DNA of 63,963 bases, filler included, from Craspedostauros australis (taxonomy: Eukaryota): NCBI GenBank assembly GCA_030167865.1. It is 16 parts of 16 records of this genome, joined end to end, with 100 filler letters (N's around TTAATTAATTAA, not from the genome) between each part and the next. Parts side by side here need not be neighbours in the genome. Positions count along the whole stretch, not along the records: positions 36,249 to 41,424 come from JALAGF010004643.1; positions 41,525 to 51,341 come from JALAGF010004644.1; 14 more parts are not named here. The stretch is one strand, 5' to 3'. Position 1 is the stretch's first letter. Each line of letters begins with the position of its first letter. Made by a program: the position numbers and the translations under genes. The notes under the pieces are model-generated. The model did no database searches, was not told where the DNA came from, and saw nothing but the letters and a program-made list of their open reading frames with translations. Of this stretch, positions 1 to 63,963 are shown piece by piece.

Positions 1-1617
1 ACCAGGTAGGGGACGTGTTATGAATTGAGGAGGAGACGTGGCGAGAAACAGTTAGATGCGAGAAGCGATGGGATCATAGTTGTGCAACAAGGGACCTTGG
101 TGCTGATCATATGACAACTAGTGTCCGGTGTGATTAGCAGGTGTGCAGCTCAAGAACTGGACCATCTCAACATGTTGCTCAGACAGGAAGAGAAAGAAGA
201 AAGAATGAATTCAGGTATGGGCCCATACATTCAACGTGCATGAGCGAAAGATCCACCTGCTCACATCATTTCAAAGCGTGTCATAGCAGAGCGACGAATC
301 ACGACCATCACTTACCATATTGTGCCGAGCAAGGCCCAAAGAAGGACACCATGAGACACATCAGATATCCTGTTCTGGAACCTGCATTGAGTACCTTGAG
401 CATAGTGTTGGGATGAAAGTCNNNNNNNNNNNNNNNNNNNNNNNNNNNNNNNNNNNNNNNNNNNNNNNNNNNNNNNNNNNNNNNNNNNNNNNNGCTGTGC
501 GCCACTCGAAGTTGGCTTTGCGCGACGAAGTGCGCCCGATCAACATTTTGGCATTCATCCGCCACATCCATGCACTTGATGACGTCGTTGCCCAAAAATT
601 GCCTGGAATGTGGAATGCAGCCAGGGTGTTGCCATGGTTGGCAGTGTAGTTCGCGGAACCACAGAACGTGTCGGCGATGGTTGATTCTTGGATGCTGTTG
701 GCATCCATCCCCTCTGGCAGTTCGCAGCTGTTCGCTGCATCGGTATCCAGCTCGTCATCGTTTACGATATTGATGACCTTTGGATCGATGGTGAGGAAGG
801 ATGTGTCTTCGCATTTGGAATCGTCTGCATCATTGTAGACATCAGCGGTTGCGGCTTGTGCTGCTACTGTTTCGTCTGCGTCGGACAGCTCGTCAATGCG
901 CTTNGTCGAATTCCGAGACGATTGGATGTTGCTGGTTTCCATTGTGAGACTGGTCAACGTGGAGTGTTGTTGGCTGTCCTGGCATGGCACATTCTGTTGT
1001 TGCTGCACACGGTCATCACGTTGTCTTGCGGAGGAAGAGTCACACGATGTCTCTTCCTCTGTTGTGACTCGTTTTTCATGACGTGGAATCCGTTCCATGT
1101 GACGTAGAAGACGGATCAGCGAGAGTAAACACGAAATAGCTCTAAATATCCAATCGCCGTTTCTCCCAAAAGCAAGCAAACCAGTGGCAACAAGGGGCCA
1201 AAACTCCACAACTAGTGTTATCGTGACACCGTTTTACATTGAGTGCAGCTAGTAGGGAGCGCTGTCACCAAAGCATTGGAAGGACTCCACGCTTGATGCG
1301 CAGAGTATGAGCCGCGAGCTGTGGTGCCCTCGCCGTCACTCACAACCATCGTAGCTCCATCGTTGGGACACTTCATAAATCGGAACAGAGCAACAGAACC
1401 ATCTGGAAGCAATACGAGGAGAATACGAGCCAGCAGCCACAAGTTCAAAGTACGCGTGCGCATACCATACACGTGATTGTACCGCGATTCGCCCATACGT
1501 TCCACACCAATACCATTCATTAACACAATACCACACAAGCACTCCGCCATTTCAAACGCAGTTGAACGAGAGGCACAGAACACACCACATCCGAGTATCC
1601 CAACAAGCACACGAATC

Positions 1618-3148
1618 ATGAAGGCAGAACCTGATCAATCCTCTGCTGTTGACATCAGCAATCACAGCAGCAGCAGCAGCAGTAGTGCATTGCATTCGCA
1701 AGATGCAAGCAAGGCTGGCGACAGCAACGTGGAGGCCGACGATGGTCTCTTCCTTGGGTGCGTTCGTCGCAAATACTTAAGATCGTACGCCGGCTTGATC
1801 CATGGTGTGTCCTCGCTGCTGTCCTTGATCTTGGGCAACTACATCTTCTTCGACGCCATGGTCCACGGACATTCTGCCACTCGCTTGCCAGTGCAAGGCG
1901 ACCTTTCCAACGCACTTCCATTCATCACGAGGTTTTTCTTTGGCTGCACATTGGTGGCAGCATCGACAACGGCGATCTTCTTCTGGGACAAGGTGCAGGT
2001 GAGTATCACGCAATACAGCTCAATGCAAACAGCACAAATATGTATGGCATGCATCTCAGTTGAGTACGAGGTGATGCAGACAAGGACTTGCCGCCACGAA
2101 GAGCGAGCGTGTCTGTGTGTGCATTCGCCGAACGCGGACGGAACCAAGCGATTGGATGGAGCGATCAAAGAAACATCATTGGCGTTCCGCTCTCTGCCGG
2201 AATTCCATCCTCGACCAACACAAAACGATTGCTCACCCCATCCATGCCGCAACGTGTACTCTCTTCAACGTCGCACCAATTCTGCGCCACGCTACGCCAC
2301 TCTGCTCTACCTGACTTACTCCATGCTCCTCTGCGAACATCCCTAACGCTGCGCTTCGGCAGAATTGGCAACTTGCTAGCACCCCATTGAAGCAGAAAGG
2401 CATCACGCCACAGGAAATGCAGCGCACGAACCAAGGCCGCGGAATTGTCGCAATGATTCTCTTCAGCGTCTACCCATGCGCGACCATGGTGTTGCCGAGC
2501 CAGCTGCTGGATGATCGCATGTTCTCGGCGGCCGTTGCCGTTGGTATGGTCGCTGCCGTTGTGTACATCTACAAACTTTGCGTGGGTTACAAGAAGCCCG
2601 CGCTGATCTACGTGTACGGATTGTACTTCTTGGGACTGGCGATGTCATTGGTTTCATTCGGATCCGTCTCCAACCTGCACGCTGCGTATCCTCTCCTCTT
2701 ACTGTACCACATTACGAGCGAATGCGCCTTCGTAATTTGCTGCGTCCAATGGGGATTCCTTTGGTACTACGCATACAGCCGCCGATTGATCTCGAAGGAG
2801 ACTGGTCAGATGCTCTGCAAGACTTACCACCCCACTCTCTTCACGATCATGATCGTTCGTCGTGCCTACGAATTCATTTCTTTGCACAACTGGACGTTCG
2901 GGGCTTCGGATGTGGGCAATTCCGCGGAGCAGGAGCAATACCTCGTTCCTGCGCCGATGGTTCCACATGCCTTTGTCTGGGTCATCATCTCGGCCTTCCT
3001 GGTGAGCTTCTTGTTGAAGGTGTTTGTCCGGATTGGGCGCTCCTACTTGTACTCGTACATCTCCGCGGGAAAGTCAGAGGAAGCAGCTTGGAACGAGAAA
3101 GAGGCTACCATCTCCGGTGACCAGGCGAAGCCGACGGAAGCGAGCTGA
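1618..3148 (+). CDS. Multi-pass membrane protein of unknown function, 2 exons (1618-1998, 2363-3148)
   Basis: ATG at 1618 (MKAEPDQ). The donor CAG|GTGAGT at 1999 and the acceptor GGCAG| at 2362, with a CCTAAC branch-like motif just upstream, join ORFs 1477-2346 and 2387-3148 in frame (phase 0: DKVQ|NWQLASTPLKQKG). About 8 hydrophobic segments. Confidence 0.75.
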
Positions 3149-3645
3149 GCTAACATAGACAGAGTTAGAAAGTACTTTAATGAAACTACTCTCAATAAGT
3201 AGAGCGCATAGCATAGTAGATTGTTGGTATTGGCACCATGGCGGCGGATCGACAGTGTGCGAACAACATCGCCCCCTCCTTGCCGAACACAAACGTCACT
3301 TTTGATGCCACGATGATGGTCTCCATTGGTCGCATGCACCAAGACCATGATTGTTTGCCATGGTCGCATGGCGTGCGAGCCACGTAGAGATACAACCTGC
3401 TCCACTCGACTCTGCTCGCACATACGCTTCAGGTCGCACACATGTGCGAGCAATGCCGTTGTGAAATAGTGGCCAGCGTACCCACACGGAACAGCAACAC
3501 CAACGATGGAAAAAGAGCCGTTGCCATAGGATGATTGAGCACATAATCCAGAGCTCAAACCATGCTTGCATGTCTGAGGTCAACACGACGCGACGCAACG
3601 ACTCTACTTCTGGCCCTCTCCGGAAGGTGAAGAAAAGCAAACGCG

Positions 3646-5816
3646 ATGTCGTCGCAGCCTCCGCGAGACAGGTATCTCCGCAACTCGGTCGCTACCAATG
3701 CAGGCATCGGAGCAGACAGGACCAGCATCAACGGCAACAACAACTCTTCGCATGCTGGATCCCTTCCTGAGGATATCCCAGGCGTCGACAAGATGTTATC
3801 GGATGCGATGAAGGACATGTCAACCAACGAGCGGGACAAAGCTTACGAGGAGATCCACGGTGTTGCAGAGATTGTCCACGAAACCGATGATCTCATCGTT
3901 CGCAGTGTATCCCAATTGAAGGAATGTCTGCACGGGATCAGCGTGAAGCCCGCCTTTGACTTGGCATGGAAACAGAATCAAGACTACGTGACAGATCACG
4001 ATTTCTGCCTTATGTTCCTGCGTGCCGACTGCTTTGATGCAGCAAAGGCTGCTGCTCGGATGGTGCAGTTCCTCGAAGTCAAGCTGTCGATTTGGGGTGA
4101 GGACAAGTTGACGACGAGGATCACCATGAGCGATTTTGGCCCGTCCGGGGTGAAGGCGTTGCACACGATCAAAAGCATGCAGGCCTGTCCGTACCGGGAT
4201 AGAGCGGGGCGATTGATCGTTGTTTCGATCGATAAGGACCATCAGGAGCACATACAGAACGATCCTGACGACGCATATCTCGATGTAAGTGATCTGCGTT
4301 CTGGTTGCTCGTTCATTGGCTCATCTTGGCCCAGTCCAGTCCAGCCCAGTCCAGCCTCGCTTTGCGTAGTCACGCCTCACCAGCAATTGCATGGGGTCGC
4401 AGTGCTGCAGTGCAGCAATGCTGTTCTTGCAGCTTGAAAGGGTGGAAGATGCTTCATGGTGCTGGTGGAGTTGAATGGATGTCTCGCACTGGGAATGCCT
4501 TGCGTTGCTTGAAGCAGCTTGGGGTGCATTGGATGACCGACTCACCCAGCAATTGTCGATTTGACTTCCTCTTTTGTTCTCTTGCGTCGATTCTATGCGC
4601 GGCATCTATACACGATCGACAAGTTTTCCTGAACCACAGGGTCGGGTGTTTTGGTACTTCGCCATGTCGCTGGTTGCAGATGATGAGGAGACGCAAAAGA
4701 AAGGACTGGTGTTCATTGCGTACGCATTGGGGCTGGAAGTGGCAGATGGCATAAGAGAATTCTTCTGGCTCCACACTCGGATCGGGATTGCGCTTCCGGT
4801 CAGAGTGGGTGCTTTCCATTACTGCATGGACAAGCTGGCCGTGCAACCCATCATTCAATTGATGGCTTTCGGGATGGATAGAAAGATACTCAGTCGAATG
4901 AGATTGTTTGTCGGTGAGTGCGACCGGAATCTTGTGGAGTACGCATTTGTGTGAGTCTGTACATGTACGAGTACGGTGCGTACTCGTGTGTATTGTCTCG
5001 TGTTCAGTTGTTTGTGCGGACAAGCGTCGAACAAGCAAGCGTCGGACTAACATGCCATTTCGAGCATAATGCTTTCTCTTCTCTCTGTCTTGCCATGCCT
5101 TTCGCTTCCCGACTCGCGTCATATCCACATACTCTGTTGTGCTGCGCTGTGCTGTCCGATGCCGTGTCGCATTGCGTTGCCCTCGGGTGGGATGAACAGG
5201 CGGAGATGTAGAATGCCAATATCATCTGACGACGTACGGCATCTCACCGGACTGCATCCCTCTCACGAGCACCAACAAAGTCAAAGCCGCTCACATCGAT
5301 GCCTGGATCAAGCGGCGCAAACGCGTGGAAAGTGATCCTGAATCCTGCAGAGATCTGATAGAGTTCCCCAGCATGAACGACGTTTTGGTCGTAACAGGCA
5401 ATGATCTCGTTCAGCGCGGAGGTTACGACAGCTACTGCATGTTTGTGGAGAGCCGGGTTGAGGCATACATGAACGCTCGTAACAAAGAACAATTCTTGGA
5501 TGGCTTGGTTGCCAGCGCCACGTCGTTGACGAGATTCCTCGAACGGGACGAAGCCGAGGATGGGTTTTGGCGGCTGGCGAGACCTGCGGCTGTGCGCAGC
5601 AAGATCTGCAACAGTCTGAGGCGGCTCGCCACCAAGCGACGAAAGCAGCCACATGCGGTGCAAGAGGGCACAAGGCGTCGCGCGGTGCTTGATCCACCTG
5701 TGGAGACCGACGTCAACATTCACGTCAACGCCGGATCGAGCACTGCCACCAACCTCGAGCGCAATCCGTACGCCGAACGGAATGGATGCGGTTGCCGTTG
5801 TTTTTCATCCTCTTGA
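3646..5816 (+). CDS. Diatom-type protein with CRAL-TRIO/Sec14-like region and C-terminal DUF6824-like domain, paralogue A, 3 exons (3646-4284, 4640-4913, 5200-5816)
   Basis: GT-AG introns 4285-4639 (phase 0) and 4914-5199 (phase 1) give a continuous frame. Motifs: FCLMFLRADCFDAAKAAARMVQF, RDRAGR, ETQKKGLVFI, PVRVGAFHYC, ECQYHLTTYGI, then PSMNDVLVVTG...RFLER...W...KICNSLR. Confidence 0.8.
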
Positions 5817-7053
5817 CAACGTTGTCAACGTAATAGAGTAATCCAATGGCTCCGGCGAGCTGTAAGTCGCATCAAAAGTGACAAAGGCAAGCCGTTGCGG
5901 CAACGAGAGTCAGCGTGCAGCAACTACCGTCGATCGTGGACCAGTGTTGCTGCGCCTCCCACGCTCCTGCGCTTGTGGATGATTCGTTGTGTCTGTGGAT
6001 CTTGGGCGCTGACAACAAGTGGAGGCGCCGGCGCGTTCTTCCCGAACGCAGTTTCGTGGCGATCTCCTATTGTGATGTCGTATGATTCACTGGACTGATT
6101 AAACGAGTTGGTGATTGTTCTCATTCGCGTCACAAAATGATGTCGCAGACATGTCAATTCCGAAAAACAGCTATGTGTATGCTAGTATATTTTCTACGTA
6201 GCACGGATTGTCGTAGGAATAATACCAGGTGCCCCGTGAGTGGACATCATTGAGAACGCTTGTTGGGAGCGACTCGAGATTGCGTGGCACAGCAGAGAAT
6301 GGTGGCGGCGAACGAATTCTTGGAAGCAGAGACGACAACGTCGCTCCGAACGCTACGAACAAACACGCAATCAGCATCCAAGGAGAGGAATGGGCAGACA
6401 AGGGAGCGGCGAGAGCGGAGGGAGACGGAACCAACAGCACAGCAGGAACAACAAAAGCCACAAAGAGAGACAAAGGATCAACAGAAACGCAACAACCAAG
6501 GAAGACATTCGGATACATCCACAGGAAGGAACGACATCCACACATCCACACATCCACACACACAACATTCATACCCGCACGAAGCTGATACGATCAACAG
6601 CGAGAGCAAAGAGTTCTTGCGATAACACAGACAGAGCCAATAAGACAGCTGTCCCCTCCAAACCCGCCTCAACACGCTCCTGGCCTTCAGGACCAACCAA
6701 CGAACCAACCTGTCGGGATCAAAGAAGCAAGACTGTCCAAACTGCTCCTGATAGGAAGAATCGAAACCAAGCACCGTCGTCGGAACTCGTGCTCCGCGAT
6801 AGTCTGCCTGTCCATCAAGAGTCCAGGCACAAGCACGAAGACGAGCACCAGCGAAGGCCCAATCGACAGACACGGTAGCGAGAAACTGCGCATTCTACGC
6901 GATCAAGCATCCAAGTTGCTCGTACGAGTCCTCGTTGATCGCACCCTCACGTGCCGTACCCATTTGTCCGCGTAGCCACCGCCTTCTGGCGATTGTTGAC
7001 ACATCAAGGGGCAGGGAGGATCTCGACTGCCTCGGCAAACATCAAGGACCACA

Positions 7054-9517
7054 ATGCAACAACACCAACAACAACAAACAGGCGGAAGATACTCCTCTGG
7101 TCGAAACAGACTTGTGTTCCATCAGCAGAATCAACAGCATCAACAACATCAGCACAGCCACCCCTCCGACAACTACCAGAGCAACTACCAGAACAACTAC
7201 CAGAACAACTACGAGTACAGTAGCTCGAACGACATCTGCGGCCACCCCGGTAACTGGTACCTCGGGCAGCAGCAGCAGCAGCAACAACAGTTGCAACAGG
7301 ACCACATTCCGAACCCATACGCACAGCTGGTGACTGCTCCAGGTGTTCTGTCCCCTTTCATCTCCGAATTGCTGCCCCTCCCCCGCTGGACAGAGGAGAC
7401 CATCGCCAGCCTCACAACCATGAGACCTCACGAGGCCACCCAGTCGCCCTTCAATGATCTCCCTGATTTCGATGACACCATCACGAGCGCCATCAAAAAC
7501 CTCTCCATCGATCAGCGCAACAATGCCTACGAAGACATCAACGGTGTTGCAAAGGTGGTGGAGGAGACCCGAGACTTTGTGGCAGGGAAGATCGTGGAGC
7601 TCAACAAAGCCATCAAAAAGTCCAAGACGCCAGCCTACGACATGGCTGTTGAGCAGAATGAGCAATTCGTCACCAACTACAAGTTCCTGCTCATGTTCCT
7701 CAGGTCAGAATGCTTCAACGCCCACAACACGGCCAAGCGCATCATGCGTCACTTCGACCAAAAGCTCACTCTCTTTGGAAAGGACAAGCTCACGAAGCGC
7801 ATCACCCTGGAAGATCTCACAAAGGAGGAACAGGACGTCTTTGCGCAAGCGGGCACCATCCAGGTTCTGCCGCTGCGAGACATGTCGGGACGTGTGGTCA
7901 TGTTCGCTTGCGAGAAGGACCACCGCAAGTACTTCCGCACCGACAACCCAAGGCTCTTCAACGTAAGTTCGTCCACACCATCGTGTTCAGGTGTGCTCTG
8001 TCGTACTTTGCTGCCGGTAGAGTACATCGTTCTCACTCCAACATCTACCCATGCCATCGTTCCTTCCCCCGTCACCGTGACATCTTTGCTCTCCCATGTG
8101 GCGCCACGGTCGCAACTCTCTTTGCTTCCAACCGTATGATCCCATGGCATCACGCCACACCATATCACACCATTCAACTTCTCGCAGTGCCGCCTCATCT
8201 GGTACTACGTAATGGCCATCATCGAAGATGATATCGAGTCCCAGAAGAAAGGAATCGTCTACGTGGGCTACGGACTGGACTTCAAGCCGAAAGGTGACAG
8301 GGACGAGTTCGACGTCTGGATGGGAGGTTGCGCGGTCGCCAACTGCGCGCCAGTACGAATCACGGGCTTCCACTACTGCTACAACAATCCAGTCCTCAAG
8401 CCCATCGTCAATCTCATCTCCAAGGGGCTTGCTATCTCGGCGAGGTCCCGTTTGCGGGCGTGCTATGGTAAGTCTGTTGTTCCTCGTCCTTCGCCCACCC
8501 CCATCCCGTTGATACTTTCATTCGCTGTGTCTGCATCCATGCCTATGTATCGGCGTGCGTGCTGAGTGGCACGCAACACGATTTCAAGCGTGAGCTTCAG
8601 CTTCAGCTTGAATTCCCACACGACGTTGCTCTCAACCGCGTGCCACAGCTCGTCACATCACCAATGCAATGTTCCACTCATTATTTCCTTCCATCACGTT
8701 GCCGCTGGTGCGGATACAATACGATACGACGCAAAACCGCACTGTTTCGTGTCTCTTTATGCCTCCTTCGTTCTGCATCACAAAAGGGAGTGACCTGGAA
8801 TGTCGTGCTCGGCTCCTCGGTCATGGTATCCCTGTCGCCGTCCTCCCTCTCAAGCCCGACAAATTGGAGCCCGATACTAGGTATCTCAAGGTCTGGATCG
8901 CCTCGCAGAAGCAACGGGAGCTGGAGTTCAACGGCAAAACTCGCATCACTGCGGAATGCCCGGACACGGACATCAGATGCGACAGAGGCAAGCCCGCCCA
9001 GAATCACCCAGGCTCCAAAATATTCCGGGAGGTGGTCTTGGCAAAGCTCCCTGACTTCATCAAGTACGAGAAAGATAAAGTCAAGAAGGAGGTCCTGTTC
9101 ATCAGCCTGCTCATTGAGTTCTCTGAACGTTCCATGCGATTCGTCGATCGGCCTTCCGAGGGTGCATCCGGCTGGGTCGAGTGCACCCTCGACAGGGCGA
9201 GGAACAAAATCTACGATTTGTTGAATCGATCCAAAACGGCCTACAATCAAAGCAAGGCGGAAAATCAATCGGAACCTGCCGCCTCCAAGCCCAAGCATGG
9301 CGCGAAGAAGGCCCGGAAGACACAGCCGACCGTCGTGGACGATCACGACGAACCCGAATCCGCAGAAGATCGCGACATCCACGATCTGCCCCACCAGCAC
9401 ATCACCAATGCGAGCACCTTCGCAGAGCTCAATACCAACGCAACCAACCTGGCACCGAGCACACACAACGCGCATTCTCCCAACGAATGCTGCACGAACT
9501 TCACGTCATACTTCTGA
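7054..9517 (+). CDS. CRAL-TRIO/Sec14-like + DUF6824-like protein, paralogue B with Q/N-rich N-terminus, 3 exons (7054-7962, 8188-8467, 8787-9517)
   Basis: Introns 7963-8187 (GTAAGT..CGCAG, phase 0) and 8468-8786 (GTAAGT..AAAAG, phase 1) restore the frame. Motifs FLLMFLRSECFNAHNTAKRIMRHF, RDMSGR, ESQKKGIVYV, PVRITGFHYC, ECRARLLGHGI and PDTDIRCDRGKPAQNHPG match paralogue A. Confidence 0.8.
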
Positions 9518-11295
9518 GGGTCCAACATGTCGTGTTGCGCTGGGGTGGGACAGGACAGGACACAGCATTAGCGGTAGTGCTAAGCTTGTGAATGTTTGAA
9601 TGGGCGGGTGACGGATTCCAGTTGAATGGTGCATGGCCAATGTCAGTAGTGTTAAGAGTGAAGAGAGGGAGACTGGAACCGGCAATGGGATTGCAAGCAG
9701 GATGCGAACATATCATGCGTGCTCTGTGCAGCGTCGCACGGTGCTCCCATTTGTCAAGGCCGCGGGTGGACCCTCCCGTGCTAAGTTAAGAATAGTGACG
9801 ATTATGCGCGTCCAGATGATGCAGCGTGGTGTGACATGGTGCTCTACCTTTGACCCTCGTCCGCCTCTTGGTCGATTGACCGCAAGTGCGATTGCAGTAT
9901 TGCACTTCTCTGCCTCTCTTTCTATGGTACAATAGAGAGAGAGAGAGAGAGAGAAACAGGAGTATGAGAGTGGCGCAACGCAGAATGATCTGCCTCTCGC
10001 TCACCAAGAACATGTAAAAATTGGTGCGAGTGGTGGGAGCGCACCAGGGTCGGATGTGGTACGATCTCTAGCCAGCATTCGCAGCCAGAGCACGCACCAG
10101 GATGTGATGACGAAGCCGTACGTCCGCCGACAGTTGTTTCGCTTCGTTTCTTTGCGACAGCAATGTTACAGTGTGGCGGCTCGAATCTTTGTGTGGTCCC
10201 ACATCTTTTCGACCACCGACACCTCCCTCCACATCATCCATGCTGGACCAGAGATGCCTCCGACGCATGGTTCGACCAATGGCATGGGACACAAGAGAGG
10301 AGCCCGAACATGGCAGCACCGCATCGGCACCATCCACGAGAGGCGAAGAAGAACTCCTCTCATGAGTTGGTGGCGCAAACGTTCGCCCTGAGTTGGCTCG
10401 GACAAGTTCCACCAACTCCTATTCTATTCTACTCTACTATTATACAAGCCAGTCGTATCATGAGCGCAGCTCGTACCACACCACCAAGAGGCCCGGGGGC
10501 ATCAGGACGGTTGTTCCAACACGCCGCTATGCCATCTATTATACAATACCAACTTCCAGCATCACAGACATACAATCGAGCGATTCATGAGACGATGCTA
10601 CGCCCACCAGAAGGCAGGGAAGGCCCGTCTTCTTGGATGTGGTTGAGATTTATGTGGTGGGATGACATGAAGCATTTGTTCCGCGCTTTTTTCTCATGGG
10701 TGCTGCAATCAGTGTGGCGATTGTATTTCAGTATCATGGTTGGTGGGATTTCGCTTCGCTCCGGAGAGAGGCAGCACGTCCCACACAAGATTACCGCATG
10801 CGTCGTCGTACCATCACACTACGGATGTCATCGCAGCTTCATCTTCATCCTTCGCCCCGCCAACACAAGTGAGGGGGAGGGAGGTGGCGGAATCAACCTC
10901 GATATTCTCGTGCGATGCAACGAGGCAGAATGAGGGGAACGAGACGTGACGAGACGAGACGAGACGAAGGAAGATACAACTGCAAGAAACAGAGACGAAT
11001 GGCGACGTGGTGGCATCAGGGTTTGTGTTGCATCTGTATTCCGCGTGTGCTCCGACGTGCATCTTCATACACACTCATGCATGTCCGAGCGCAGGTACGA
11101 GTACGAGTCCGAATGTGCAGAGACGAAGCAATGAAACAATGAAGCGGTGAAACGATGAGACGAGAGCCAGAACACCTCTCATTCGGAAAATACAATTCCT
11201 TCTCACAATTTCTCGAAAGATCCAAGTCGACAACCTTCGCCTTGCACAATCCAACCACACCATTTCAAAAACACCGCTCAACTCAAACGAGCATC

Positions 11296-12945
11296 ATGAA
11301 AATCTCCCAAACCAACCTCCTTCAGGTGTTTGCGCTCGTGTTGAGCATAGGCGCAAAGGCCTTGGCCGACCACGGCAAGTGCGGCGATCCGTGGCGCGAG
11401 CCATGTCTCTCCGAGTCCGACAACCGCTACAAGTCGGACGTCAACTACGATATCGTTGAGCAGAACAAGGTCAAGGTGCGTCCCCACTTGTTCCTTCGCT
11501 AGCGTTGTGATTGGTAGCCTCGGCCACAAACATACATGTCGCGACTCTTGCGTGGTATGGCGCAGTCCACGATGACGGTGTACTCTGGTGCTAGCGGGTA
11601 CTGCACACCGCACAATAGAGAGCTTTCAATGATAGGTCATACGCGTGCAGTGTGTATCTGCCTTTGAAGGATGGGGGTTTTGGTGACCAGGGAATCCTCC
11701 ACTTGTGCATCATATCGATCTCTTTCACTTGGTACGACACCGTCCTCCTGCGGAGAATTCTTATCTATCCCACCTAATATTGCTCACAATGCTATCCTGT
11801 CTTCCTTCCTGCCTTCCTATCTATTATGCTACACTACAATTATCGCCTTTAGGCTCTCTTCACTGGATACTACATGTGCGACATGTTCGTGTACGGACCC
11901 GATGGACAACCGATGGAGACCCGCAGCGAGATCCTTCCTGAATTTGGTCTACTGACCGTGAAATCCTTTCCCTACAAGGTCTTCAATAACTACACCGTCG
12001 ACGGCACTAGGACCTTCAATCATCGTTACCGAGTCCTCGAGCCAGCATCCGAAAGTACCCACCCAGGTATTGCTCAAGCGCTGGACATCTACGGCACCTC
12101 AAGCTTTGAGCTTGATGGGACAATCGTCACGTTGCCACTCACACAGAGTCTCGTGCTTCTCGGGGAATTGAAGGAGAAGCGAGAGACCACCACTACCCAC
12201 TCGATTGGAAACAACACGGTCATTACACAAGGCAGCGCAATGCCCGGCACGCTCGTCGTCAGCGTGATCACTTGTCTGGATGCCAAATGCAGCAACGCAC
12301 GCGAGGTGGTCTCATTCTACAACAACTCCAAGCTCATGTTCTACCAAGCCGGTCACCAGAAGCGCGTGGGGGAGCAAGAGTTCGTCGATCAGATCAAGGC
12401 TGCGTACGAAACCTCATCTGTCCCAGTGCAAGCGCGTCCCTCGATGCCCATGACCGGCCCATCTGCATCCGGCACATTTCCGACTGAGGAGCAGTGGTGC
12501 GAGGTAAGTAATCACGGGAAGCGTGCTAGGTGTGGGGCAAAGACGATGTGTGGAGATAATCTCTTCGATGTGCCATTGCACCATGTTCGTTCTTGCCCTT
12601 ACCAATACCCTTTTCGACTTGCTTCATGCGAACGCCGCTCTATTTTATCACACAATATTCATCACCTCCTCTCCTCCATTTCCTGCTCCTCCGTTTCCTG
12701 CTCCTCCAGTACGATCCAAATTGCGCCACCAACCCATACCATGAGCCAACCACTCCGGTCAAGGCAGGCATCATCGCCGGCTTCACCATCGGCGGTGTCC
12801 TTCTCTTTCTCATCGTGGTCGCTGGTTTGGTCAGCGGGTACAATAAGCAGCAGGCCAAGCGATACCGCGCAGTCTTCGCCACACGTGTTGCACAGACCAT
12901 GAGCATCAACCTCCCAGCCAAGCGCATGGACGCTGCCGCATTGGC
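11296..12945 (+). CDS. Signal-peptide, single-TM (type I) membrane protein, 3 exons (11296-11475, 11853-12503, 12710->contig end), 3'-truncated
   Basis: Hydrophobic signal peptide MKISQTNLLQVFALVLSIGAKALA. Phase-0 GT-AG introns 11476-11852 and 12504-12709 join the frames. Cys-containing ectodomain, then TM AGIIAGFTIGGVLLFLIVVAGLV followed by basic residues. Resembles diatom proteins recalled to end in cytosolic EF-hands, but that part is beyond the gap. Confidence 0.7.
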
Positions 12946-12989
12946 NNNNNNNNNNNNNNNNNNNNNNNNNNNNNNNNNNNNNNNNNNNN

Positions 12990-13001
12990 TTAATTAATTA
13001 A
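12990..13001. other. Artificial contig-joining linker TTAATTAATTAA (six-frame stop) flanked by 44 N on each side; 15 such linkers in the window
   Basis: Identical linkers at 12990, 17813, 19818, 21522, 24650, 26947, 28556, 32229, 34814, 36193, 41469, 51386, 57011, 60736 and 62250. Confidence 0.97.
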
Positions 13002-14131
13002 NNNNNNNNNNNNNNNNNNNNNNNNNNNNNNNNNNNNNNNNNNNNACAGGCTAATTTGTGACGAACCGAACATCACCTTCAGACCCAGACACAGAGACGA
13101 AGGTCGGGAGTATTTTGTCACAAGCGCCATGTTTGACTGGGCATGTTTCCCTCCGACGTTGACATTGTTTGTTGCATTTCGCCCTGGATTCGTGGAACAC
13201 ATTCTTCTTTTTGTCGTCTCGTCCTCGCTTTCCGCATAGAGCCAGTGTTTTTCCTGTATCGCCTTGGGCCCATTCGCCCGACATGTTGGTCGGTTCGTCC
13301 GTACACTGCAGTTTTGAACGGTCTGCTCCATGTGGCACGATGTGCCAGGAATATTGACGTGGTTGTTGCAGTTTTGAACTGACACATTCAGGAGGAATGG
13401 TGCAATCAATACCATTTGGGCATTTGTTAGTCCCTTTTCAGTACTGGTTGACGTGATTTTGAGACTAATTTATGCCTTCGTGTCCATTCCGACGATAAAC
13501 AACATTATTTAGACCCATTTGTGTCGCCTGTTGTGCGTGATGTGACAAAATTGGGACTATGTGAGTCCTTGAGATGACCGATTTGGACCGAAATACCTTG
13601 ATTTTGGACCACTGTGATGCCATTTGGTGTGTTTATCTACTGTGACATTGATACGTATCCGTATGCACTAGGTCGTATTCAACCACCCCAATGGATTGTC
13701 CGATCGTGCATGGACTGTTTGCGACATTCCAAGACATTCGCCACCAACACCGAGGAATGGGGCATTTCGATTCGCTTGTCGTCGATTCACCAGGTTGTAC
13801 TCGACCACACAGGCTAATTGTCCGATACTGATTCGTCTTTTTGCGGTAACACGGGAAGGTATTGGCATCACAGCGAACTCACGATCGTGCTTGTTTCGTT
13901 TTCGCACGAAGTCATAACGGGAGAAACCAAACATGCCATGCCAACGGACCAGGACGCCCACATACACAACACACACAACACACACACAGAGAGAGAGAGA
14001 GAGGTGTTGGAAAACGATGGCAACATTTGCACCATCAACCCACATGCCCACATGTTCCCCCAAAACAAATCAATGTGGCCATAAAAACAAAATCGCAACA
14101 CTCACACACACCCACTCACCCACACACCAAC

Positions 14132-16330
14132 GAATCGGTGCATTGACGCATCAACACATCCGAACATTGGCGCATCAACACATCCGAACATTGGCGCATC
14201 CTCGCATCAACACATCTGAACATTGGCGCATTCACTCGTCCTCTCATCAACACATCCAAACATTGGCACGTCCACACATCAACACATCTGCACATTCGAA
14301 CATTGGTGCATTCACTCGTCGTCGCATCAACACATCTGCACACTGGCGCATCCACTCGTCGTCGCATCAACACATCCGAACATTGGCACATTCACTCGTC
14401 CTCGCATCACCACATCCGAACATTGGCGCATCCGATCATCCGAACATTGGCGCATCCACGCGTTGTCGCATGAACACATCCAAACCTTGGCACATCCACT
14501 CGTCCTCTCATCAACACATCCGAACATTGGCGCATCCACTTGTCGTCACATCAACACATCCAAACATTGGCACATTCACTCGTCCTCGCATCAACACATC
14601 TGCACACTGGCGCATCCACTCGTCGTCGCATCAACACATCCGAACATTGGCGCATCCGATCATCCGAACATTGGCGCATCCGATCATCCGAACATTGGCG
14701 CGTCCACGCGTTGTCGCATGAACACATCCAAACATTGGCACATCCACTCGTCCTCTCATCAACACATCCGAACATTGGCGCATTCACTCATTCTCGCATC
14801 AACACATCCAAACATTGGCGCATTCACTCGTCCTCGCATCCACTCGTCGTCGCATCAACACATCTGAACATTGGCGCATTCACTCGTCCTCGCATCAACA
14901 CATCCGAACATTGACACGTCAACTCATCCTCATATCAACACATCCGACCATTGGCGCATCCACACATCCCCGCATCAACACATCCGAACATTGGCGCGTC
15001 CACACATCAACACATCTGCACATCCGAATTGGCGCATTCACTCATCCTCCCATCAACACATCCAAACCTTGGCACATCCACTCATCCTCGCATCAACACA
15101 TCCAAACATTGGCGCGTCCACTCATCCTCACATCAACACATCCGAACATTGGCGCATTCACTCGTCCTCTCATCAACACATCCAAACATTGGCACGTCCA
15201 CACATCAACACATCTGCACATCCGAACATTAGCGCATTCACTCGTCCTTGCATCAACACATCCGAACATTGGAGCATCCACTCATCCGAACATTGGCGCA
15301 TCCACTCATCCGAACATTGGCACGTCCACGCGCGTTCACACCAACACATCCAAACATTGGCGCGTCCACTCATCCTCGCATAAACACATCCAAACATTGG
15401 CGCATTCACTCATCCTCGNNNNNNNNNNNNNNNNNNNNNNNNNNNNNNNNNNNNNNNGCATCAACACATCCAAACATTGGCGCATCCGATCATCCGAACA
15501 TTGGCGCATTCACTCGTCGTCGCATCAACACATCCGAACCTTGGCACATCCACTCATCCTCGCATCAACACATCCGAACATTGGCGCGTCCACGCGTTGT
15601 TGCATAAACACATCCAAACATTGGCACATCCACTCATCCTTGCATCAACACATCCGAACACTGGCACATCGACTCATCGTTGCATCAACACTTCCGAACA
15701 TTGGCGCGTCCACGCGTTGTCGCATCAACACATCCGAACACTGGCACATCCACTCATCCTTGCATCAACACATCCGAACATTGGCGCGTCCACGCGTTGT
15801 CGCATCAACACATCCNNNNNNNNNNNNNNNNNNNNNNNNNNNNNNNNNNNNNNNNNNNNNNNNNNNNNNNNNNNNNNNNNNNNNNNNNNNNNNNNNNNNN
15901 NNNNNNNNNNNNNNNNNNNNNNNNNNNNNNNNNNNNNNNNNNNNNNNNNNNNNNNNNNNNNNNNNNNNNNNNNNNNNNNNNNNNNNNNTCCACGCGTTGT
16001 CGCATCAACACATCCAAACATTGGCGCATTCACTCGTCCTCGCATCAACACATCTGAACATTGGCGCGTCCACTCATCCTCACATAAACACATCCGAACC
16101 TTGGTGCATCCACTCATCCTCACATCAACACATCCAAACCTTGGCGCATCCACTCATCCTCGCATCAACACATCCGAACATTGGCGCATCCACACGTTCT
16201 CACATCAACACATCAACACATCAACACATCAACACATTCACACATTCACACATCAATGCATGGGCACATTGGCGCATCAACACATTTGCACATTGACCCA
16301 ACAACTCAACAGCACAACATTGGAGACATT
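14132..16330. repeat. Degenerate higher-order tandem repeat built from 8-bp modules (consensus 40-mer GCATCAAC-ACATCCGA-ACATTGGC-GCATTCAC-TCGTCCTC)
   Basis: Dozens of copies of GCATCAACACATCCRAACATTGGC, separated by 8- or 16-bp modules from a small vocabulary. Interrupted by two N gaps. Confidence 0.95.
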
Positions 16331-16335
16331 TCACA

Positions 16336-17768
16336 ATGGTGGGCACCGATCCACGTTTCTACAAGAATGGGCCTGATGCCAATGAGCTCATGAAGGCATT
16401 CTTGGCTGATCCCACGAAATGGCACTGGGAGGCAGCACCTTTGCGTCTGCAACATTCGTTCTTACTCAAGTATGATGCAAAGAAGTTCGTTCGGACTCTA
16501 CGTGAGTTCAAACGGACATTGGTGAAGAAGGGTTTGTTTCACCGTAAGTACTGCATGCCCAGCCACACAATCAAAGCTCCATCATGAACTCGTCTGCTTG
16601 TATTCAGGTGCCTTCTCATCTATTTTCTATCTTTCCTATGACTCCAACCTTTGGCATTCATCTCTTCATCATCCATTGCAGAGGATGGCAAGCGAAACAA
16701 GGTCTCGATACATAGGCTTGGTGCCAACCTCCGTCCTGTGGATGTACCAGAAGCCAAAAATGCTGAGTTGGAACCAACCAATCACGATGCCAACTCTTCC
16801 ACCAGTCATAACACCACCAACAGCCATGCCAACAACACCAGGAGCGGAACCANCAGGAACAANACACGCAGAAACAGCACCAACAGACGAAGCACACGGG
16901 GCCGTATGTACGAAGCATCACATGAAGGTGACACTGCCCGCCCTCTTGGAATCAACAGCACAAATGAGAGCAGCAGCAGCAGCAGCAGCACATCCGATGG
17001 GTCATCTGAATCATCAGATGACGTGGAGGGCACAGATTCTGACAATGACATGGAATACCTTGGCACTACCAACCAACCAGGCCAATGTGGATCTACGAGC
17101 ATGCCCTATGACCCCATCTCTGCAAGATTCGGCCACTTTTTTGAGCTATCAGAATCCCAACGAGTTGCAAAGTTTCGAAAGCTGAGCCGCACCATCGAGG
17201 TCTTCCACACAACTCAGGTGTGGAGACCTCGTGGTGAAAGGTATCGCATGGTTGGGGTTGACTTCCACATGCCTGCGTGCACCACCAGGGATGATGCGAC
17301 AGTGACCATCCAAAGTCGGAAGGTGGATGGAGTACCTCGGATGTTCCTGGTGTTGCTATACAAGCCACCAACGGCTTTTGGAAAGGACGGAAGCATCGTG
17401 GACATCCTGATTGACAAGTTGGGTCATCCTTTCTCTGATGCAGGGCAGAAACGTTCTGCCCATGTGCAACAGTTCCGGAACGAAGACTTTGCAGAGTCCT
17501 TCCGTTCGGAAATGCTTGTACCCATGCCATTTCCTATCGATTCCATCTTCTGTGACACACCATGCCGAAGATTGGGAGGAGTGGTCTGGTTACGTCATGC
17601 TGTGAAGGACAATGATGGTGCAACCCACAACATGCTTACAATAACGGTACGTTTGAAGGAAGCAACCAATGTTGGGGTGACCCGGCACTTTTCTGTGTGC
17701 CATGGTCTGGGCTTTGCAGATGGTGACGGAAGCCATCCTGATGTTAGTGACCAAGTCACTAACACACC
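16336..17768 (+). CDS. Uncharacterised protein directly after the octamer array, 2 exons (16336-16543, 16682->contig end), possibly transposon-associated
   Basis: ATG 16336. The phase-1 intron 16544-16681 (GTAAGT..TTGCAG) joins ORF 16336 to ORF 16651 (GLFH-Q-DGKRNK). Basic helical N-terminus (KYDAKKFVRTLREFKR), Ser/acidic linker, globular C-terminal region. Confidence 0.55.
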
Positions 17769-17868
17769 NNNNNNNNNNNNNNNNNNNNNNNNNNNNNNNN
17801 NNNNNNNNNNNNTTAATTAATTAANNNNNNNNNNNNNNNNNNNNNNNNNNNNNNNNNNNNNNNNNNNN

Positions 17869-19623
17869 GTTCACTCCACTCACGAAACCGCTATGGGTTG
17901 CCATGAGTCTGTCGAACGTGATGCGTTGCCCGCGCTTCTCCAAGCTCATCACAACACCTTGGTTGCTGATGTCGAAGCCGTTCTCGAGAGCTTTGTTGAT
18001 GCTCAAGAGGTTCACCCACAGGTTGGGCACGAACTTCACTTGCTTGAGCACAATGGTAGCTTGGTTCCCGTTCTTCTGCATCGCGACCATGCGTTTATCG
18101 CCAACCTTCGTTGCCTTGAGGTATCGGCCGCTGCCGATCTTGATGGAGTGGTTAGCCACACGCACGTTAGTCATGCCTTCTTCGCTATTGGTGAGGTGGC
18201 ATGAGGCACCGGAATCACCCAGCCATGTGTTTGTTTCGTGGTGGTCAGGGGCGATGGTGTGGCGGAGTGCGCTTGCATCGTCGAGGTCACCGATCACCAT
18301 AGCCATGTCTGGTTGAACGTCTTCGAGGTCGCCGATCACCATGGCCATGTCCAGCTGTGCATCGGCCGCGCGGTAGATGGGGAGCTGATTGAATACCTCA
18401 GGGTCTCGGACTCCTTGGTCACTTGGATGGTGCATCCACATCAGCATCTCTGCGGCGTGCTGAACCAGGCTGTCGATGAGCCCTCTGTGGATGGGTGGCA
18501 AGTTGAGCTCCTCAAGTCTTGCGTTGATGTGTTGCACGGCTTGCACCAATTGCAGTGGCGTGAACACGTCGATGCGGTGCATCATGTAGTAGAGTGTGCG
18601 AGGGTTCAGGCTTTCTCCTCCTCCTTCGGTGTACGCATGCGCTGCGTCGCAGCACAGTAGGGCGAGCTCAGAGCGCACTTCATCAGCGACCATCATGTTG
18701 CTGAGAGAGTATCTCATTGCGACATGCAGAGGTCCTGCGGTCCAGAGCTTCTGGCGGCGCGTCATGATGTCTTGGATTGTAGTTGGCACCGCCCTGGCAG
18801 GGGGGTTTGCCAGTTGGATGAGGAACGGCGAGTTACGGCAGGTCTTGCACATGGCGTAGAGAGGGCCGCGCTGAAAGCACAGNNNNNNNNNNNNNNNNNN
18901 NNNNNNNNNNNNNNNNNNNNNNNNNNNNNNNNNNNNNNNNNNNNNNNNNNNNNNNNNGGTTCGAGAGTAGATGGTGGAGGTGACGCGATGGTCGACTCCA
19001 GGCATCGCTACTTCATTCTCCATGATGTCTCCGACGTTGAGGGGTTCATCCTCGTAGAAGATCCCTTCGAAGAGATTGTCCTCGTCGGTGTAATCGTCTT
19101 CATCGCTTGATGGGAATTGCTCGCGGTTGATAGTCTCAACTGCAGCAACTGGGGGCCCGTAGTATCCGTACACACTTGGGGTGTGGGCCTCTCGTTCTTC
19201 TTCAGAGTACTCGTTCTTTTCTTCGAGGTCGAGTCCGATCATATCTTCGTCGGTGGTTGCGAGGGCCATGTCGTTGATGAACGACTCGTAGTGCGCCATG
19301 CTGGTGGTGTTGATTGTTTGGTTTTTCTTGATGTTCGTGATTTCGTCGATTGTCACGATGCTTGGGTTGGTCACATTTTTTACCTCAACGGGGTCGTTTT
19401 CGAGCTCGTTGGTGGGGAAACACACCAATTCTCCGTTGTTGACCGACTTGTCTTCGTCGGGTAACCACATTGATTCATCGGTCATCACGAGACCGATTTC
19501 GTCTTCTTCGTCGTTAGCGGGCATCCACATGGGTTCATCTACTACGATGAACGCGGCGTTGTCTGCCGTGATAAAACGATAATGAAAACGAGGTGAACTT
19601 ACTGAACGCCGAAGGGTGATCAA
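17869..19623 (-). mobile_element. Ty1/copia (CoDi-like) pol fragment: long acidic/helical pre-protease region plus aspartic protease
   Basis: Copia protease motif WLGDSGASCHLTN...IKIGSG...KVGD...LKQVKFVPNLWVNLLSI. Runs into the contig end. Confidence 0.85.
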
Positions 19624-19873
19624 TCCGTGGTAGTGCAGTAGGTTGGTGAGTTTGATTGCAAGAGTGTGTCTTAGTCTTTAGAGCTGTATGAATCCAAATG
19701 AGACTTTCAATTGGATTGTGAGCATGTGATGTGCAGCATCCATTATAGTTGGATCTGCAACATCTCTATTAGTNNNNNNNNNNNNNNNNNNNNNNNNNNN
19801 NNNNNNNNNNNNNNNNNTTAATTAATTAANNNNNNNNNNNNNNNNNNNNNNNNNNNNNNNNNNNNNNNNNNNN

Positions 19874-19987
19874 AGGTGAGCTTCAAATGGTAAGTACTCA
19901 TGGAGTAGGAACCAGTACTGAATGAACAGAGTGTCGAATGCGGAGTACGCATCGAACACAGAATATCGTGTAGCACGAGCACACGAT

Positions 19988-20025
<38 letters not shown>

Positions 20026-20234
20026 CAGAGAGGAGCGAGAGAGCATCTCGCGTACCGACTCATAGTCGGAGACTGAATCTACNNNNNNNNNNNNNNNNNN
20101 NNNNNNNNNNNNNNNNNNNNNNNNNNNNNNNNNNNNNNNNNNNNNNNNNNNNNNNNNNNNNNNNNNNNNNNNNNNNNNNNNNNNNNNNNNNNNNNNNNNN
20201 NNTCGTAGGTTACCGTGAGCGGAACTTGCCAACA
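19874..20234 (+). repeat. 3' part of the 5' LTR of a copia element
   Basis: Ends CCGTGAGCGGAACTTGCCAACA, identical to the end of the LTR at 52316-53093. Also shares TACTCATGGAGTAG, a (GA)n tract and GCGAGAGAGCATCTCGCGT with it. Lies just upstream of gag. Confidence 0.8.
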
Positions 20235-20316
20235 CGTTTATAAACGATAGATCAGGGCGAGCCCGTGGATCGGATCGTGCGAGGAAGACGAACATCATTC
20301 AAGAGCTGCAGGCTGA

Positions 20317-21477
20317 ATGAGCGAGGAAGAGGAATTGAGAGACATCCCTCTGTCCAATCCGACTATCAAGAGAGAAGAAGGTGCGAGTGAGACTCCACCA
20401 CGACAAGAGAAGGAAGCAGCCGCGGCTACTGTCCTATCAGGCGCAGACGCAAGTGCGATCGACGAGACCGAAGAAGAACGGTCTGCAAGACTACACCGTA
20501 AGGAGAAGAGGATTCTCAGGGCGGTCAAGCAAGAGGAGACTGGTGTGACGAAGAGCATTCGCACAGCCAAACAGGGTGGGAAAAGTGAGACACCATCAGG
20601 AGGAGAATTTGTGAGCAAATCAATCCTCGTGAAACAACAAGCGAAAGCCGAAGAATCGGTAACACAGAAACCGACGGAAATCAAGGGCGCGAGCGCACTA
20701 ACAACGAAACAACGAATCAACATGGCGACATCAGCCAACGTGAACAAGCGACGCATCAAGGCGCCGATGTTCAGCGGTGAACAGGAAGACTACAGCGCAT
20801 GGGAGTCCCAAGCGAAGGCATACGCTCGTACACAGAAGACGAAAGATGTGATGTTGAGCAAGACCAAGGTGCCAACAGTGAGCGAGATCGCGGCAGCCGC
20901 CGATGAAGATAAGGAAGCGATGGAGGAGATCTACGAACTGGGATGCGACTGCTTCAGCGACCTGATCCTCATGATGGATGCAGAGAAAGGAAAAGGTAAG
21001 CAGGCCATCCAATACATCAACCAATGCATCTCCGACGACTACCCTGAAGGAGACGCACACGCAGCGTGGAATGTTCTCGCGAAGAAGTTCCGACCATCCG
21101 ATGCGGTGACGAAGATCAAACTCAAGCGCCAATTCAACAACGAAAAGATGAAGAGAGACACAGACCCCGACATCTACATCACGCGACTCGAAGGTTTACG
21201 ATCGCGTCTCCACGATGTCAAGTACGAGATCACGGACGAGGAGATGATCATGCAGATCCTCAGCACGGTGAGCGTGGAATACAAAACCCACGTCGTGAAC
21301 TTCCATCACCAACTCACGTTCAATCCGGAACTGGTCACCATCAACACGATCAGAGGAGTACTTCGCACAGCATACGCCACTCATCAAGGAGGCAAGGCGT
21401 ACATCGACGACTTCCAAGACAGCAACACGAAGAGCAACGACACTGGCTTCACAAGCACCGGTAACTTCAAGGGTACT
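20317..21477 (+). mobile_element. Ty1/copia gag (Retrotran_gag_2/UBN2-like), 3'-truncated
   Basis: PMFSGEQEDYSAWESQAKAY...GDAHAAWNVLAKKF...LKRQF...DPDIYITRLEGLRSRL...EMIMQIL...EYKTHV. Follows an LTR end. Confidence 0.85.
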
Positions 21478-21577
21478 NNNNNNNNNNNNNNNNNNNNNNN
21501 NNNNNNNNNNNNNNNNNNNNNTTAATTAATTAANNNNNNNNNNNNNNNNNNNNNNNNNNNNNNNNNNNNNNNNNNNN

Positions 21578-24500
21578 GTCGGCTTGGACGAACGCGTTCG
21601 AAAAATCGATCGATGTCGTAACCCAGCGGAGCAAAATGGAAAGGATGAGAAAGACGCGAACAGATGACCATGCGACAACCGGAGCGTAGGTTGCTTCCGT
21701 TTCGGTCATCATATCGCCTCTGCAGCACCATCGGCCTTTTTACTTCTTGACCGTCCCGTCGGGCATTCGCTTGCGTCGGAATACCCATGTGCCCGGGAAG
21801 ATGCGATCGGTGGTGGAGGATTTCGGCACCTCAATCCACGTTCCTTTGTTGGTGAGGTCGTGAATTTCCTTGTGCGCGGCGGCCATCCATTCGCTTTTGT
21901 TGTCGTCATTCATGGCCTCGTTGAAGGAAAGAGTGTCAGGGTCAGCTTTTGATGCCTTGTAGCTGTAGTGACGATCTGCGATATCGAGGTCACCGCCGCT
22001 GGTGAAGAAGCTGAGCAGGTCGTATGTGATGAGGGCACTGTGGTTGTCGTTGTCGTCGTGCTCGACCGCTGCTGCCATCGCGTAGTGTTCGTCGGTTTCA
22101 TCGTCATGCTGCGGTGGTTGGTGGGCGTAGTGAGTTGATGCCGAAGCGTGCTGTTCGGCCGGTTCGAATTCGCTCGGTGGGGCCATGATTGTTGGTGGTA
22201 CCTCGGGTGCGACTCCAAGTTGGATGTGCAGGTAAAGTACTCCGATCTCAAATCGCTCGTCATGCGTGATGAGATGCCATGCGAAGCCTGCTCGTCGCAT
22301 GAAATCCTGTACCCGTTCGTCTTCGTCCGGTGGTCGTAGACCGTTCTCCATGGCCGCGATGGCTCGTTCCAGGGTATACCGTTGACCTTGTATTCGTGGT
22401 ATGAATCCGAAGTACGAGACGGGGAGGTGATACTCACCTGTTTCGAGCATTTCGTCGACGGCGTCAACGAACCTACGGATGGCGTAGTAGATGCACTGGC
22501 TCCTTGCGGCCTCCGTCGGGAATCGGAACTGCACCACATGGTCAAAGTAGTGGCGGATGTGCCGAGTGATGTTGACGTGGTGTGGCCACAGGTGACCGAT
22601 GTCGATGGGGTCCATGGGGTGACCGGGGAATGAGTCGTCATCCTCTGAGGACGAGCCGGATTGGTTGCTCATCATGAGGATGTGGTGTTCATGCGGCGAT
22701 GTTGCTTCATCGGCCGCTGCCTCCTCTTGTTCCCTNCGCATCTCGGCCCGGATCTCGAGCTGTCTTGCACGTAGCATCCGTTCCATCTCGAGGTCGCCCT
22801 GCGCCCAACGCCGTTCGTCCTTTTGTAGCTCTTTGGTATCGATGGTCTTCAAATTTCGGAGCATGGATTCCGCGTCACGGACCAGGACCTTGGCTTTTTG
22901 TGTTACCTGGTCGTCAGGGTGCTCTGTGAACTCCATTAGTGACTGGCGGCACTCCTGTAGGACCTTCTTCATGCTCTGTACCGCTTGGGTCTTGCTGGGG
23001 TTACCTGTGTGTTGAGTTGTCACGTTGGCGCTAGCTTCGATGGGTAGCGTGTCGTCATCTGCCCACACGACTTTGCCCCCTAACTTATCGTAGGTGAGCC
23101 GCTCGACGGTTTTGCGTTCTCTTGGCTCTCGCTTGTTGATACGCTCCGAGCGGCGAAGCGGAGGCGGCCTTGTTGGTTTGGCCTTGTCTCTTTTCGTTGG
23201 CGCGTGGATGGGTTCACGAGGTGGCGAAGCTGGAGGGGAATCACTTGAGATCGGCATGACACCACTTTCGTCGTCGTTTGTCGCTCCCTCTGTTGATGGT
23301 AACAGGTTTGGCGAAGTTGTGACGACACGTTCTTTCGGCTCCTCGCCTCCCTCTGTTGGTGGCTCTGGTGGTGTGCGTGTGTGGTCTTCAACAGTATCCG
23401 CTGGTTGGGAGGTTGGTTGAGGTGGTTGCACTTGATCGATCGGTGTTGCGTCGTTGTTCACTTCCGGTTCCGATGGCTGCCTCAAAATGTGAGCTGGTGG
23501 ATCCGTGTCGATCGGAGTTCGCGTGGGTGCTTGTTGCGCGCCTGATGACGGCGGTGGCATCGGCACATCGTTGATTGAGTGAAACCGTCGATGATCGTTT
23601 GCGTCTTCACGTTCGATGTCTCTTTCTTCCATGGCGATGATGTCTTCGTCGTCGAAAGGAATCTGGTAGGTTGTATCGCCGAACATGTGGGTCCACTCGC
23701 TAGTGTTGTAGTCGGGAAGGTCGCTTGGGTTGGTTGCGATGGTTGCGAACCAATCGTCAAAAACGACGTGAAATTGCGGGGTGATCGATCCTGTCCGTGG
23801 TGACAACACCAGGGGGACTGTTGATGCGTGGCGGGTGGAGAGGCCCATGTTGACATACCGTTCTCCGCGTGGTTCCCATCGTGGGATCTTGCGGCCATCG
23901 CCAAGGGCTTTGTTCAACACGTACACTGGGCTGCCCCACACATGAAGGTTGTGGAGTTGCTTCAACGGAATGCGCGAACGCGACAGGATGTCCATTGGTG
24001 TCAATCCGGTGGCTGCGTTGGGGACCCGATTATGAATGTACGCTGCATGTACGACCGCCATGGGCCAATGCTGTGCGTCAAACATTGTCGGCCAGTGAAT
24101 GCTCTGATGCATCATCATTGTGCGTGCCATTGAAATGATGGTACGGATGCTCCGCTCAGCCACTCCGTTGTGATGGTGAGCACCGACTCCAGCGAAACGA
24201 TGCACTTGATGGAAGCGCTCAAGGTGTTTGGTGTAGTCTGGAGATGTGAAGGTGGTGGCATTATCCGAGAGATAGGAGCGCACTGGCACTCCCACATCGC
24301 GGCACATGGACTCAAATCGTGTCTTGGCTTCGAGGGTTGCATGAGTGGTGAGGGACGCAACAGGTTCGACGTGAATGTACCCTGATGCATGGTCCACAAA
24401 CATCGCTCCGCCCTTGTACATTTCCGAGGCGTCAGATTTGCCCCTTCCAGTGAACAGGCGGCCCAGCGTGCGCCCCACGAAGTGATCCACGGAGACCTGT

Positions 24501-24605
24501 TGGCCAGGGAAGAGATGATCAGTTTTGATCACACCCTGTCGGTCCAGTATTGCGTGCTGTGTTGTGCCTGGCGTAGGTCTGCGGTGTTGTTTGCCGAATT
24601 GGCAT
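21578..24605 (-). mobile_element. Ty1/copia (CoDi) pol fragment: integrase, long linker and start of RT; in-frame stop at 21740-21742
   Basis: Integrase PGQQVSVDHF...FVDHASGY...SDNATTF...AHHHNGVAERSIRT. RT start DPDTLSFNEAM...EIHDL...GTW...GTWVFRRKRMPDGTVKK*KGRWCCRGD...YAPVVAWSSVR...IDFSNAFVQA. The IN-before-RT order is copia type. Confidence 0.92.
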
Positions 24606-24705
24606 NNNNNNNNNNNNNNNNNNNNNNNNNNNNNNNNNNNNNNNNNNNNTTAATTAATTAANNNNNNNNNNNNNNNNNNNNNNNNNNNNNNNNNNNNNNN
24701 NNNNN

Positions 24706-26188
24706 GGACTGTGGCCTGAACAGCACGGTAGACTTTGCCCTGGATGATGACTTCGTCAGAAGTGTTGGTGTTGGTCGTGGCATTGGCCAGCATGCGCTTG
24801 ATGGCCTCGCCGGGAAGGTCGTCAGAACCGGCGCTGCCGGAGGTCGAGGTGGACTTGGTTTGCCCACTGCCCCCATTGCCAGTGGTGGATGTCTTGTTGG
24901 CCTGTCTGTTCGATGCATCCCTGGTGTACTTGGGGTCCCAGGTACCCTTGGACTGCATATGGGCCTTCTTCTGGTCCCATGTCATTTGCTTCCATTCGTT
25001 GTCTGGGATTCGCTTGTTCGTGCTCTTGTTCTTGGATTGGTTGGTCTTGTTCTCGTTGTTGCTTGCGTCCTTGTTTGTGTTGTTGACCCTACGCTTGGTC
25101 TTGTTGCGTGGGACGCGGAGATCGTTGCGCTGTGCGGATCTGCGAACAACACCAAGGAAGGCATCGAAGTCCAACCTGAAGTCGGTCTTTCCTGTTGCCA
25201 ACGCCAAGTTGCTTTGGAGAGCATCGGCGTCGTCAAGGGAACGGAAGAGATCGGCGTCAGGGGTGATGGCCTCCTTGAGCCACTGGAGCTTCCAGTCCTC
25301 AGAGACAGGTGCATCCTGGATCTCCTCAAGGTCGTTGATCTTGCTGAGCCAGCTGTTCACGAAGGCTTTGCGGCTGCCGTTCCAGGAGTGGTTCAGCTTG
25401 AGGTTTCGGATCTCCTCCTGGATCAGCTGGGCCTTGTTGGCTGCAGCTACTCCGGTTGCATACTCTTCACGGAGCATGGTATACACCCCATGACCGTTCT
25501 CGTCATCGGCGTATGCCTGGAGACAGTTGCGGCTCTTCGTGGTCCTGAGGCAGTGGGTCAAGACGTAGAAGAGGAAGGTGCGCTGTTTGTCAAACAGCTC
25601 AGACTCGTCTTGGGTCGGTAGGTACTCGGGGTCCACGACGTTCTTCACACCGTGCGCTGCAGCGGTGGCTCGGAGACGTTGGTCGAAGACCATGAACTGG
25701 TCATCGCTCTTCAGGATCGGATAGTCGCTGAGGTTCCGCTTGATGCCCTTGTCGAAGGCAGCGGCTCCATCAGAGACAGGTTCAGGAGGTGGTGGTGGTG
25801 TCACCATGGATGACATGGTGGGTTCGGGTGTCGGCATAGAGGCATTCATGCGCTTCTTGAGTTCGGTTCGCATGAAGCTCTGGAGCCTCGCAGCGTTCAA
25901 GTCAAGCCAGACGGAGTCGCCTTCGCCAGCTTGCACGTCATACCACATTGGGAGTGCGAGGATCTTGCGAATGTGCAACGCAGTCAATCGGCATGAGTAT
26001 GGGTCTCCCGTGGTGGGAGTGATGTCGCGATGAAGACCGTCGAGGTCTTCCTTGGTGAGGAAGGTGAGGTCGTCAACGTTCTCCACCGCTGCGTTGATGA
26101 TAACGCGGCGATGGTCGGAGTCGTCGGAGATACCCACGGCCTTGAGGACGTGGTTCAGTACGGTGATGGGGTCGGTGGGTTCTGTCAT
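24706..26188 (-). mobile_element. Ty1/copia (CoDi-type) gag ORF, 3'-truncated
   Basis: ORF of about 490 aa with FDKGIKRNLSDYPILK...ATAAAHGVKNVVDPEY...LKLNHSWNGSRKAFVNSW...KLQWLKEAI and RIPDNEWKQMT, as recalled for diatom CoDi gags. Candidate LTR end (TGTT on + strand) at 26437. Confidence 0.75.
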
Positions 26189-26196
26189 CTTGTTTG

Positions 26197-26293
26197 GTTC
26201 GGTTCGTCACGGAGAAGCGGATACGCTGTGCTCGGTGTATTCGTTTGTTCGGTTCGTCACGGAGAAGCGGATACGCTGTGCTCGGTGTGTTCG
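26197..26293. repeat. Two tandem ~50-bp copies in the 5' leader of the gag ORF
   Basis: GTTCGGTTCGTCACGGAGAAGCGGATACGCTGTGCTCGGTGT starts at 26197 and again at 26247. Confidence 0.9.
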
Positions 26294-27002
26294 TGTGCGC
26301 TGCCTTGGAAGGCTCTTGTTGTTGTTTGGTTCCTGCTTCACGTCGTCACGTGATGCAGTTGGTTCGTTGCTGATGGGATCAGCTTGGTGGGTTGGAGGTG
26401 TTTCACGCAGTCAGGTCAGGACGTAGTGCTTGCGACTGTTAATCTATTATCTCGTTACTGTACACAGCGAAATCACACGAGTCCTTCAAGAGAGATCAAG
26501 TCTTTCAGGACGAGGGCGACGAGCTGTGGAGTGAAGACACTGTTTGGGTTGAGTGACTTCTGTTTCTATGTTATCTTCATTGAGTTGTATCTCATGTTGC
26601 TGTCTTCAAGGTCAGCTCTCGGTCATTGCACCTCTGCGATCTTGTTCTGATGTGGAGATGACCCATGATNTGGCGATGATGTCTTCTGTGTCGACGTCAC
26701 TCATCACCGTTCCATGGCTCTGTCGATTCCACATTCCATTGATGATGCTTGAGGTCGTCGAGTGTGTTGTCATGTCAGGTTTAGTTGGGAAGTATATCAG
26801 GTTGAATTGGACATCACCTGTTTGCCGGGTGGTGGCCAGACCGAATCTCTGATGTTCCCTAGTGTGTCCCTTATGCCGAAATTCATGTGTCTGAGTAAAG
26901 CANNNNNNNNNNNNNNNNNNNNNNNNNNNNNNNNNNNNNNNNNNNNTTAATTAATTAANNNNNNNNNNNNNNNNNNNNNNNNNNNNNNNNNNNNNNNNNN
27001 NN

Positions 27003-28333
27003 ATCTTGTGATACCAGCTTCTGTTGGTGTCAACAATTGGTGTAGGAGGAGTGGGGGGCTGTGTGTGCAGGGTTTGGTTGCTGCCTATACATGTGGAGCA
27101 GCTCAAAGTTGCAGACCGACTTGAGGGAGAGCAGCCGCTGGCCGTTGCACTCATGAGAGATTCATATCGGCTCTGGATGAGATCGTCTTCGCTGTCACTG
27201 ATATTCTCATCTTCCGAGTCAGTGGCATTGGTTGTATCAGAAGCAACGGCATTCCTCACAGCTGAGAAGTGAATGTGGTTCCACACAACTTCATATCGTG
27301 CTCGTGTCATGTACTTTGTGAGCAGGTGGGATGGTACACCAATGGACGGGGCGCGCCAATAATCCCGCTTGGCTGGTGCCTTGAAGACTCCCATGTAGTA
27401 GTAGATTGCAAGGAAGAGGTAGATCTCCTTCACTGAAANNAAGCTGGCCGTGGATCCACTGTTGAAGATATGGTTGTTGGTGTGGACTTGCATGGACTTG
27501 ATGAGTTGCCGTGAGAAGTAAACCTCCAGGATGGTATCAACTGATGGGTTGAAACATCCAACTGACCGGAAGAGTGGCTTGTGCGAACTGATGGGGAGTG
27601 GTGCATAGGCAACATTGCTGTTGGCTCCATGCACAGGAATGGCTGTGCCATCCACAGCAGTTGCTCCATCAGGAGCCATGGCAACACCAGTCGAAGTGGT
27701 GCGGTCTGCATCCATTGCTCCATTGTTGCTGGCCGTGCCATCATTGCTGGCCATTGCTCCATTGTTGCTGGCCGTGCCATCATTGCTGCTGGCTGTGCCA
27801 TCATTGCTGGCTGTGCCATTGTTGCTGGCCGTGCCATCATTGCTGGCCATGCCATCGTTGCTGTTGTTGGTTGCAATCGGGCCACTCCTCTTGTTTTTTC
27901 TTCCGCACCTCAATGCAAGTTTGCGTTTGAGGCACTCGATAATGCGACTGCTGCGCCTGTTGCTTTCGAGTATGCTTGCAGTGCTGCTGACAGTGGTGGT
28001 ACCAGCCACACTGATGCAGGCACTGTTGCCATTGCATACTCCCTTGCTGCTTGCGGTTGGTGCTCCTGCGGAACGGTCTCCNGTCACTCCATTGGTAGCA
28101 TGAAGGGATTTTTTCCGATTGCTGTTGAGGAATACCACGAAGGGTTTGGCGCAATTGTAGCTTGCCGTGCCATTGGAAGAAGGCTTGGATACTTTGGCAC
28201 GCTTGGATGTGGGAGAAGCCGGAGATGATGTAGGCATGGCCGCGGGTGCATGAGATTGGCTGTGCTTGTGTTGTGATGGGCGATCGATGATGTGGAATGG
28301 TTGGAATTGCGATTGCAATTTTGTGATCACCAA
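27003..28333 (-). mobile_element. piggyBac-like transposase, N-terminal fragment
   Basis: EIYLFLAIYYYMGVFKAPAKRDYW...MTRARYEVVWNHIHF...RSWYHK, homologous to 32441-34769. Contains 18-bp repeats encoding ASN(D/N)GT at about 27713-27860. Confidence 0.8.
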
Positions 28334-31300
28334 TCGCGATGATCTCTTCGACGGTGCAAAGAAACAATCAAAGAGATTGCGTGCAACGAAGAATGATCCA
28401 TGAGCGATGAGCCACAGAGATCATCAGCGAAGCAATGTGTTGGCAGGTATTCATGGAGCTGTATGAACACGCATGCCAAGTGATGCATGTGAAAACGGCG
28501 ATCGAGTTGAGNNNNNNNNNNNNNNNNNNNNNNNNNNNNNNNNNNNNNNNNNNNNTTAATTAATTAANNNNNNNNNNNNNNNNNNNNNNNNNNNNNNNNN
28601 NNNNNNNNNNNGACTGAGGAGGTTCATGGCACCTCCAAGACTGATCTTGCTTCTTGGAACAACAATGATGCATGCAGCAAATCCGATCATTGCAGCAATG
28701 CGATCTTGCCAAATTTGATGGGATTGATGAGCTTGTATCTGAGCCAAGATGCTCAGGTACATTCACTCACCAAGACAGTAGACATGTATGTTCATGTGCA
28801 CATAAGGAGGATGACAAGCAGGGCCTGACATCCATCCTTCAACTCATTACCATCTTCAGATACCAAGACAGGTATCTGAGCGCCGTTGGGAGTTGCGGGA
28901 AATGAGGTCAACAGAGAAAGAGAAAACGGTTCATGACCAAAAAGTCTCATGCGTGACCTGAAACAGTCTACGGAGAACAAGACTAGACATAGACTAAGGT
29001 GAATATAGACTTTTGATCTGATAGACCAGCCACATGAACTTGTTCGTGTTGCGCGAGACAAATTAATGGTGCTGAAAGCAGACAGGCCAGATCTTGCTTC
29101 AATTTATTTCGAGTCACTTGGTGTGTCGATGGATGATCCTCATCTGGATGAGCATATCGCTGTTGGCAGTGGGTCCGAAAAGGGCAAGGACAGGATGGAC
29201 CCTCGCCAGACAAGACTGATCTGTCTGAGTTGGGTGGTGGAAACCGCTTGGCTGTTGCTCGGTAAAATCGTCTACTGTGACATTGCTGTTGTTGTTGTCG
29301 GCGTCGAGGTCGACGTTGTTGGTTTCGTTGGTGCTTGTGGGGAAGAGCAAACGCAGCTTTGGAGGGTCCGTACCCGTAGGAGGACAAAGAGAGACGCAAA
29401 ACCACTCCTCGGGCATTTATGTACCAACAAAAACATGGACACGACCACACTATTCGCGCGAAGACCTCAGCATGTCTCAGGCATTAACAGGGATACAAAG
29501 TGGTTGACACATCTTTGAAAGAAGTAACGTCACCCAGCTCCCAGGATTTGGTTTTGTCGGCATTTGGAGGAAATGATGTCATGTTGGCGCTTGTCATAGA
29601 ACGGCAATGGCAGCGTTGAAGGAATTGCCTCGCAAAACAGCATCGGTCACTGACAATAACAAGCGAAGACATACTTCGATTATCTGCCTTCCGTTGTCAT
29701 GGCCCTTGCTTATTGCTCAAAGTGGCATCCTAAACTGCTGAAAGCACTGATAGTTGCGAAAGTCGCATGAAAGAGAATGGTGACGTTCGAACCAAGCAGT
29801 GTATTAAGTGATGTGATTGCGAGTCAAAAATGACGCAGTGGCTTTGGCGGCGGTAGCTAAAGATCCAAATCGAGCACAAAAGACAAACCGCGCTTGATGA
29901 CCGGACCACACCATACTTTGTAGTACGATCCACTCTCACAGCAGAGCCCATGGCAGTGGCGCATGTAAGGCTATTAATGATCATTGACTAGTGGAAGGGG
30001 TGAGATCCACCCTGGATGAACCTGTGATGGCATACATACTACAAAGCGTATCCGAGTAGAACAGACCTGCGGTAGGACAATATCGCACCTTGCTCTTCTT
30101 GCTGCACTGGACAAAGCCCAGGATCGATGTAGAGTATGCGGTCGCCGTCCCTCTCTCTCTCTCTCTCTGGTATCCTTTCGGCTGATGGCATCGAGTGGAC
30201 CTTGCTCTTCAATTGGTCCCTAACAACCAATGCTCTGACGATTGTGTTCCTCCTGAGCACCCGACTTTTGGGCCGCGCATTGCGCCAACGATGTATCTTG
30301 GCGATTAAAGAGGGGCAGGAGTCTCCCTCTACCGCGTCGCAGCCATACAAGTTTCTTCATTGAAGGCGCGACCCGAAGCATCGTGTGCGGAGCACTCTCT
30401 TGTTTCTTCGAATGCTACGCGAGGAAACTGTCACACAATGTCGTCTTGTCATGGGAGTCCAACAGTCGTCGCTGTTGGGATAATGCCAGCCACTGAGGGA
30501 GGGTGCTTTGCGGTATGGTACAAAGCAATATGTATATAATCGTTCTAATGTTACACGTTATACAATGCAACATAATAGCTTGTATCAAGTGCTCCGAAAG
30601 CCCTCGAGACGAAGACTTACCTTATCTCCGTGCTGTGCCAAGCGATTCCTTGCGGCGTACCTCAATATCAGCACAAGCGCAAGCAGTGACAATGCATCCA
30701 ACGGCTGAAATGGACGCTGGATTCGCTGAGATTGCTGACTTTTGTTAGTTGGCTCGGTGAGTTTCGAATCAGTAGTCTTACCACAAGTGCTGACGCAAGT
30801 GTCGCCACAAGCGTTGCCGAAAAGCAAACGAACTCACGAGCCACAAGCCCCAAGTCTTGGTCAGCAGCGAACGCTGGTTTGCGATAGGCGCATTTTGACT
30901 CGAAATGCCCAAAGGAGAACCTCGTTGAGGTCACAGCTGCTTGACAAATCGATTTACGAGAATTTTGACCGACATGCGAAGAGAAGCACCATTCACATTC
31001 TTGCCCCAAAATCGGGCAAGAACAACCAAAAGCAATGCTGCACCAGAACGCAATGACTTCGCTTCAATTCTGCACAAACGACGGACATGTACTAAGTATA
31101 GTACGAGCAACAGATTGCAGAGACTCGACGATGGCCGAAACAGCAACGGCAGCAACTCGAAACGATGACAGCAACAACAAAGGCAATGGTAATGACAACA
31201 AGGATCATCGTCATCACACACCGCAATTTCTTGTGAGCTGATTGCCTTTGTTGATCCAAATAAATGGAAAAGGTTATCGTGAAAAAACTCCTCGAATACC

Positions 31301-32056
31301 AAGAGCTGTCGACCACACTGCCATCGATTGCCACCTCCCTGGCAATAGGGAATGTAACATCATGAACAAGATCAATGTTTGTAAGAGGCAAAGTATCGTC
31401 GCTCTTGACCGGGGTGTGCCAAAGCCTTGTTCTATGACTTCAAAACCAGAAAGGAAGGATGTTGGTGGTTCTTGTTTCTTTGGAACTGATCGTAGAATGG
31501 CATCCGCAGCTGGGATCTTGTTCGATTTCCGTGAGAATCGGTTATGAGCCCCCCGAGTGAGTCGACCACTCGTTTGAAACGGGCATTCTAACTTTTCATC
31601 TTTGATATCCAAACCAAGCACATATTCTTAATCCTTATAATCTTCTTACAAATAATTAACCGATCGATTTTTGATGTATATCCTGTTTTAAGTTTTATGG
31701 ATCGATCTATATGTTCATTCTAGTCGCGTGGATCCAACAGCACAAAACCCGTGGTTTTTCGTCGAAGGTTCTATGCTGTTCCCATGTATTTATCGTGAGG
31801 TGATCAGTCACGGACTTGCTTCCGAAGGTCTCAGTCGTTTGGTACGCGTTAATTACACGTTAGCATGTGGCNNNNNNNNNNNNNNNNNNNNNNNNNNNNN
31901 NNNNNNNNNNNNNNNNNNNNNNNNNNNNNNNNNNNNNNNNNNNNNNNNNNNNNNNNNNNNNNNNCAAAATCGCGCCACACTTTGGCTCCATTCACAACTG
32001 TCCTCGCCAATGCCCTGCACACTCGCCCTTTCGCTCCATGCCCGTTCTTGTCAGAC

Positions 32057-32131
32057 TAGTAGTAGCAGTAGCAGTAGTAGTAGTAGTAGTAGTAGTAGTA
32101 GTTGTTGTTGTTGTTGTTGTTGTTGCTGTTG
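32057..32131. repeat. Compound microsatellite (AGT)n(GTT)n
   Basis: Seen directly in the sequence. Confidence 0.9.
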
Positions 32132-32284
32132 TCAACGAATGGTCCACTCATCATCCCATGCTCTCCTGTCCTCACTTCGGCTCANNNNNNNNNNNNNNNN
32201 NNNNNNNNNNNNNNNNNNNNNNNNNNNNTTAATTAATTAANNNNNNNNNNNNNNNNNNNNNNNNNNNNNNNNNNNNNNNNNNNN

Positions 32285-32428
32285 ATCACACCATCACGGC
32301 ATCACATCATTGCAACATCACAGTGTCACAGAATTGCAGCATCACATCATCACGGCATCACAGCACCGCGGCATCCCAACATTGCAGCATCGCGGCAGTG
32401 CAACATCACAGCATCAGATCACATCAGT
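32285..32428. repeat. Degenerate 8-bp-period repeat (GCATCACA-like) ending just before the piggyBac ATG
   Basis: CATCACGG CATCACAT CATTGCAA CATCACAG ... CATCGCGG ... CATCACAG. Confidence 0.75.
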
Positions 32429-32440
32429 CCAAGTTGCATC

Positions 32441-34769
32441 ATGGTTGATCCCCCAAAGAAGCCATCACGAAAGCGTGCACCCCCCACAGGCACATTGCCA
32501 TCCTTGCCTGCACACAAGCCCCTTGCATATGACGGGTCACCCTACAGCAGCTCACGGCCACATATCATATTCCTGAATGGTGTGCCTTCCTCTGCCATCT
32601 TCTTTGGAGACAACAACAGCACATCTAATTCCGAGCGAAGTCCAACCTACAGAGACTTCCTCGGAAACAATGAATCCTGCAACACCACCAACATCTGGGG
32701 CAATCCTAATCTGCCTGGTTTGGATACCACTGCCTCCTCATTGGACATTGATGCCAACCATCAGCCCTGCCATGATGATGCCACAAATAGCAGCACAGTC
32801 AGCCCCATCCCTTCGCCAACACAAAAATCCTACACCAACAGCAGTACTACACCAGAGTTCTCCACAGACAGCACCACCACGCGAGGAAGCTTGGAGGGTC
32901 GTGCATGCTTCACTGGTGATGAAAGCAACCAGAGAACCATTCCGCAACTGAACTTCCCTCCATTCCCAACACCAACAGATGGGCAATCCAGGCGCAATAC
33001 CGTCGTCTGCTCCAAAGAATCCACCAAGCCACCCTGGGATTCCCGCCATGCAGCCTCCCCAGGGGACAACATCGCCAGTCCTCCGGTACCTCTTCTTCAT
33101 CCCATGGCTCCTCCTCCATACACACTCCTACCCATTGGAAATCACAAGCCAAGATTTGCTGGCATTCGGAATTTGAAGACAACAGTGGAAAGCCTTCTCG
33201 AGATCATTTTTCCACATACCTTGATGGAAAGAATCCAATGGCATTCAAACAATCATCTGCGGAAGAGCGGCAGCATGGCCCCTGCCATCACAATTTCCGA
33301 GCTGTACATATTCGTGGCAATGTACTACTACATGGGAGTATGGAACGCACCGTCAAAAAGGGACTATTGGCGTGGCACCTGTGTATCCGTCCCTACTAAC
33401 ACACTCATGACCCACCTGAGCAGGAATCGATATGACATCATCTTCCAGCACATCCATTTCACTGCAGAGCTTCCAGATGATGACAACGGATCATCAGCAT
33501 CTTCCACCACACCCATCAACTTCGATGTCAATGAAGATGATATGCGGAAGAGTGCAGACAGTACCACCATTGCATCACGAAGTGAGCTATCATCCATCAG
33601 CACAGTTTCATTGAAGGTGAGCAGTGCAGAGTCCAAGGATACCAGAGCCTCCAATACAAAGCCGCCAGCACAAAAGAAGGCCAAGAAGGAGGGCAGCAGT
33701 GTTCAGTTGAGCCGATCATGGTACAGGAAGGTGCAGCCACTCCTCAACCATACCAATCGAGTGGCAAAACGCATCTGTACAAGACCAGGCTCCGCATGTG
33801 CCATCAACGAAATGATGGTGCGGTTCAAAGGTTGTTCCGCACAGACACACAGGATGAAGATGAAGCCAATCAAAGAGGGCTTCAAATTCTTTGCACTTTG
33901 TTGTTCAAGCACTGGGTTCATGTACCATATCCTACCAGCAGGTCGACTTGACAAGACCACAAGAATCAACAACACTGTGGAGGAGTTGATGAATGAACTT
34001 GATCGAAGGCATCATCATGTGGTCACCATGGACAACTTCTTCACCACCAAGATGGTTCTCCAGCGGTCAAGACAGATGGGCATTGGCATCTTGGGCACAG
34101 CACGCAATCGGAACAGATTTCCTCCAAAGGCAGTTAAGGAGGTCAAGGATGACAGGTTCAACAGCCTGTACATCTGGACTGAACCAAATGAGCATGTGGT
34201 GACTCGGTGGGTGGACAACAACATTGTCCTGATGGTGAGCACGGTTCACTATGGACACGAGACAGTTCTTCGTGATTGTCACAAGCCCAGAGAGACACGG
34301 ATCAACAAGAAACATCTGAAGACGGTATGGGGAGATGATTGGAATGCAAGAATCCGCATTCCCAAAATGATCAATGACTACAATCACTGGATGGGTGGGG
34401 TTGACCGATGTGATCAGCTGATCTCATATTATCGTCCAAACATACGCTGCAGGAGGATATGGATGCCACTCATGTTCCATTTCCTGGATATCCTCAGAGT
34501 GAACGCATGGATCAGTCATTGTCATCTGGCAGACAAAGAGGAGAGGTTGCCCCAAAAAGAATTCACGCTGGAGATGGTGGAAGCCCTTGTGAGGAAGTCG
34601 TCCACATGGAGTTCAAAGGGCACAAGATCATCAGAACAGATACCCAGACTGATTGTGACAAGGCACAGAATGAGGGCATCTGCGCCAACCCTCCCAGAAG
34701 CGAGATTGATGGGAGAGGAGGCAGAGCATGAGCAAGTAATTGTGAAAGGAGAATGGGCAAGAACGTGCC
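32441..34769 (+). mobile_element. piggyBac-like DDD transposase, probably inactive (first catalytic Asp reads Asn), 3'-truncated
   Basis: ELYIFVAMYYYMG, RDYW, LSRNRY, AI(N)EMMVRFKG, KPIKEGFK, VTMDNFFT, LGTARNR, WVDNNIV, YNHWMGGVDRCDQ. Confidence 0.9.
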
Positions 34770-35084
34770 NNNNNNNNNNNNNNNNNNNNNNNNNNNNNNN
34801 NNNNNNNNNNNNNTTAATTAATTAANNNNNNNNNNNNNNNNNNNNNNNNNNNNNNNNNNNNNNNNNNNNAACGGCATCACCGTGCAGGAGATTCAGAGTG
34901 CCATCGCTGTGTCGCAGCTCATTCTGCAGCAGCGCATGAAGACGCAGATGAAGATGATGCAGCGGCAGCAGAAGCGCAGTCAGAAGAGCAGGCGGCAGCG
35001 GCGGCAGAGCCATCCAGCCGTTGTCGATGCGATGACGCGTAAGGATATCTTTCTGGAGTGTGCGTAGAGGGCGAGATGGAGCAG

Positions 35085-35998
35085 TGTCAGGAATCGAGGG
35101 TGCGACTATGTCGTATTATCCTAGATTGCCGCACCTCCCATAATACCAAAATTAGACTGACCGATCTATCAAAGTCGGACACNNNNNNNNNNNNNNNNNN
35201 NNNNNNNNNNNNNNNNNNNNNNNNNNNNNNNNNNNNNNNNNNNNNNNNNNNNNNNNNNNNNNNNNNNNNNNNNNNNNNNNNNNNNNNNNNNNNNNNNGGA
35301 TGTAAAAGGGAGACTGGAACACCGAAGTGTTCCAAGCATGAGGGTTGACCGGTTAACCTGAAACATCTATGCGAATGCGCTACCACGGTTGAGTCGCTCA
35401 GAACCCAGAACATGATTACGTGACTGACAGAGAACCAGCGAAGGAGAACAAAGCGCGGACTGGAACAGCATCGAAGGACTACACTGATTGTGCCAGAACT
35501 CCATGTTCTGAGCAAGTGTGAATGTTGATGGACATGTGAGAAGAGTGAGTGAACAACACGGAAGAGTGCACTGAATGAGTGACGGATGTCTGATGAGAAG
35601 AGAGTGAATCGAGCATCGACATGCATGCGCCTCAGGAGTGTAGACTGATCTCTCAACAGCTGAGCATGATGAAATGCACTTGTCATGAGCAATGAAATGG
35701 ACATGACGGAGAGANNNNNNNNNNNNNNNNNNNNNNNNNNNNNNNNNNNNNNNNNNNNNNNNNNNNNNNNNNNNNNNNNNNNNNNTTTGAGAAATGAGTG
35801 TGTTGTTCTCACAGTTCTAAAACGGTACAGTTTAATAAGCATTAGACTATATCTATAACCCCGGATTTCCAACAGAGCAGGGAATGAAATAGGGAGTGCA
35901 ACGGAGAGAGAGGCGCAGCACATTTTTGAAGAGTAACCTCAATAGTTCTACAGTTGTCCATTGAGCAACTACACTACCAGACAACTGTGTTCGTGACA
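35085..35998. repeat. Putative LTR-like segment (TG...CA, ~914 bp including gaps)
   Basis: Starts TGTCAGGAAT and ends GTTCGTGACA (imperfect terminal inverted repeat). The start shares TGTCAGGAATCG and ATTGCCGCACCTCCCA with 63518-63563. No TSD found. Confidence 0.45.
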
Positions 35999-36248
35999 TG
36001 ACTTGCTTAGGACTCTCATGCGTACCGCTGCAGCGCACGAATGTTGATATGGTAGGAACATCTCTAGCATGTTATTACGATAGGTCCCATCCATTGACAG
36101 TATCTTTCATGGTGGAGATCAAAAGGAAAAGCAGAGTGCGGTTTGAGGNNNNNNNNNNNNNNNNNNNNNNNNNNNNNNNNNNNNNNNNNNNNTTAATTAA
36201 TTAANNNNNNNNNNNNNNNNNNNNNNNNNNNNNNNNNNNNNNNNNNNN

Positions 36249-37019
36249 TCCGTTTGGCACTCCGGCCCACATGGTGGTCTTTCCATCGAAGAGGGCGACG
36301 AGGGTGACGGCCATGGCATAGCACAGGATGGCGAGAGAGATGAGGATGCGGCCCCAGTAGAAGAGGTTCTGGGCACCGTCGCGTGGTGGTTCCTTGGACT
36401 CGATTTCCTTGCCTGAGGCCCAGACGAAGAACATCTGGACGAGGTAGCACGAGTGCAGAAGTCCGGAGAACTCGATGGCGAGGGCGACGTAGAGGGTGAA
36501 GACGGCGAAGAAGTTGTTGATGTANNNNNNNNNNNNNNNNNNNNNNNNNNNNNNNNNNNNNNNNNNNNNNNNNNNNNNNGTCATGAGGATCATGGCGGCT
36601 CCGGATCCGAGGAAGATCTGGATGATGATGTCTGGGAGTCCGAAGACTTCGGCATCGGCGAGCGGGGCACCGCACTGGTTGATGGTGAAGACCATGAGGA
36701 GGACCATGAACTGACGTCCCATGAGGTAGCGGTCGAGGTTGTCACCCTTGTGGGCGAGGGAGGTGCACTGGTGGGCGGTTGGGTGGGATTCGACGTAGAG
36801 GTCACGGTCGACTGGTGGGAGACCGACGAGGGAACCCTGTCCTCCCTCAACCATGTTGAGCCAGACAAGGGCCGTGATCATGACGATCAGGGCAACGGCT
36901 GGGTGGACCTCGGACGAGACCTTGGTCTGCTCATTGAAGATGAGTCCGCAGACGATGGTGATCGAGAAGATGAGGAGTCCGGTGGAGTACACCGACTTGA
37001 CGAGCTGAACGGGATCCAT
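36249..37019 (-). CDS. SIT: Silicon transporter (SIT), N-terminal half, truncated by contig end
   Basis: Conserved SIT motifs MVEGGQGSLVGL, YVESHP, KGDNLDRYLMGRQFMV and YINNFFAVFTLYVALAIEFSGLLHSCYLVQ, then ALFDGKTTMWAGVP. Multiple TM helices. Confidence 0.96.
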
Positions 37020-40000
37020 TTTGCTTGTTTGTTTGTTTGCTTGTTTGTTTGTTGTTGTGTTGATACTCTGGTTGTTGCTGTGATTGAGCGTTGCAGAGAT
37101 TGCAAGATTGTGAGATTGTGAGATGAATGAGGAGTGAAGAGTGGAAGTCGATTTGAGTTGACGATCTTTGTTGGTGTTTGGGTGTTGTTTGTGTGGCGTT
37201 TGCGTTGTGGTAGTCCGTTATTGACACCGTCGATACCGTTGACACTGGTCCTCCAATCCTCGTTTCGTTTTGCCGATCACTTGTCCACTCTCGCACGAGT
37301 GTTGTTGTTGGAGTTGTCACCACGCAATTCCTTTCATGGATCTTGTTGAAGTCGAGCGTTGTTGTCATTGTTCTGTGTTGTGTTGGTTGTCATTTGATGT
37401 GTTGGTGCTGATGTCGGGTGTTGAGTTGCTGTTGCGGACAACAGCGTTTCGTGGCAAAATGTGAAGGGAATCGACTTTGGCGACAGCGTGCCCGTCTTTC
37501 CAAGAATAGCCGGCGCGTCGGAACAACCACTCTTTCACGATTGTTCGCTAGTCCCTTTTCGTAGAAACATGGTAGGGCCCACGTGGCGCATCTGCATTAT
37601 TCGCGAAAGGTCGTTCAGCTTTGTGGACGTGCACGCGTGTTTTGTGGGACAAGGGTGCACGCTTATCGCCCGTTGTGGAAGAAGCCGCAGTTTCATTGTC
37701 ATTGCCAAAGATCCAAACTGCAACTAGATGGATCTGCGGTAAATGTATATCAACTGTTTTAACGAAGATGTTGAGGCAGAAAATAGACACAAATCGGCTG
37801 AGAGAGCAGAGTACGCTGCTCCAGTATAGGGATGATGGCAGATGGATCATGAGCACTCGGTGGGGTTAGAATCCGCAATGGTATTTGTCCTGCATAACAG
37901 GCAAATGGATAGTGAGGGAGCGAGGAAGGGTGTGCATGGATTTACACACGGCATCATTCTCTTTTTCTTTCTCATGCCTGGCCACTGCGGAGCTTTGACA
38001 GAGACAAGCGCGGCACCTGTTTGTGTGTAACCTCTCCATCAACGCATAGATAGATTCAGAAGGACCTGTTGTCTGAACCGATTCAGAACGGGCATGGCAC
38101 AGTATTGCGTGGTATGGTGTGGCGTGGGTTGTGAGAAGAACGATTAAACTCGTGCTTTGACTGTTTGACAACTCAATTGTATGAACAGACGACTGGCCGT
38201 ATTCTGCGAACAACCAAACAAGACAGAAACTAACAGACAGACATCCAAACATGATTCAAACCCAAAGAGCATCTTTCACAAGAACAGAAGATCAACCAAG
38301 ATGCCTCCGCAACACTCGCAATGGATGCATGGCGTCATGAAGCGCTCGCTGTCCAATACGCCAGAGACATGGAGTTGTGGCGAGCGTACTCCATGGTGGT
38401 CTCACATCACAACGGAAGTTGCCAGACTGTTGGTACATCCAAGATGTTAGAGTACAAGTGCGAGTGCGAGCACATCATGACAAGCAAGGGAAGAGCTGCG
38501 CTCGTGTCGCACATAGATGGGCAACCGATTGGAAAAGCACACCACTTTGCTGTGATGTTCATAAAGTTCCATTTACAAGCAGGCAGGGCGCACTCGGATC
38601 ACTTTCATGCAAGTATAATATCTGCTTGTTTGTGGAATGATCTACTCCCACTGACACATATCATACATATCATGCATGTAATTTGCACGGTGCCTACTCG
38701 AACCAAGCGATCCCTCCATTTCCATTCGATCAGTGATTGCGCGATCCAACTCGGGTTGTCAGCTGAGCATCCGTGCGCCACGGATCTTTCTCTTTCTGTG
38801 TTTGCTGTTTGTCTTCCATTACTTGGAGCCGCCACAACAGATACCTGGGCGAGGTTACCCATTCGCATCCGTGGAACCCATGTCCCAGATGGCTGTGACT
38901 CGCGGTTGCTCAGATGTTTGCTCCAATCCTCCAACTTTCTCCTCCCTGTTTGTGGCGTCCTCGCGGTTTCGCATAGCAATGAATGGTGCGTCGCGTGGAC
39001 ACGTGCTCTGTTGCGAATTCGACAAGAGGGCGCGGCATCGCCGATAATTCCGTCTGTCCGTCCATCACGACACGTTGTTTCGCGGGAAAGAACGCACAAC
39101 TTTGCTCGATTTGGGCACAGATGTTTGCAAACGACTCAATCGACCACCATTTACCTCGGCACAGATGTGCGTTCCATTTCTTGTGCACGGACGTTCGCGA
39201 ATGATTGATGAAGTCTGTTCATGTCGCAGTGACCCACGTCGACGCGTTGGCTTCGGGGGAAGATGTTCGTGCTTCGTATGAGAGAGTCGTCGAATAGGGG
39301 CGTTCTGGGCCTTTAAATGCCAAACGGGTGCTGTGACCCATCGTTCAATCATCAACGAGCTAAGAGCCACACGCAACCCATGAGTATTTAGAGTAGTGTG
39401 AACGATGTCGATTTACGTATCAAGAGGAACGCAAGTGACGAACTGCCAGCAGGCGCGGCTTCTTCTTGGGTAGAACTGCAATGTGGGTGTTGCTGACGCT
39501 CCTGGTGCATGTTCATCACAGAATCCATGTCATGTGGTCCCAACGCTGCTGGTACCGCTGCAGGTGTGGCTCCTACTCGTACTGCCGTGGAGTGTGGAGT
39601 AGGCGCACTTCCAAGCAGCGACCTCGATTCGTTGGTCCGAGAAACGCAGAAACCGCTGTGATGGTGGCGACCAACGCTCATCAATCACACACGGCAAGCA
39701 GACAGCAACCGCGAAATCAAATCGTTGCTCTCCGCAGCGCTCGCGCAGCGTAGCCTCGGTTTCTCGTCTCAGCATTCACCGCAGTCATCGCAGTCACCGA
39801 TGTACTCTATTCCATTGTACCGTCATAATACACTCTCCATACATACCAATGCTCGTACAAACTCTACGAGCACTCTGCGTACGATCAGCAGCCCACCAGA
39901 CAGACAGACCAATCAGGCAGCCAATTGATCGGTCTCATAAAAATCGTATCGATCAGCTCTCAACACAAACACAGCTCATCAAACCAACCCAAAGCACTCC

Positions 40001-40064
40001 ACAACAAAGCAATCCACAACAAAGCAATCCACAGCAAGACAGACAAGACAGAACCACACGCAAC

Positions 40065-41375
40065 ATGAGCGCCTTCCTCCATAACCTCGATCTGAACAAG
40101 ATCAAGACCATCCAGCGCAGCAACCAGCACAAGATTCCATATCTCCCATTCCCAATCAAGCTCCACCAGCTCCTCACCGACGTCGAAGAACAAGGTTTCG
40201 AGGACATCATTTCTTGGATGCCTGACAACGAGAACGCATTCCGCGTCCATGATCGAAAGCGGTTTGTGGAACTCGTCATGCCAAGGTACTTCCGCCAGAC
40301 GCACATGCGGTCCTTCACCAGACAGCTGAGGAACTACGGTTTCGTGAGGATGACGCGTGGCAGGGGCAAGAACAGCGCATACCACCATGAGCAATTCTGC
40401 CGCAACGACTTCGAGTCCGCAAAGCGCGTCGGCAACCTCAACTCTCGCCACAATGCCGCCGTCGCATCCGCTGATACATCGCCATCCTCGGCGAAGGCTG
40501 CATCGGCGGTGTCGAAGAATGTCCAGAAACTCAAGAAGATGCCCAAGTTCGCACCTATTAGACAGTCAGCGTGTCCCTTGACGACGCTCAGCGAGAAGAC
40601 GTACAGCGACATGATCGCATCAGCGGTGCTCTCCAACGCGAAGGTCGGCAACAGGAGCGTTCAAGCCGACGACGCTCTTCCATCTTCCGTTGTCCCCATC
40701 AACTCAATCGTTCAGATCTTCAGCAAGCGGGTGAGCGATGCCTCATCTTCCAGCGTATCCGTTCTTCCTCCTCCAAGCCAGCAGATCGCATCCGATCCAG
40801 AGAACGACGATGCCAGCCAAGCTTGTTCCATGCAAGACTGCACGTCAATGAAAGCGCCGCTGGATGTTGATGGCCTGTCAACGTTAGATGCAACCCACAT
40901 CGCGCGCAAACAGTCCGCGGTGGCATGTGGCCCTGTGAGACCATCTTGTTACAACAGCGCCACCACGCAAAGAGACGACTTTGAAGGCCAGGGTTACTTC
41001 CCAATCCCATGCGCCACCACGGGCAGCAGCATCGACACATTGTTGAGCCGCCATGAGAGTTTGGCGTTGCCTAATATCTTCCCGTTGGCTGGTACCGAAC
41101 AGGATATCGAGGCCGGAAAAGAAGAGCGTCGACCAAGCTTGGTGTCACTAGAAGGGTGGGATGAAGTTATTGATACTGTGAAGGAGCCCGCCTGGGATGG
41201 TGATACCAACGGTAATTCCAATGGCGATGGTGACGATGACATGGATATCCAGAAAGGACCATTCTTGCTGGATGATGCCTTGCCGGTGCCAGTAAGCACT
41301 TGCTCGTACAGCGACACTCAGGCTGTGCCGATGCACCAGCTTAGCTCGGTACCTTCCTGCATCGTGGAGTTGTAG
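40065..41375 (+). CDS. HSF: Heat shock transcription factor (HSF DNA-binding domain) protein
   Basis: PFPIKLHQLL...IISWMPD...FRVHDRKRFVELVMPRYFRQTHMRSFTRQLRNYGF...YHHEQF. ATG at 40065 follows an AC-rich leader. Low-complexity, acidic C-terminus. Confidence 0.92.
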   Translation: MSAFLHNLDLNKIKTIQRSNQHKIPYLPFPIKLHQLLTDVEEQGFEDIISWMPDNENAFRVHDRKRFVELVMPRYFRQTHMRSFTRQLRNYGFVRMTRGRGKNSAYHHEQFCRNDFESAKRVGNLNSRHNAAVASADTSPSSAKAASAVSKNVQKLKKMPKFAPIRQSACPLTTLSEKTYSDMIASAVLSNAKVGNRSVQADDALPSSVVPINSIVQIFSKRVSDASSSSVSVLPPPSQQIASDPENDDASQACSMQDCTSMKAPLDVDGLSTLDATHIARKQSAVACGPVRPSCYNSATTQRDDFEGQGYFPIPCATTGSSIDTLLSRHESLALPNIFPLAGTEQDIEAGKEERRPSLVSLEGWDEVIDTVKEPAWDGDTNGNSNGDGDDDMDIQKGPFLLDDALPVPVSTCSYSDTQAVPMHQLSSVPSCIVEL

Positions 41376-42551
41376 AATGCTCTTGGACCAATATGTATTT
41401 TGTTATACATTATTAATAGTACTCNNNNNNNNNNNNNNNNNNNNNNNNNNNNNNNNNNNNNNNNNNNNTTAATTAATTAANNNNNNNNNNNNNNNNNNNN
41501 NNNNNNNNNNNNNNNNNNNNNNNNATCAACAGGCGAAGCGATATCGTGCCGCCTCCACTGTTTCTGCCTCACAGACCACCAACATATCATACCATGCGCA
41601 TTCTATCCTGAGGCATGAGCGCCATCGTCTTGGCTCGCGACTTGCAGAGCATCGATGCTCAACCGAGGTGATTGACAGGAACATCCGCCTCATCAACGAA
41701 GTTGCGAGTACCACAAAGGAGGACATGTGGGTATACGGTGCTCATGGGCCATGGATCGCTGACCATGTGCTTCTTCTACCATACGGAAACTCTGTGTCAA
41801 CCATGATCCGCAATACTGCGCTCGCACTCTGCATGGGGTTGCTGGTTGGTTCGTTGGTTGATTCGTTGGTTTCTTCTGTTGCTCGTCAAGCTCTCTGGAT
41901 GGTTGGACTGGGCTGGCTCGTCGGTTCCTGTCTTTCCGCCACACTGGCACTGATCGCTTCGAAGATTGGAATGGATGGTGGCCCTGGCATTTGTTGCTCC
42001 AACAGTGAATGATCGCTCCTCCTGGGACTTGGTGAGGGTCTCGACTGCAGCTTTGGGCGAAATGGCGGAAGTGCAACTCCAGGAAAGATGAGAACGATAG
42101 CGTGATACGGGACGGTCGATAGAACCGCGCAGCAACCATGCTCCTCGTGGCTTCTCATCATTTCCCTCTGCCTTGTTCGCCATGTGCTCTTCGTAGATTG
42201 CCTCTTCCAGAATCTTGGATCGGCTGGCACCGGCACTGTCGCTTTGGATCTGCTTGGCAGTGTGACTTGGAGTAGAATGCTCTGTGTGCGAATCCGGCGG
42301 CACGGTGACGACCGCACGGCTTGTGAAAATGGTGCTGCCATGTGTCCATTGTCTGTGCAACGAACCAACAACGATGCTCATGGCGGGGCATGGATGGAAC
42401 CACGGACGTCCAACCTGCTCGTGAATGACATCGGCAACATCCCTGTGTGTGTATGTACTGTAGAGATAGTTTCGGAATTCCGACAAACCAAACCAAAAGA
42501 AAATAAAAACTAATTAATACCCTAACGCACAGCAAACAACAGCAAAGCAAA

Positions 42552-45161
42552 ATGAGTTCGAATCAGGGAACCAACACGAGCCAACGCGAAGAGCAGAGCC
42601 ATGACAAAGGCCCAACTTTGCAGCAACCCACCAAGGAACCCGACAAACCCACGCCCACCATGAACATCGACACAAGCAACCAACATCGAGCCAGACGACA
42701 AGCGAAAAGAGCCATCCCATACGATGGAGGAATGGAGGAAGACCCGGACGACGTATCAATCACCTTCAAACCGAGATCAAGCACGTTCAAAACCGCAGCC
42801 AACAAGACCGGCATCGACATCACGCCATACAACAAGGCAACAGGAGAAGGCTCCATTGACAGAGCAGCAAAGACAGCATGGAGAGCTCGAGCTATATGGT
42901 ACAACAGAGATGAGGCCACCGCAGACAGGGAGAATCCCACCATCAAACAGTGGGAACACTTTTTCCGCGATCTTGCCGATGGCAGAGTAACCTCCTTTGG
43001 ACCAATCACACTCCCAAACAAAGACCCCACCGGGCTCAAGCTTCTACAGTTCGTCATCAACGTTGCGTCAACCAACCCACAAGAAGTGTTCAAAGCACAC
43101 CTAAACAGCAATGGGACGGTGAAAAGCGCCAGAGCAGTCAAGGTGTGGAAGGCAGCCAATAGAGTATTGGGGTCCAACTACGATCTCGGAATAGCGCCCG
43201 ACAACACAACACCCACGAATGAAGACGCCATGGAGGGCCTCACGCTACAACCGGACTGGCCAACGCAGAATGACACGGCAGACCAACCAACGGGAAGCAG
43301 AGTAGCAGCGATGCCAGCAAATGCAACAACAGAATCACTCAGCACCGACAGCGACTCCTACACCAGCAGACAGCCCAACAAACGCACCAGGTTTAAGTCA
43401 CCACGACACACAACCAACGCCTCCGAAATCAGCCAAAACAGCTACGGGAGCTCTCAATCAGTGGGATCAGGAAGAAGCAGCGACTCATCAACCGACTCTG
43501 GCATTACCAGAAACAGCTCCGCCAAGCGCGCCCACACACGAAGCAAGCGAAGCGCAGACGACAACTCAGTGAGTTCGGATGAAGAATCGAACACGTCCCA
43601 AACGAAGATTGCCCCGCCCAGACACGAGCATACGACCAGGTTCACGATCAAACTCAATGTGGATAGAACCGAAGAGGATACCACAGCAGCAGTGAGGGAA
43701 AGAATCAAAAGGTGGTTCCGACAAGTAAGACGCATCGACTCATCGGCGACAATCCTTCCATGGAGAGAAAGCAGCAACACCGGGCCACACATCGCACACT
43801 CCGGCCAGATACCAGAACGCATGGAAGACCTCCGAACATTCTTCCCAGGCCTCAGAGCCCCATCAGGCGCTACTGGCATCACGTATGCAAAAGTACGCAT
43901 CACAACCAGGGACGACCCGTTCGATATCACCGCAGACAGGAACTCCGAACTCAACGCGTACTACTACAACGAGCATGAGGGACTGTACCTGGCACAATTG
44001 CAAGAGGCAGAGGAGGTCAAAGAAATAGGCTTCCTGCTCTACTCCGGAGGGTTCACGGACGTCAACGGCACAGTCGAAGTCATCAATCGAAGTCTACGAC
44101 GAAACCGCAGCAACATTCGGGTGGGAGGGAAAATCAAGAACATCATCCAGGTCAGCGAAGAGACCAAGGAGAAGTACAAGAACGGGAAACGACATTGGAC
44201 GGTGCAGCCGTGGAAAGCAATCAAACTGGAAGTGGAGAGGTCGCAGGCCTATGAAGCCGTTGCAGAAGTAGCAACCCTATTCAACACCAAAGAGGAGCGA
44301 CCGGGAGCAATGAACTTCAGATTCCTCCCAGACAAAAAGTACGAGCAGATGTCCAGAAAGAAGGAAGCATTCCGAGAAGACCTCCTCGCGAAACACCAGG
44401 CAATCCTCTCAGTGATCGAGTACTCTGACTCTGACGGGGTAGCACACCTGGACAAGAAAGTCAAAGCACGAGATGGCCACTCCATCACTCTGCGCAAGCT
44501 CATCCTCCGCGAAACCAACAAGGAAGGCGAACGCATATTCCACAGTGTAGACAGAGCCCGAGGCACCGACGATCAAATAGTCGCTCACTCCTTCCCGGAA
44601 TACCTCTCGGATGCGAAGTACTTCATGAGTCTCCTCCCGGCGGTTGCCAGGCACAAGGTCGGCGACAGGGCAGAGAAGTGGTTCAGCCCGGAAGTCTGGC
44701 TGGCAAGCCTGGGCATAGAGTTCGACCCGATCACCAACGACTACACATCCCCAGACATACACGGTCTAGGTGACATCGCCGACGAATCCTTCCCAGCAAG
44801 TGTGGTCATAACAAACATCCCTGACATGATGCCCGTCCACCATCGCCCGGCAGCACTCGACAACCGAAGCCTGTTCAATCCCAATTCGACAGTCGGCACC
44901 AACCGGTCCATGGACTCAGCTTACACCGTAGCCCCAAGGCTGGCCTCAACGGAAGACACCGATCACACTGCGGAGCAACCAACTCAAACCAACCAAGAAA
45001 CACACAACCGGGAAGGCATCCTGCGCACTGGATCAGCAACCAGGTATAACCAACCGCAAACCAGGGAGGCCCAACTCCTAGCACAGGTTCAAGCACTCCG
45101 AAGTCAGCTAAGCAAACCCGACGGCGACCCTCCGCAGCCTAATGGAGACCCGCAACCATGA
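42552..45161 (+). CDS. ORF1 protein of the non-LTR retrotransposon (869 aa)
   Basis: Intact ORF 85 nt inside the left TSD. Its TGA overlaps the ORF2 ATG (ATGA at 45158-45161). Ser-rich linker followed by a globular region (IGFLLYSG). Confidence 0.85.
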   Translation: MSSNQGTNTSQREEQSHDKGPTLQQPTKEPDKPTPTMNIDTSNQHRARRQAKRAIPYDGGMEEDPDDVSITFKPRSSTFKTAANKTGIDITPYNKATGEGSIDRAAKTAWRARAIWYNRDEATADRENPTIKQWEHFFRDLADGRVTSFGPITLPNKDPTGLKLLQFVINVASTNPQEVFKAHLNSNGTVKSARAVKVWKAANRVLGSNYDLGIAPDNTTPTNEDAMEGLTLQPDWPTQNDTADQPTGSRVAAMPANATTESLSTDSDSYTSRQPNKRTRFKSPRHTTNASEISQNSYGSSQSVGSGRSSDSSTDSGITRNSSAKRAHTRSKRSADDNSVSSDEESNTSQTKIAPPRHEHTTRFTIKLNVDRTEEDTTAAVRERIKRWFRQVRRIDSSATILPWRESSNTGPHIAHSGQIPERMEDLRTFFPGLRAPSGATGITYAKVRITTRDDPFDITADRNSELNAYYYNEHEGLYLAQLQEAEEVKEIGFLLYSGGFTDVNGTVEVINRSLRRNRSNIRVGGKIKNIIQVSEETKEKYKNGKRHWTVQPWKAIKLEVERSQAYEAVAEVATLFNTKEERPGAMNFRFLPDKKYEQMSRKKEAFREDLLAKHQAILSVIEYSDSDGVAHLDKKVKARDGHSITLRKLILRETNKEGERIFHSVDRARGTDDQIVAHSFPEYLSDAKYFMSLLPAVARHKVGDRAEKWFSPEVWLASLGIEFDPITNDYTSPDIHGLGDIADESFPASVVITNIPDMMPVHHRPAALDNRSLFNPNSTVGTNRSMDSAYTVAPRLASTEDTDHTAEQPTQTNQETHNREGILRTGSATRYNQPQTREAQLLAQVQALRSQLSKPDGDPPQPNGDPQP

Positions 45162-48100
45162 TAGTCAGCCACAGACGGGCACAGTCCAGCCCGAACCACA
45201 ACGGACCCGCCAACACCAGGAACTCGAGATCGGATGAATCGAATCCACAACAACTACACATCGGCCAACACACCAGCAACAAACCGACCAATCACATCAG
45301 AATAGCAGCCCTGAACATAGGCAGCTTACCACCCGACGCCACAGGACCCAAAAACGATGATCTATGGCAATCCATACGACAGCATCAAATCGACATCCTC
45401 CTCATCACGGAGATGGGACTCAACTGGAACCAAGTGCCAGCAGATGCATCGCTCGTCCACAGAGCGGAAAACATCTACGCATGGCTAAAGCCAGCACGTC
45501 CCACAACAAGACAGCCACCACCAACCCGCGACAATGGGGGGGGCACCGCCATTCTCGTCCACGGCAACACAGCAGGCCGAGTGCTATCGCGCGACAACGA
45601 CCCCGAACAGTGTGGCAGGTGGGCAAGTATGCTGCTCCAAGGCAAACAAGGCATCAAAGTGCGAGTAGCGACAGTCTACGTCCCCACCAAGTCCACACAA
45701 ACACCAGGCACCGTGTACAATCAACAAGCAGTCAAGGCTGCCCAACGAGGGTCCAACCTCGACCCAATCGACCTCCTCATCCAAGATCTGCAAGCACAGA
45801 TCGCCCAATGGAAACAAGCGGGCGAAACCATCATTGTCGGAGGCGACATGAATATGGATATACGAAGGTCGAAGATCACGACGATGCTCAGCTCGGAAGG
45901 ACTTCGAGAACACCACTCCACCAATATCTCACAACCATATGCAACCATGATCCGGAACCAACGGAGGACGCCGATAGACGGAATATGGGCCACAGGAGAC
46001 ATCCAGCCATCGCAGCTCGGACTGACGGCGTACGACAACTGGGACCACCGAACCGTATGGATGGACATTGACTCCGCCAGCCTCCTCGGTCCCAACAAAC
46101 AACCCACCACGCCTTTCCGGGGGCGCAGACTCCATCTCGGCCAGCCCGCGACAGTACGCAGATACACGGAATCATATGCAGCACAAGCAGAACAACTTCA
46201 GCTTCTGCAGCGAGCGACAACACTCCGAGCTGACATCGGCACAGGCCCAATCACCAAGAATCAGACCCAGCTGCTGGAAGCAATCGACAAGGACCGCACG
46301 CAAGCGATCCTCCACGCAGAACTCAAATGCCGGAGAGTCCGAGCGGGAGCAGTCCCCTTTTCACCAGCCTTGGCCAAACTCCACTGGGAGCACCAATTCT
46401 GGAGTCTCAGTATCAAGCGCCGCAAAGGCCACAACACCAAGGGACGAACAGTGGACAAGGCCAAGAAAAAAGCAGGCCTGCAAGTCCGCACCATCCACAT
46501 GACGACGGCCCATATGCACAAGCGCAAAAATGATGCATGGAGGTCGTATCAACGAGAGAAACAAAACGCAGCGAACCATCGACGGACGTTCCTCGCTGAC
46601 GACGAAGCAGAGGTCAACAACAAAGGCCAAGACCCAACCAAGTACCGCGCACAGCTTCTGCAGAGGGAAGAAACCCGAGCCGCATACCGACGCATCAAAC
46701 GATCTCTACAAGCTAGCGGGGACGACGCTCAGATATCCATCGTCATCGACGACGGACCCGGAGGACAAGGCAACCTACTCACCTCCGGAGAAGACGTTGC
46801 CAGAGCCTGCTGCAAGAACAATGTGGACAAATACAGTCAAGCATGGCGAGCTGAAGTGTGCCAACGGCCTCTGAAACGCAGCCTCGGAAGATTCGGGACC
46901 AACCCGGCGGCTACCGCCATCCTACATGGTGTCATCCCATCGCAAATCAAAGCCAGCACGCACGAAGTACTTCGAGCACTACAGCAGCCCACGGCAACCA
47001 CCCCATGGCCCCGCGAGCACCTCGTCATCGACCACGAGGATCATTCACGCGGATGGGTACGCATCAAGGAGAACACGTCATCCGGACCGTCCGGGATACA
47101 CTTTGGCTGCTGGAAAGCAAATGCCAAAGTGCCAGAGCTGGCTCTCATCGACGCCATCCTGCGGGAGATACCCTACAACACCGGGTACAGCCTCCGAAGA
47201 TGGCAGCAGTGTATCGACATACAGCTGCGGAAGAAGCCGGGGAACCTGGCTGTCACCAAGACAAGGACGATTGGCCTCATGGAAGGCGACTTCAACATGA
47301 ACAATCGCCTCCTTGGCAAGCAAGCCAGGTCCCACGCAGAAGCCCAACATACCATCGCCGCCGAACAATACGGCAGCCGGAAAGCCCACACCGCCCAAGA
47401 GGTCTTACTGAACACCACCCTCATCGACGACATCGGGAGGACAACAGGACTCCATTACGCTGTGTGCTCCAACGATGCCAAAGGATGCTACGACAGGATC
47501 GCCCATTCCGTCTTCAGCCTGGCCCTGCGGCGACAAGGAGTCCCGGCAGCACCAATCGAGAGCACCCTGCGCACTCTCCAATCGATGACGCACAGGATCC
47601 GCACATCCGCTGGCACATCTGCCGCATCATACTCCGGAACACAACGCCATCACTACCTGCAGGGTCTGGTTCAAGGGCTGGGATCCGCACCGACAGGTTG
47701 GTTAATGATAAGCTCTGCTATCATCGACAGCATGCGCAGCCACGGGTATGGGCTCAGTCTTCCAAACCCCATCACCAACGAAAGCCACGTCATCACCGGC
47801 ACGGCTTACGTCGACGATACAAACGTGATGCAAAGCCTTCCCGCACAAACCCCCAACGCGCAAGCTCGGCTCTTTCAGGACGTGGTGGACCGTTGGGACA
47901 ATCTGCTGACAGCTACGGGCGGGGCATTGGAACCAACCAAAAGCTTCTGGCAACTGATCCGATTCAAATGGCAGAAGACAAGATGGGTCTACAACCTATC
48001 AGCCCCCAACATCGGGGTCTTCATGAACTCTCCCGACGGCCAACGCATTCGCCTCACCATATCCAGTCCAAGAACCGCCGGCAAATACCTGGGCATGGTA

Positions 48101-50764
48101 TCATGCAGGGACGGCAAACAAACCGACCACGCCGACTACCTACTTCAGAAGTCCAAAGGGTGGGCAGAACGGATCCGGACATCCCGCATCAGCCGGCAGG
48201 ACACGGAGGTGGCCCTCAAGTCAGTGCTCTGGCCATCGTTGTCATACTCCACACCAGCCACCACGATGTCACAGCGCCAATGGCACACAGTGATGAGCGC
48301 GGCGCTATCGGCTGCCCTTCCAACCATGGGCATCGCCCGGACCATCGCCAGGGAATATGCATTTGGACACTCCGATGACATGGGCATGGGCATCCCTCAC
48401 CTACACACGATGCAAACCATCGAACACCTGGCGATGGTCATGCGCCACTTTGAGCAAGATACGGAAACCGGGCGCCTGCTGCGCACCTCGCTCCGACACC
48501 TCGAGCTGTGGACAGGCCTGCCAGGCCAGCTGCAACAACAAGAACACATCTGGAAGAGCTGGACAGCCACATCGTGGTGGCAGAACACATTTCAGTCAGC
48601 AACGCAGCTCGGCATCTCCATGACCGACCAGTCTCACAGTGTCAACGCTCCACGTCAAGGCGATGTGACGATCATGCATCTCGCGATACAAGCCGGCATC
48701 CACAAGGCCACCCTTGGACTCGCCAACGTCGCCAGGCTGTATCTCCGAGCAATTTGGCTGTCTGACATCGTCACAGCATGCGGGAAACAGATCCGGTCAT
48801 GCGTCCTCCAGCGAGCTCGGCTACCCGCCGGGTCCATCACATGGCCCAAGGTTGGAACAGTCACTAAAAAGGCGTGGGAAGCATGGGAGCAGGTACTGGC
48901 AACCTTCGCGGCCACCGACCGACCAGGGTGGCACATCAAGGTCCAGCTGGGAGCCTGGCACCGAGCGCCGGCCCAACGCGCGGCTCAATTACCAAACGGG
49001 ACAGTGCTACTGCCAGGCCAGCATGGAGTCTCCACACGTCCAGGAGGGCCGCCCACATCCGTCGTCGATCGCACCGTCCGAAGGGCTGGGCTGACGACCA
49101 CGTCCTCCGGTCCCATCCTTGCCAAACCTCCGCCTACCACAATCCGAGACTGGCTGCAACTCAAAGGGCCAGCGGCCAGAGCAATGCTACCAGTGGTCCA
49201 CATCAATGGAGACATCCACCAAATAGTCCAGTCGATCGTGGAAGGCAGATGTGCGGCGTGCAGTGACGCATCCGCCAAGCACAACCACGGCTCCGCGGCC
49301 ACCATCATACAGAGCGACGTGGGAGACGACACTCATCAGCTCATCGCCACCGCCGAAGTCCCCGAAGGGTCCCACCCGACCGACTCCAACAGGGCGGAGC
49401 TGGCAGGAGTGCTCATGTCCATATGGGTCGTGACCGCAATCGCAGAGTGGGCAGGAGTGACCGGAACGGCCACAGTCGCTTGCGACAACAACCGGGCCTT
49501 GCAATCAGTCGATCCAGCCCGATGGCCCGATCCCAAACGACCGGACCACGACCTGTGGACCGAGATTGTCCGGCGCCTCCGCAACTCTGCCGTTCACTTC
49601 AGGCCACAAGAAGTGCAAGGCCACGCCGACTCATCTGGCCGGCAGCTCACGGAGTGGGAGGCCATGAACGTGTCCGCCGACGCCCACGCAGGCTATCAGT
49701 GGGAGCAATCGCAACAGAGCGGGTGGAGCGCGACCATACCGCCCATTCCAACCGGAGGATGGGTACTGCACGCGGGCGCTACTTCCATCACAGATCTTGA
49801 CTACTGGACCGTCCACAAAGCGCTCGACGACGCAGGTATTCGGCGCAAATGGTGCCAACGCTGGGGGACAGCCAACCCCGAGGACGTGGATTGAACACCA
49901 ATGCGCGCCTGCTCCCGTCGATGGCGAGGAGGCAAGCGACGCACGCTGCTCAAACTGATGACGGGCACAAGCGCCAGCGGTAAGAATATGCAGCGACGGC
50001 AACAAGACACCTCGGACGCATGCCCCCGCTGCGGCCAGCCAGAAGACAACTCCCACATTATTATGTGTCAAAGCGCCTCCAGCCAGGCGATCTGGGCCAA
50101 AACAATCTCCAAGATACGGTCTATCGTGCGACCACCCACCACGCCTCCAGCCGTCGTGCAACTACTATGCACAGCCCTAGTACGGATATCCACCGGAGGC
50201 ATCCCGCCGTCTGGAATCAGAGACTCGCCCACCAAACGCATCCAACTCCAGCAAGCCGCGGTGGGATGGCCAGCCATCATGTGGGGCGGATGGGCAAGCC
50301 CTTGGCGAGACCAGGCACCTCCCATGCCCCAGCACAAACGCCGACGGGCCCCCAAGCAACTCTGAGACTGGCAGACCAGCGTCACCAACATCCTCTGGCA
50401 CGCGGCACTCGAACACTGGCGTGACCGGAACGAGACTAAGGCCGCTCAGACAGCTGAGAACATGATCACCCTCCTACAGCAGCAAGCGAACCTGATCCAG
50501 GCCATGCCGGCCGTGGACGTCCCGTTGGTCCTACATCCTCTCTGGCGGCAGCCTCCCCCCCCCCACCACCAGGCGATCGCCACATCAGAATGGGTACAAG
50601 CCATGCGGCAAGGTCTGGGCGGCGCATGCCCGCACGCCTCCAAAGTGCTCGTGAACTGGATGCGACGACTCCGGCGGCCCGCACACAACCCACCCAACCC
50701 CCACGACGGCCAACCACCGAATGACCGCAACCACAACTCCATGCAATCGGCCCCTGTCCTATAA
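45158..50764 (+). pseudogene. ORF2: AP endonuclease + reverse transcriptase + RNase H + CCHC knuckle; two in-frame TGA (49892, 50363)
   Basis: APE: ALNIG, ILLITEMG, VGGDMN, PIDGIW, WDHR. RT: QYGSRK, SNDAKGCYDRI, QGLGSAP, AYVDDT, KYLG. RNase H: CSDAS, RAELAG, ACDN, VQGHAD, NVSAD. After the first stop the same frame continues into CPRCGQPEDNSHIIMC and later HWRDRN, ending at 50764. Confidence 0.88.
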
Positions 50765-50993
50765 CCTCAACAACACTTTCCTCCGTTCCCGCAACGTGCC
50801 CACACGTTGAATAAACGAGGCGGAATAAAAGCGCCACCGGCGCATGACTTAACAGTTATAATCCATGTGTTATATATATATGTATGTACTGTAGAGAGCA
50901 CACCAGAGTAGTCGTAGACAAGGAGGAGGTAGCGTGGGAGCAGTATCCAGCCCTTCAATCTCTTCAAACATCTGGTGCCTTTATCACAGCGTT

Positions 50994-51341
50994 CTATTGG
51001 ACACGCAGATATAGTACTGTGCCCTCATCCTCATCTACAACCTTGTACAGGTCCATCATGAACATACAACTGTACTCATCATCGATACCATCACTCTTGG
51101 CTCCCCCACTGCAAAACATCTGGATCTCCGTCATCAGTTGGGGTTGTAGAATCAGCTTGCTTAAATCTAGATGAGTGAACATATCTTTCTCATTTTCAGC
51201 TGCCACTCTCATTGCTGCATCCTTCAACACCACACAGTTGTGTTGATCAGCGAATAGCAACGCATCTATCGTGGTGTCCTCTGTGAGATGCTTGTGGGCC
51301 AACTCTGCTTCAAGAACAAGCTTGAGTAGCCAGAAGCCGAA
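50994..51341 (-). CDS. C-terminal part of a BTB/POZ (SPOP/BACK-like) protein, 5'-truncated, possibly degenerate
   Basis: FGFWLLKLVLEAELAHKHLTEDTTIDALLFADQHNCVVLKDAAM resembles the BTB-BACK junction of MATH-BTB proteins. Confidence 0.6.
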   Translation of the reverse strand, partial: FGFWLLKLVLEAELAHKHLTEDTTIDALLFADQHNCVVLKDAAMRVAAENEKDMFTHLDLSKLILQPQLMTEIQMFCSGGAKSDGIDDEYSCMFMMDLYKVVDEDEGTVLYLRVQ

Positions 51342-51441
51342 NNNNNNNNNNNNNNNNNNNNNNNNNNNNNNNNNNNNNNNNNNNNTTAATTAATTAANNN
51401 NNNNNNNNNNNNNNNNNNNNNNNNNNNNNNNNNNNNNNNNN

Positions 51442-52295
51442 CTAGAGCGACATTGCGTCAACCACACCTCATCCGACATCTCATCGAAGAGTTCGGAACC
51501 AAGGTTGAGAAGATGCAACGCTATGGGACACCGGGAACCCCGGGTCAAATCATCGTACGACCATCCGAAGATAACGGACTACAGAAGGTCGGACCGGAGG
51601 AACATGCCGAATACCGCCGAGGCGTCGGTATGCTACTCTTCCTCATCAAGCACTCGCGACCAGATATCGCGAACCCTGTGAGAGAACTCTCCAAGGTATT
51701 GATCGGGCCCACCAAGGCNNCAATGAAGGAGATGTATTGGATCATCAAGTATGTGATCGATACAAAGGACTATGGATTGAAGATCCATCCAGCACGTCCA
51801 GACGACGATGGCTGGGACATAGAGCTCTTCTGCGATAGCGAATATGCAGGAGACAAGAACACGAGAATCAGTGTAGGAGGGTTCATCCTATACCTGTGCA
51901 AGGTTCCAATCCTTTGGCGGTCCAAGGCACAGAAGGCCGTCACACTCAGCTCATCCGAAGCAGAATACATTGCCCTTTCCGAAGCGGCAAAGGAGATCTT
52001 CTTCGTCGTGCAGCTACTCGAAAGTGTGGGCGTCCCAGTGAAGACACCGATCAAGGTCCGTGTGGACAACATCGGAGCAATCTTCATTGCCAAGAACCCA
52101 TCAACATCCCAACAATCGCGGCACATCGACGTGCGCCATCACTACGTAAGGAATATGATAATCAACAAAACCATCGAAATCATTTTCGTCAAATCCAAGC
52201 AGAACACAAGCGACCGATTCACCAAGAACATCAAGGCCGACTTACAACGTGAGCACGAGAAGTCGTACCTTGACACATCAAGAACATTCGAATGA
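51442..52295 (+). mobile_element. Ty1/copia RT C-terminus + RNase H
   Basis: YRRGVGMLLFLIKHSRPDIANPVRELS, FCDSEYAGD, WRSKAQKAVTLSSSEAEYIALSE, VDNIGAI, HIDVRHHYVR, FTKN. Confidence 0.93.
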
Positions 52296-52315
52296 CGGAA
52301 TGCACACAGGAAGGG

Positions 52316-53093
52316 TGTTGGGATGTACAAGCGTGTATGTGCATCGTTCACCCGCTATTCTTGTATACACATGTACGGACGGTACAACTACATTCGTTTC
52401 AATAGTGAACTGTGATGTGTCAAAATCACATCACAAATCGAGCACATGAAAATGAACAGAATTTCTGGAGGAAATCTGCAATCAACGATTTCTGAGAGCA
52501 TCAGGAACATCGTTCGTCCATCAACCAAAGGGAACGTACGGCATCGAGTGAAACTCGATGTACTTCCCAACTAAACCTCAAATGACGACATCCTCGCCAG
52601 ACCATCACATCATCGATGGAACATGGAGTCTGAAGGACTGTGAAAGCCAACAGCTGACATCGACAAGATGTCATCGTGTCACCACATTGGCATCTGTCTC
52701 CACATCAGATCAAGAAGGCAAAGATTCGATGACCAAGGGACATTGAGATTGTGGATATACAAGGAGGAGTTGATACAAGATATTGGAGATTACTCATGGA
52801 GTAGCGGGCCGATAGAGAACGAAATGACGGAGTATATACCAAGTACGGAGTACGTATCGTATACAGAATATTGCGTAGTACCAACATGCAACATTGAGAG
52901 AGAGAGAGAGTACGAGCAACAGCGAGAGAGCATCTCGCGTGCCGGCTTATAGTCGGACCAACAGCAGATACCAGGAGCATTGGGAGACTCCAAGAGCATT
53001 GGACTAGCAACGTAATGAAATAGCAACAGAACTATAACAACCACTACCGTCACCTACAGTTGCAAGAGTATCCGTGAGCGGAACTTGCCAACA
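52316..53093 (+). repeat. 3' LTR (778 bp) of the copia element
   Basis: Preceded by the polypurine tract AGGAAGGG (52308-52315) just after the pol stop. Termini TGTTGG...CCAACA. Homologous to the LTR end at 19874-20234. Confidence 0.88.
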
Positions 53094-54014
53094 TGCATTA
53101 TGTGAGCTGTGCGCTGCGCACCCCGAAACCCACAGCCAACACATATTTGAGGATCACATGGGCGTTGCATGAATCGCAATGGCGTCATAAGGTGAGAATG
53201 ATGGTGCACCATGGCAAAGAGGAGCAATGATCCAATGGGTGTGAAGGAAGTTGAGTCACGCAGCAGAGAAGCATCTGCTCAATAGATGGCGAACAATGAT
53301 GACACTATAGTAGAGTCTACAATAGTACTGCGTTGCACAATCGCACTCTACTGAAGTCAACGCTGTGCACTTCTCTCCCCCAAGATGAAGGAGCACTACC
53401 GCTTAGCAGACACACACACAAACTACCAGACAGACTAACAAGACAACACAAGATGCTGACATGACGGTATACCCTACAAGACCGATAGAACTGAAACCGA
53501 AGTCGGGATTGATGCCACATGATGGGAAGAACCCGGATCTAGTTTTCCTGTTGGACAAAAGAGACATTAATACAGATGTTGGATTTTACCGCTGCTTCGT
53601 CCGTTGGGCATGGCCGGCGGACACATTTCCGCCTGGTCGGCGTGATGGCTGAATCCTTTCCAGTACATATTCCGCGGCGATTCTCTGATTCCCACCAGGC
53701 TTCTCTCGTTGAATGATGACTGTCGATCGTGCGAAATTGGTTGAACGATCAGACCGAGACATGGTGAGCAATCGAATGTATCACTTCGCTCACCCCTCTG
53801 TCTCAGTGGTATTATACTATTCACTCGTATTCTGTACTGCAACGTACCCTACTCTATTGCGGCATGATGTCGGGTATTCGTAGGACGATGATTTCATGAA
53901 GTGTGCTGGACCTTCAACTTCTTTATCTCACAAATCTCAATCATTTCACAAACCAAAAGCAAACCAACGCCACCAACCCACACTATCAACCGACACTACC
54001 AACAACATCCAACC

Positions 54015-54824
54015 ATGAAGATCACCTCAGTCGCAACCCTTTTCATCGCCGCCGCCATGGCCACCAACTTCCACCTCGTGGCTGCCAGTGGAACCAAACA
54101 AGGCACCATCCGTGGCCGTCGCTTGAGCTCCAGCGCATCCTCTGGCTCTGGCTCTGCCTCTGGCTCTGCCTCCGGCTCAATCTTTTCTGCCTCCAAGGAC
54201 ACTTCCACCAGCAAATCCAGCTCTGATGGCCGTCGCTTGAGCTCCAGCACTTCTGCTGGCTCCGGATCTGTCTCTTCTGCAGATTCGCCAGACTCTCCTG
54301 GCGCTTCTGCCAGCAAGTCCGGCTCCCACAGCCGCCGCTTGAGCTCCAGCGCATCCTCTGGATCTGGCTCTGCCTCTGCCTCCGGCTCAATCTTTTCTGC
54401 CTCCAAGGACACTTCCACCAGCAAATCCAGCTCTGATGGCCGTCGCTTGAGCTCCAGCACTTCTGCTGGCTCCGGATCTGTCTCTTCTGCAGATTCGCCA
54501 GACTCTCCTGGCGCTTCTGCCAGCAAGTCCGGCTCCCACAGCCGCCGCTTGAGCTCCAGCGCATCCTCTGGCTCTGCCTCTGCCTCTGCCTCCGGCTCAA
54601 TCTTTTCTGCCTCCAAGGACACTTCCACCAGCAAATCCAGCTCTGATGGCCGTCGCTTGAGCTCCAGCACTTCTGCTGGCTCCGGATCTGTCTCTTCTGC
54701 AGATTCGCCAGACTCTCCTGGCGCTTCTGCCAGCAAGTCCGGCTCCCACAGCCGCCGCTTGAGCTCCAGCGCATCCTCTGGATCTGGCTCTGTGTCTTCT
54801 GCGTCCTCCAGTTCATCGGAGTAA
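54015..54824 (+). CDS. Secreted Ser/Gly/Ala-rich polypeptide precursor with seven RRL motifs (silacidin/silaffin-like architecture), 269 aa
   Basis: ACCATG start, signal peptide MKITSVATLFIAAAMATNFHLVAA, then IRG-RRL. Alternating peptides A (SSSASSGSGSAS..SGSIFSASKDTSTSKSSSDG) and B (SSSTSAGSGSVSSADSPDSPGASASKSGSHS), each preceded by RRL. Near-identical ~210-bp DNA repeats. Confidence 0.8.
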   Translation: MKITSVATLFIAAAMATNFHLVAASGTKQGTIRGRRLSSSASSGSGSASGSASGSIFSASKDTSTSKSSSDGRRLSSSTSAGSGSVSSADSPDSPGASASKSGSHSRRLSSSASSGSGSASASGSIFSASKDTSTSKSSSDGRRLSSSTSAGSGSVSSADSPDSPGASASKSGSHSRRLSSSASSGSASASASGSIFSASKDTSTSKSSSDGRRLSSSTSAGSGSVSSADSPDSPGASASKSGSHSRRLSSSASSGSGSVSSASSSSSE

Positions 54825-57066
54825 ATAGGCTCCCCAGGTTCCCCGACTCTGCAGACATTCCAGACGTCCCAAGTCGTCCCTCTCTTGAGTGATCTCGTCG
54901 GACTCCGGCATCTAAAGAGACGTAATCAGCGCACTCTACTTTACACATCATGCATTTAACTTGCCAAGTTGCCTCACATTTCGGCCATCAGACGGACCAA
55001 GCAGCCCCACACGACCAATCGCGAACCGGAAACCTTGGTCAGTCAACAGACGGAAAAGGCAATAGCAATGGCAGAATAATCAATAGGAATGCACTGCTTT
55101 ACCAACAAAAACCCTATCCTGCTTCCAAAACATTGTGTTGTCGTGCCTGCTCGAGATTCCATATCCATAGTGATTTTTTGTGTGTGCCTCCGAAGGCACT
55201 TTCTCTAGTGGCTAGTGGCTAATTTCCGGTTTTTTGGCACTTTTTGGTAATTATTGGTAACCATTGGCCTACCGCCGACGGCACAAGCAACCATTCGATG
55301 AGCTGATGGCCGTTGGCCAACATCTTTGCACCATTAGAAAGAGGAGAGTGAGAGCTCTCTGTTGATGTGTTCATTGTAGGCAAACGGTCTCCGCTTGCTG
55401 TTCATCTTGATGCCTGTTTTAACCCTTTATCGGCCTTTTTCGTACGGACGACGTACGGACGTAGCTTCGGAATTTCATCGTTGGTAACCATTGGTAACCG
55501 CGTAGAGTCTACGACATTCTGGTACAGAAACTTGTTGCTTCTTCGTCCAATCTCGACCGACTGCCTTCCAAAGACCCGCATCCAATTCTGTTTCGTCTGT
55601 TGCACAAGTGAATGGCATGGCTGTATTCGTCGCTTCATCCTGCTTCGGGTGGTGTGCTGGTCAGCGGTCCAGAATGCTTTTGTGTGTTGCTTTGGGTGTT
55701 TGAAGTCAGTCACTAATTCTCGTGACAGCCATGATCATCGATCCGTGAACGCACAAAAGCTCGCGCCAAAAATTATCGTGCGTTTTTACGTGTTGTAGAT
55801 TCGTACTGTGCTGCTCACCTGAGTCTCTCTACTTGATGCAAGGTTGTGCCTCGCGCTGATGTCGGATCATCGTGCCGTTGCTTTCAATAGACGCATTACC
55901 CTCTCCTGCACCTGCCCATGTAGTCTTGGTCTTCGAACCTCAGTTCCTCCAAAGATATATCAATTGCAAGCTATTTTCGTCACTTTACCACGTCCTATCC
56001 TCGCGAGGAAACATCGCTTCCTGATCACGCGCCACAGCTGTCTTCATTGACGCCGGTTGTTACACCCTCTCAAAGAGTAGCTACATATCTCACGCTCATG
56101 CGATGGGTGGGGTCGTCGACACAGTCGCCGCTCGAGCTCTATCAAACCGCGTTCGAATCGTTCTGTGGAGGTAGCCTGATGTTCTACACTGGTCTTGAGC
56201 GCCGCTAAGGCCAATCGAACACTGGCATCTACATTTCGCACGCGATACATGCCAAAATGCGCGCACATTGCATGGAAATTATGCGCGGCGCAGTTGCACA
56301 TGCTCAGTGATGCGGAAGATCCAAAGAAGAGCGGTCAGAGCATGGCGAGATTCGACTCCTCAGTGCGAAACAGTCGACTCTACTATATTCTGGACTGCTA
56401 TTGTGTGCTGCTGATATCCAAGGGATCATTGCTCTCCCAAGCAGGATGGATACAATGATACACATGCATCCAAGTTGCTTTTGCCAAGATGGTTGCTGGT
56501 GTACGGAATTTCGGAGTAGAACTGAAACGCTATGTCGAAATGTGTGTACTCGGATGTGTATGCATCAGTCACACTTGCTTGCCGCCATCTAGACTATTTG
56601 GTGGCGGAATCACGACACAAAACTATGACGTCACAGCGATACCATCGCTGTACCACGAGGACACCGCGATACTACGACGCCAGGATACCGCGATACCAGC
56701 GAATACCACAGTATCCACCACACCTGACGTCACATCAAGGCCTTACCTACCAGGTCTACAGGAATGCAATATGTTTTAAACACTCCATCAGATTCGATCA
56801 ATCATCAGATTCAACAAAACCCGAGAACGGAACAACGACGAGACAACGAGAGAAAGACGACAACGTTGATGATCAAGTCAACATCAACGAGCAACATGAG
56901 AGCAATGTGCATGGAGGTGCAAGAGGATTGCACCAAGCAATGAGAGCAAGGAAGAGATGGATCAAGNNNNNNNNNNNNNNNNNNNNNNNNNNNNNNNNNN
57001 NNNNNNNNNNTTAATTAATTAANNNNNNNNNNNNNNNNNNNNNNNNNNNNNNNNNNNNNNNNNNNN

Positions 57067-58383
57067 CAGAATATGGCTGTGACAGCAGCGGCGCATGCTA
57101 CGAATGCATGACAAAAACCAACTGCGACAGCGACGAAGTCTTCATTATCTGCGATGCTGCCGTCGCCTGCCCCAAAGACGTCGATGGCGACCCAACCAGT
57201 GAAAAGGGTCGATCAATTCTGCATCAACAAAGACCAACGCCCAACAGATTGCCCAACTTTCGCCCCCTTCTCCGCTGNNNNNNNNNNNNNNNNNNNNNNN
57301 NNNNNNNNNNNNNNNNNNNNNNNNNNNNNNNNNNNNNNNAACAAACTCCCCAACCATCAACAAGACCACCCTGCAGACCCTTTGCTTGAATGAGGCTGGG
57401 GAGGTTGCTGCGGGCTTCACCTCCGGACCAGTCGTCCTCTGCGATGATGATGTGGGCACATGCGCGCAATTCGTCAACGACATCGAGTCTCTCCCAACGA
57501 ACAAGGACAGGTTCGTGAAGAGCATCTTCGGATGCGATGACGACCAAGGCAGCCGGACGTCGCAGGAACAGGTGCAGGTGCGATTCCATCGCATCAAGAA
57601 TGACCCCCAAGCAATCGCAGCCATCCTCACCGCTCTCGAAGGCGATGGCATCCTTCTCACTGCGAACGCCACAAGCCTATCCACGAGATGCGGTGCTGTG
57701 GGCGGGGCCTGCCGCCGAGGAACTCTCGGTTGGACTCTCAGGAGCGACATCACGATCACCCTGGACTCATGTGCAAGCAATAGTTCCTGCGAAGGGGTTT
57801 CAAAGAATGCCATCATCCTCGGCAGCTGTCTCGGACCAAAATCCTGCAAGAATATTGGATCTTTTTCCAGCCCTCCCAGCGCCACGGCCACCATTGGCTA
57901 CCAGATCATCGGGCCGCCGCATGCACCAGCACAAACAGCTGTGAGAATCTTGGGCAGAACATCTACGGCAACATTCGGATGCAAAGCGGAGGACGCAATG
58001 GCGTGGATGGCTGCAAAGGCCATGGAATTTGCGCTGCCCAGTCTGCCAGTATCTCCACGCCTACGCTTGCCAACATCGACGTGGGGACGAACGCTTGTCA
58101 GGGACAACACGCTAGTCAGAATGTTCACGCTGGCCCGTTCAAGACTCTCGGTGGTATCACCATCGGCAGTGGCGCATGCTTGTCACGAGACAGCTGAAAT
58201 GGTGTTGCCAACTCCAACTCGGCGGTTGATGATTTGGTCGTGGCAGCGAACACCTGCGCGGCTCCAAGCAACTGTCAGGACTGCGTGGCGACAGACATGT
58301 GCAGTGGCCCTCCTGGCCGGACCTACATCATCGACATCCCATCCAACAACTGCCCTGGACGCAGTAGTGATACGTGCTCTTGA
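57067..58383 (+). pseudogene. Cys-rich (IGxxSCxGxxSC-type) repeat surface/secreted protein, apparently disrupted
   Basis: SCASNSSC, GSCLGPKSC. After a frameshift near 57910: ACTSTNSC, IDVGTNACQG, ITIGSGACLSRDS*, NTCAAPSNCQDC, ending at TGA 58381-58383. In-frame TGA at 58195-58197. Confidence 0.55.
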
Positions 58384-58882
58384 AAAATGAAATGGCAGAC
58401 CGCACTCTCAGGGCGCGCACAGGAATGGGAGTTCGAACATCACGACGTGTCCACATGTACGCCCATGCTCATACGGTCGCATCTTCCGCAGCGGCAAGAC
58501 AGCACGGATGCGATCCATATTCAGAACGAATGGCTCAACTCAACTCCATCGTTGCATATGGCACGATGATCGAAGAATAGAATACATGTTACAATACGGT
58601 CGTGGAACAATCGTTTGCATCCTGTGCTGCGCCGCGCCTTGCCAGTTGTGCATTCTCGTACTTCCATGTGCTAGTATAGCATGATATGGTACCTTCGCCC
58701 ATGACTTCAAGGGAGCATATCCGAAGATGAACCACACAACTTGGCTGCAGTCTCAACCACTCTGTCCAGAAGTCCATACGAAGGCACTGGCGTTCTCGTC
58801 GTACAACTCGCCGAGTACTTCAAACTTGTCCTGTCCGAGGCCAGCTCATCGAGGAAACGGTATGTGCGAACTAAAACGAAGA

Positions 58883-59128
58883 CTTGGTGATGCCATGCTT
58901 GGCTATCTGGAACGTCTGTGTCTGCAGGAGGGGGCGTCCTGCATCTTCGTCTTCAGCATGCAGACGACGGAATGGTTCATCGAATGTGGACTTGACGAGG
59001 TCGATGTCAGCTGGCTGTCACCCAGCCATCACACCGCGTACGATACCAAGCGCAACAACATGATTTGCCTGAAGAAGATCACCAGCGTTCGNGATTTGGA
59101 TGCCTCCGAAATGTGGTGGAATAGATAG
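58883..59128 (+). pseudogene. NAGS: Degenerate C-terminal fragment of N-acetylglutamate synthase (ArgA/NAGS GNAT domain)
   Basis: LGDAMLGYLERLC...IFVFSMQTTEWFIECG.DEV.V..L.PS....Y...R.......KKI...DLDASEMWWNR resembles the ArgA/NAGS C-terminus (LFVLTT.T..WF.ERGF). No upstream kinase-like domain is visible. Confidence 0.6.
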
Positions 59129-59657
59129 ATTACACAAGAAAGGCACAGTGGGTGCAATGGGCACAATGCATAGTCGTATGTAACGTATTATAGGAGCTGC
59201 ACTGGCACATCACATCACATCACAACACAGCATAGTATAGCATACGAGCATTGTATGGTGTGTATTCGTTGCGATCTGCTCTACTCTACTCTACTCTACT
59301 CTGCTCCAACAATACATGGCGATCGTGCTAGTGGCAGTGTCGTCGGCAGGGCACGAGCAGAGATGAATGATCAGAGGATGCATCGTTGGTGCTCCAGTGA
59401 CGAGTACAGACGCGTGGACTTGATGGCAGCAAAGATCGCGAGGGTTGCACATGTGTGATGAAGAGAAAGCGGAATACTGGCATGGTACGGTGTGGTACAG
59501 ACGTACGAGTGTGGTACCAACAAAGAGGAGCCTTTGCCATTCGATTGGTTTGTGCGACACACACCGATTGTGCTGGCGCTCCGATCGACGCAGTTGAGGC
59601 CTTGGAGCGTTTTGTGTGTGTGGTTCGGCTGGAATTTTTCCGACCAGAGCGGCACGA

Positions 59658-59705
59658 CACAACGCGATGGCTCCACAACGCGATGGCTCCACAACGCGAT
59701 GGCTC
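59658..59705. repeat. Three perfect copies of the 16-mer CACAACGCGATGGCTC
   Basis: Seen directly, about 235 bp beyond the stop of the mariner-like ORF. Confidence 0.9.
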
Positions 59706-59940
59706 CACGACGCACACCATTCACGACACAAAAATAACGATCCGTGTCACAAAAATCACATCACAAAACACAAAACAAACACCACTCGTCACAAAACAAA
59801 CACCACACATCACATCACAAAACACACACCACACACACCACACACCACAATCCTCCTTGCCATCAAGCAGACGATGCGCACATAGGCACTCCAATCACAG
59901 GTGTGCCTATAACATATACTACTACTACTTCGATTTGCAG

Positions 59941-60691
59941 CTACACCTCTGCTGTGTTGGTATCCTCTTCTGCTTTGCTGTGATGCTCGTCCTTGCCAAC
60001 GAACATGGCCACTTCGAATGTGTTCATGGTGGGTGCTGCTTCGGCTTTGCTGTTGTTGTTGCAAGGCTCAATGATGTCGGCTTTGCTCTTGCTGGGTTGC
60101 TTCTTTCTCTTCTTGTCTTTCTTCTGTTGCTCAGCCTCCTCATTGGCTCTGGTTGTCGCAACGATTTGCTTCACCAGCAACGGAATGAGGCTGCTGGTTG
60201 TTGGCAGATTCGTTTTCAGGCATTGCAGTCCACTGACAGCCATCACATTGAGCGCATCATCATACATACCTTTGATGTCGGGCTTGGTGTATTTGAAGCC
60301 AGCTGATTTGCCTTTGTTGCCTGTTGCAGTTGGTTTCTTGGTGGTCGCGCGGGTTGCCTCATCCTCCTCCAACACGAAGTCCGTGTGAGACACAGTAACG
60401 CCGATCTCGTTGCCCTCCTTGTCGAATTCAGTGGACGTTTGTTTCCGCACATTCATGTGCAGTCCCTTGCGCTCCGTCACAAATTCGTCACCTCCTTTTG
60501 CAGCACAAATTGCGTAGGCAATCTGATGGTGGCGAACATACGCGCTAGCCACCTTGTCCAGCTTGAATTGTTTCCAACAGGTTCCACAAGCATTCCACAA
60601 CGCCTCAGTGGTAAGCAATCGGCTTCCGTGGTGCTCACCTTGATACGCTGACACGTGTTTCGACATCGCTGGGAATATCGCATCGTCTTTC
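59941..60691 (-). mobile_element. C-terminal part of a Tc1/mariner-like (DD39D-type) transposase
   Basis: Starts at the contig edge with KDDAIFPAMSK, then LW...W......VASAYVRHHQIAYAI...GGDEF...GLH. This resembles the region after the third catalytic Asp of plant/stramenopile mariner transposases. Confidence 0.55.
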
Positions 60692-60791
60692 NNNNNNNNN
60701 NNNNNNNNNNNNNNNNNNNNNNNNNNNNNNNNNNNTTAATTAATTAANNNNNNNNNNNNNNNNNNNNNNNNNNNNNNNNNNNNNNNNNNNN

Positions 60792-62205
60792 GGTGCTCTC
60801 GGCAAAGGACTTGCCGCTCTGCATGTTGGTGTCCGACGACTACATCGAAGACTCCTTCTTCGATAACTTCGAGTGTGTCGGGAATGACGACGAAGTGCAG
60901 GACGATGAGATCGTCCCGGAGTGGCTCAGTGAAGAGCCAATCATCCACGAGGTGGATCCAAGACGCGAAGTGAGCTACGAATGCTGCTTCAACGCGCACG
61001 ACCTGATCGGTTCATACGGCNNNNNNNNNNNNNNNNNNNNNNNNNNNNNNNNNNNNNNNNNNNNNNNNNNNNNNNNNNNNNNNNNNNNNNNNNNNNNNNN
61101 NNNNNNNNNNNNNNNNNNNNNNNNNNNNNNNNNNNNNNNNNNNNNNAATGGCGCAGATGAAGACGACGACGACACCATCAGTGACGGGGCGAACCGCGGC
61201 GAAGCGCCGCCGCCCGCAGCAATGCGAAACGAGAGAGCGGGCATCTTCGATGAAGAGGACAGCGACGAAGCTGAGAACCATACGAACGATGCATTCAACC
61301 CCTACGAGGTCGTCGTCTACCCAATTCGAATCCAATTCCCACCGGAGCCGAATCCCAGAAGAGTCGAAGACATCTACCGACTACAAACCTTCCCAGAACC
61401 AACGGTCACTGCAAAACGAATGCAGAAGCAGCTCATCTACGACGCGGTCCTAACAGCTGCATTGCCGATGTTCCCAGGGTTCGTGAACGAACCATTGCGA
61501 TACATNNNNNNNNNNNNNNNNNNNNNNNNNNNNNNNGATAACTTCAAATCGATTGAAGAGATCCTCGCAAACGCAGCCATCCTCAACCGACTACTGCAAG
61601 CAAACGAAGAGGAGGAACTCTCTGAGCTGGACTTACACTACGTGCTCAGAGGATGCATGCAGGTGCTCCTGCGTGAACGACCACGCGTCACACCGTATGA
61701 CACGGTCACCGGATTTCATCATAACAGCACCGCCCCAGCGAGCTTCGCTGAACTACCAAGCGACGACGAAGCTGACGAGAATCACAATCCATACAACGAA
61801 GATGGAGTGCATGAAGATGAAGAGGCAGACGGCCTCATGGATGAAATGGCCACAGCAGCCGTGGAGCANNNNNNNNNNNNNNNNNNNNNNNNNNNNNNNN
61901 NNNNNNNNNNNNNNNNNNNNNNNNNNNNNNNNNNNNNNNNNNNNNNNNNNNNNNNNNNNGACGCCGCTCTCTTCAACGTGCGGCACATCAAGTCCTTCGT
62001 CCAAGTGGGAGACAGCACGAAGCTGGAATCTCCCAAGATGGGATCCATTCGCTTGAAGGTCAAGCAGCGAGACAACACTGGCCACATCATCCGGCTCGAT
62101 GACGTGAAGTACACACCAAAAATGGCGGTGAACCTTTTCTCTACGAACAAGGCTCTGTACAACAGTTACCAGCTTGGTAACAACGGCATTCTGATGGACA
62201 TCATC
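60792..62205 (+). mobile_element. Ty1/copia pol fragment: acidic pre-protease region + protease beta-barrel
   Basis: LFNVRHIKSFVQVGDSTKLESPKMGSIRLKVKQRD...LDDVKYTPKMAVNLFS parallels the protease at 17869-18220. The catalytic DSGA motif would fall in an N gap. Confidence 0.7.
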
Positions 62206-62305
62206 NNNNNNNNNNNNNNNNNNNNNNNNNNNNNNNNNNNNNNNNNNNNTTAATTAATTAANNNNNNNNNNNNNNNNNNNNNNNNNNNNNNNNNNNNNNN
62301 NNNNN

Positions 62306-62869
62306 GTCAGCACCGTTGTGGAGAATTCTCTGTTGTTGAGAGTTGGTCCACCTGGTCTGTGACTCGTCTTGGAGGCCGGTCCACGACGCGTTTGGTGCGC
62401 CTGCGGTCCAGGGTACCCAGTTGCGTCCTTGCTTGAGGATACCTCCCATGATGGGAACGGTTGGTTTCCCAGAGAGGTCATCGTCGTCGTCGTCACTGTC
62501 CTCGTCTAACTTTCTGCTCTTCTTGGGCATGGGGGTTTCCATGTCGAAGACGCTGTCATCGAGGAAGGACTGGTCCGTCCGGGTTCGTGTGGCGCCGACT
62601 GATCGGCTGCGCCCGAGACCGGAGCGGCTTGGAGTCGCTGTGGCTGTTGCTGCTGCTTGGGCAGTGGCTACAGCCGCGTTCGCTGCTTCTGCAGCGCCTG
62701 TGTGAGGCGGGCGTTTTCGACCGTGATCGCTTCGAGCTGTGCTTGCAGCTCTTCCAGCGTGGCAGGGGTCGTGTCCTCCGCCATGATTGATAGCGGGGAC
62801 TTCTCGAGTAGTCTTCGGACTTCGAGGGGATCGATCTGTTTGCCTTCTTTTGCTCTTGCTCGGCTTCAC
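62306..62869 (-). mobile_element. Possible N-terminus of a diatom LTR-retrotransposon gag
   Basis: PIMGGIL...WTAGAPNASWTGL resembles a motif recalled from diatom retroelement gag N-termini. An LTR-like motif lies upstream at 63518. Confidence 0.35.
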
Positions 62870-63963
62870 TTCGTTGAGAAGGTGTGCACTGAAGTTCGAT
62901 GCAGGCTTAGAGAGGCTCGTACTCGGTCGGCGAGTGCGGTTACAGCTTGCTTTAGCAGAGGCTACTGAAGTTCGACTTTGGGTCGCTTACCTTCAGCTGG
63001 GACTTTTGTCCTCTTGAGTGGCTCGGTTTTCGAGCTTGGGGTTCTGATCTCAGATCAGATGCATGCGAAGAGGACTTGGTCCTTTGGTGGAAGCTCGGTC
63101 TGCGAGCTGTGCCTTTTGGCTTGGTCTCAGAGAGACTCTTGCGATCGGTTGGCAGAGGAAGATGATCGGTGGAGTTGATTTGACTTGAGAGTATTTGGCA
63201 ACCACTCGCAGCTACCAGTTAGGATTCGAGCGTAGTTGGCACGAATCGGTGGTGAATGCCTCGTGAATCTGCCAGCTTCGGGATAGCCGTGTGATGCAGT
63301 TCAAGAGGGATGTACTGATTGAAGAGTTGTTACTGTAACGATGAGTAGATGAGTGCTTTGTAGCTAATCCTTGTCTGTGTTTATTATGAGTTAGCTAGTG
63401 GTGTTAGTAGGGTGAAGAAACGATGCCACACAACTTGGCGAGACCCTGCACTGATGTACTTGGTTCAGTGCTCAGGGTAGATGATCATAGCAGTGCCTTG
63501 CTCTCCACACATGTAGATGTCAGGAATCGGGTGTTCTGAAACACCATATTGCCGCACCTCCCAAGAGTAAGGAGCCGAACGTGGGGATATTCTACATTAC
63601 CGCAACTCCCACGTTTGATCANNNNNNNNNNNNNNNNNNNNNNNNNNNNNNNNNNNNNNNNNNNNNNNNNNNNNNNNNNNNNNNNNNNNNNNNNNNNNNN
63701 NNNNNNNNNNNNNNNNNNNNNNNNNAATCACACGTGTATGTCGCAGGGGGCGGGGATGTTGGAATCGTGACCAACATCACGATACGAGCGACTACGGCCC
63801 CCACGTCGCAACCAATGAGAAAAGAGCACTGGAGGAAGGCCGACATCACGAAGTGTGAGACGGCCTGTGAACGAACCTAGTATGAGGAACATCCAGGAAG
63901 CCGGTGAAGTGATCGGCGAAGAAACAATCAGAAACGATCGGAGTCGACCAGAGTTGATCGGAG

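Follow-up and report, generated by a model that had tools for sequence, protein, structure and literature searches.

Among described mobile elements, the I-group LINEs are one of the closest parallels to the locus reported here. These elements, exemplified by the Drosophila I factor, carry two ORFs, the second of which encodes APE, RT and RNase H; they end in a short simple repeat and generate target-site duplications of variable length via target-primed reverse transcription. I/Jockey-type ORF1 proteins possess CCHC zinc knuckles, while L1 combines an RRM plus CTD ORF1 (Transposase_22) with poly(A). RNase H is found in the LINE clades I, Ingi/Vingi, Tad1, Loa, R1, Nimb and Outcast, and the characterised members of CRE use a restriction-like endonuclease. 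Two further systems bear on individual features: SART1 couples translation at overlapping stop/start codons, and the RT of eel UnaL2, a stringent-type LINE, recognises a stem-loop at the 3′ end together with a short repeat tail. The Repbase clade Ambal is listed in one table as a non-LTR clade restricted to 'protists' (PMC4438587), and the available text of another paper reports 'LINE/Ambal' as abundant in a diatom genome (PMC12803021), indicating that LINEs so labelled occur in diatoms. A RepeatMasker-style label, 'CRE-Ambal', groups the clade with CRE in the accessible part of a third (PMC11572971). Throughout the searchable portions of the literature, the name appears in lists and labels that do not describe domains or termini.

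We analysed a 63,963-nt stretch of Craspedostauros australis DNA (the window), in which scaffolds are chained via artificial linkers. Such linkers delimit the scaffold of interest at 41425-41524 (N44-TTAATTAATTAA-N44) on the left and 51342-51441 on the right, so that the real context of the element is a 9.8-kb piece with 942 bp upstream and 461 bp downstream. The element body spans 42467-50880 (8,414 bp, plus strand, as for all features below), begins with TAGTTTCGG and is framed by a 17-bp direct repeat. An APE-like endonuclease lies N-terminal to an RT in a single ORF, as detected with Pfam, and the 3′ terminus is a simple repeat, (TA)5. LTRs are absent: when the element was compared with the window by blastn, the self match alone was returned. 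A target-site duplication is present at both sides. The sense strand is A/C-rich (A 28.9%, T 14.0%). Overall, we assign this copy, with a probability of roughly 85%, as a structurally full-length APE-type non-LTR (LINE) retrotransposon that was presumably inserted by target-primed reverse transcription and is a member of a large and diverse clade, for the most part unannotated, from marine metagenomes and transcriptomes. Searches of the window with blastn and tblastn revealed no copy besides the element itself, and the termini and duplication are those of one copy at a single site. Most of the 97 relatives identified with the RT region are 1,850-1,950 aa and reside on contigs of ~8-9 kb, in agreement with a full length of 8.4 kb. 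Marine sequence data are rich in such relatives, which have sometimes been mistakenly binned into bacterial genomes.

The 17-bp repeat, TGTATGTACTGTAGAGA, occurs at 42450-42466 and again, exactly, at 50881-50897. No third match exists in the window when up to two mismatches are allowed, and two matches were reached in none of 100 dinucleotide shuffles. Because the bases beyond both copies differ, the repeat length is exactly 17 bp. The same 17-mer could in principle be a terminal direct repeat of the element or an assembly artefact, given that a single copy is visible in a fragmented, artificially concatenated assembly. We regard this as highly improbable. The 17-mer is missing from all five related loci; terminal direct repeats of at least 10 nt are absent from L001, the one relative with both ends visible; and the repeat in the window frames precisely the start of the 5′ UTR and the simple-repeat tail, as target-primed reverse transcription predicts. 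No duplication of at least 10 nt was found at the L001 insertion either. The ends of L001 do share a 7/8 match with a TAAAAC core, which by our estimate is at chance level.

The 3′ UTR (50765-50870) contains two strong hairpins, CAACGUG/CACGUUG and GCGCC/GGCGC, and is followed by the (TA)5 tail (50871-50880), with poly(A) absent. Folding of 50765-50880 afforded -31.2 kcal/mol (z -4.25), a value equalled in none of 200 shuffles, and a TAATCCATGTGTT box at 50859-50871 adjoins the tail. This arrangement of a structured 3′ UTR leading directly into a short tandem-repeat tail resembles UnaL2. RNAalifold analysis of three 3′ ends (the window, L001 and L004) yielded three conserved pairs and no covariation, and a leave-one-out search with a model of the L001 and L004 ends missed that of the window (0/5 matches at E ≤ 10). 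A covariance model from all three ends, searched against the window and the five loci, matched its own training sequences alone. The box pattern TAATCCRTGYGTT was derived post hoc, with the window and L001 as its sources, and matches to it are therefore not independent evidence. All three visible 3′ ends finish in simple repeats, namely (TA)5 in the window and (TTTC)4 and (ATT)5 in the relatives.

Similarity between tail and target had also been proposed, together with insertion at the edge of a (TG)n tract. The tract proved to be merely TGTGTGTG, four units or (TG)4, and Tandem Repeats Finder reported no array there. As for the likeness to the tail, the target 8-mer agrees with (TA)4 at 6/8 bases, a score equalled or exceeded in register by 77 of 52,595 other 8-mers in the window. 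Unusual as this is, it concerns a single site, and no comparable resemblance is seen in the two distant relatives whose tails are visible. Microsatellite targeting or microhomology-assisted priming is thus weakly suggested.

By analogy with other LINEs, the steps of insertion may be outlined as follows. At the left boundary of the 17-mer, the endonuclease would nick the bottom strand. The 3′ end so released (...TACATACA-3′) would serve as primer for copying the RNA into cDNA from its (UA)n terminus, perhaps with the help of partial pairing. The RT probably recognises the structured 3′ UTR, RNase H would remove the RNA template, and a second nick in the top strand, 17 bp away, would give rise to the duplication in this presumed case of target-primed reverse transcription.

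At the opposite end, the 85-nt 5′ UTR (42467-42551) carries a 12-bp palindrome, TCGGAATTCCGA, at 42472-42483 and folds weakly (-6.6 kcal/mol, z -2.2; 6 of 200 shuffles equally good). ORF1 (42552-45161) encodes 869 aa, with an S/T/N-rich N-terminal region of ~350 aa and a conserved folded core at approximately aa 355-735 (43614-44756). A full HMMER search established ORF1 as a conserved family with 161 relatives at E ≤ 1e-3; this was the sole search to recover them, as a word-index search and the Atlas each returned none. The family also lies upstream of ORF2 in L001, L004 and L005. The protein has no Pfam match and no cysteines, and CCHC knuckles are consequently absent. The AF2 model of the core is confident (pLDDT 91.6), and comparison of the fold gave no PDB and no viral matches at E ≤ 1e-3; the ORF1 profile likewise matched nothing in the PDB at E ≤ 10. 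The weak top structural matches include multi-RRM and ferredoxin-like proteins (Prp24, Cas6, ACT domains), which we note as a lead only. The ORF1 stop overlaps the ORF2 start as ATGA (45158-45161), and such overlap is seen in all three elements with a clear junction: L001 also has ATGA and L005 has TAATG, while the L002 junction is unclear. As in SART1, ORF2 would probably be translated by termination-reinitiation at this overlap, a coupling suggested by the layout.

ORF2 (45158-50764) has a conceptual length of 1,868 aa and can be aligned over its whole length with 51 relatives (1,800-1,960 aa). The APE-type endonuclease (aa 52-283, 45311-46006) was detected as Pfam Exo_endo_phos (E 6.3e-11, 42.9 bits versus a cut-off of 24.5), with N53, E85, D230, N232, D274, D296 and H297 invariant or near-invariant among relatives. 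The reverse transcriptase (aa 692-931, 47231-47950) matched RVT_1 when the RT region was scanned alone (E 2.6e-9, 37.5 bits versus 29.6), and its YVDD motif at aa 884-887 is conserved as F/Y-V-D-D. RNase H (approximately aa 1365-1520, 49250-49717) gave no Pfam match even at E ≤ 5, and its assignment draws on invariant residues and structure. D1370, E1414, D1465, H1489 and D1508 are invariant and D1443 near-invariant, and the AF2 model (pLDDT 87.6) found RNase HI structures as its best Foldseek matches (E 2.9e-6, probability 1.00; 182 matches at E ≤ 1e-3). The fold and the catalytic D-E-D-(H)-D set thus lie downstream of the RT, as in RNase H-bearing LINEs. A CCHC motif, CPRCGQPEDNSHIIMC, follows at aa 1622-1637 (50021-50068), with a weak zf-RVT match below the Pfam cut-off (E 0.0057); in the alignment of relatives, C1622, C1625 and H1633 are shared without exception and C1637 in at least 90% of sequences. 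Sequence searches of the PDB with ORF2 or the family profile recovered neither RT nor RNase H structures, and the profile matched no solved LINE protein at E ≤ 1. Taken together, these data bear out the sequence observations of the preliminary description and part of its interpretation, including a structurally full-length non-LTR retrotransposon, its genuine and perfect 17-bp duplication, the 85-nt leader, the 869-aa ORF1, the ATGA overlap, the APE-RT-RNase H-CCHC order and a (TA)5 tail in place of poly(A).

The reported 1,868-aa ORF2 holds as a conceptual length only, since the frame is open over 45158-49894 (1,578 aa) and two in-frame TGA codons precede the final stop at 50762-50764. The first, codon 1579 (49892-49894), lies upstream of the CCHC motif and occupies a column in which 44 of the 51 full-length relatives have W. 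The second, codon 1736 (50363-50365), falls in a variable column (K 12, L 10, R 9 and T 8 of 51). With ORF2 interrupted by two nonsense codons, the copy is structurally complete and coding-defective, and the earlier term "complete" applies to its structure but not to its coding capacity. The possibility that the copy is still autonomous was weighed, either because a 1,578-aa ORF2 terminating after RNase H is its natural form or because of TGA readthrough or sequencing errors. APE, RT and RNase H all precede the first stop, both stops are TGA, and no frameshift occurs across 8.4 kb, each of which would accord with autonomy. Yet the region beyond the stop contains C1622, C1625, H1633 and other invariant residues in all 51 aligned relatives (1,800-1,960 aa), the first TGA stands in place of a W present in 44/51, and ORF1 terminates in TGA too, rendering autonomy improbable. 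The window copy can no longer encode a full-length ORF2 protein. In it, every one of the 53 residues invariant across the 52-sequence alignment is preserved, those past the stops included; this integrity and the perfect duplication suggest that inactivation was recent, and the copy is probably young. A TGA=W genetic code was considered separately and rejected, as the second TGA sits at a variable, non-W column and the ORF1 stop is also TGA.

Which clade the element belongs to is a more finely balanced matter. It carries APE, RT and RNase H, the content that the preliminary description ascribes to Ambal. Ambal is listed as protist-restricted (PMC4438587) and reported as abundant in a diatom genome (PMC12803021); the marine sources of the relatives, like the other genes and elements of the window, would be consistent with a host of this kind. 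The printed 'CRE-Ambal' label (PMC11572971) is at odds with this domain description, casts doubt on it and suggests a position into which an element with an APE may not fall.

We consider it an even question whether the element is Ambal at all or instead belongs either to a well-known RNase H-bearing clade (I, Ingi/Vingi, Tad1, Loa, R1, Nimb or Outcast) or to one still unnamed. In favour of the latter options, 'CRE-Ambal' is the sole printed classification label in the text available, and the restriction-like endonuclease of CRE contrasts with the APE found here. Two relatives match Pfam Exo_endo_phos_2 ('Endonuclease-reverse transcriptase') at 25.3 and 26.6 bits, below the cut-off of 27.4, and Atlas neighbours bear RVT_1, RNase_H and Exo_endo_phos. 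Features in common with the I factor are two ORFs, an APE-RT-RNase H ORF2, a simple-repeat 3′ end and a target-site duplication. Against these options, the 869-aa ORF1, cysteine-free and unmatched in fold, differs from the CCHC gag-like protein of I-type elements and lacks the knuckles of I/Jockey-type ORF1. The failure of the family profile to match a solved LINE protein and the reported abundance of 'LINE/Ambal' in a diatom genome (PMC12803021) point the same way. The hallmarks of L1 are absent as well, ORF1 having no Pfam match and the tail being (TA)5. A bolder proposal is that the element represents a deep and abundant marine-protist LINE clade distinct from all those named. Such a clade would be characterised by a conserved cysteine-free ORF1 of ~800 aa with a confidently predicted core lacking a solved or viral counterpart, by lineage-specific simple-repeat tails of (TA)n, (TTTC)n or (ATT)n downstream of a common 3′ box, and by preferential priming at tail-like targets. 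We find this combination doubtful.

Irrespective of its name, the element is an ordinary mobile element of a known kind from a little-studied family. For transposon curation, it defines the termini exactly and supplies the length of the duplication (17 bp), the type of tail and a full ORF layout for a LINE lineage poorly covered by standard domain libraries, with Pfam missing RNase H and the entire ORF1. It opens no new mechanism, and only the fold of ORF1 and the likeness of tail to target perhaps merit more work.

Joining the flanks in silico as a proxy for the empty site restored no convincing gene. The joined sequence contains a minus-strand ORF of 250 aa, compared with 238 aa stop-to-stop when the site is occupied, for which neither a Pfam family nor homologues were found. 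Elsewhere, the window includes an HSF-type gene as well as Copia and piggyBac-like elements.

The element at 42467-50880 is a real LINE, structurally complete but coding-defective, and is flanked by a genuine 17-bp target-site duplication. Its 17-mer, TGTATGTACTGTAGAGA, has two exact copies in the whole window, at 42450-42466 and 50881-50897, with no third copy in the window even when up to two mismatches were allowed, and two 17-mer matches were reached in 0 of 100 dinucleotide-preserving shuffles. Because the bases adjoining both copies differ on each side, the repeat is exactly 17 bp, and the duplication and precise boundaries claimed in the preliminary description stand. The 8,414-bp body between the copies comprises an 85-nt leader directly 5′ of ORF1 (42552-45161, 869 aa), an ATGA shared by the stop codon of ORF1 and the start codon of ORF2 (45158-45161), ORF2 itself, and a 116-nt 3′ region (50765-50880) closing in a (TA)5 tail (50871-50880); the figures first given for leader, ORF1, overlap and terminus were all correct. 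A perfect 12-bp palindrome, TCGGAATTCCGA, lies at 42472-42483, six bases in from the 5′ end. The site had also been placed at a (TG)n tract: this amounts to only four TG units, and Tandem Repeats Finder detected no tandem-repeat array there.

Pfam searches assigned an APE-type endonuclease to ORF2 residues 52-283 (E 6.3e-11) and, when that region was scanned by itself, RVT_1 to residues 692-931 (E 2.6e-9). RNase H had no Pfam match in ORF2 even at E ≤ 5, and neither reverse transcriptase (RT) nor RNase H was matched among PDB sequences by sequence or profile search with the ORF2 family. We aligned 52 ORF2 sequences, the window copy and 51 relatives of 1,800-1,960 aa, in which the RNase H residues D1370, E1414, D1465, H1489 and D1508 are invariant and D1443 nearly so. 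An AlphaFold2 model of residues 1321-1578 (mean pLDDT 87.6, pTM 0.84) gave 182 PDB structure matches at E ≤ 1e-3, headed by type 1 RNases H, with E. coli RNase HI at E 2.9e-6 and probability 1.00; the highest target-normalized TM-scores, 0.74-0.76, belonged to the Sulfolobus tokodaii enzyme and the N-terminal domain of Rv2228c. By its invariant catalytic-type residues and predicted fold, the RNase H domain originally proposed for ORF2 is real despite the Pfam miss. A CCHC motif, CPRCGQPEDNSHIIMC, follows at residues 1622-1637, beyond the first in-frame stop.

The open frame of ORF2 (45158-49894) spans 1,578 codons, so that the 1,868-aa length reported initially holds as a conceptual read-through of two in-frame TGA codons, at 49892-49894 and 50363-50365, and not as an open frame; the word "complete" likewise fits the structure of the element but not its coding capacity. 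The first TGA falls in an I-D-W motif, in a column occupied by W in 44 of 51 relatives, and is most simply a TGG-to-TGA change. The column of the second is variable (K 12, L 10, R 9 and T 8 of the 51). A code reading TGA as tryptophan was rejected because this second TGA does not fall in a W column, and TGA is also the stop codon of ORF1. The window copy retains every one of the 53 residues that are invariant in the alignment, also beyond the stops, and contains no frameshift; together with the perfect duplication, these sequence features suggest that the insertion is young and that its ORF2 was disabled recently.

Relatives of the RT region numbered 97 at E ≤ 1e-3, the best 45% identical, most of them proteins of 1,850-1,950 aa from contigs roughly 8-9 kb long; every one was either unnamed or annotated as "hypothetical". 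A quick tree built from the 52 aligned RTs paired the window sequence with one relative, P0002 (support 0.999), and a second, P0003, joined next (0.988). A scan of a bacterial and archaeal genome collection yielded five related loci (L001-L005), full or partial LINE relatives with ORF2 26-29% identical to that of the window, all in MAG-labeled records (Chitinophagales, Alphaproteobacteria, Nitrospirae and Acidimicrobiales). They are most simply eukaryotic contigs binned into bacterial genomes, given the LRR gene fragment present in L001 (2-598). The ORF1/ORF2 overlap is ATGA in L001 and TAATG in L005, the L002 junction being ambiguous, and simple-repeat tails recur as (TTTC)4 in L001 and (ATT)5 in a minus-strand copy in L004. 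The latter tail (14371-14385) adjoins a degenerate plus-strand relative (10001-14322), an arrangement of abutting copies that looks like a nested insertion. L001 has no target-site duplication of at least 10 nt.

The "Ambal-like" designation of this APE-bearing element is tentative. The characterized members of CRE have an endonuclease of the restriction-like type in place of an APE. The name Ambal appears in classification tables (PMC4455052, PMC5753468, PMC4438587), as "LINE/Ambal" in a single sentence about a diatom genome (PMC12803021), and in a dinoflagellate paper as the label "CRE-Ambal" (PMC11572971), which puts it together with CRE. In the portions of the literature searched, these tables, one sentence and one label were the only mentions found, with no description of Ambal domains or termini.

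ORF1 lacks cysteine altogether and so cannot form a zinc knuckle. It returned no Pfam family, Atlas neighbor or word-indexed search match; an exhaustive HMMER search recovered 161 relatives at E ≤ 1e-3, of which 62 passed E ≤ 1e-10 and 6 passed E ≤ 1e-30, with a conserved core at about residues 355-735. ORF2 is preceded by this family in L004 and L005 as well, and in L001 the homologue is split over two ORFs in different frames (730-3510 and 3522-5006), the family profile aligning by hhalign to the first at its end (54% probability) and to the second at its start (94%). The core was modeled with very high confidence (pLDDT 91.6, pTM 0.85). Neither the PDB nor a viral structure library yielded a structural match to it at E ≤ 1e-3, and the family profile found nothing among PDB sequences at E ≤ 10. 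Weak top structure matches include multi-RRM and ferredoxin-like proteins, no more than a hint of tandem beta-alpha-beta units.

The anatomy of the element and what is known of other LINEs, from which each step is inferred, suggest a mechanism in which ORF2 would be translated through reinitiation at the ATGA and its RT would recognize the structured 3′ UTR. The bottom strand would be nicked at the left boundary of the 17-mer, with priming then on the (UA)n terminus of the RNA, and a second nick on the top strand 17 bp away would produce the duplication. The 3′ UTR fold of -31.2 kcal/mol (z -4.25) was equaled by 0 of 200 shuffles. The last ~80 nt of L001 and L004 are 75% alike, and the window 3′ end has only short blocks in common with them: TAAAGC, a GCC/GGC hairpin and a TAATC(C) box adjoining the tail. 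As a model built from the L001 and L004 3′ ends did not recover that of the window, and a three-way consensus fold gave 3 pairs and no covariation, this likeness is only a lead. Two AATAAA hexamers (50810-50815 and 50824-50829) stand in the 3′ UTR 51-65 nt ahead of the (TA)5 tail, the second overlapping the TAAAGC block. At the target, the first eight bases, TGTATGTA, match (TA)4 at six of eight positions, a score reached by only 77 of 52,595 other window 8-mers in register and by 171 in either register. The likeness to the tail is unusual but concerns one site picked after the fact; read by eye, the corresponding flank next to the tail matches at 1/8 in L001 and 4/8 in L004. This likeness and the ORF1 fold are the only unusual points of the element.

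The element's scaffold (41525-51341) provides 942 bp upstream and 461 bp downstream, duplication copies included; these flanks are single-copy in the window, and no other copies or fragments of the element were found there. Fifteen identical 100-bp artificial linkers, N44-TTAATTAATTAA-N44 (12946-13045, 17769-17868, 41425-41524, 51342-51441 and 11 others), join separate scaffolds into the window, so neighbors across a linker are uninformative on real genomic context. Elsewhere in the window lie ORFs with the piggyBac-type transposase domain DDE_Tnp_1_7 at 32285-34768 (plus strand, E 4.2e-46) and 27005-28420 (minus, E 8.1e-10). Other scaffolds carry pieces of Copia-type LTR retrotransposons, a gag (Retrotran_gag_2) at 20317-21477 (plus) and a Pol beta-barrel domain at 17869-19677 (minus), and the scaffold directly preceding the element's holds a 590-aa ORF with an HSF-type DNA-binding domain (39603-41372, plus, E 1.2e-17).

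Follow-up and report, generated by a model that had tools for sequence, protein, structure and literature searches.

A candidate secreted polyprotein with seven RRL sites and two alternating serine-rich peptides in a raphid pennate diatom

Background

What is encoded by a reading frame in which the same tripeptide, RRL, returns seven times and separates serine-rich peptides of two alternating kinds? The question arises at positions 54015-54824 (plus strand) of the window, by which we mean the whole analysed stretch of 63,963 nucleotides from Craspedostauros australis. To our knowledge, the silica-forming peptides described so far are very few, almost all of them from Cylindrotheca fusiformis and Thalassiosira pseudonana.

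The initial annotation took the frame for the precursor of a new type of biosilica peptide. Its premise about the motif agrees with the literature. In the accessible text of PMC4557024, a diatom endopeptidase recognises RXL in the precursors of silaffins, silacidins, cingulins and frustulins, and the available portion of PMC5525289 likewise gives RXL/RRL as a precursor processing motif. That portion also places an 'RXL domain' after the signal peptide of diatom biosilica proteins, and it still describes the protease that recognises RXL as unknown. According to the accessible text of PMC4557024, mature silaffins are without RRIL/RRNL, and the silacidin precursor is a secreted, highly repetitive protein that is cut at RXL to short Ser-rich peptides, whose phosphoserines make them polyanions working with long-chain polyamines.

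Results

Short contigs were joined to make up the window, and the physically linked context of the gene is only the 5.5-kb piece at 51442-56966, bounded by N44-TTAATTAATTAA-N44 spacers at 51342-51441 and 56967-57066. The same assembly contains a silicon transporter (Pfam PF03842, E 4.6e-113). Its best single-domain relative is a protein of Stauroneis constricta, 73% identical, and from the relatives of the transporter we conclude that the host is a raphid pennate diatom. Linkage of the gene with this transporter was considered and rejected: the transporter sits on a different contig of the window, so there is no genomic association of the gene with silicon genes.

The open reading frame (ORF) at 54015-54824 encodes 269 aa and ends with a TAA stop. 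A frame scan shows that the ATG at 54015 is the first in-frame ATG past an in-frame stop ending at 53891. It is preceded on the plus strand by a C/A-rich leader (53930-54014) and has the start context ACC-ATG-A; if the leader reaches that far, it holds an upstream ORF of 40 codons that overlaps with the ATG. The N-terminus, about residues 1-24/25 (54015-54089), looks like a signal peptide by hydropathy and in the structural model: MK is followed by a hydrophobic core and by small residues at -3/-1 (VAA/SG or AAS/G, the slash marking the cut). The Kyte-Doolittle maximum is 2.32 at residues 6-16, and heuristic -3/-1 candidates lie after residues 23-26. By a crude hydropathy test, only seven of the 113 window ORFs of at least 100 aa have such an N-terminus. 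The AlphaFold model has a mean pLDDT of 39 and is disordered save for a helix at residues 7-17, within the signal. Since the C-terminus is without a hydrophobic stretch, there is no GPI-type or membrane anchor.

Split at RRL, the protein gives 34 aa (signal and propeptide) and then pieces of 35, 31, 33, 31, 33, 31 and 20 aa. A short propeptide (54090-54125) closes with the first RRL (54117-54125), 10-13 residues beyond the predicted signal cleavage, and one RRL closes each unit after it. Together with the alignment of the units, this splitting places peptide A1 (35 aa) at 54126-54230, with its RRL at 54231-54239, and peptide B1 (31 aa) at 54240-54332, with RRL at 54333-54341. Peptide A2 (33 aa) follows at 54342-54440 (RRL 54441-54449) and B2 (31 aa), with the same DNA as B1, at 54450-54542 (RRL 54543-54551). 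The third pair consists of A3 (33 aa) at 54552-54650, closed by RRL at 54651-54659, and B3 (31 aa), again with the DNA of B1, at 54660-54752, closed by RRL at 54753-54761. The protein ends in a Ser-rich tail of 20 aa (54762-54821), and the stop codon (54822-54824) comes 60 nt beyond the last RRL. The tail opens like A and goes on like B, which marks it as a truncated unit. Directly past the stop, still in frame on the plus strand, lies a degenerate remnant (54825-54850) reading GSPGSPT, similar to DSPDSPG in peptide B; judging by this remnant, the array was probably longer in the past. Silaffin-1A peptides have 15-19 aa, while the units here have 31-35 aa.

The three AB units measure 216, 210 and 210 nt. 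All three 102-nt B units are 100% identical, and the A units differ from one another at 3 substituted columns and by one 6-nt indel. The unit lengths (114, 108 and 102 nt) and the indel are all multiples of three, and the frame has no stops or frameshifts. TRF reports a period of 210 with 3.2 copies and 97% matches, and an older period of 102 with 5.7 copies and 68% matches. From the DNA, two steps in the origin of the array can be told apart: a unit of about 102 nt was duplicated long ago and its copies diverged into A and B, and the AB pair was triplicated or homogenised very recently. The copy number of the 210-nt repeat may be wrong in this short-contig assembly. Each of the sequence features in the initial annotation (ORF, seven RRL, order A-B-A-B-A-B-tail, unit sizes) is present at the positions given there, and the architecture of a signal peptide followed by alternating RRL-delimited peptides in near-identical DNA units is as it had been described.

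Of all parts of A and B, which have diverged, the RRL-SSS boundary is the best kept, with an identical 18-nt word at 7/7 sites. This word occurs seven times in the window, always inside the ORF, where 0.01 occurrences are expected; none of 100 shuffles reached seven. Past the signal peptide, all Leu and 14 of the 15 Arg residues sit in RRL. Recent copying of the units reduces the seven RRL to about two or three independent originals: the end of A, that of B and that of the propeptide, the last with the same DNA as an A end.

Serine makes up 42% of the 269-aa protein, Ser and Thr together 47%, and Pro 2.2%. The peptides are about half serine, as had been claimed for them at 31-35 aa: in order, Ser accounts for 18/35, 15/31, 17/33, 15/31, 17/33 and 15/31 residues, and for 14/20 in the tail. 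Asp and Glu together number 13/269 (4.8%) and Lys 11/269, and the net charge of the unmodified peptides is 0 or -1. KxxK is absent, any 14-aa window of the protein has at most two Lys, and peptide A contains K-x5-K. This composition count bears out the differences from silaffins and silacidins given in the initial annotation (few Asp/Glu, no KxxK, K-x5-K in A). Cys, Trp and Tyr are absent from the protein; the peptides have no N-glycosylation sequon, and one Phe per A peptide is their sole aromatic residue. Cingulins are characterised by KXXK-rich regions alternating with Trp- or Tyr-rich regions, and none of these features is found here. The 232 residues past the first RRL hold 13 S-x-D/E seeds and 67 S-x-S spacings.

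Comparison of A with B in the plus frame gives 11, 5 and 17 differences at codon positions 1, 2 and 3 (34 of each). Translated in this frame, A and B share 19/34 amino acids, the highest identity of all six frames; the other five give 11-15 of 32-34. On the antisense strand, two frames likewise stay open through the repeat, which makes three open frames of six. The third codon positions of one of these two coincide with those of the plus frame, so the excess at third positions cannot tell the strands apart. When the window was searched by unfiltered tblastn, it gave outside the ORF only low-identity (20-55%) compositional matches.

One public run, X1, possibly of RNA, was compared with positions 53000-54330 only, which hold one copy of each unit. 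A 280-nt contig of this run contains A-end, RRL and B pieces of 95-99% likeness in a different arrangement, and the 63 and 19 intervening letters preserve the reading frame. X1 shows a related array, not this exact gene. Over the 5' leader and signal peptide (53675-54124) it offers no coverage, which says nothing for or against expression.

Is the protein known under another name? The HMMER composition correction may mask true low-complexity relatives; subject to this, Pfam gave no family at E<=1 for the 269-aa protein, and an exhaustive phmmer search of 1,835,955,588 representatives gave nothing at E<=0.001. A word-indexed search of 5.8 billion proteins, which took in lengths of 147-471 aa only, found none at E<=0.01, and for residues 1-141 none at E<=10. 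Exact look-up in a protein collection returned 0/8 window ORFs (P0001 and seven others), and the ESM Atlas gave no usable match (recognition 1274). Among metagenome contigs, 588 pattern matches were obtained and none was confirmed; an exact 21-mer had no matches there. Rfam found nothing at E<=0.1 over the contig of the gene. The literature, searched by words and not by sequence, yielded no description of the protein, and both RRL and precursor are absent from the text of PMC5649158, on silacidin knock-down. The statement that the protein has no close match to a characterised one thus stands for every library searched. In the available text of bioRxiv 10.1101/2021.09.18.460806, soluble silica-associated proteins usually have orphan, low-complexity, species-specific sequences, so missing homologues are not remarkable per se.

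Discussion

We tentatively propose, at a little under even confidence, that the locus is a nuclear gene and that its product is a small polyprotein, secreted and intrinsically disordered, with processing of the RXL type, like the precursors of silaffin-1 and the silacidins. If so, the predicted signal peptide would take the product into the ER and be removed near residue 24/25. By analogy with silaffin-1, a diatom RXL-specific endoprotease would cut past each of the seven RRL, and the RRL would then be trimmed off. The products would be the short propeptide, three copies of peptide A (33-35 aa), three copies of peptide B (31 aa) and one 20-aa tail. The fixed 1:1 ratio of A to B claimed earlier would follow from the arithmetic only with all sites cut. 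Since Cys, Tyr, Trp and the N-glycosylation sequon are all missing from the peptides, any groups added to them must be O-linked, and the likeliest modification would be dense, putative phosphorylation of Ser in the secretory pathway. Such phosphorylation would turn near-neutral peptides into polyanions that could act as a silacidin-like partner of long-chain polyamines. Their putative site of action would be the silica deposition vesicle or the cell wall.

A bolder suggestion is that we are dealing with the first member of a new class of diatom biosilica peptides: near-neutral Ser/Gly/Ala peptides, polyanionic only via dense phosphorylation, made as an obligate 1:1 A/B pair from one polyprotein of a raphid pennate, and taking, as anionic partner of long-chain polyamines, the place of the silacidins of centric diatoms, in an array that would change fast through duplication of its units, as the other arrangement in X1 suggests. 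We consider it unlikely.

How far does the comparison with known proteins go? Two features of RXL-processed cell-wall precursors, a class defined by function and not by homology, are found in the candidate, namely a signal peptide (by heuristic) and RXL both past the signal and at unit ends. The propeptide with the first RRL would be analogous to the 'RXL domain' described in the accessible portion of PMC5525289. With the silacidin precursor of T. pseudonana the candidate shares a signal peptide (predicted here), RRL-delimited repeats and high Ser. The silacidins are rich in Asp and Glu in the available text of PMC4557024, in contrast to the 13/269 acidic residues here. Further, the candidate has two alternating peptide types against one series in the silacidin precursor, and it comes from a raphid pennate instead of a centric diatom. 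Library search, as distinct from pairwise comparison, showed no similarity to silacidin in libraries expected to include T. pseudonana proteins.

The likeness to Sil1p of C. fusiformis, as the same partial text of PMC4557024 presents it, lies in a signal peptide, RXL after the signal and tandem Ser-rich units closing with an RRL-type motif, which is RRIL or RRNL in Sil1p and RRL here. In both, Ser comes first after the cut, and both diatoms are pennate. Ser-rich units closing with RRxL or RXL, a feature of silaffins, are thus found in the candidate. Silaffin peptides, however, are rich in Lys, which bear polyamine modifications, and strongly basic (PMC4557024, in the text available), and the candidate has few Lys. 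The known silica-targeting signal of silaffins, the pentalysine cluster (five Lys in 12-14 aa; PMC9650480, accessible text), is likewise missing, as is KxxK. The SSPs of Thalassiosirales, in the available text of bioRxiv 10.1101/2021.09.18.460806, are low-complexity, compositionally biased, predicted to be disordered and mostly species-specific, with orthologues unseen by BLAST. The candidate has the same group properties: low complexity, bias, predicted disorder and no BLAST-type relatives. SSPs, though, were defined by mass spectrometry of dissolved biosilica, whereas the candidate is known from sequence alone. What counts against a role in silica is that the predicted peptides are without the targeting or defining features of known silica peptides. 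With no homologue in the libraries searched, evolutionary conservation lends the reading no support either. An RXL-processed secreted polyprotein with a composition outside silaffins and silacidins is nevertheless a plausible reading. The interpretation in the initial annotation is supported in part, namely in its architecture, diatom host, motif and orphan status; its 'distinct family' so far consists of one gene and one related fragment in X1.

Other explanations have to be considered. The protein could be a secreted, O-glycosylated, mucin-like component of the surface or mucilage of a motile raphid diatom (adhesion, gliding trails, cell coat), RRL-cut or uncut and with no role in silica. 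This is rather unlikely in our view, but several observations fit it: the host is a raphid pennate by the relatives of its silicon transporter, Ser and Thr reach almost half of a protein predicted to be disordered throughout, and silica-targeting Lys clusters are missing. The accessible text of bioRxiv 10.1101/2023.03.06.531300 describes diatom adhesive material as Ser/Gly/Thr-rich and as containing proteins with signal peptides and repetitive disordered Pro/Thr/Ser-rich regions whose O-glycosylation is supposed. The adhesive proteins in that text, however, are Pro/Thr/Ser-rich and carry dihydroxyproline, and Pro is scarce here; they have a modular build and a very large size, often with Cys-rich domains or domains of other kinds, as against 269 aa without Cys or any domain. 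These features of PTS-rich, mucin-like adhesive proteins were not found in the candidate. 'RXL' occurs 0 times in the main text of the same preprint, while the RRL boundary is the most conserved part of our array. A precursor of secreted signalling or bioactive peptides, a diatom analogue of the fungal Kex2-processed repeat proteins (KEPs), would follow the same architectural logic, with a signal peptide and near-identical cores flanked by a dibasic-containing site. We find it very improbable, and we know of no such peptide signal in diatoms. Half-Ser peptides that have no Cys and only one Phe per A as aromatic residue, and are predicted to be disordered, are unlike known receptor ligands, and the motif is of the diatom RXL type, not KR. 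KEPs, described for fungi in the available texts of PMC6339444 and PMC9769878, resemble the candidate in principle (signal peptide, repeated cores, basic cleavage motif, secretory release), but they belong to another kingdom, have KR in place of RRL and differ in peptide chemistry, so that the analogy is one without homology.

The array may also have no function at all, being either a young minisatellite with an incidental open frame or a silent, decaying copy of a family with a working member elsewhere. Openness in three of six frames would agree with this, as would the lack of homologues in the protein libraries searched, the TE-rich contig with a retroelement-like ORF at its start, the degenerate remnant past the stop and, if the leader is that long, the upstream ORF overlapping the start codon. 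X1 covers a related array and not the 5' part of the gene, a gap that is not evidence in itself. Against it, an ATG, a signal-like peptide and an intact frame have come through both the old (A versus B) and the recent changes; every indel is a multiple of three, neither stops nor frameshifts are present, and amino-acid conservation is highest in the plus frame. We hold this explanation to be unlikely. Hardly credible is the last one, that the real gene lies on the minus strand, as one exon for a repeat protein that is acidic and rich in Glu, Ala, Leu and Pro. Its frame (53996-54925) is open for 309 codons, its third codon positions match those of the plus frame, so that the excess there fits it too, and as a whole it matches Pfam SHNi-TPR with 26.7 bits against a cut-off of 21. 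Taken singly, however, a unit reaches just 14.5 bits (E 0.025) and aligns with profile positions 4-16 of 38; the whole-frame match is thus a sum over identical repeats, and we rejected this antisense match. The minus frame has no ATG before its last ~40 codons and would need an unseen upstream exon. The identity of A and B in it is 15/32, below the value in the plus frame, and part of the frame would be a textbook signal peptide read in reverse complement.

If the secreted, RXL-processed precursor that we favour is real, a compact protein with seven identical RRL would be a clean natural substrate for finding the RXL protease. With its two simple peptides, one could readily test whether phosphoserine density by itself suffices to direct polyamine-dependent silica precipitation where acidic side chains and Lys clusters are missing. 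If the product belongs to mucilage or is unexpressed, the locus is one more orphan low-complexity ORF, of a kind that is numerous in diatom genomes.

The contig that carries the gene is TE-rich. The retroelement-like ORF at its start (51444-52295) has no Pfam match even at E<=1; it looks copia-like.

Architecture of the candidate precursor

The open reading frame (ORF) at 54015-54824 (+) comprises 269 codons, beginning with the ATG that comes first in frame downstream of an in-frame stop ending at 53891; this ATG has the context ACC-ATG-A and follows a C/A-rich leader. Splitting the product at its seven Arg-Arg-Leu (RRL) sites gives an N-terminal piece of 34 aa, peptides of 35, 31, 33, 31, 33 and 31 aa, and a tail of 20 aa. 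The order is A-B-A-B-A-B-tail, where A and B denote two alternating peptide types, and the reading made in the initial annotation is borne out. Ser accounts for 48-52% of each peptide, 70% of the tail and 42% of the whole protein, which also contains 12.6% Ala and 10.8% Gly.

The N-terminus directly after the ATG is signal-like: its second residue is Lys, residues 6-16 form a hydrophobic core (Kyte-Doolittle maximum 2.32), and candidate cleavage sites after positions 23-26 have small residues at -3/-1. By a crude hydropathy test, only 7 of the 113 window ORFs of at least 100 aa have such an N-terminus, two of them being silicon transporter pieces. Downstream of the predicted signal peptide all Leu and 14 of 15 Arg fall within RRL.

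The near identity of the DNA units, which had also been claimed, holds: AB units are 216, 210 and 210 nt long, the three B units (102 nt) are identical, and the A units are distinguished from one another by substitutions in three columns and a single indel of 6 nt. Every unit length, like every indel, is divisible by three. TRF finds a period of 210 (3.2 copies, 97% matches) and an underlying older period of 102 (5.7 copies, 68% matches). By this older period and the A/B alignment, A and B descend from a single ancestral unit of ~34 codons and have since diverged, and the AB pair has undergone very recent triplication or homogenisation. An 18-nt RRL-SSS word is present at 7 of 7 sites, although these amount to only 2-3 independent occurrences because the units are copies. 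The word is absent from the rest of the window (chance expectation 0.01; at least seven copies in 0 of 100 shuffles), and the RRL-SSS boundary is the best-conserved stretch when the diverged A and B units are aligned.

The product is predicted to be disordered. In the AlphaFold single-sequence model (mean pLDDT 39, pTM 0.12) the only helix is the signal core, residues 7-17. There is no N-x-S/T sequon and the C-terminus is not hydrophobic. The product has 11 Lys and 13 Asp+Glu, and the net charge before modification is 0 for peptide A and -1 for peptide B. After the first RRL there are 13 S-x-D/E and 67 S-x-S spacings.

The main start codon is overlapped (ATGA) by the TGA stop of a 40-codon upstream ORF (53896-54018, +), which would be relevant only with a 5' leader longer than ~120 nt.

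Search for relatives

The candidate product had no match in Pfam or in an exact protein look-up. No relative was found in a word-indexed search of 5.8 billion proteins (including residues 1-141 at E<=10), in an exhaustive phmmer search of 1.84 billion representatives, in the Atlas or in two metagenome scans. Such orphan status is expected, since soluble silica-associated proteins of three centric species are described as mostly species-specific, low-complexity and disordered, with orthologues that BLAST cannot recognise (bioRxiv 10.1101/2021.09.18.460806).

Only X1, the sole public sequencing run compared with the gene region, gives a sign of a relative; it consists of assembled contigs, and its RNA nature is a guess ('RNA?'). 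One contig of 280 nt carries, at 95-99% likeness, two copies of a piece with the end of A, RRL and the start of B and one copy of a piece of the A start; stretches of 63 and 19 other letters separate these pieces. By our own count both insertions preserve the reading frame, and the 19-letter one, read in the frame of the ORF, gives one further Asp-Ser-Pro-type repeat. Hence a differently arranged copy exists (allele, paralogue or other strain), and this fits a fast-evolving array. The leader and the signal-peptide part have no X1 cover, which is evidence in neither direction.

Upstream, 53543-53661 is matched on the minus strand by a 437-nt X1 contig (depth 66) with three changes and one insertion; the contig then runs through 255 letters unlike the window. 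This segment has no Rfam match; it probably represents either a dispersed repeat or some conserved sequence in front of the gene.

Possible processing and function

According to PMC5525289, biosilica-associated proteins typically have a signal peptide and then a stretch that ends in RRL; removal of that stretch is credited there to a yet unknown protease. RXL motifs, of which RRL is an instance, stand at repeat ends in silaffin, silacidin, cingulin and frustulin precursors, and mature silaffins are without RRIL/RRNL, according to parts of PMC4557024. Because of these two facts we infer that, after import into the ER by the signal peptide, a diatom endoprotease would cut at RXL and that RRL would then be removed. 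Complete cutting would turn one precursor into three A, three B, one tail and one propeptide; the 1:1 ratio of A to B is arithmetic and no finding, because it follows from cutting at all sites. Dense phosphorylation of Ser might then produce polyanionic peptides, with putative silacidin-like action together with long-chain polyamines. Tidy and testable, if unsurprising to a specialist, the candidate could prove a useful substrate in the search for the RXL protease.

The initial annotation had proposed an RRL-cut secreted precursor of new biosilica peptides. As far as sequence can tell, there are good grounds for a secreted diatom polyprotein of the RXL type, while its role as a candidate biosilica peptide precursor is a reasonable guess. 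The candidate seems to work like the Sil1p and silacidin precursors but, by testable features, is a member of neither family. It contains no Cys, Tyr or Trp, and so lacks the Trp/Tyr regions that cingulins have. Silaffins are Lys-rich with silica-targeting pentalysine clusters, as a passage of PMC9650480 puts it, whereas the candidate has at most two Lys per 14 residues and no KxxK. Silacidins are described in part of PMC4557024 as Asp/Glu-rich, whereas Asp+Glu make up 4.8% of the candidate.

Alternative readings

Could the product instead be an O-glycosylated protein of the cell surface or mucilage? With the large, Pro/Thr/Ser-rich adhesive trail proteins of raphid diatoms (bioRxiv 10.1101/2023.03.06.531300), the candidate has Ser/Thr richness and disorder in common, but it has neither their size, Pro content and Cys-rich modules nor, going by their description, a common RXL architecture. 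We regard such a role, one of the two main rivals, as rather unlikely. A silent or incidental ORF is slightly less likely still. Of the six frames, three stay open throughout the repeat, so that an open frame alone is little proof; in favour of the + frame stand its signal-like start, the unit lengths and indels in multiples of three, and the differences and amino-acid identity between A and B given below.

A real gene on the minus strand has also to be considered. Of the two antisense frames that are open over the repeat, one (53996-54925, -) is acidic and Glu/Ala/Leu/Pro-rich and lacks an ATG before its last ~40 codons; the other (54043-54951, -) has an ATG and is Trp/Cys/Arg/Gln-rich. In the + frame, A and B differ at codon positions 1/2/3 in 11/5/17 cases (34 positions each), but this third-position excess cannot separate the strands and fits the antisense reading as well, because 53996-54925 shares third codon positions with the + frame. 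Across that whole antisense frame Pfam SHNi-TPR scores 26.7 bits (cut-off 21). However, a single repeat unit scores 14.5 bits (E 0.025), under the cut-off, and we reject the match as a sum over identical repeats. None of the other five frames, at 11-15 of 32-34, reaches the amino-acid identity between A and B seen in the + frame (19/34). We consider a minus-strand gene very improbable.

Contig context

Fifteen spacers (44 N, TTAATTAATTAA, 44 N; 100 bases each) join 16 separate contigs, at 12946-13045, 17769-17868, 19774-19873, 21478-21577, 24606-24705, 26903-27002, 28512-28611, 32185-32284, 34770-34869, 36149-36248, 41425-41524, 51342-51441, 56967-57066, 60692-60791 and 62206-62305. The window is therefore an artificial joining, and gene neighbourhood across a spacer is meaningless. 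The contig pieces themselves contain additional N runs of 1-173 bases.

The contig of the candidate is 51442-56966, and Rfam gives no match on it. From its left edge enters a retroelement-like ORF (51444-52295, +), which has no Pfam match even at E<=1 and which we take to resemble the C-terminal end (RNase H) of a copia-type polyprotein. Then follow ~1.7 kb in which no gene is convincing, the candidate, and ~2.1 kb without a Pfam-recognisable gene.

On a different contig, whose edge truncates it, a silicon transporter is represented by its N-terminal half (36249-37019, -; PF03842 positions 3-259 of 513, E 4.6e-113). The single-domain relative closest to it comes from Stauroneis constricta (Naviculales; MMETSP; 73% identical); transporters of Seminavis and Cylindrotheca show 55-58% identity, and many multi-domain SITs of ~1400 aa match at 50-55%. 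From these closest relatives, the source organism is a raphid pennate diatom. There is no linkage between this transporter and the candidate ORF, on whose function the transporter says nothing.

Elsewhere in the window, one ORF (39849-41375, +) has an HSF-type DNA-binding domain (9.5e-18) and another (8669-9517, +) has DUF6824 (1.3e-08). Transposable-element ORFs lie at 17821-19530 (-), 20317-21525 (+), 60823-62253 (+), 26951-28237 (-), 32441-34825 (+) and 45158-49894 (+). They include copia-type Pol_BBD and gag and a piggyBac-like DDE_Tnp_1_7 (3.6e-46), and one, of 1578 aa with an Exo_endo_phos domain, looks LINE-like.
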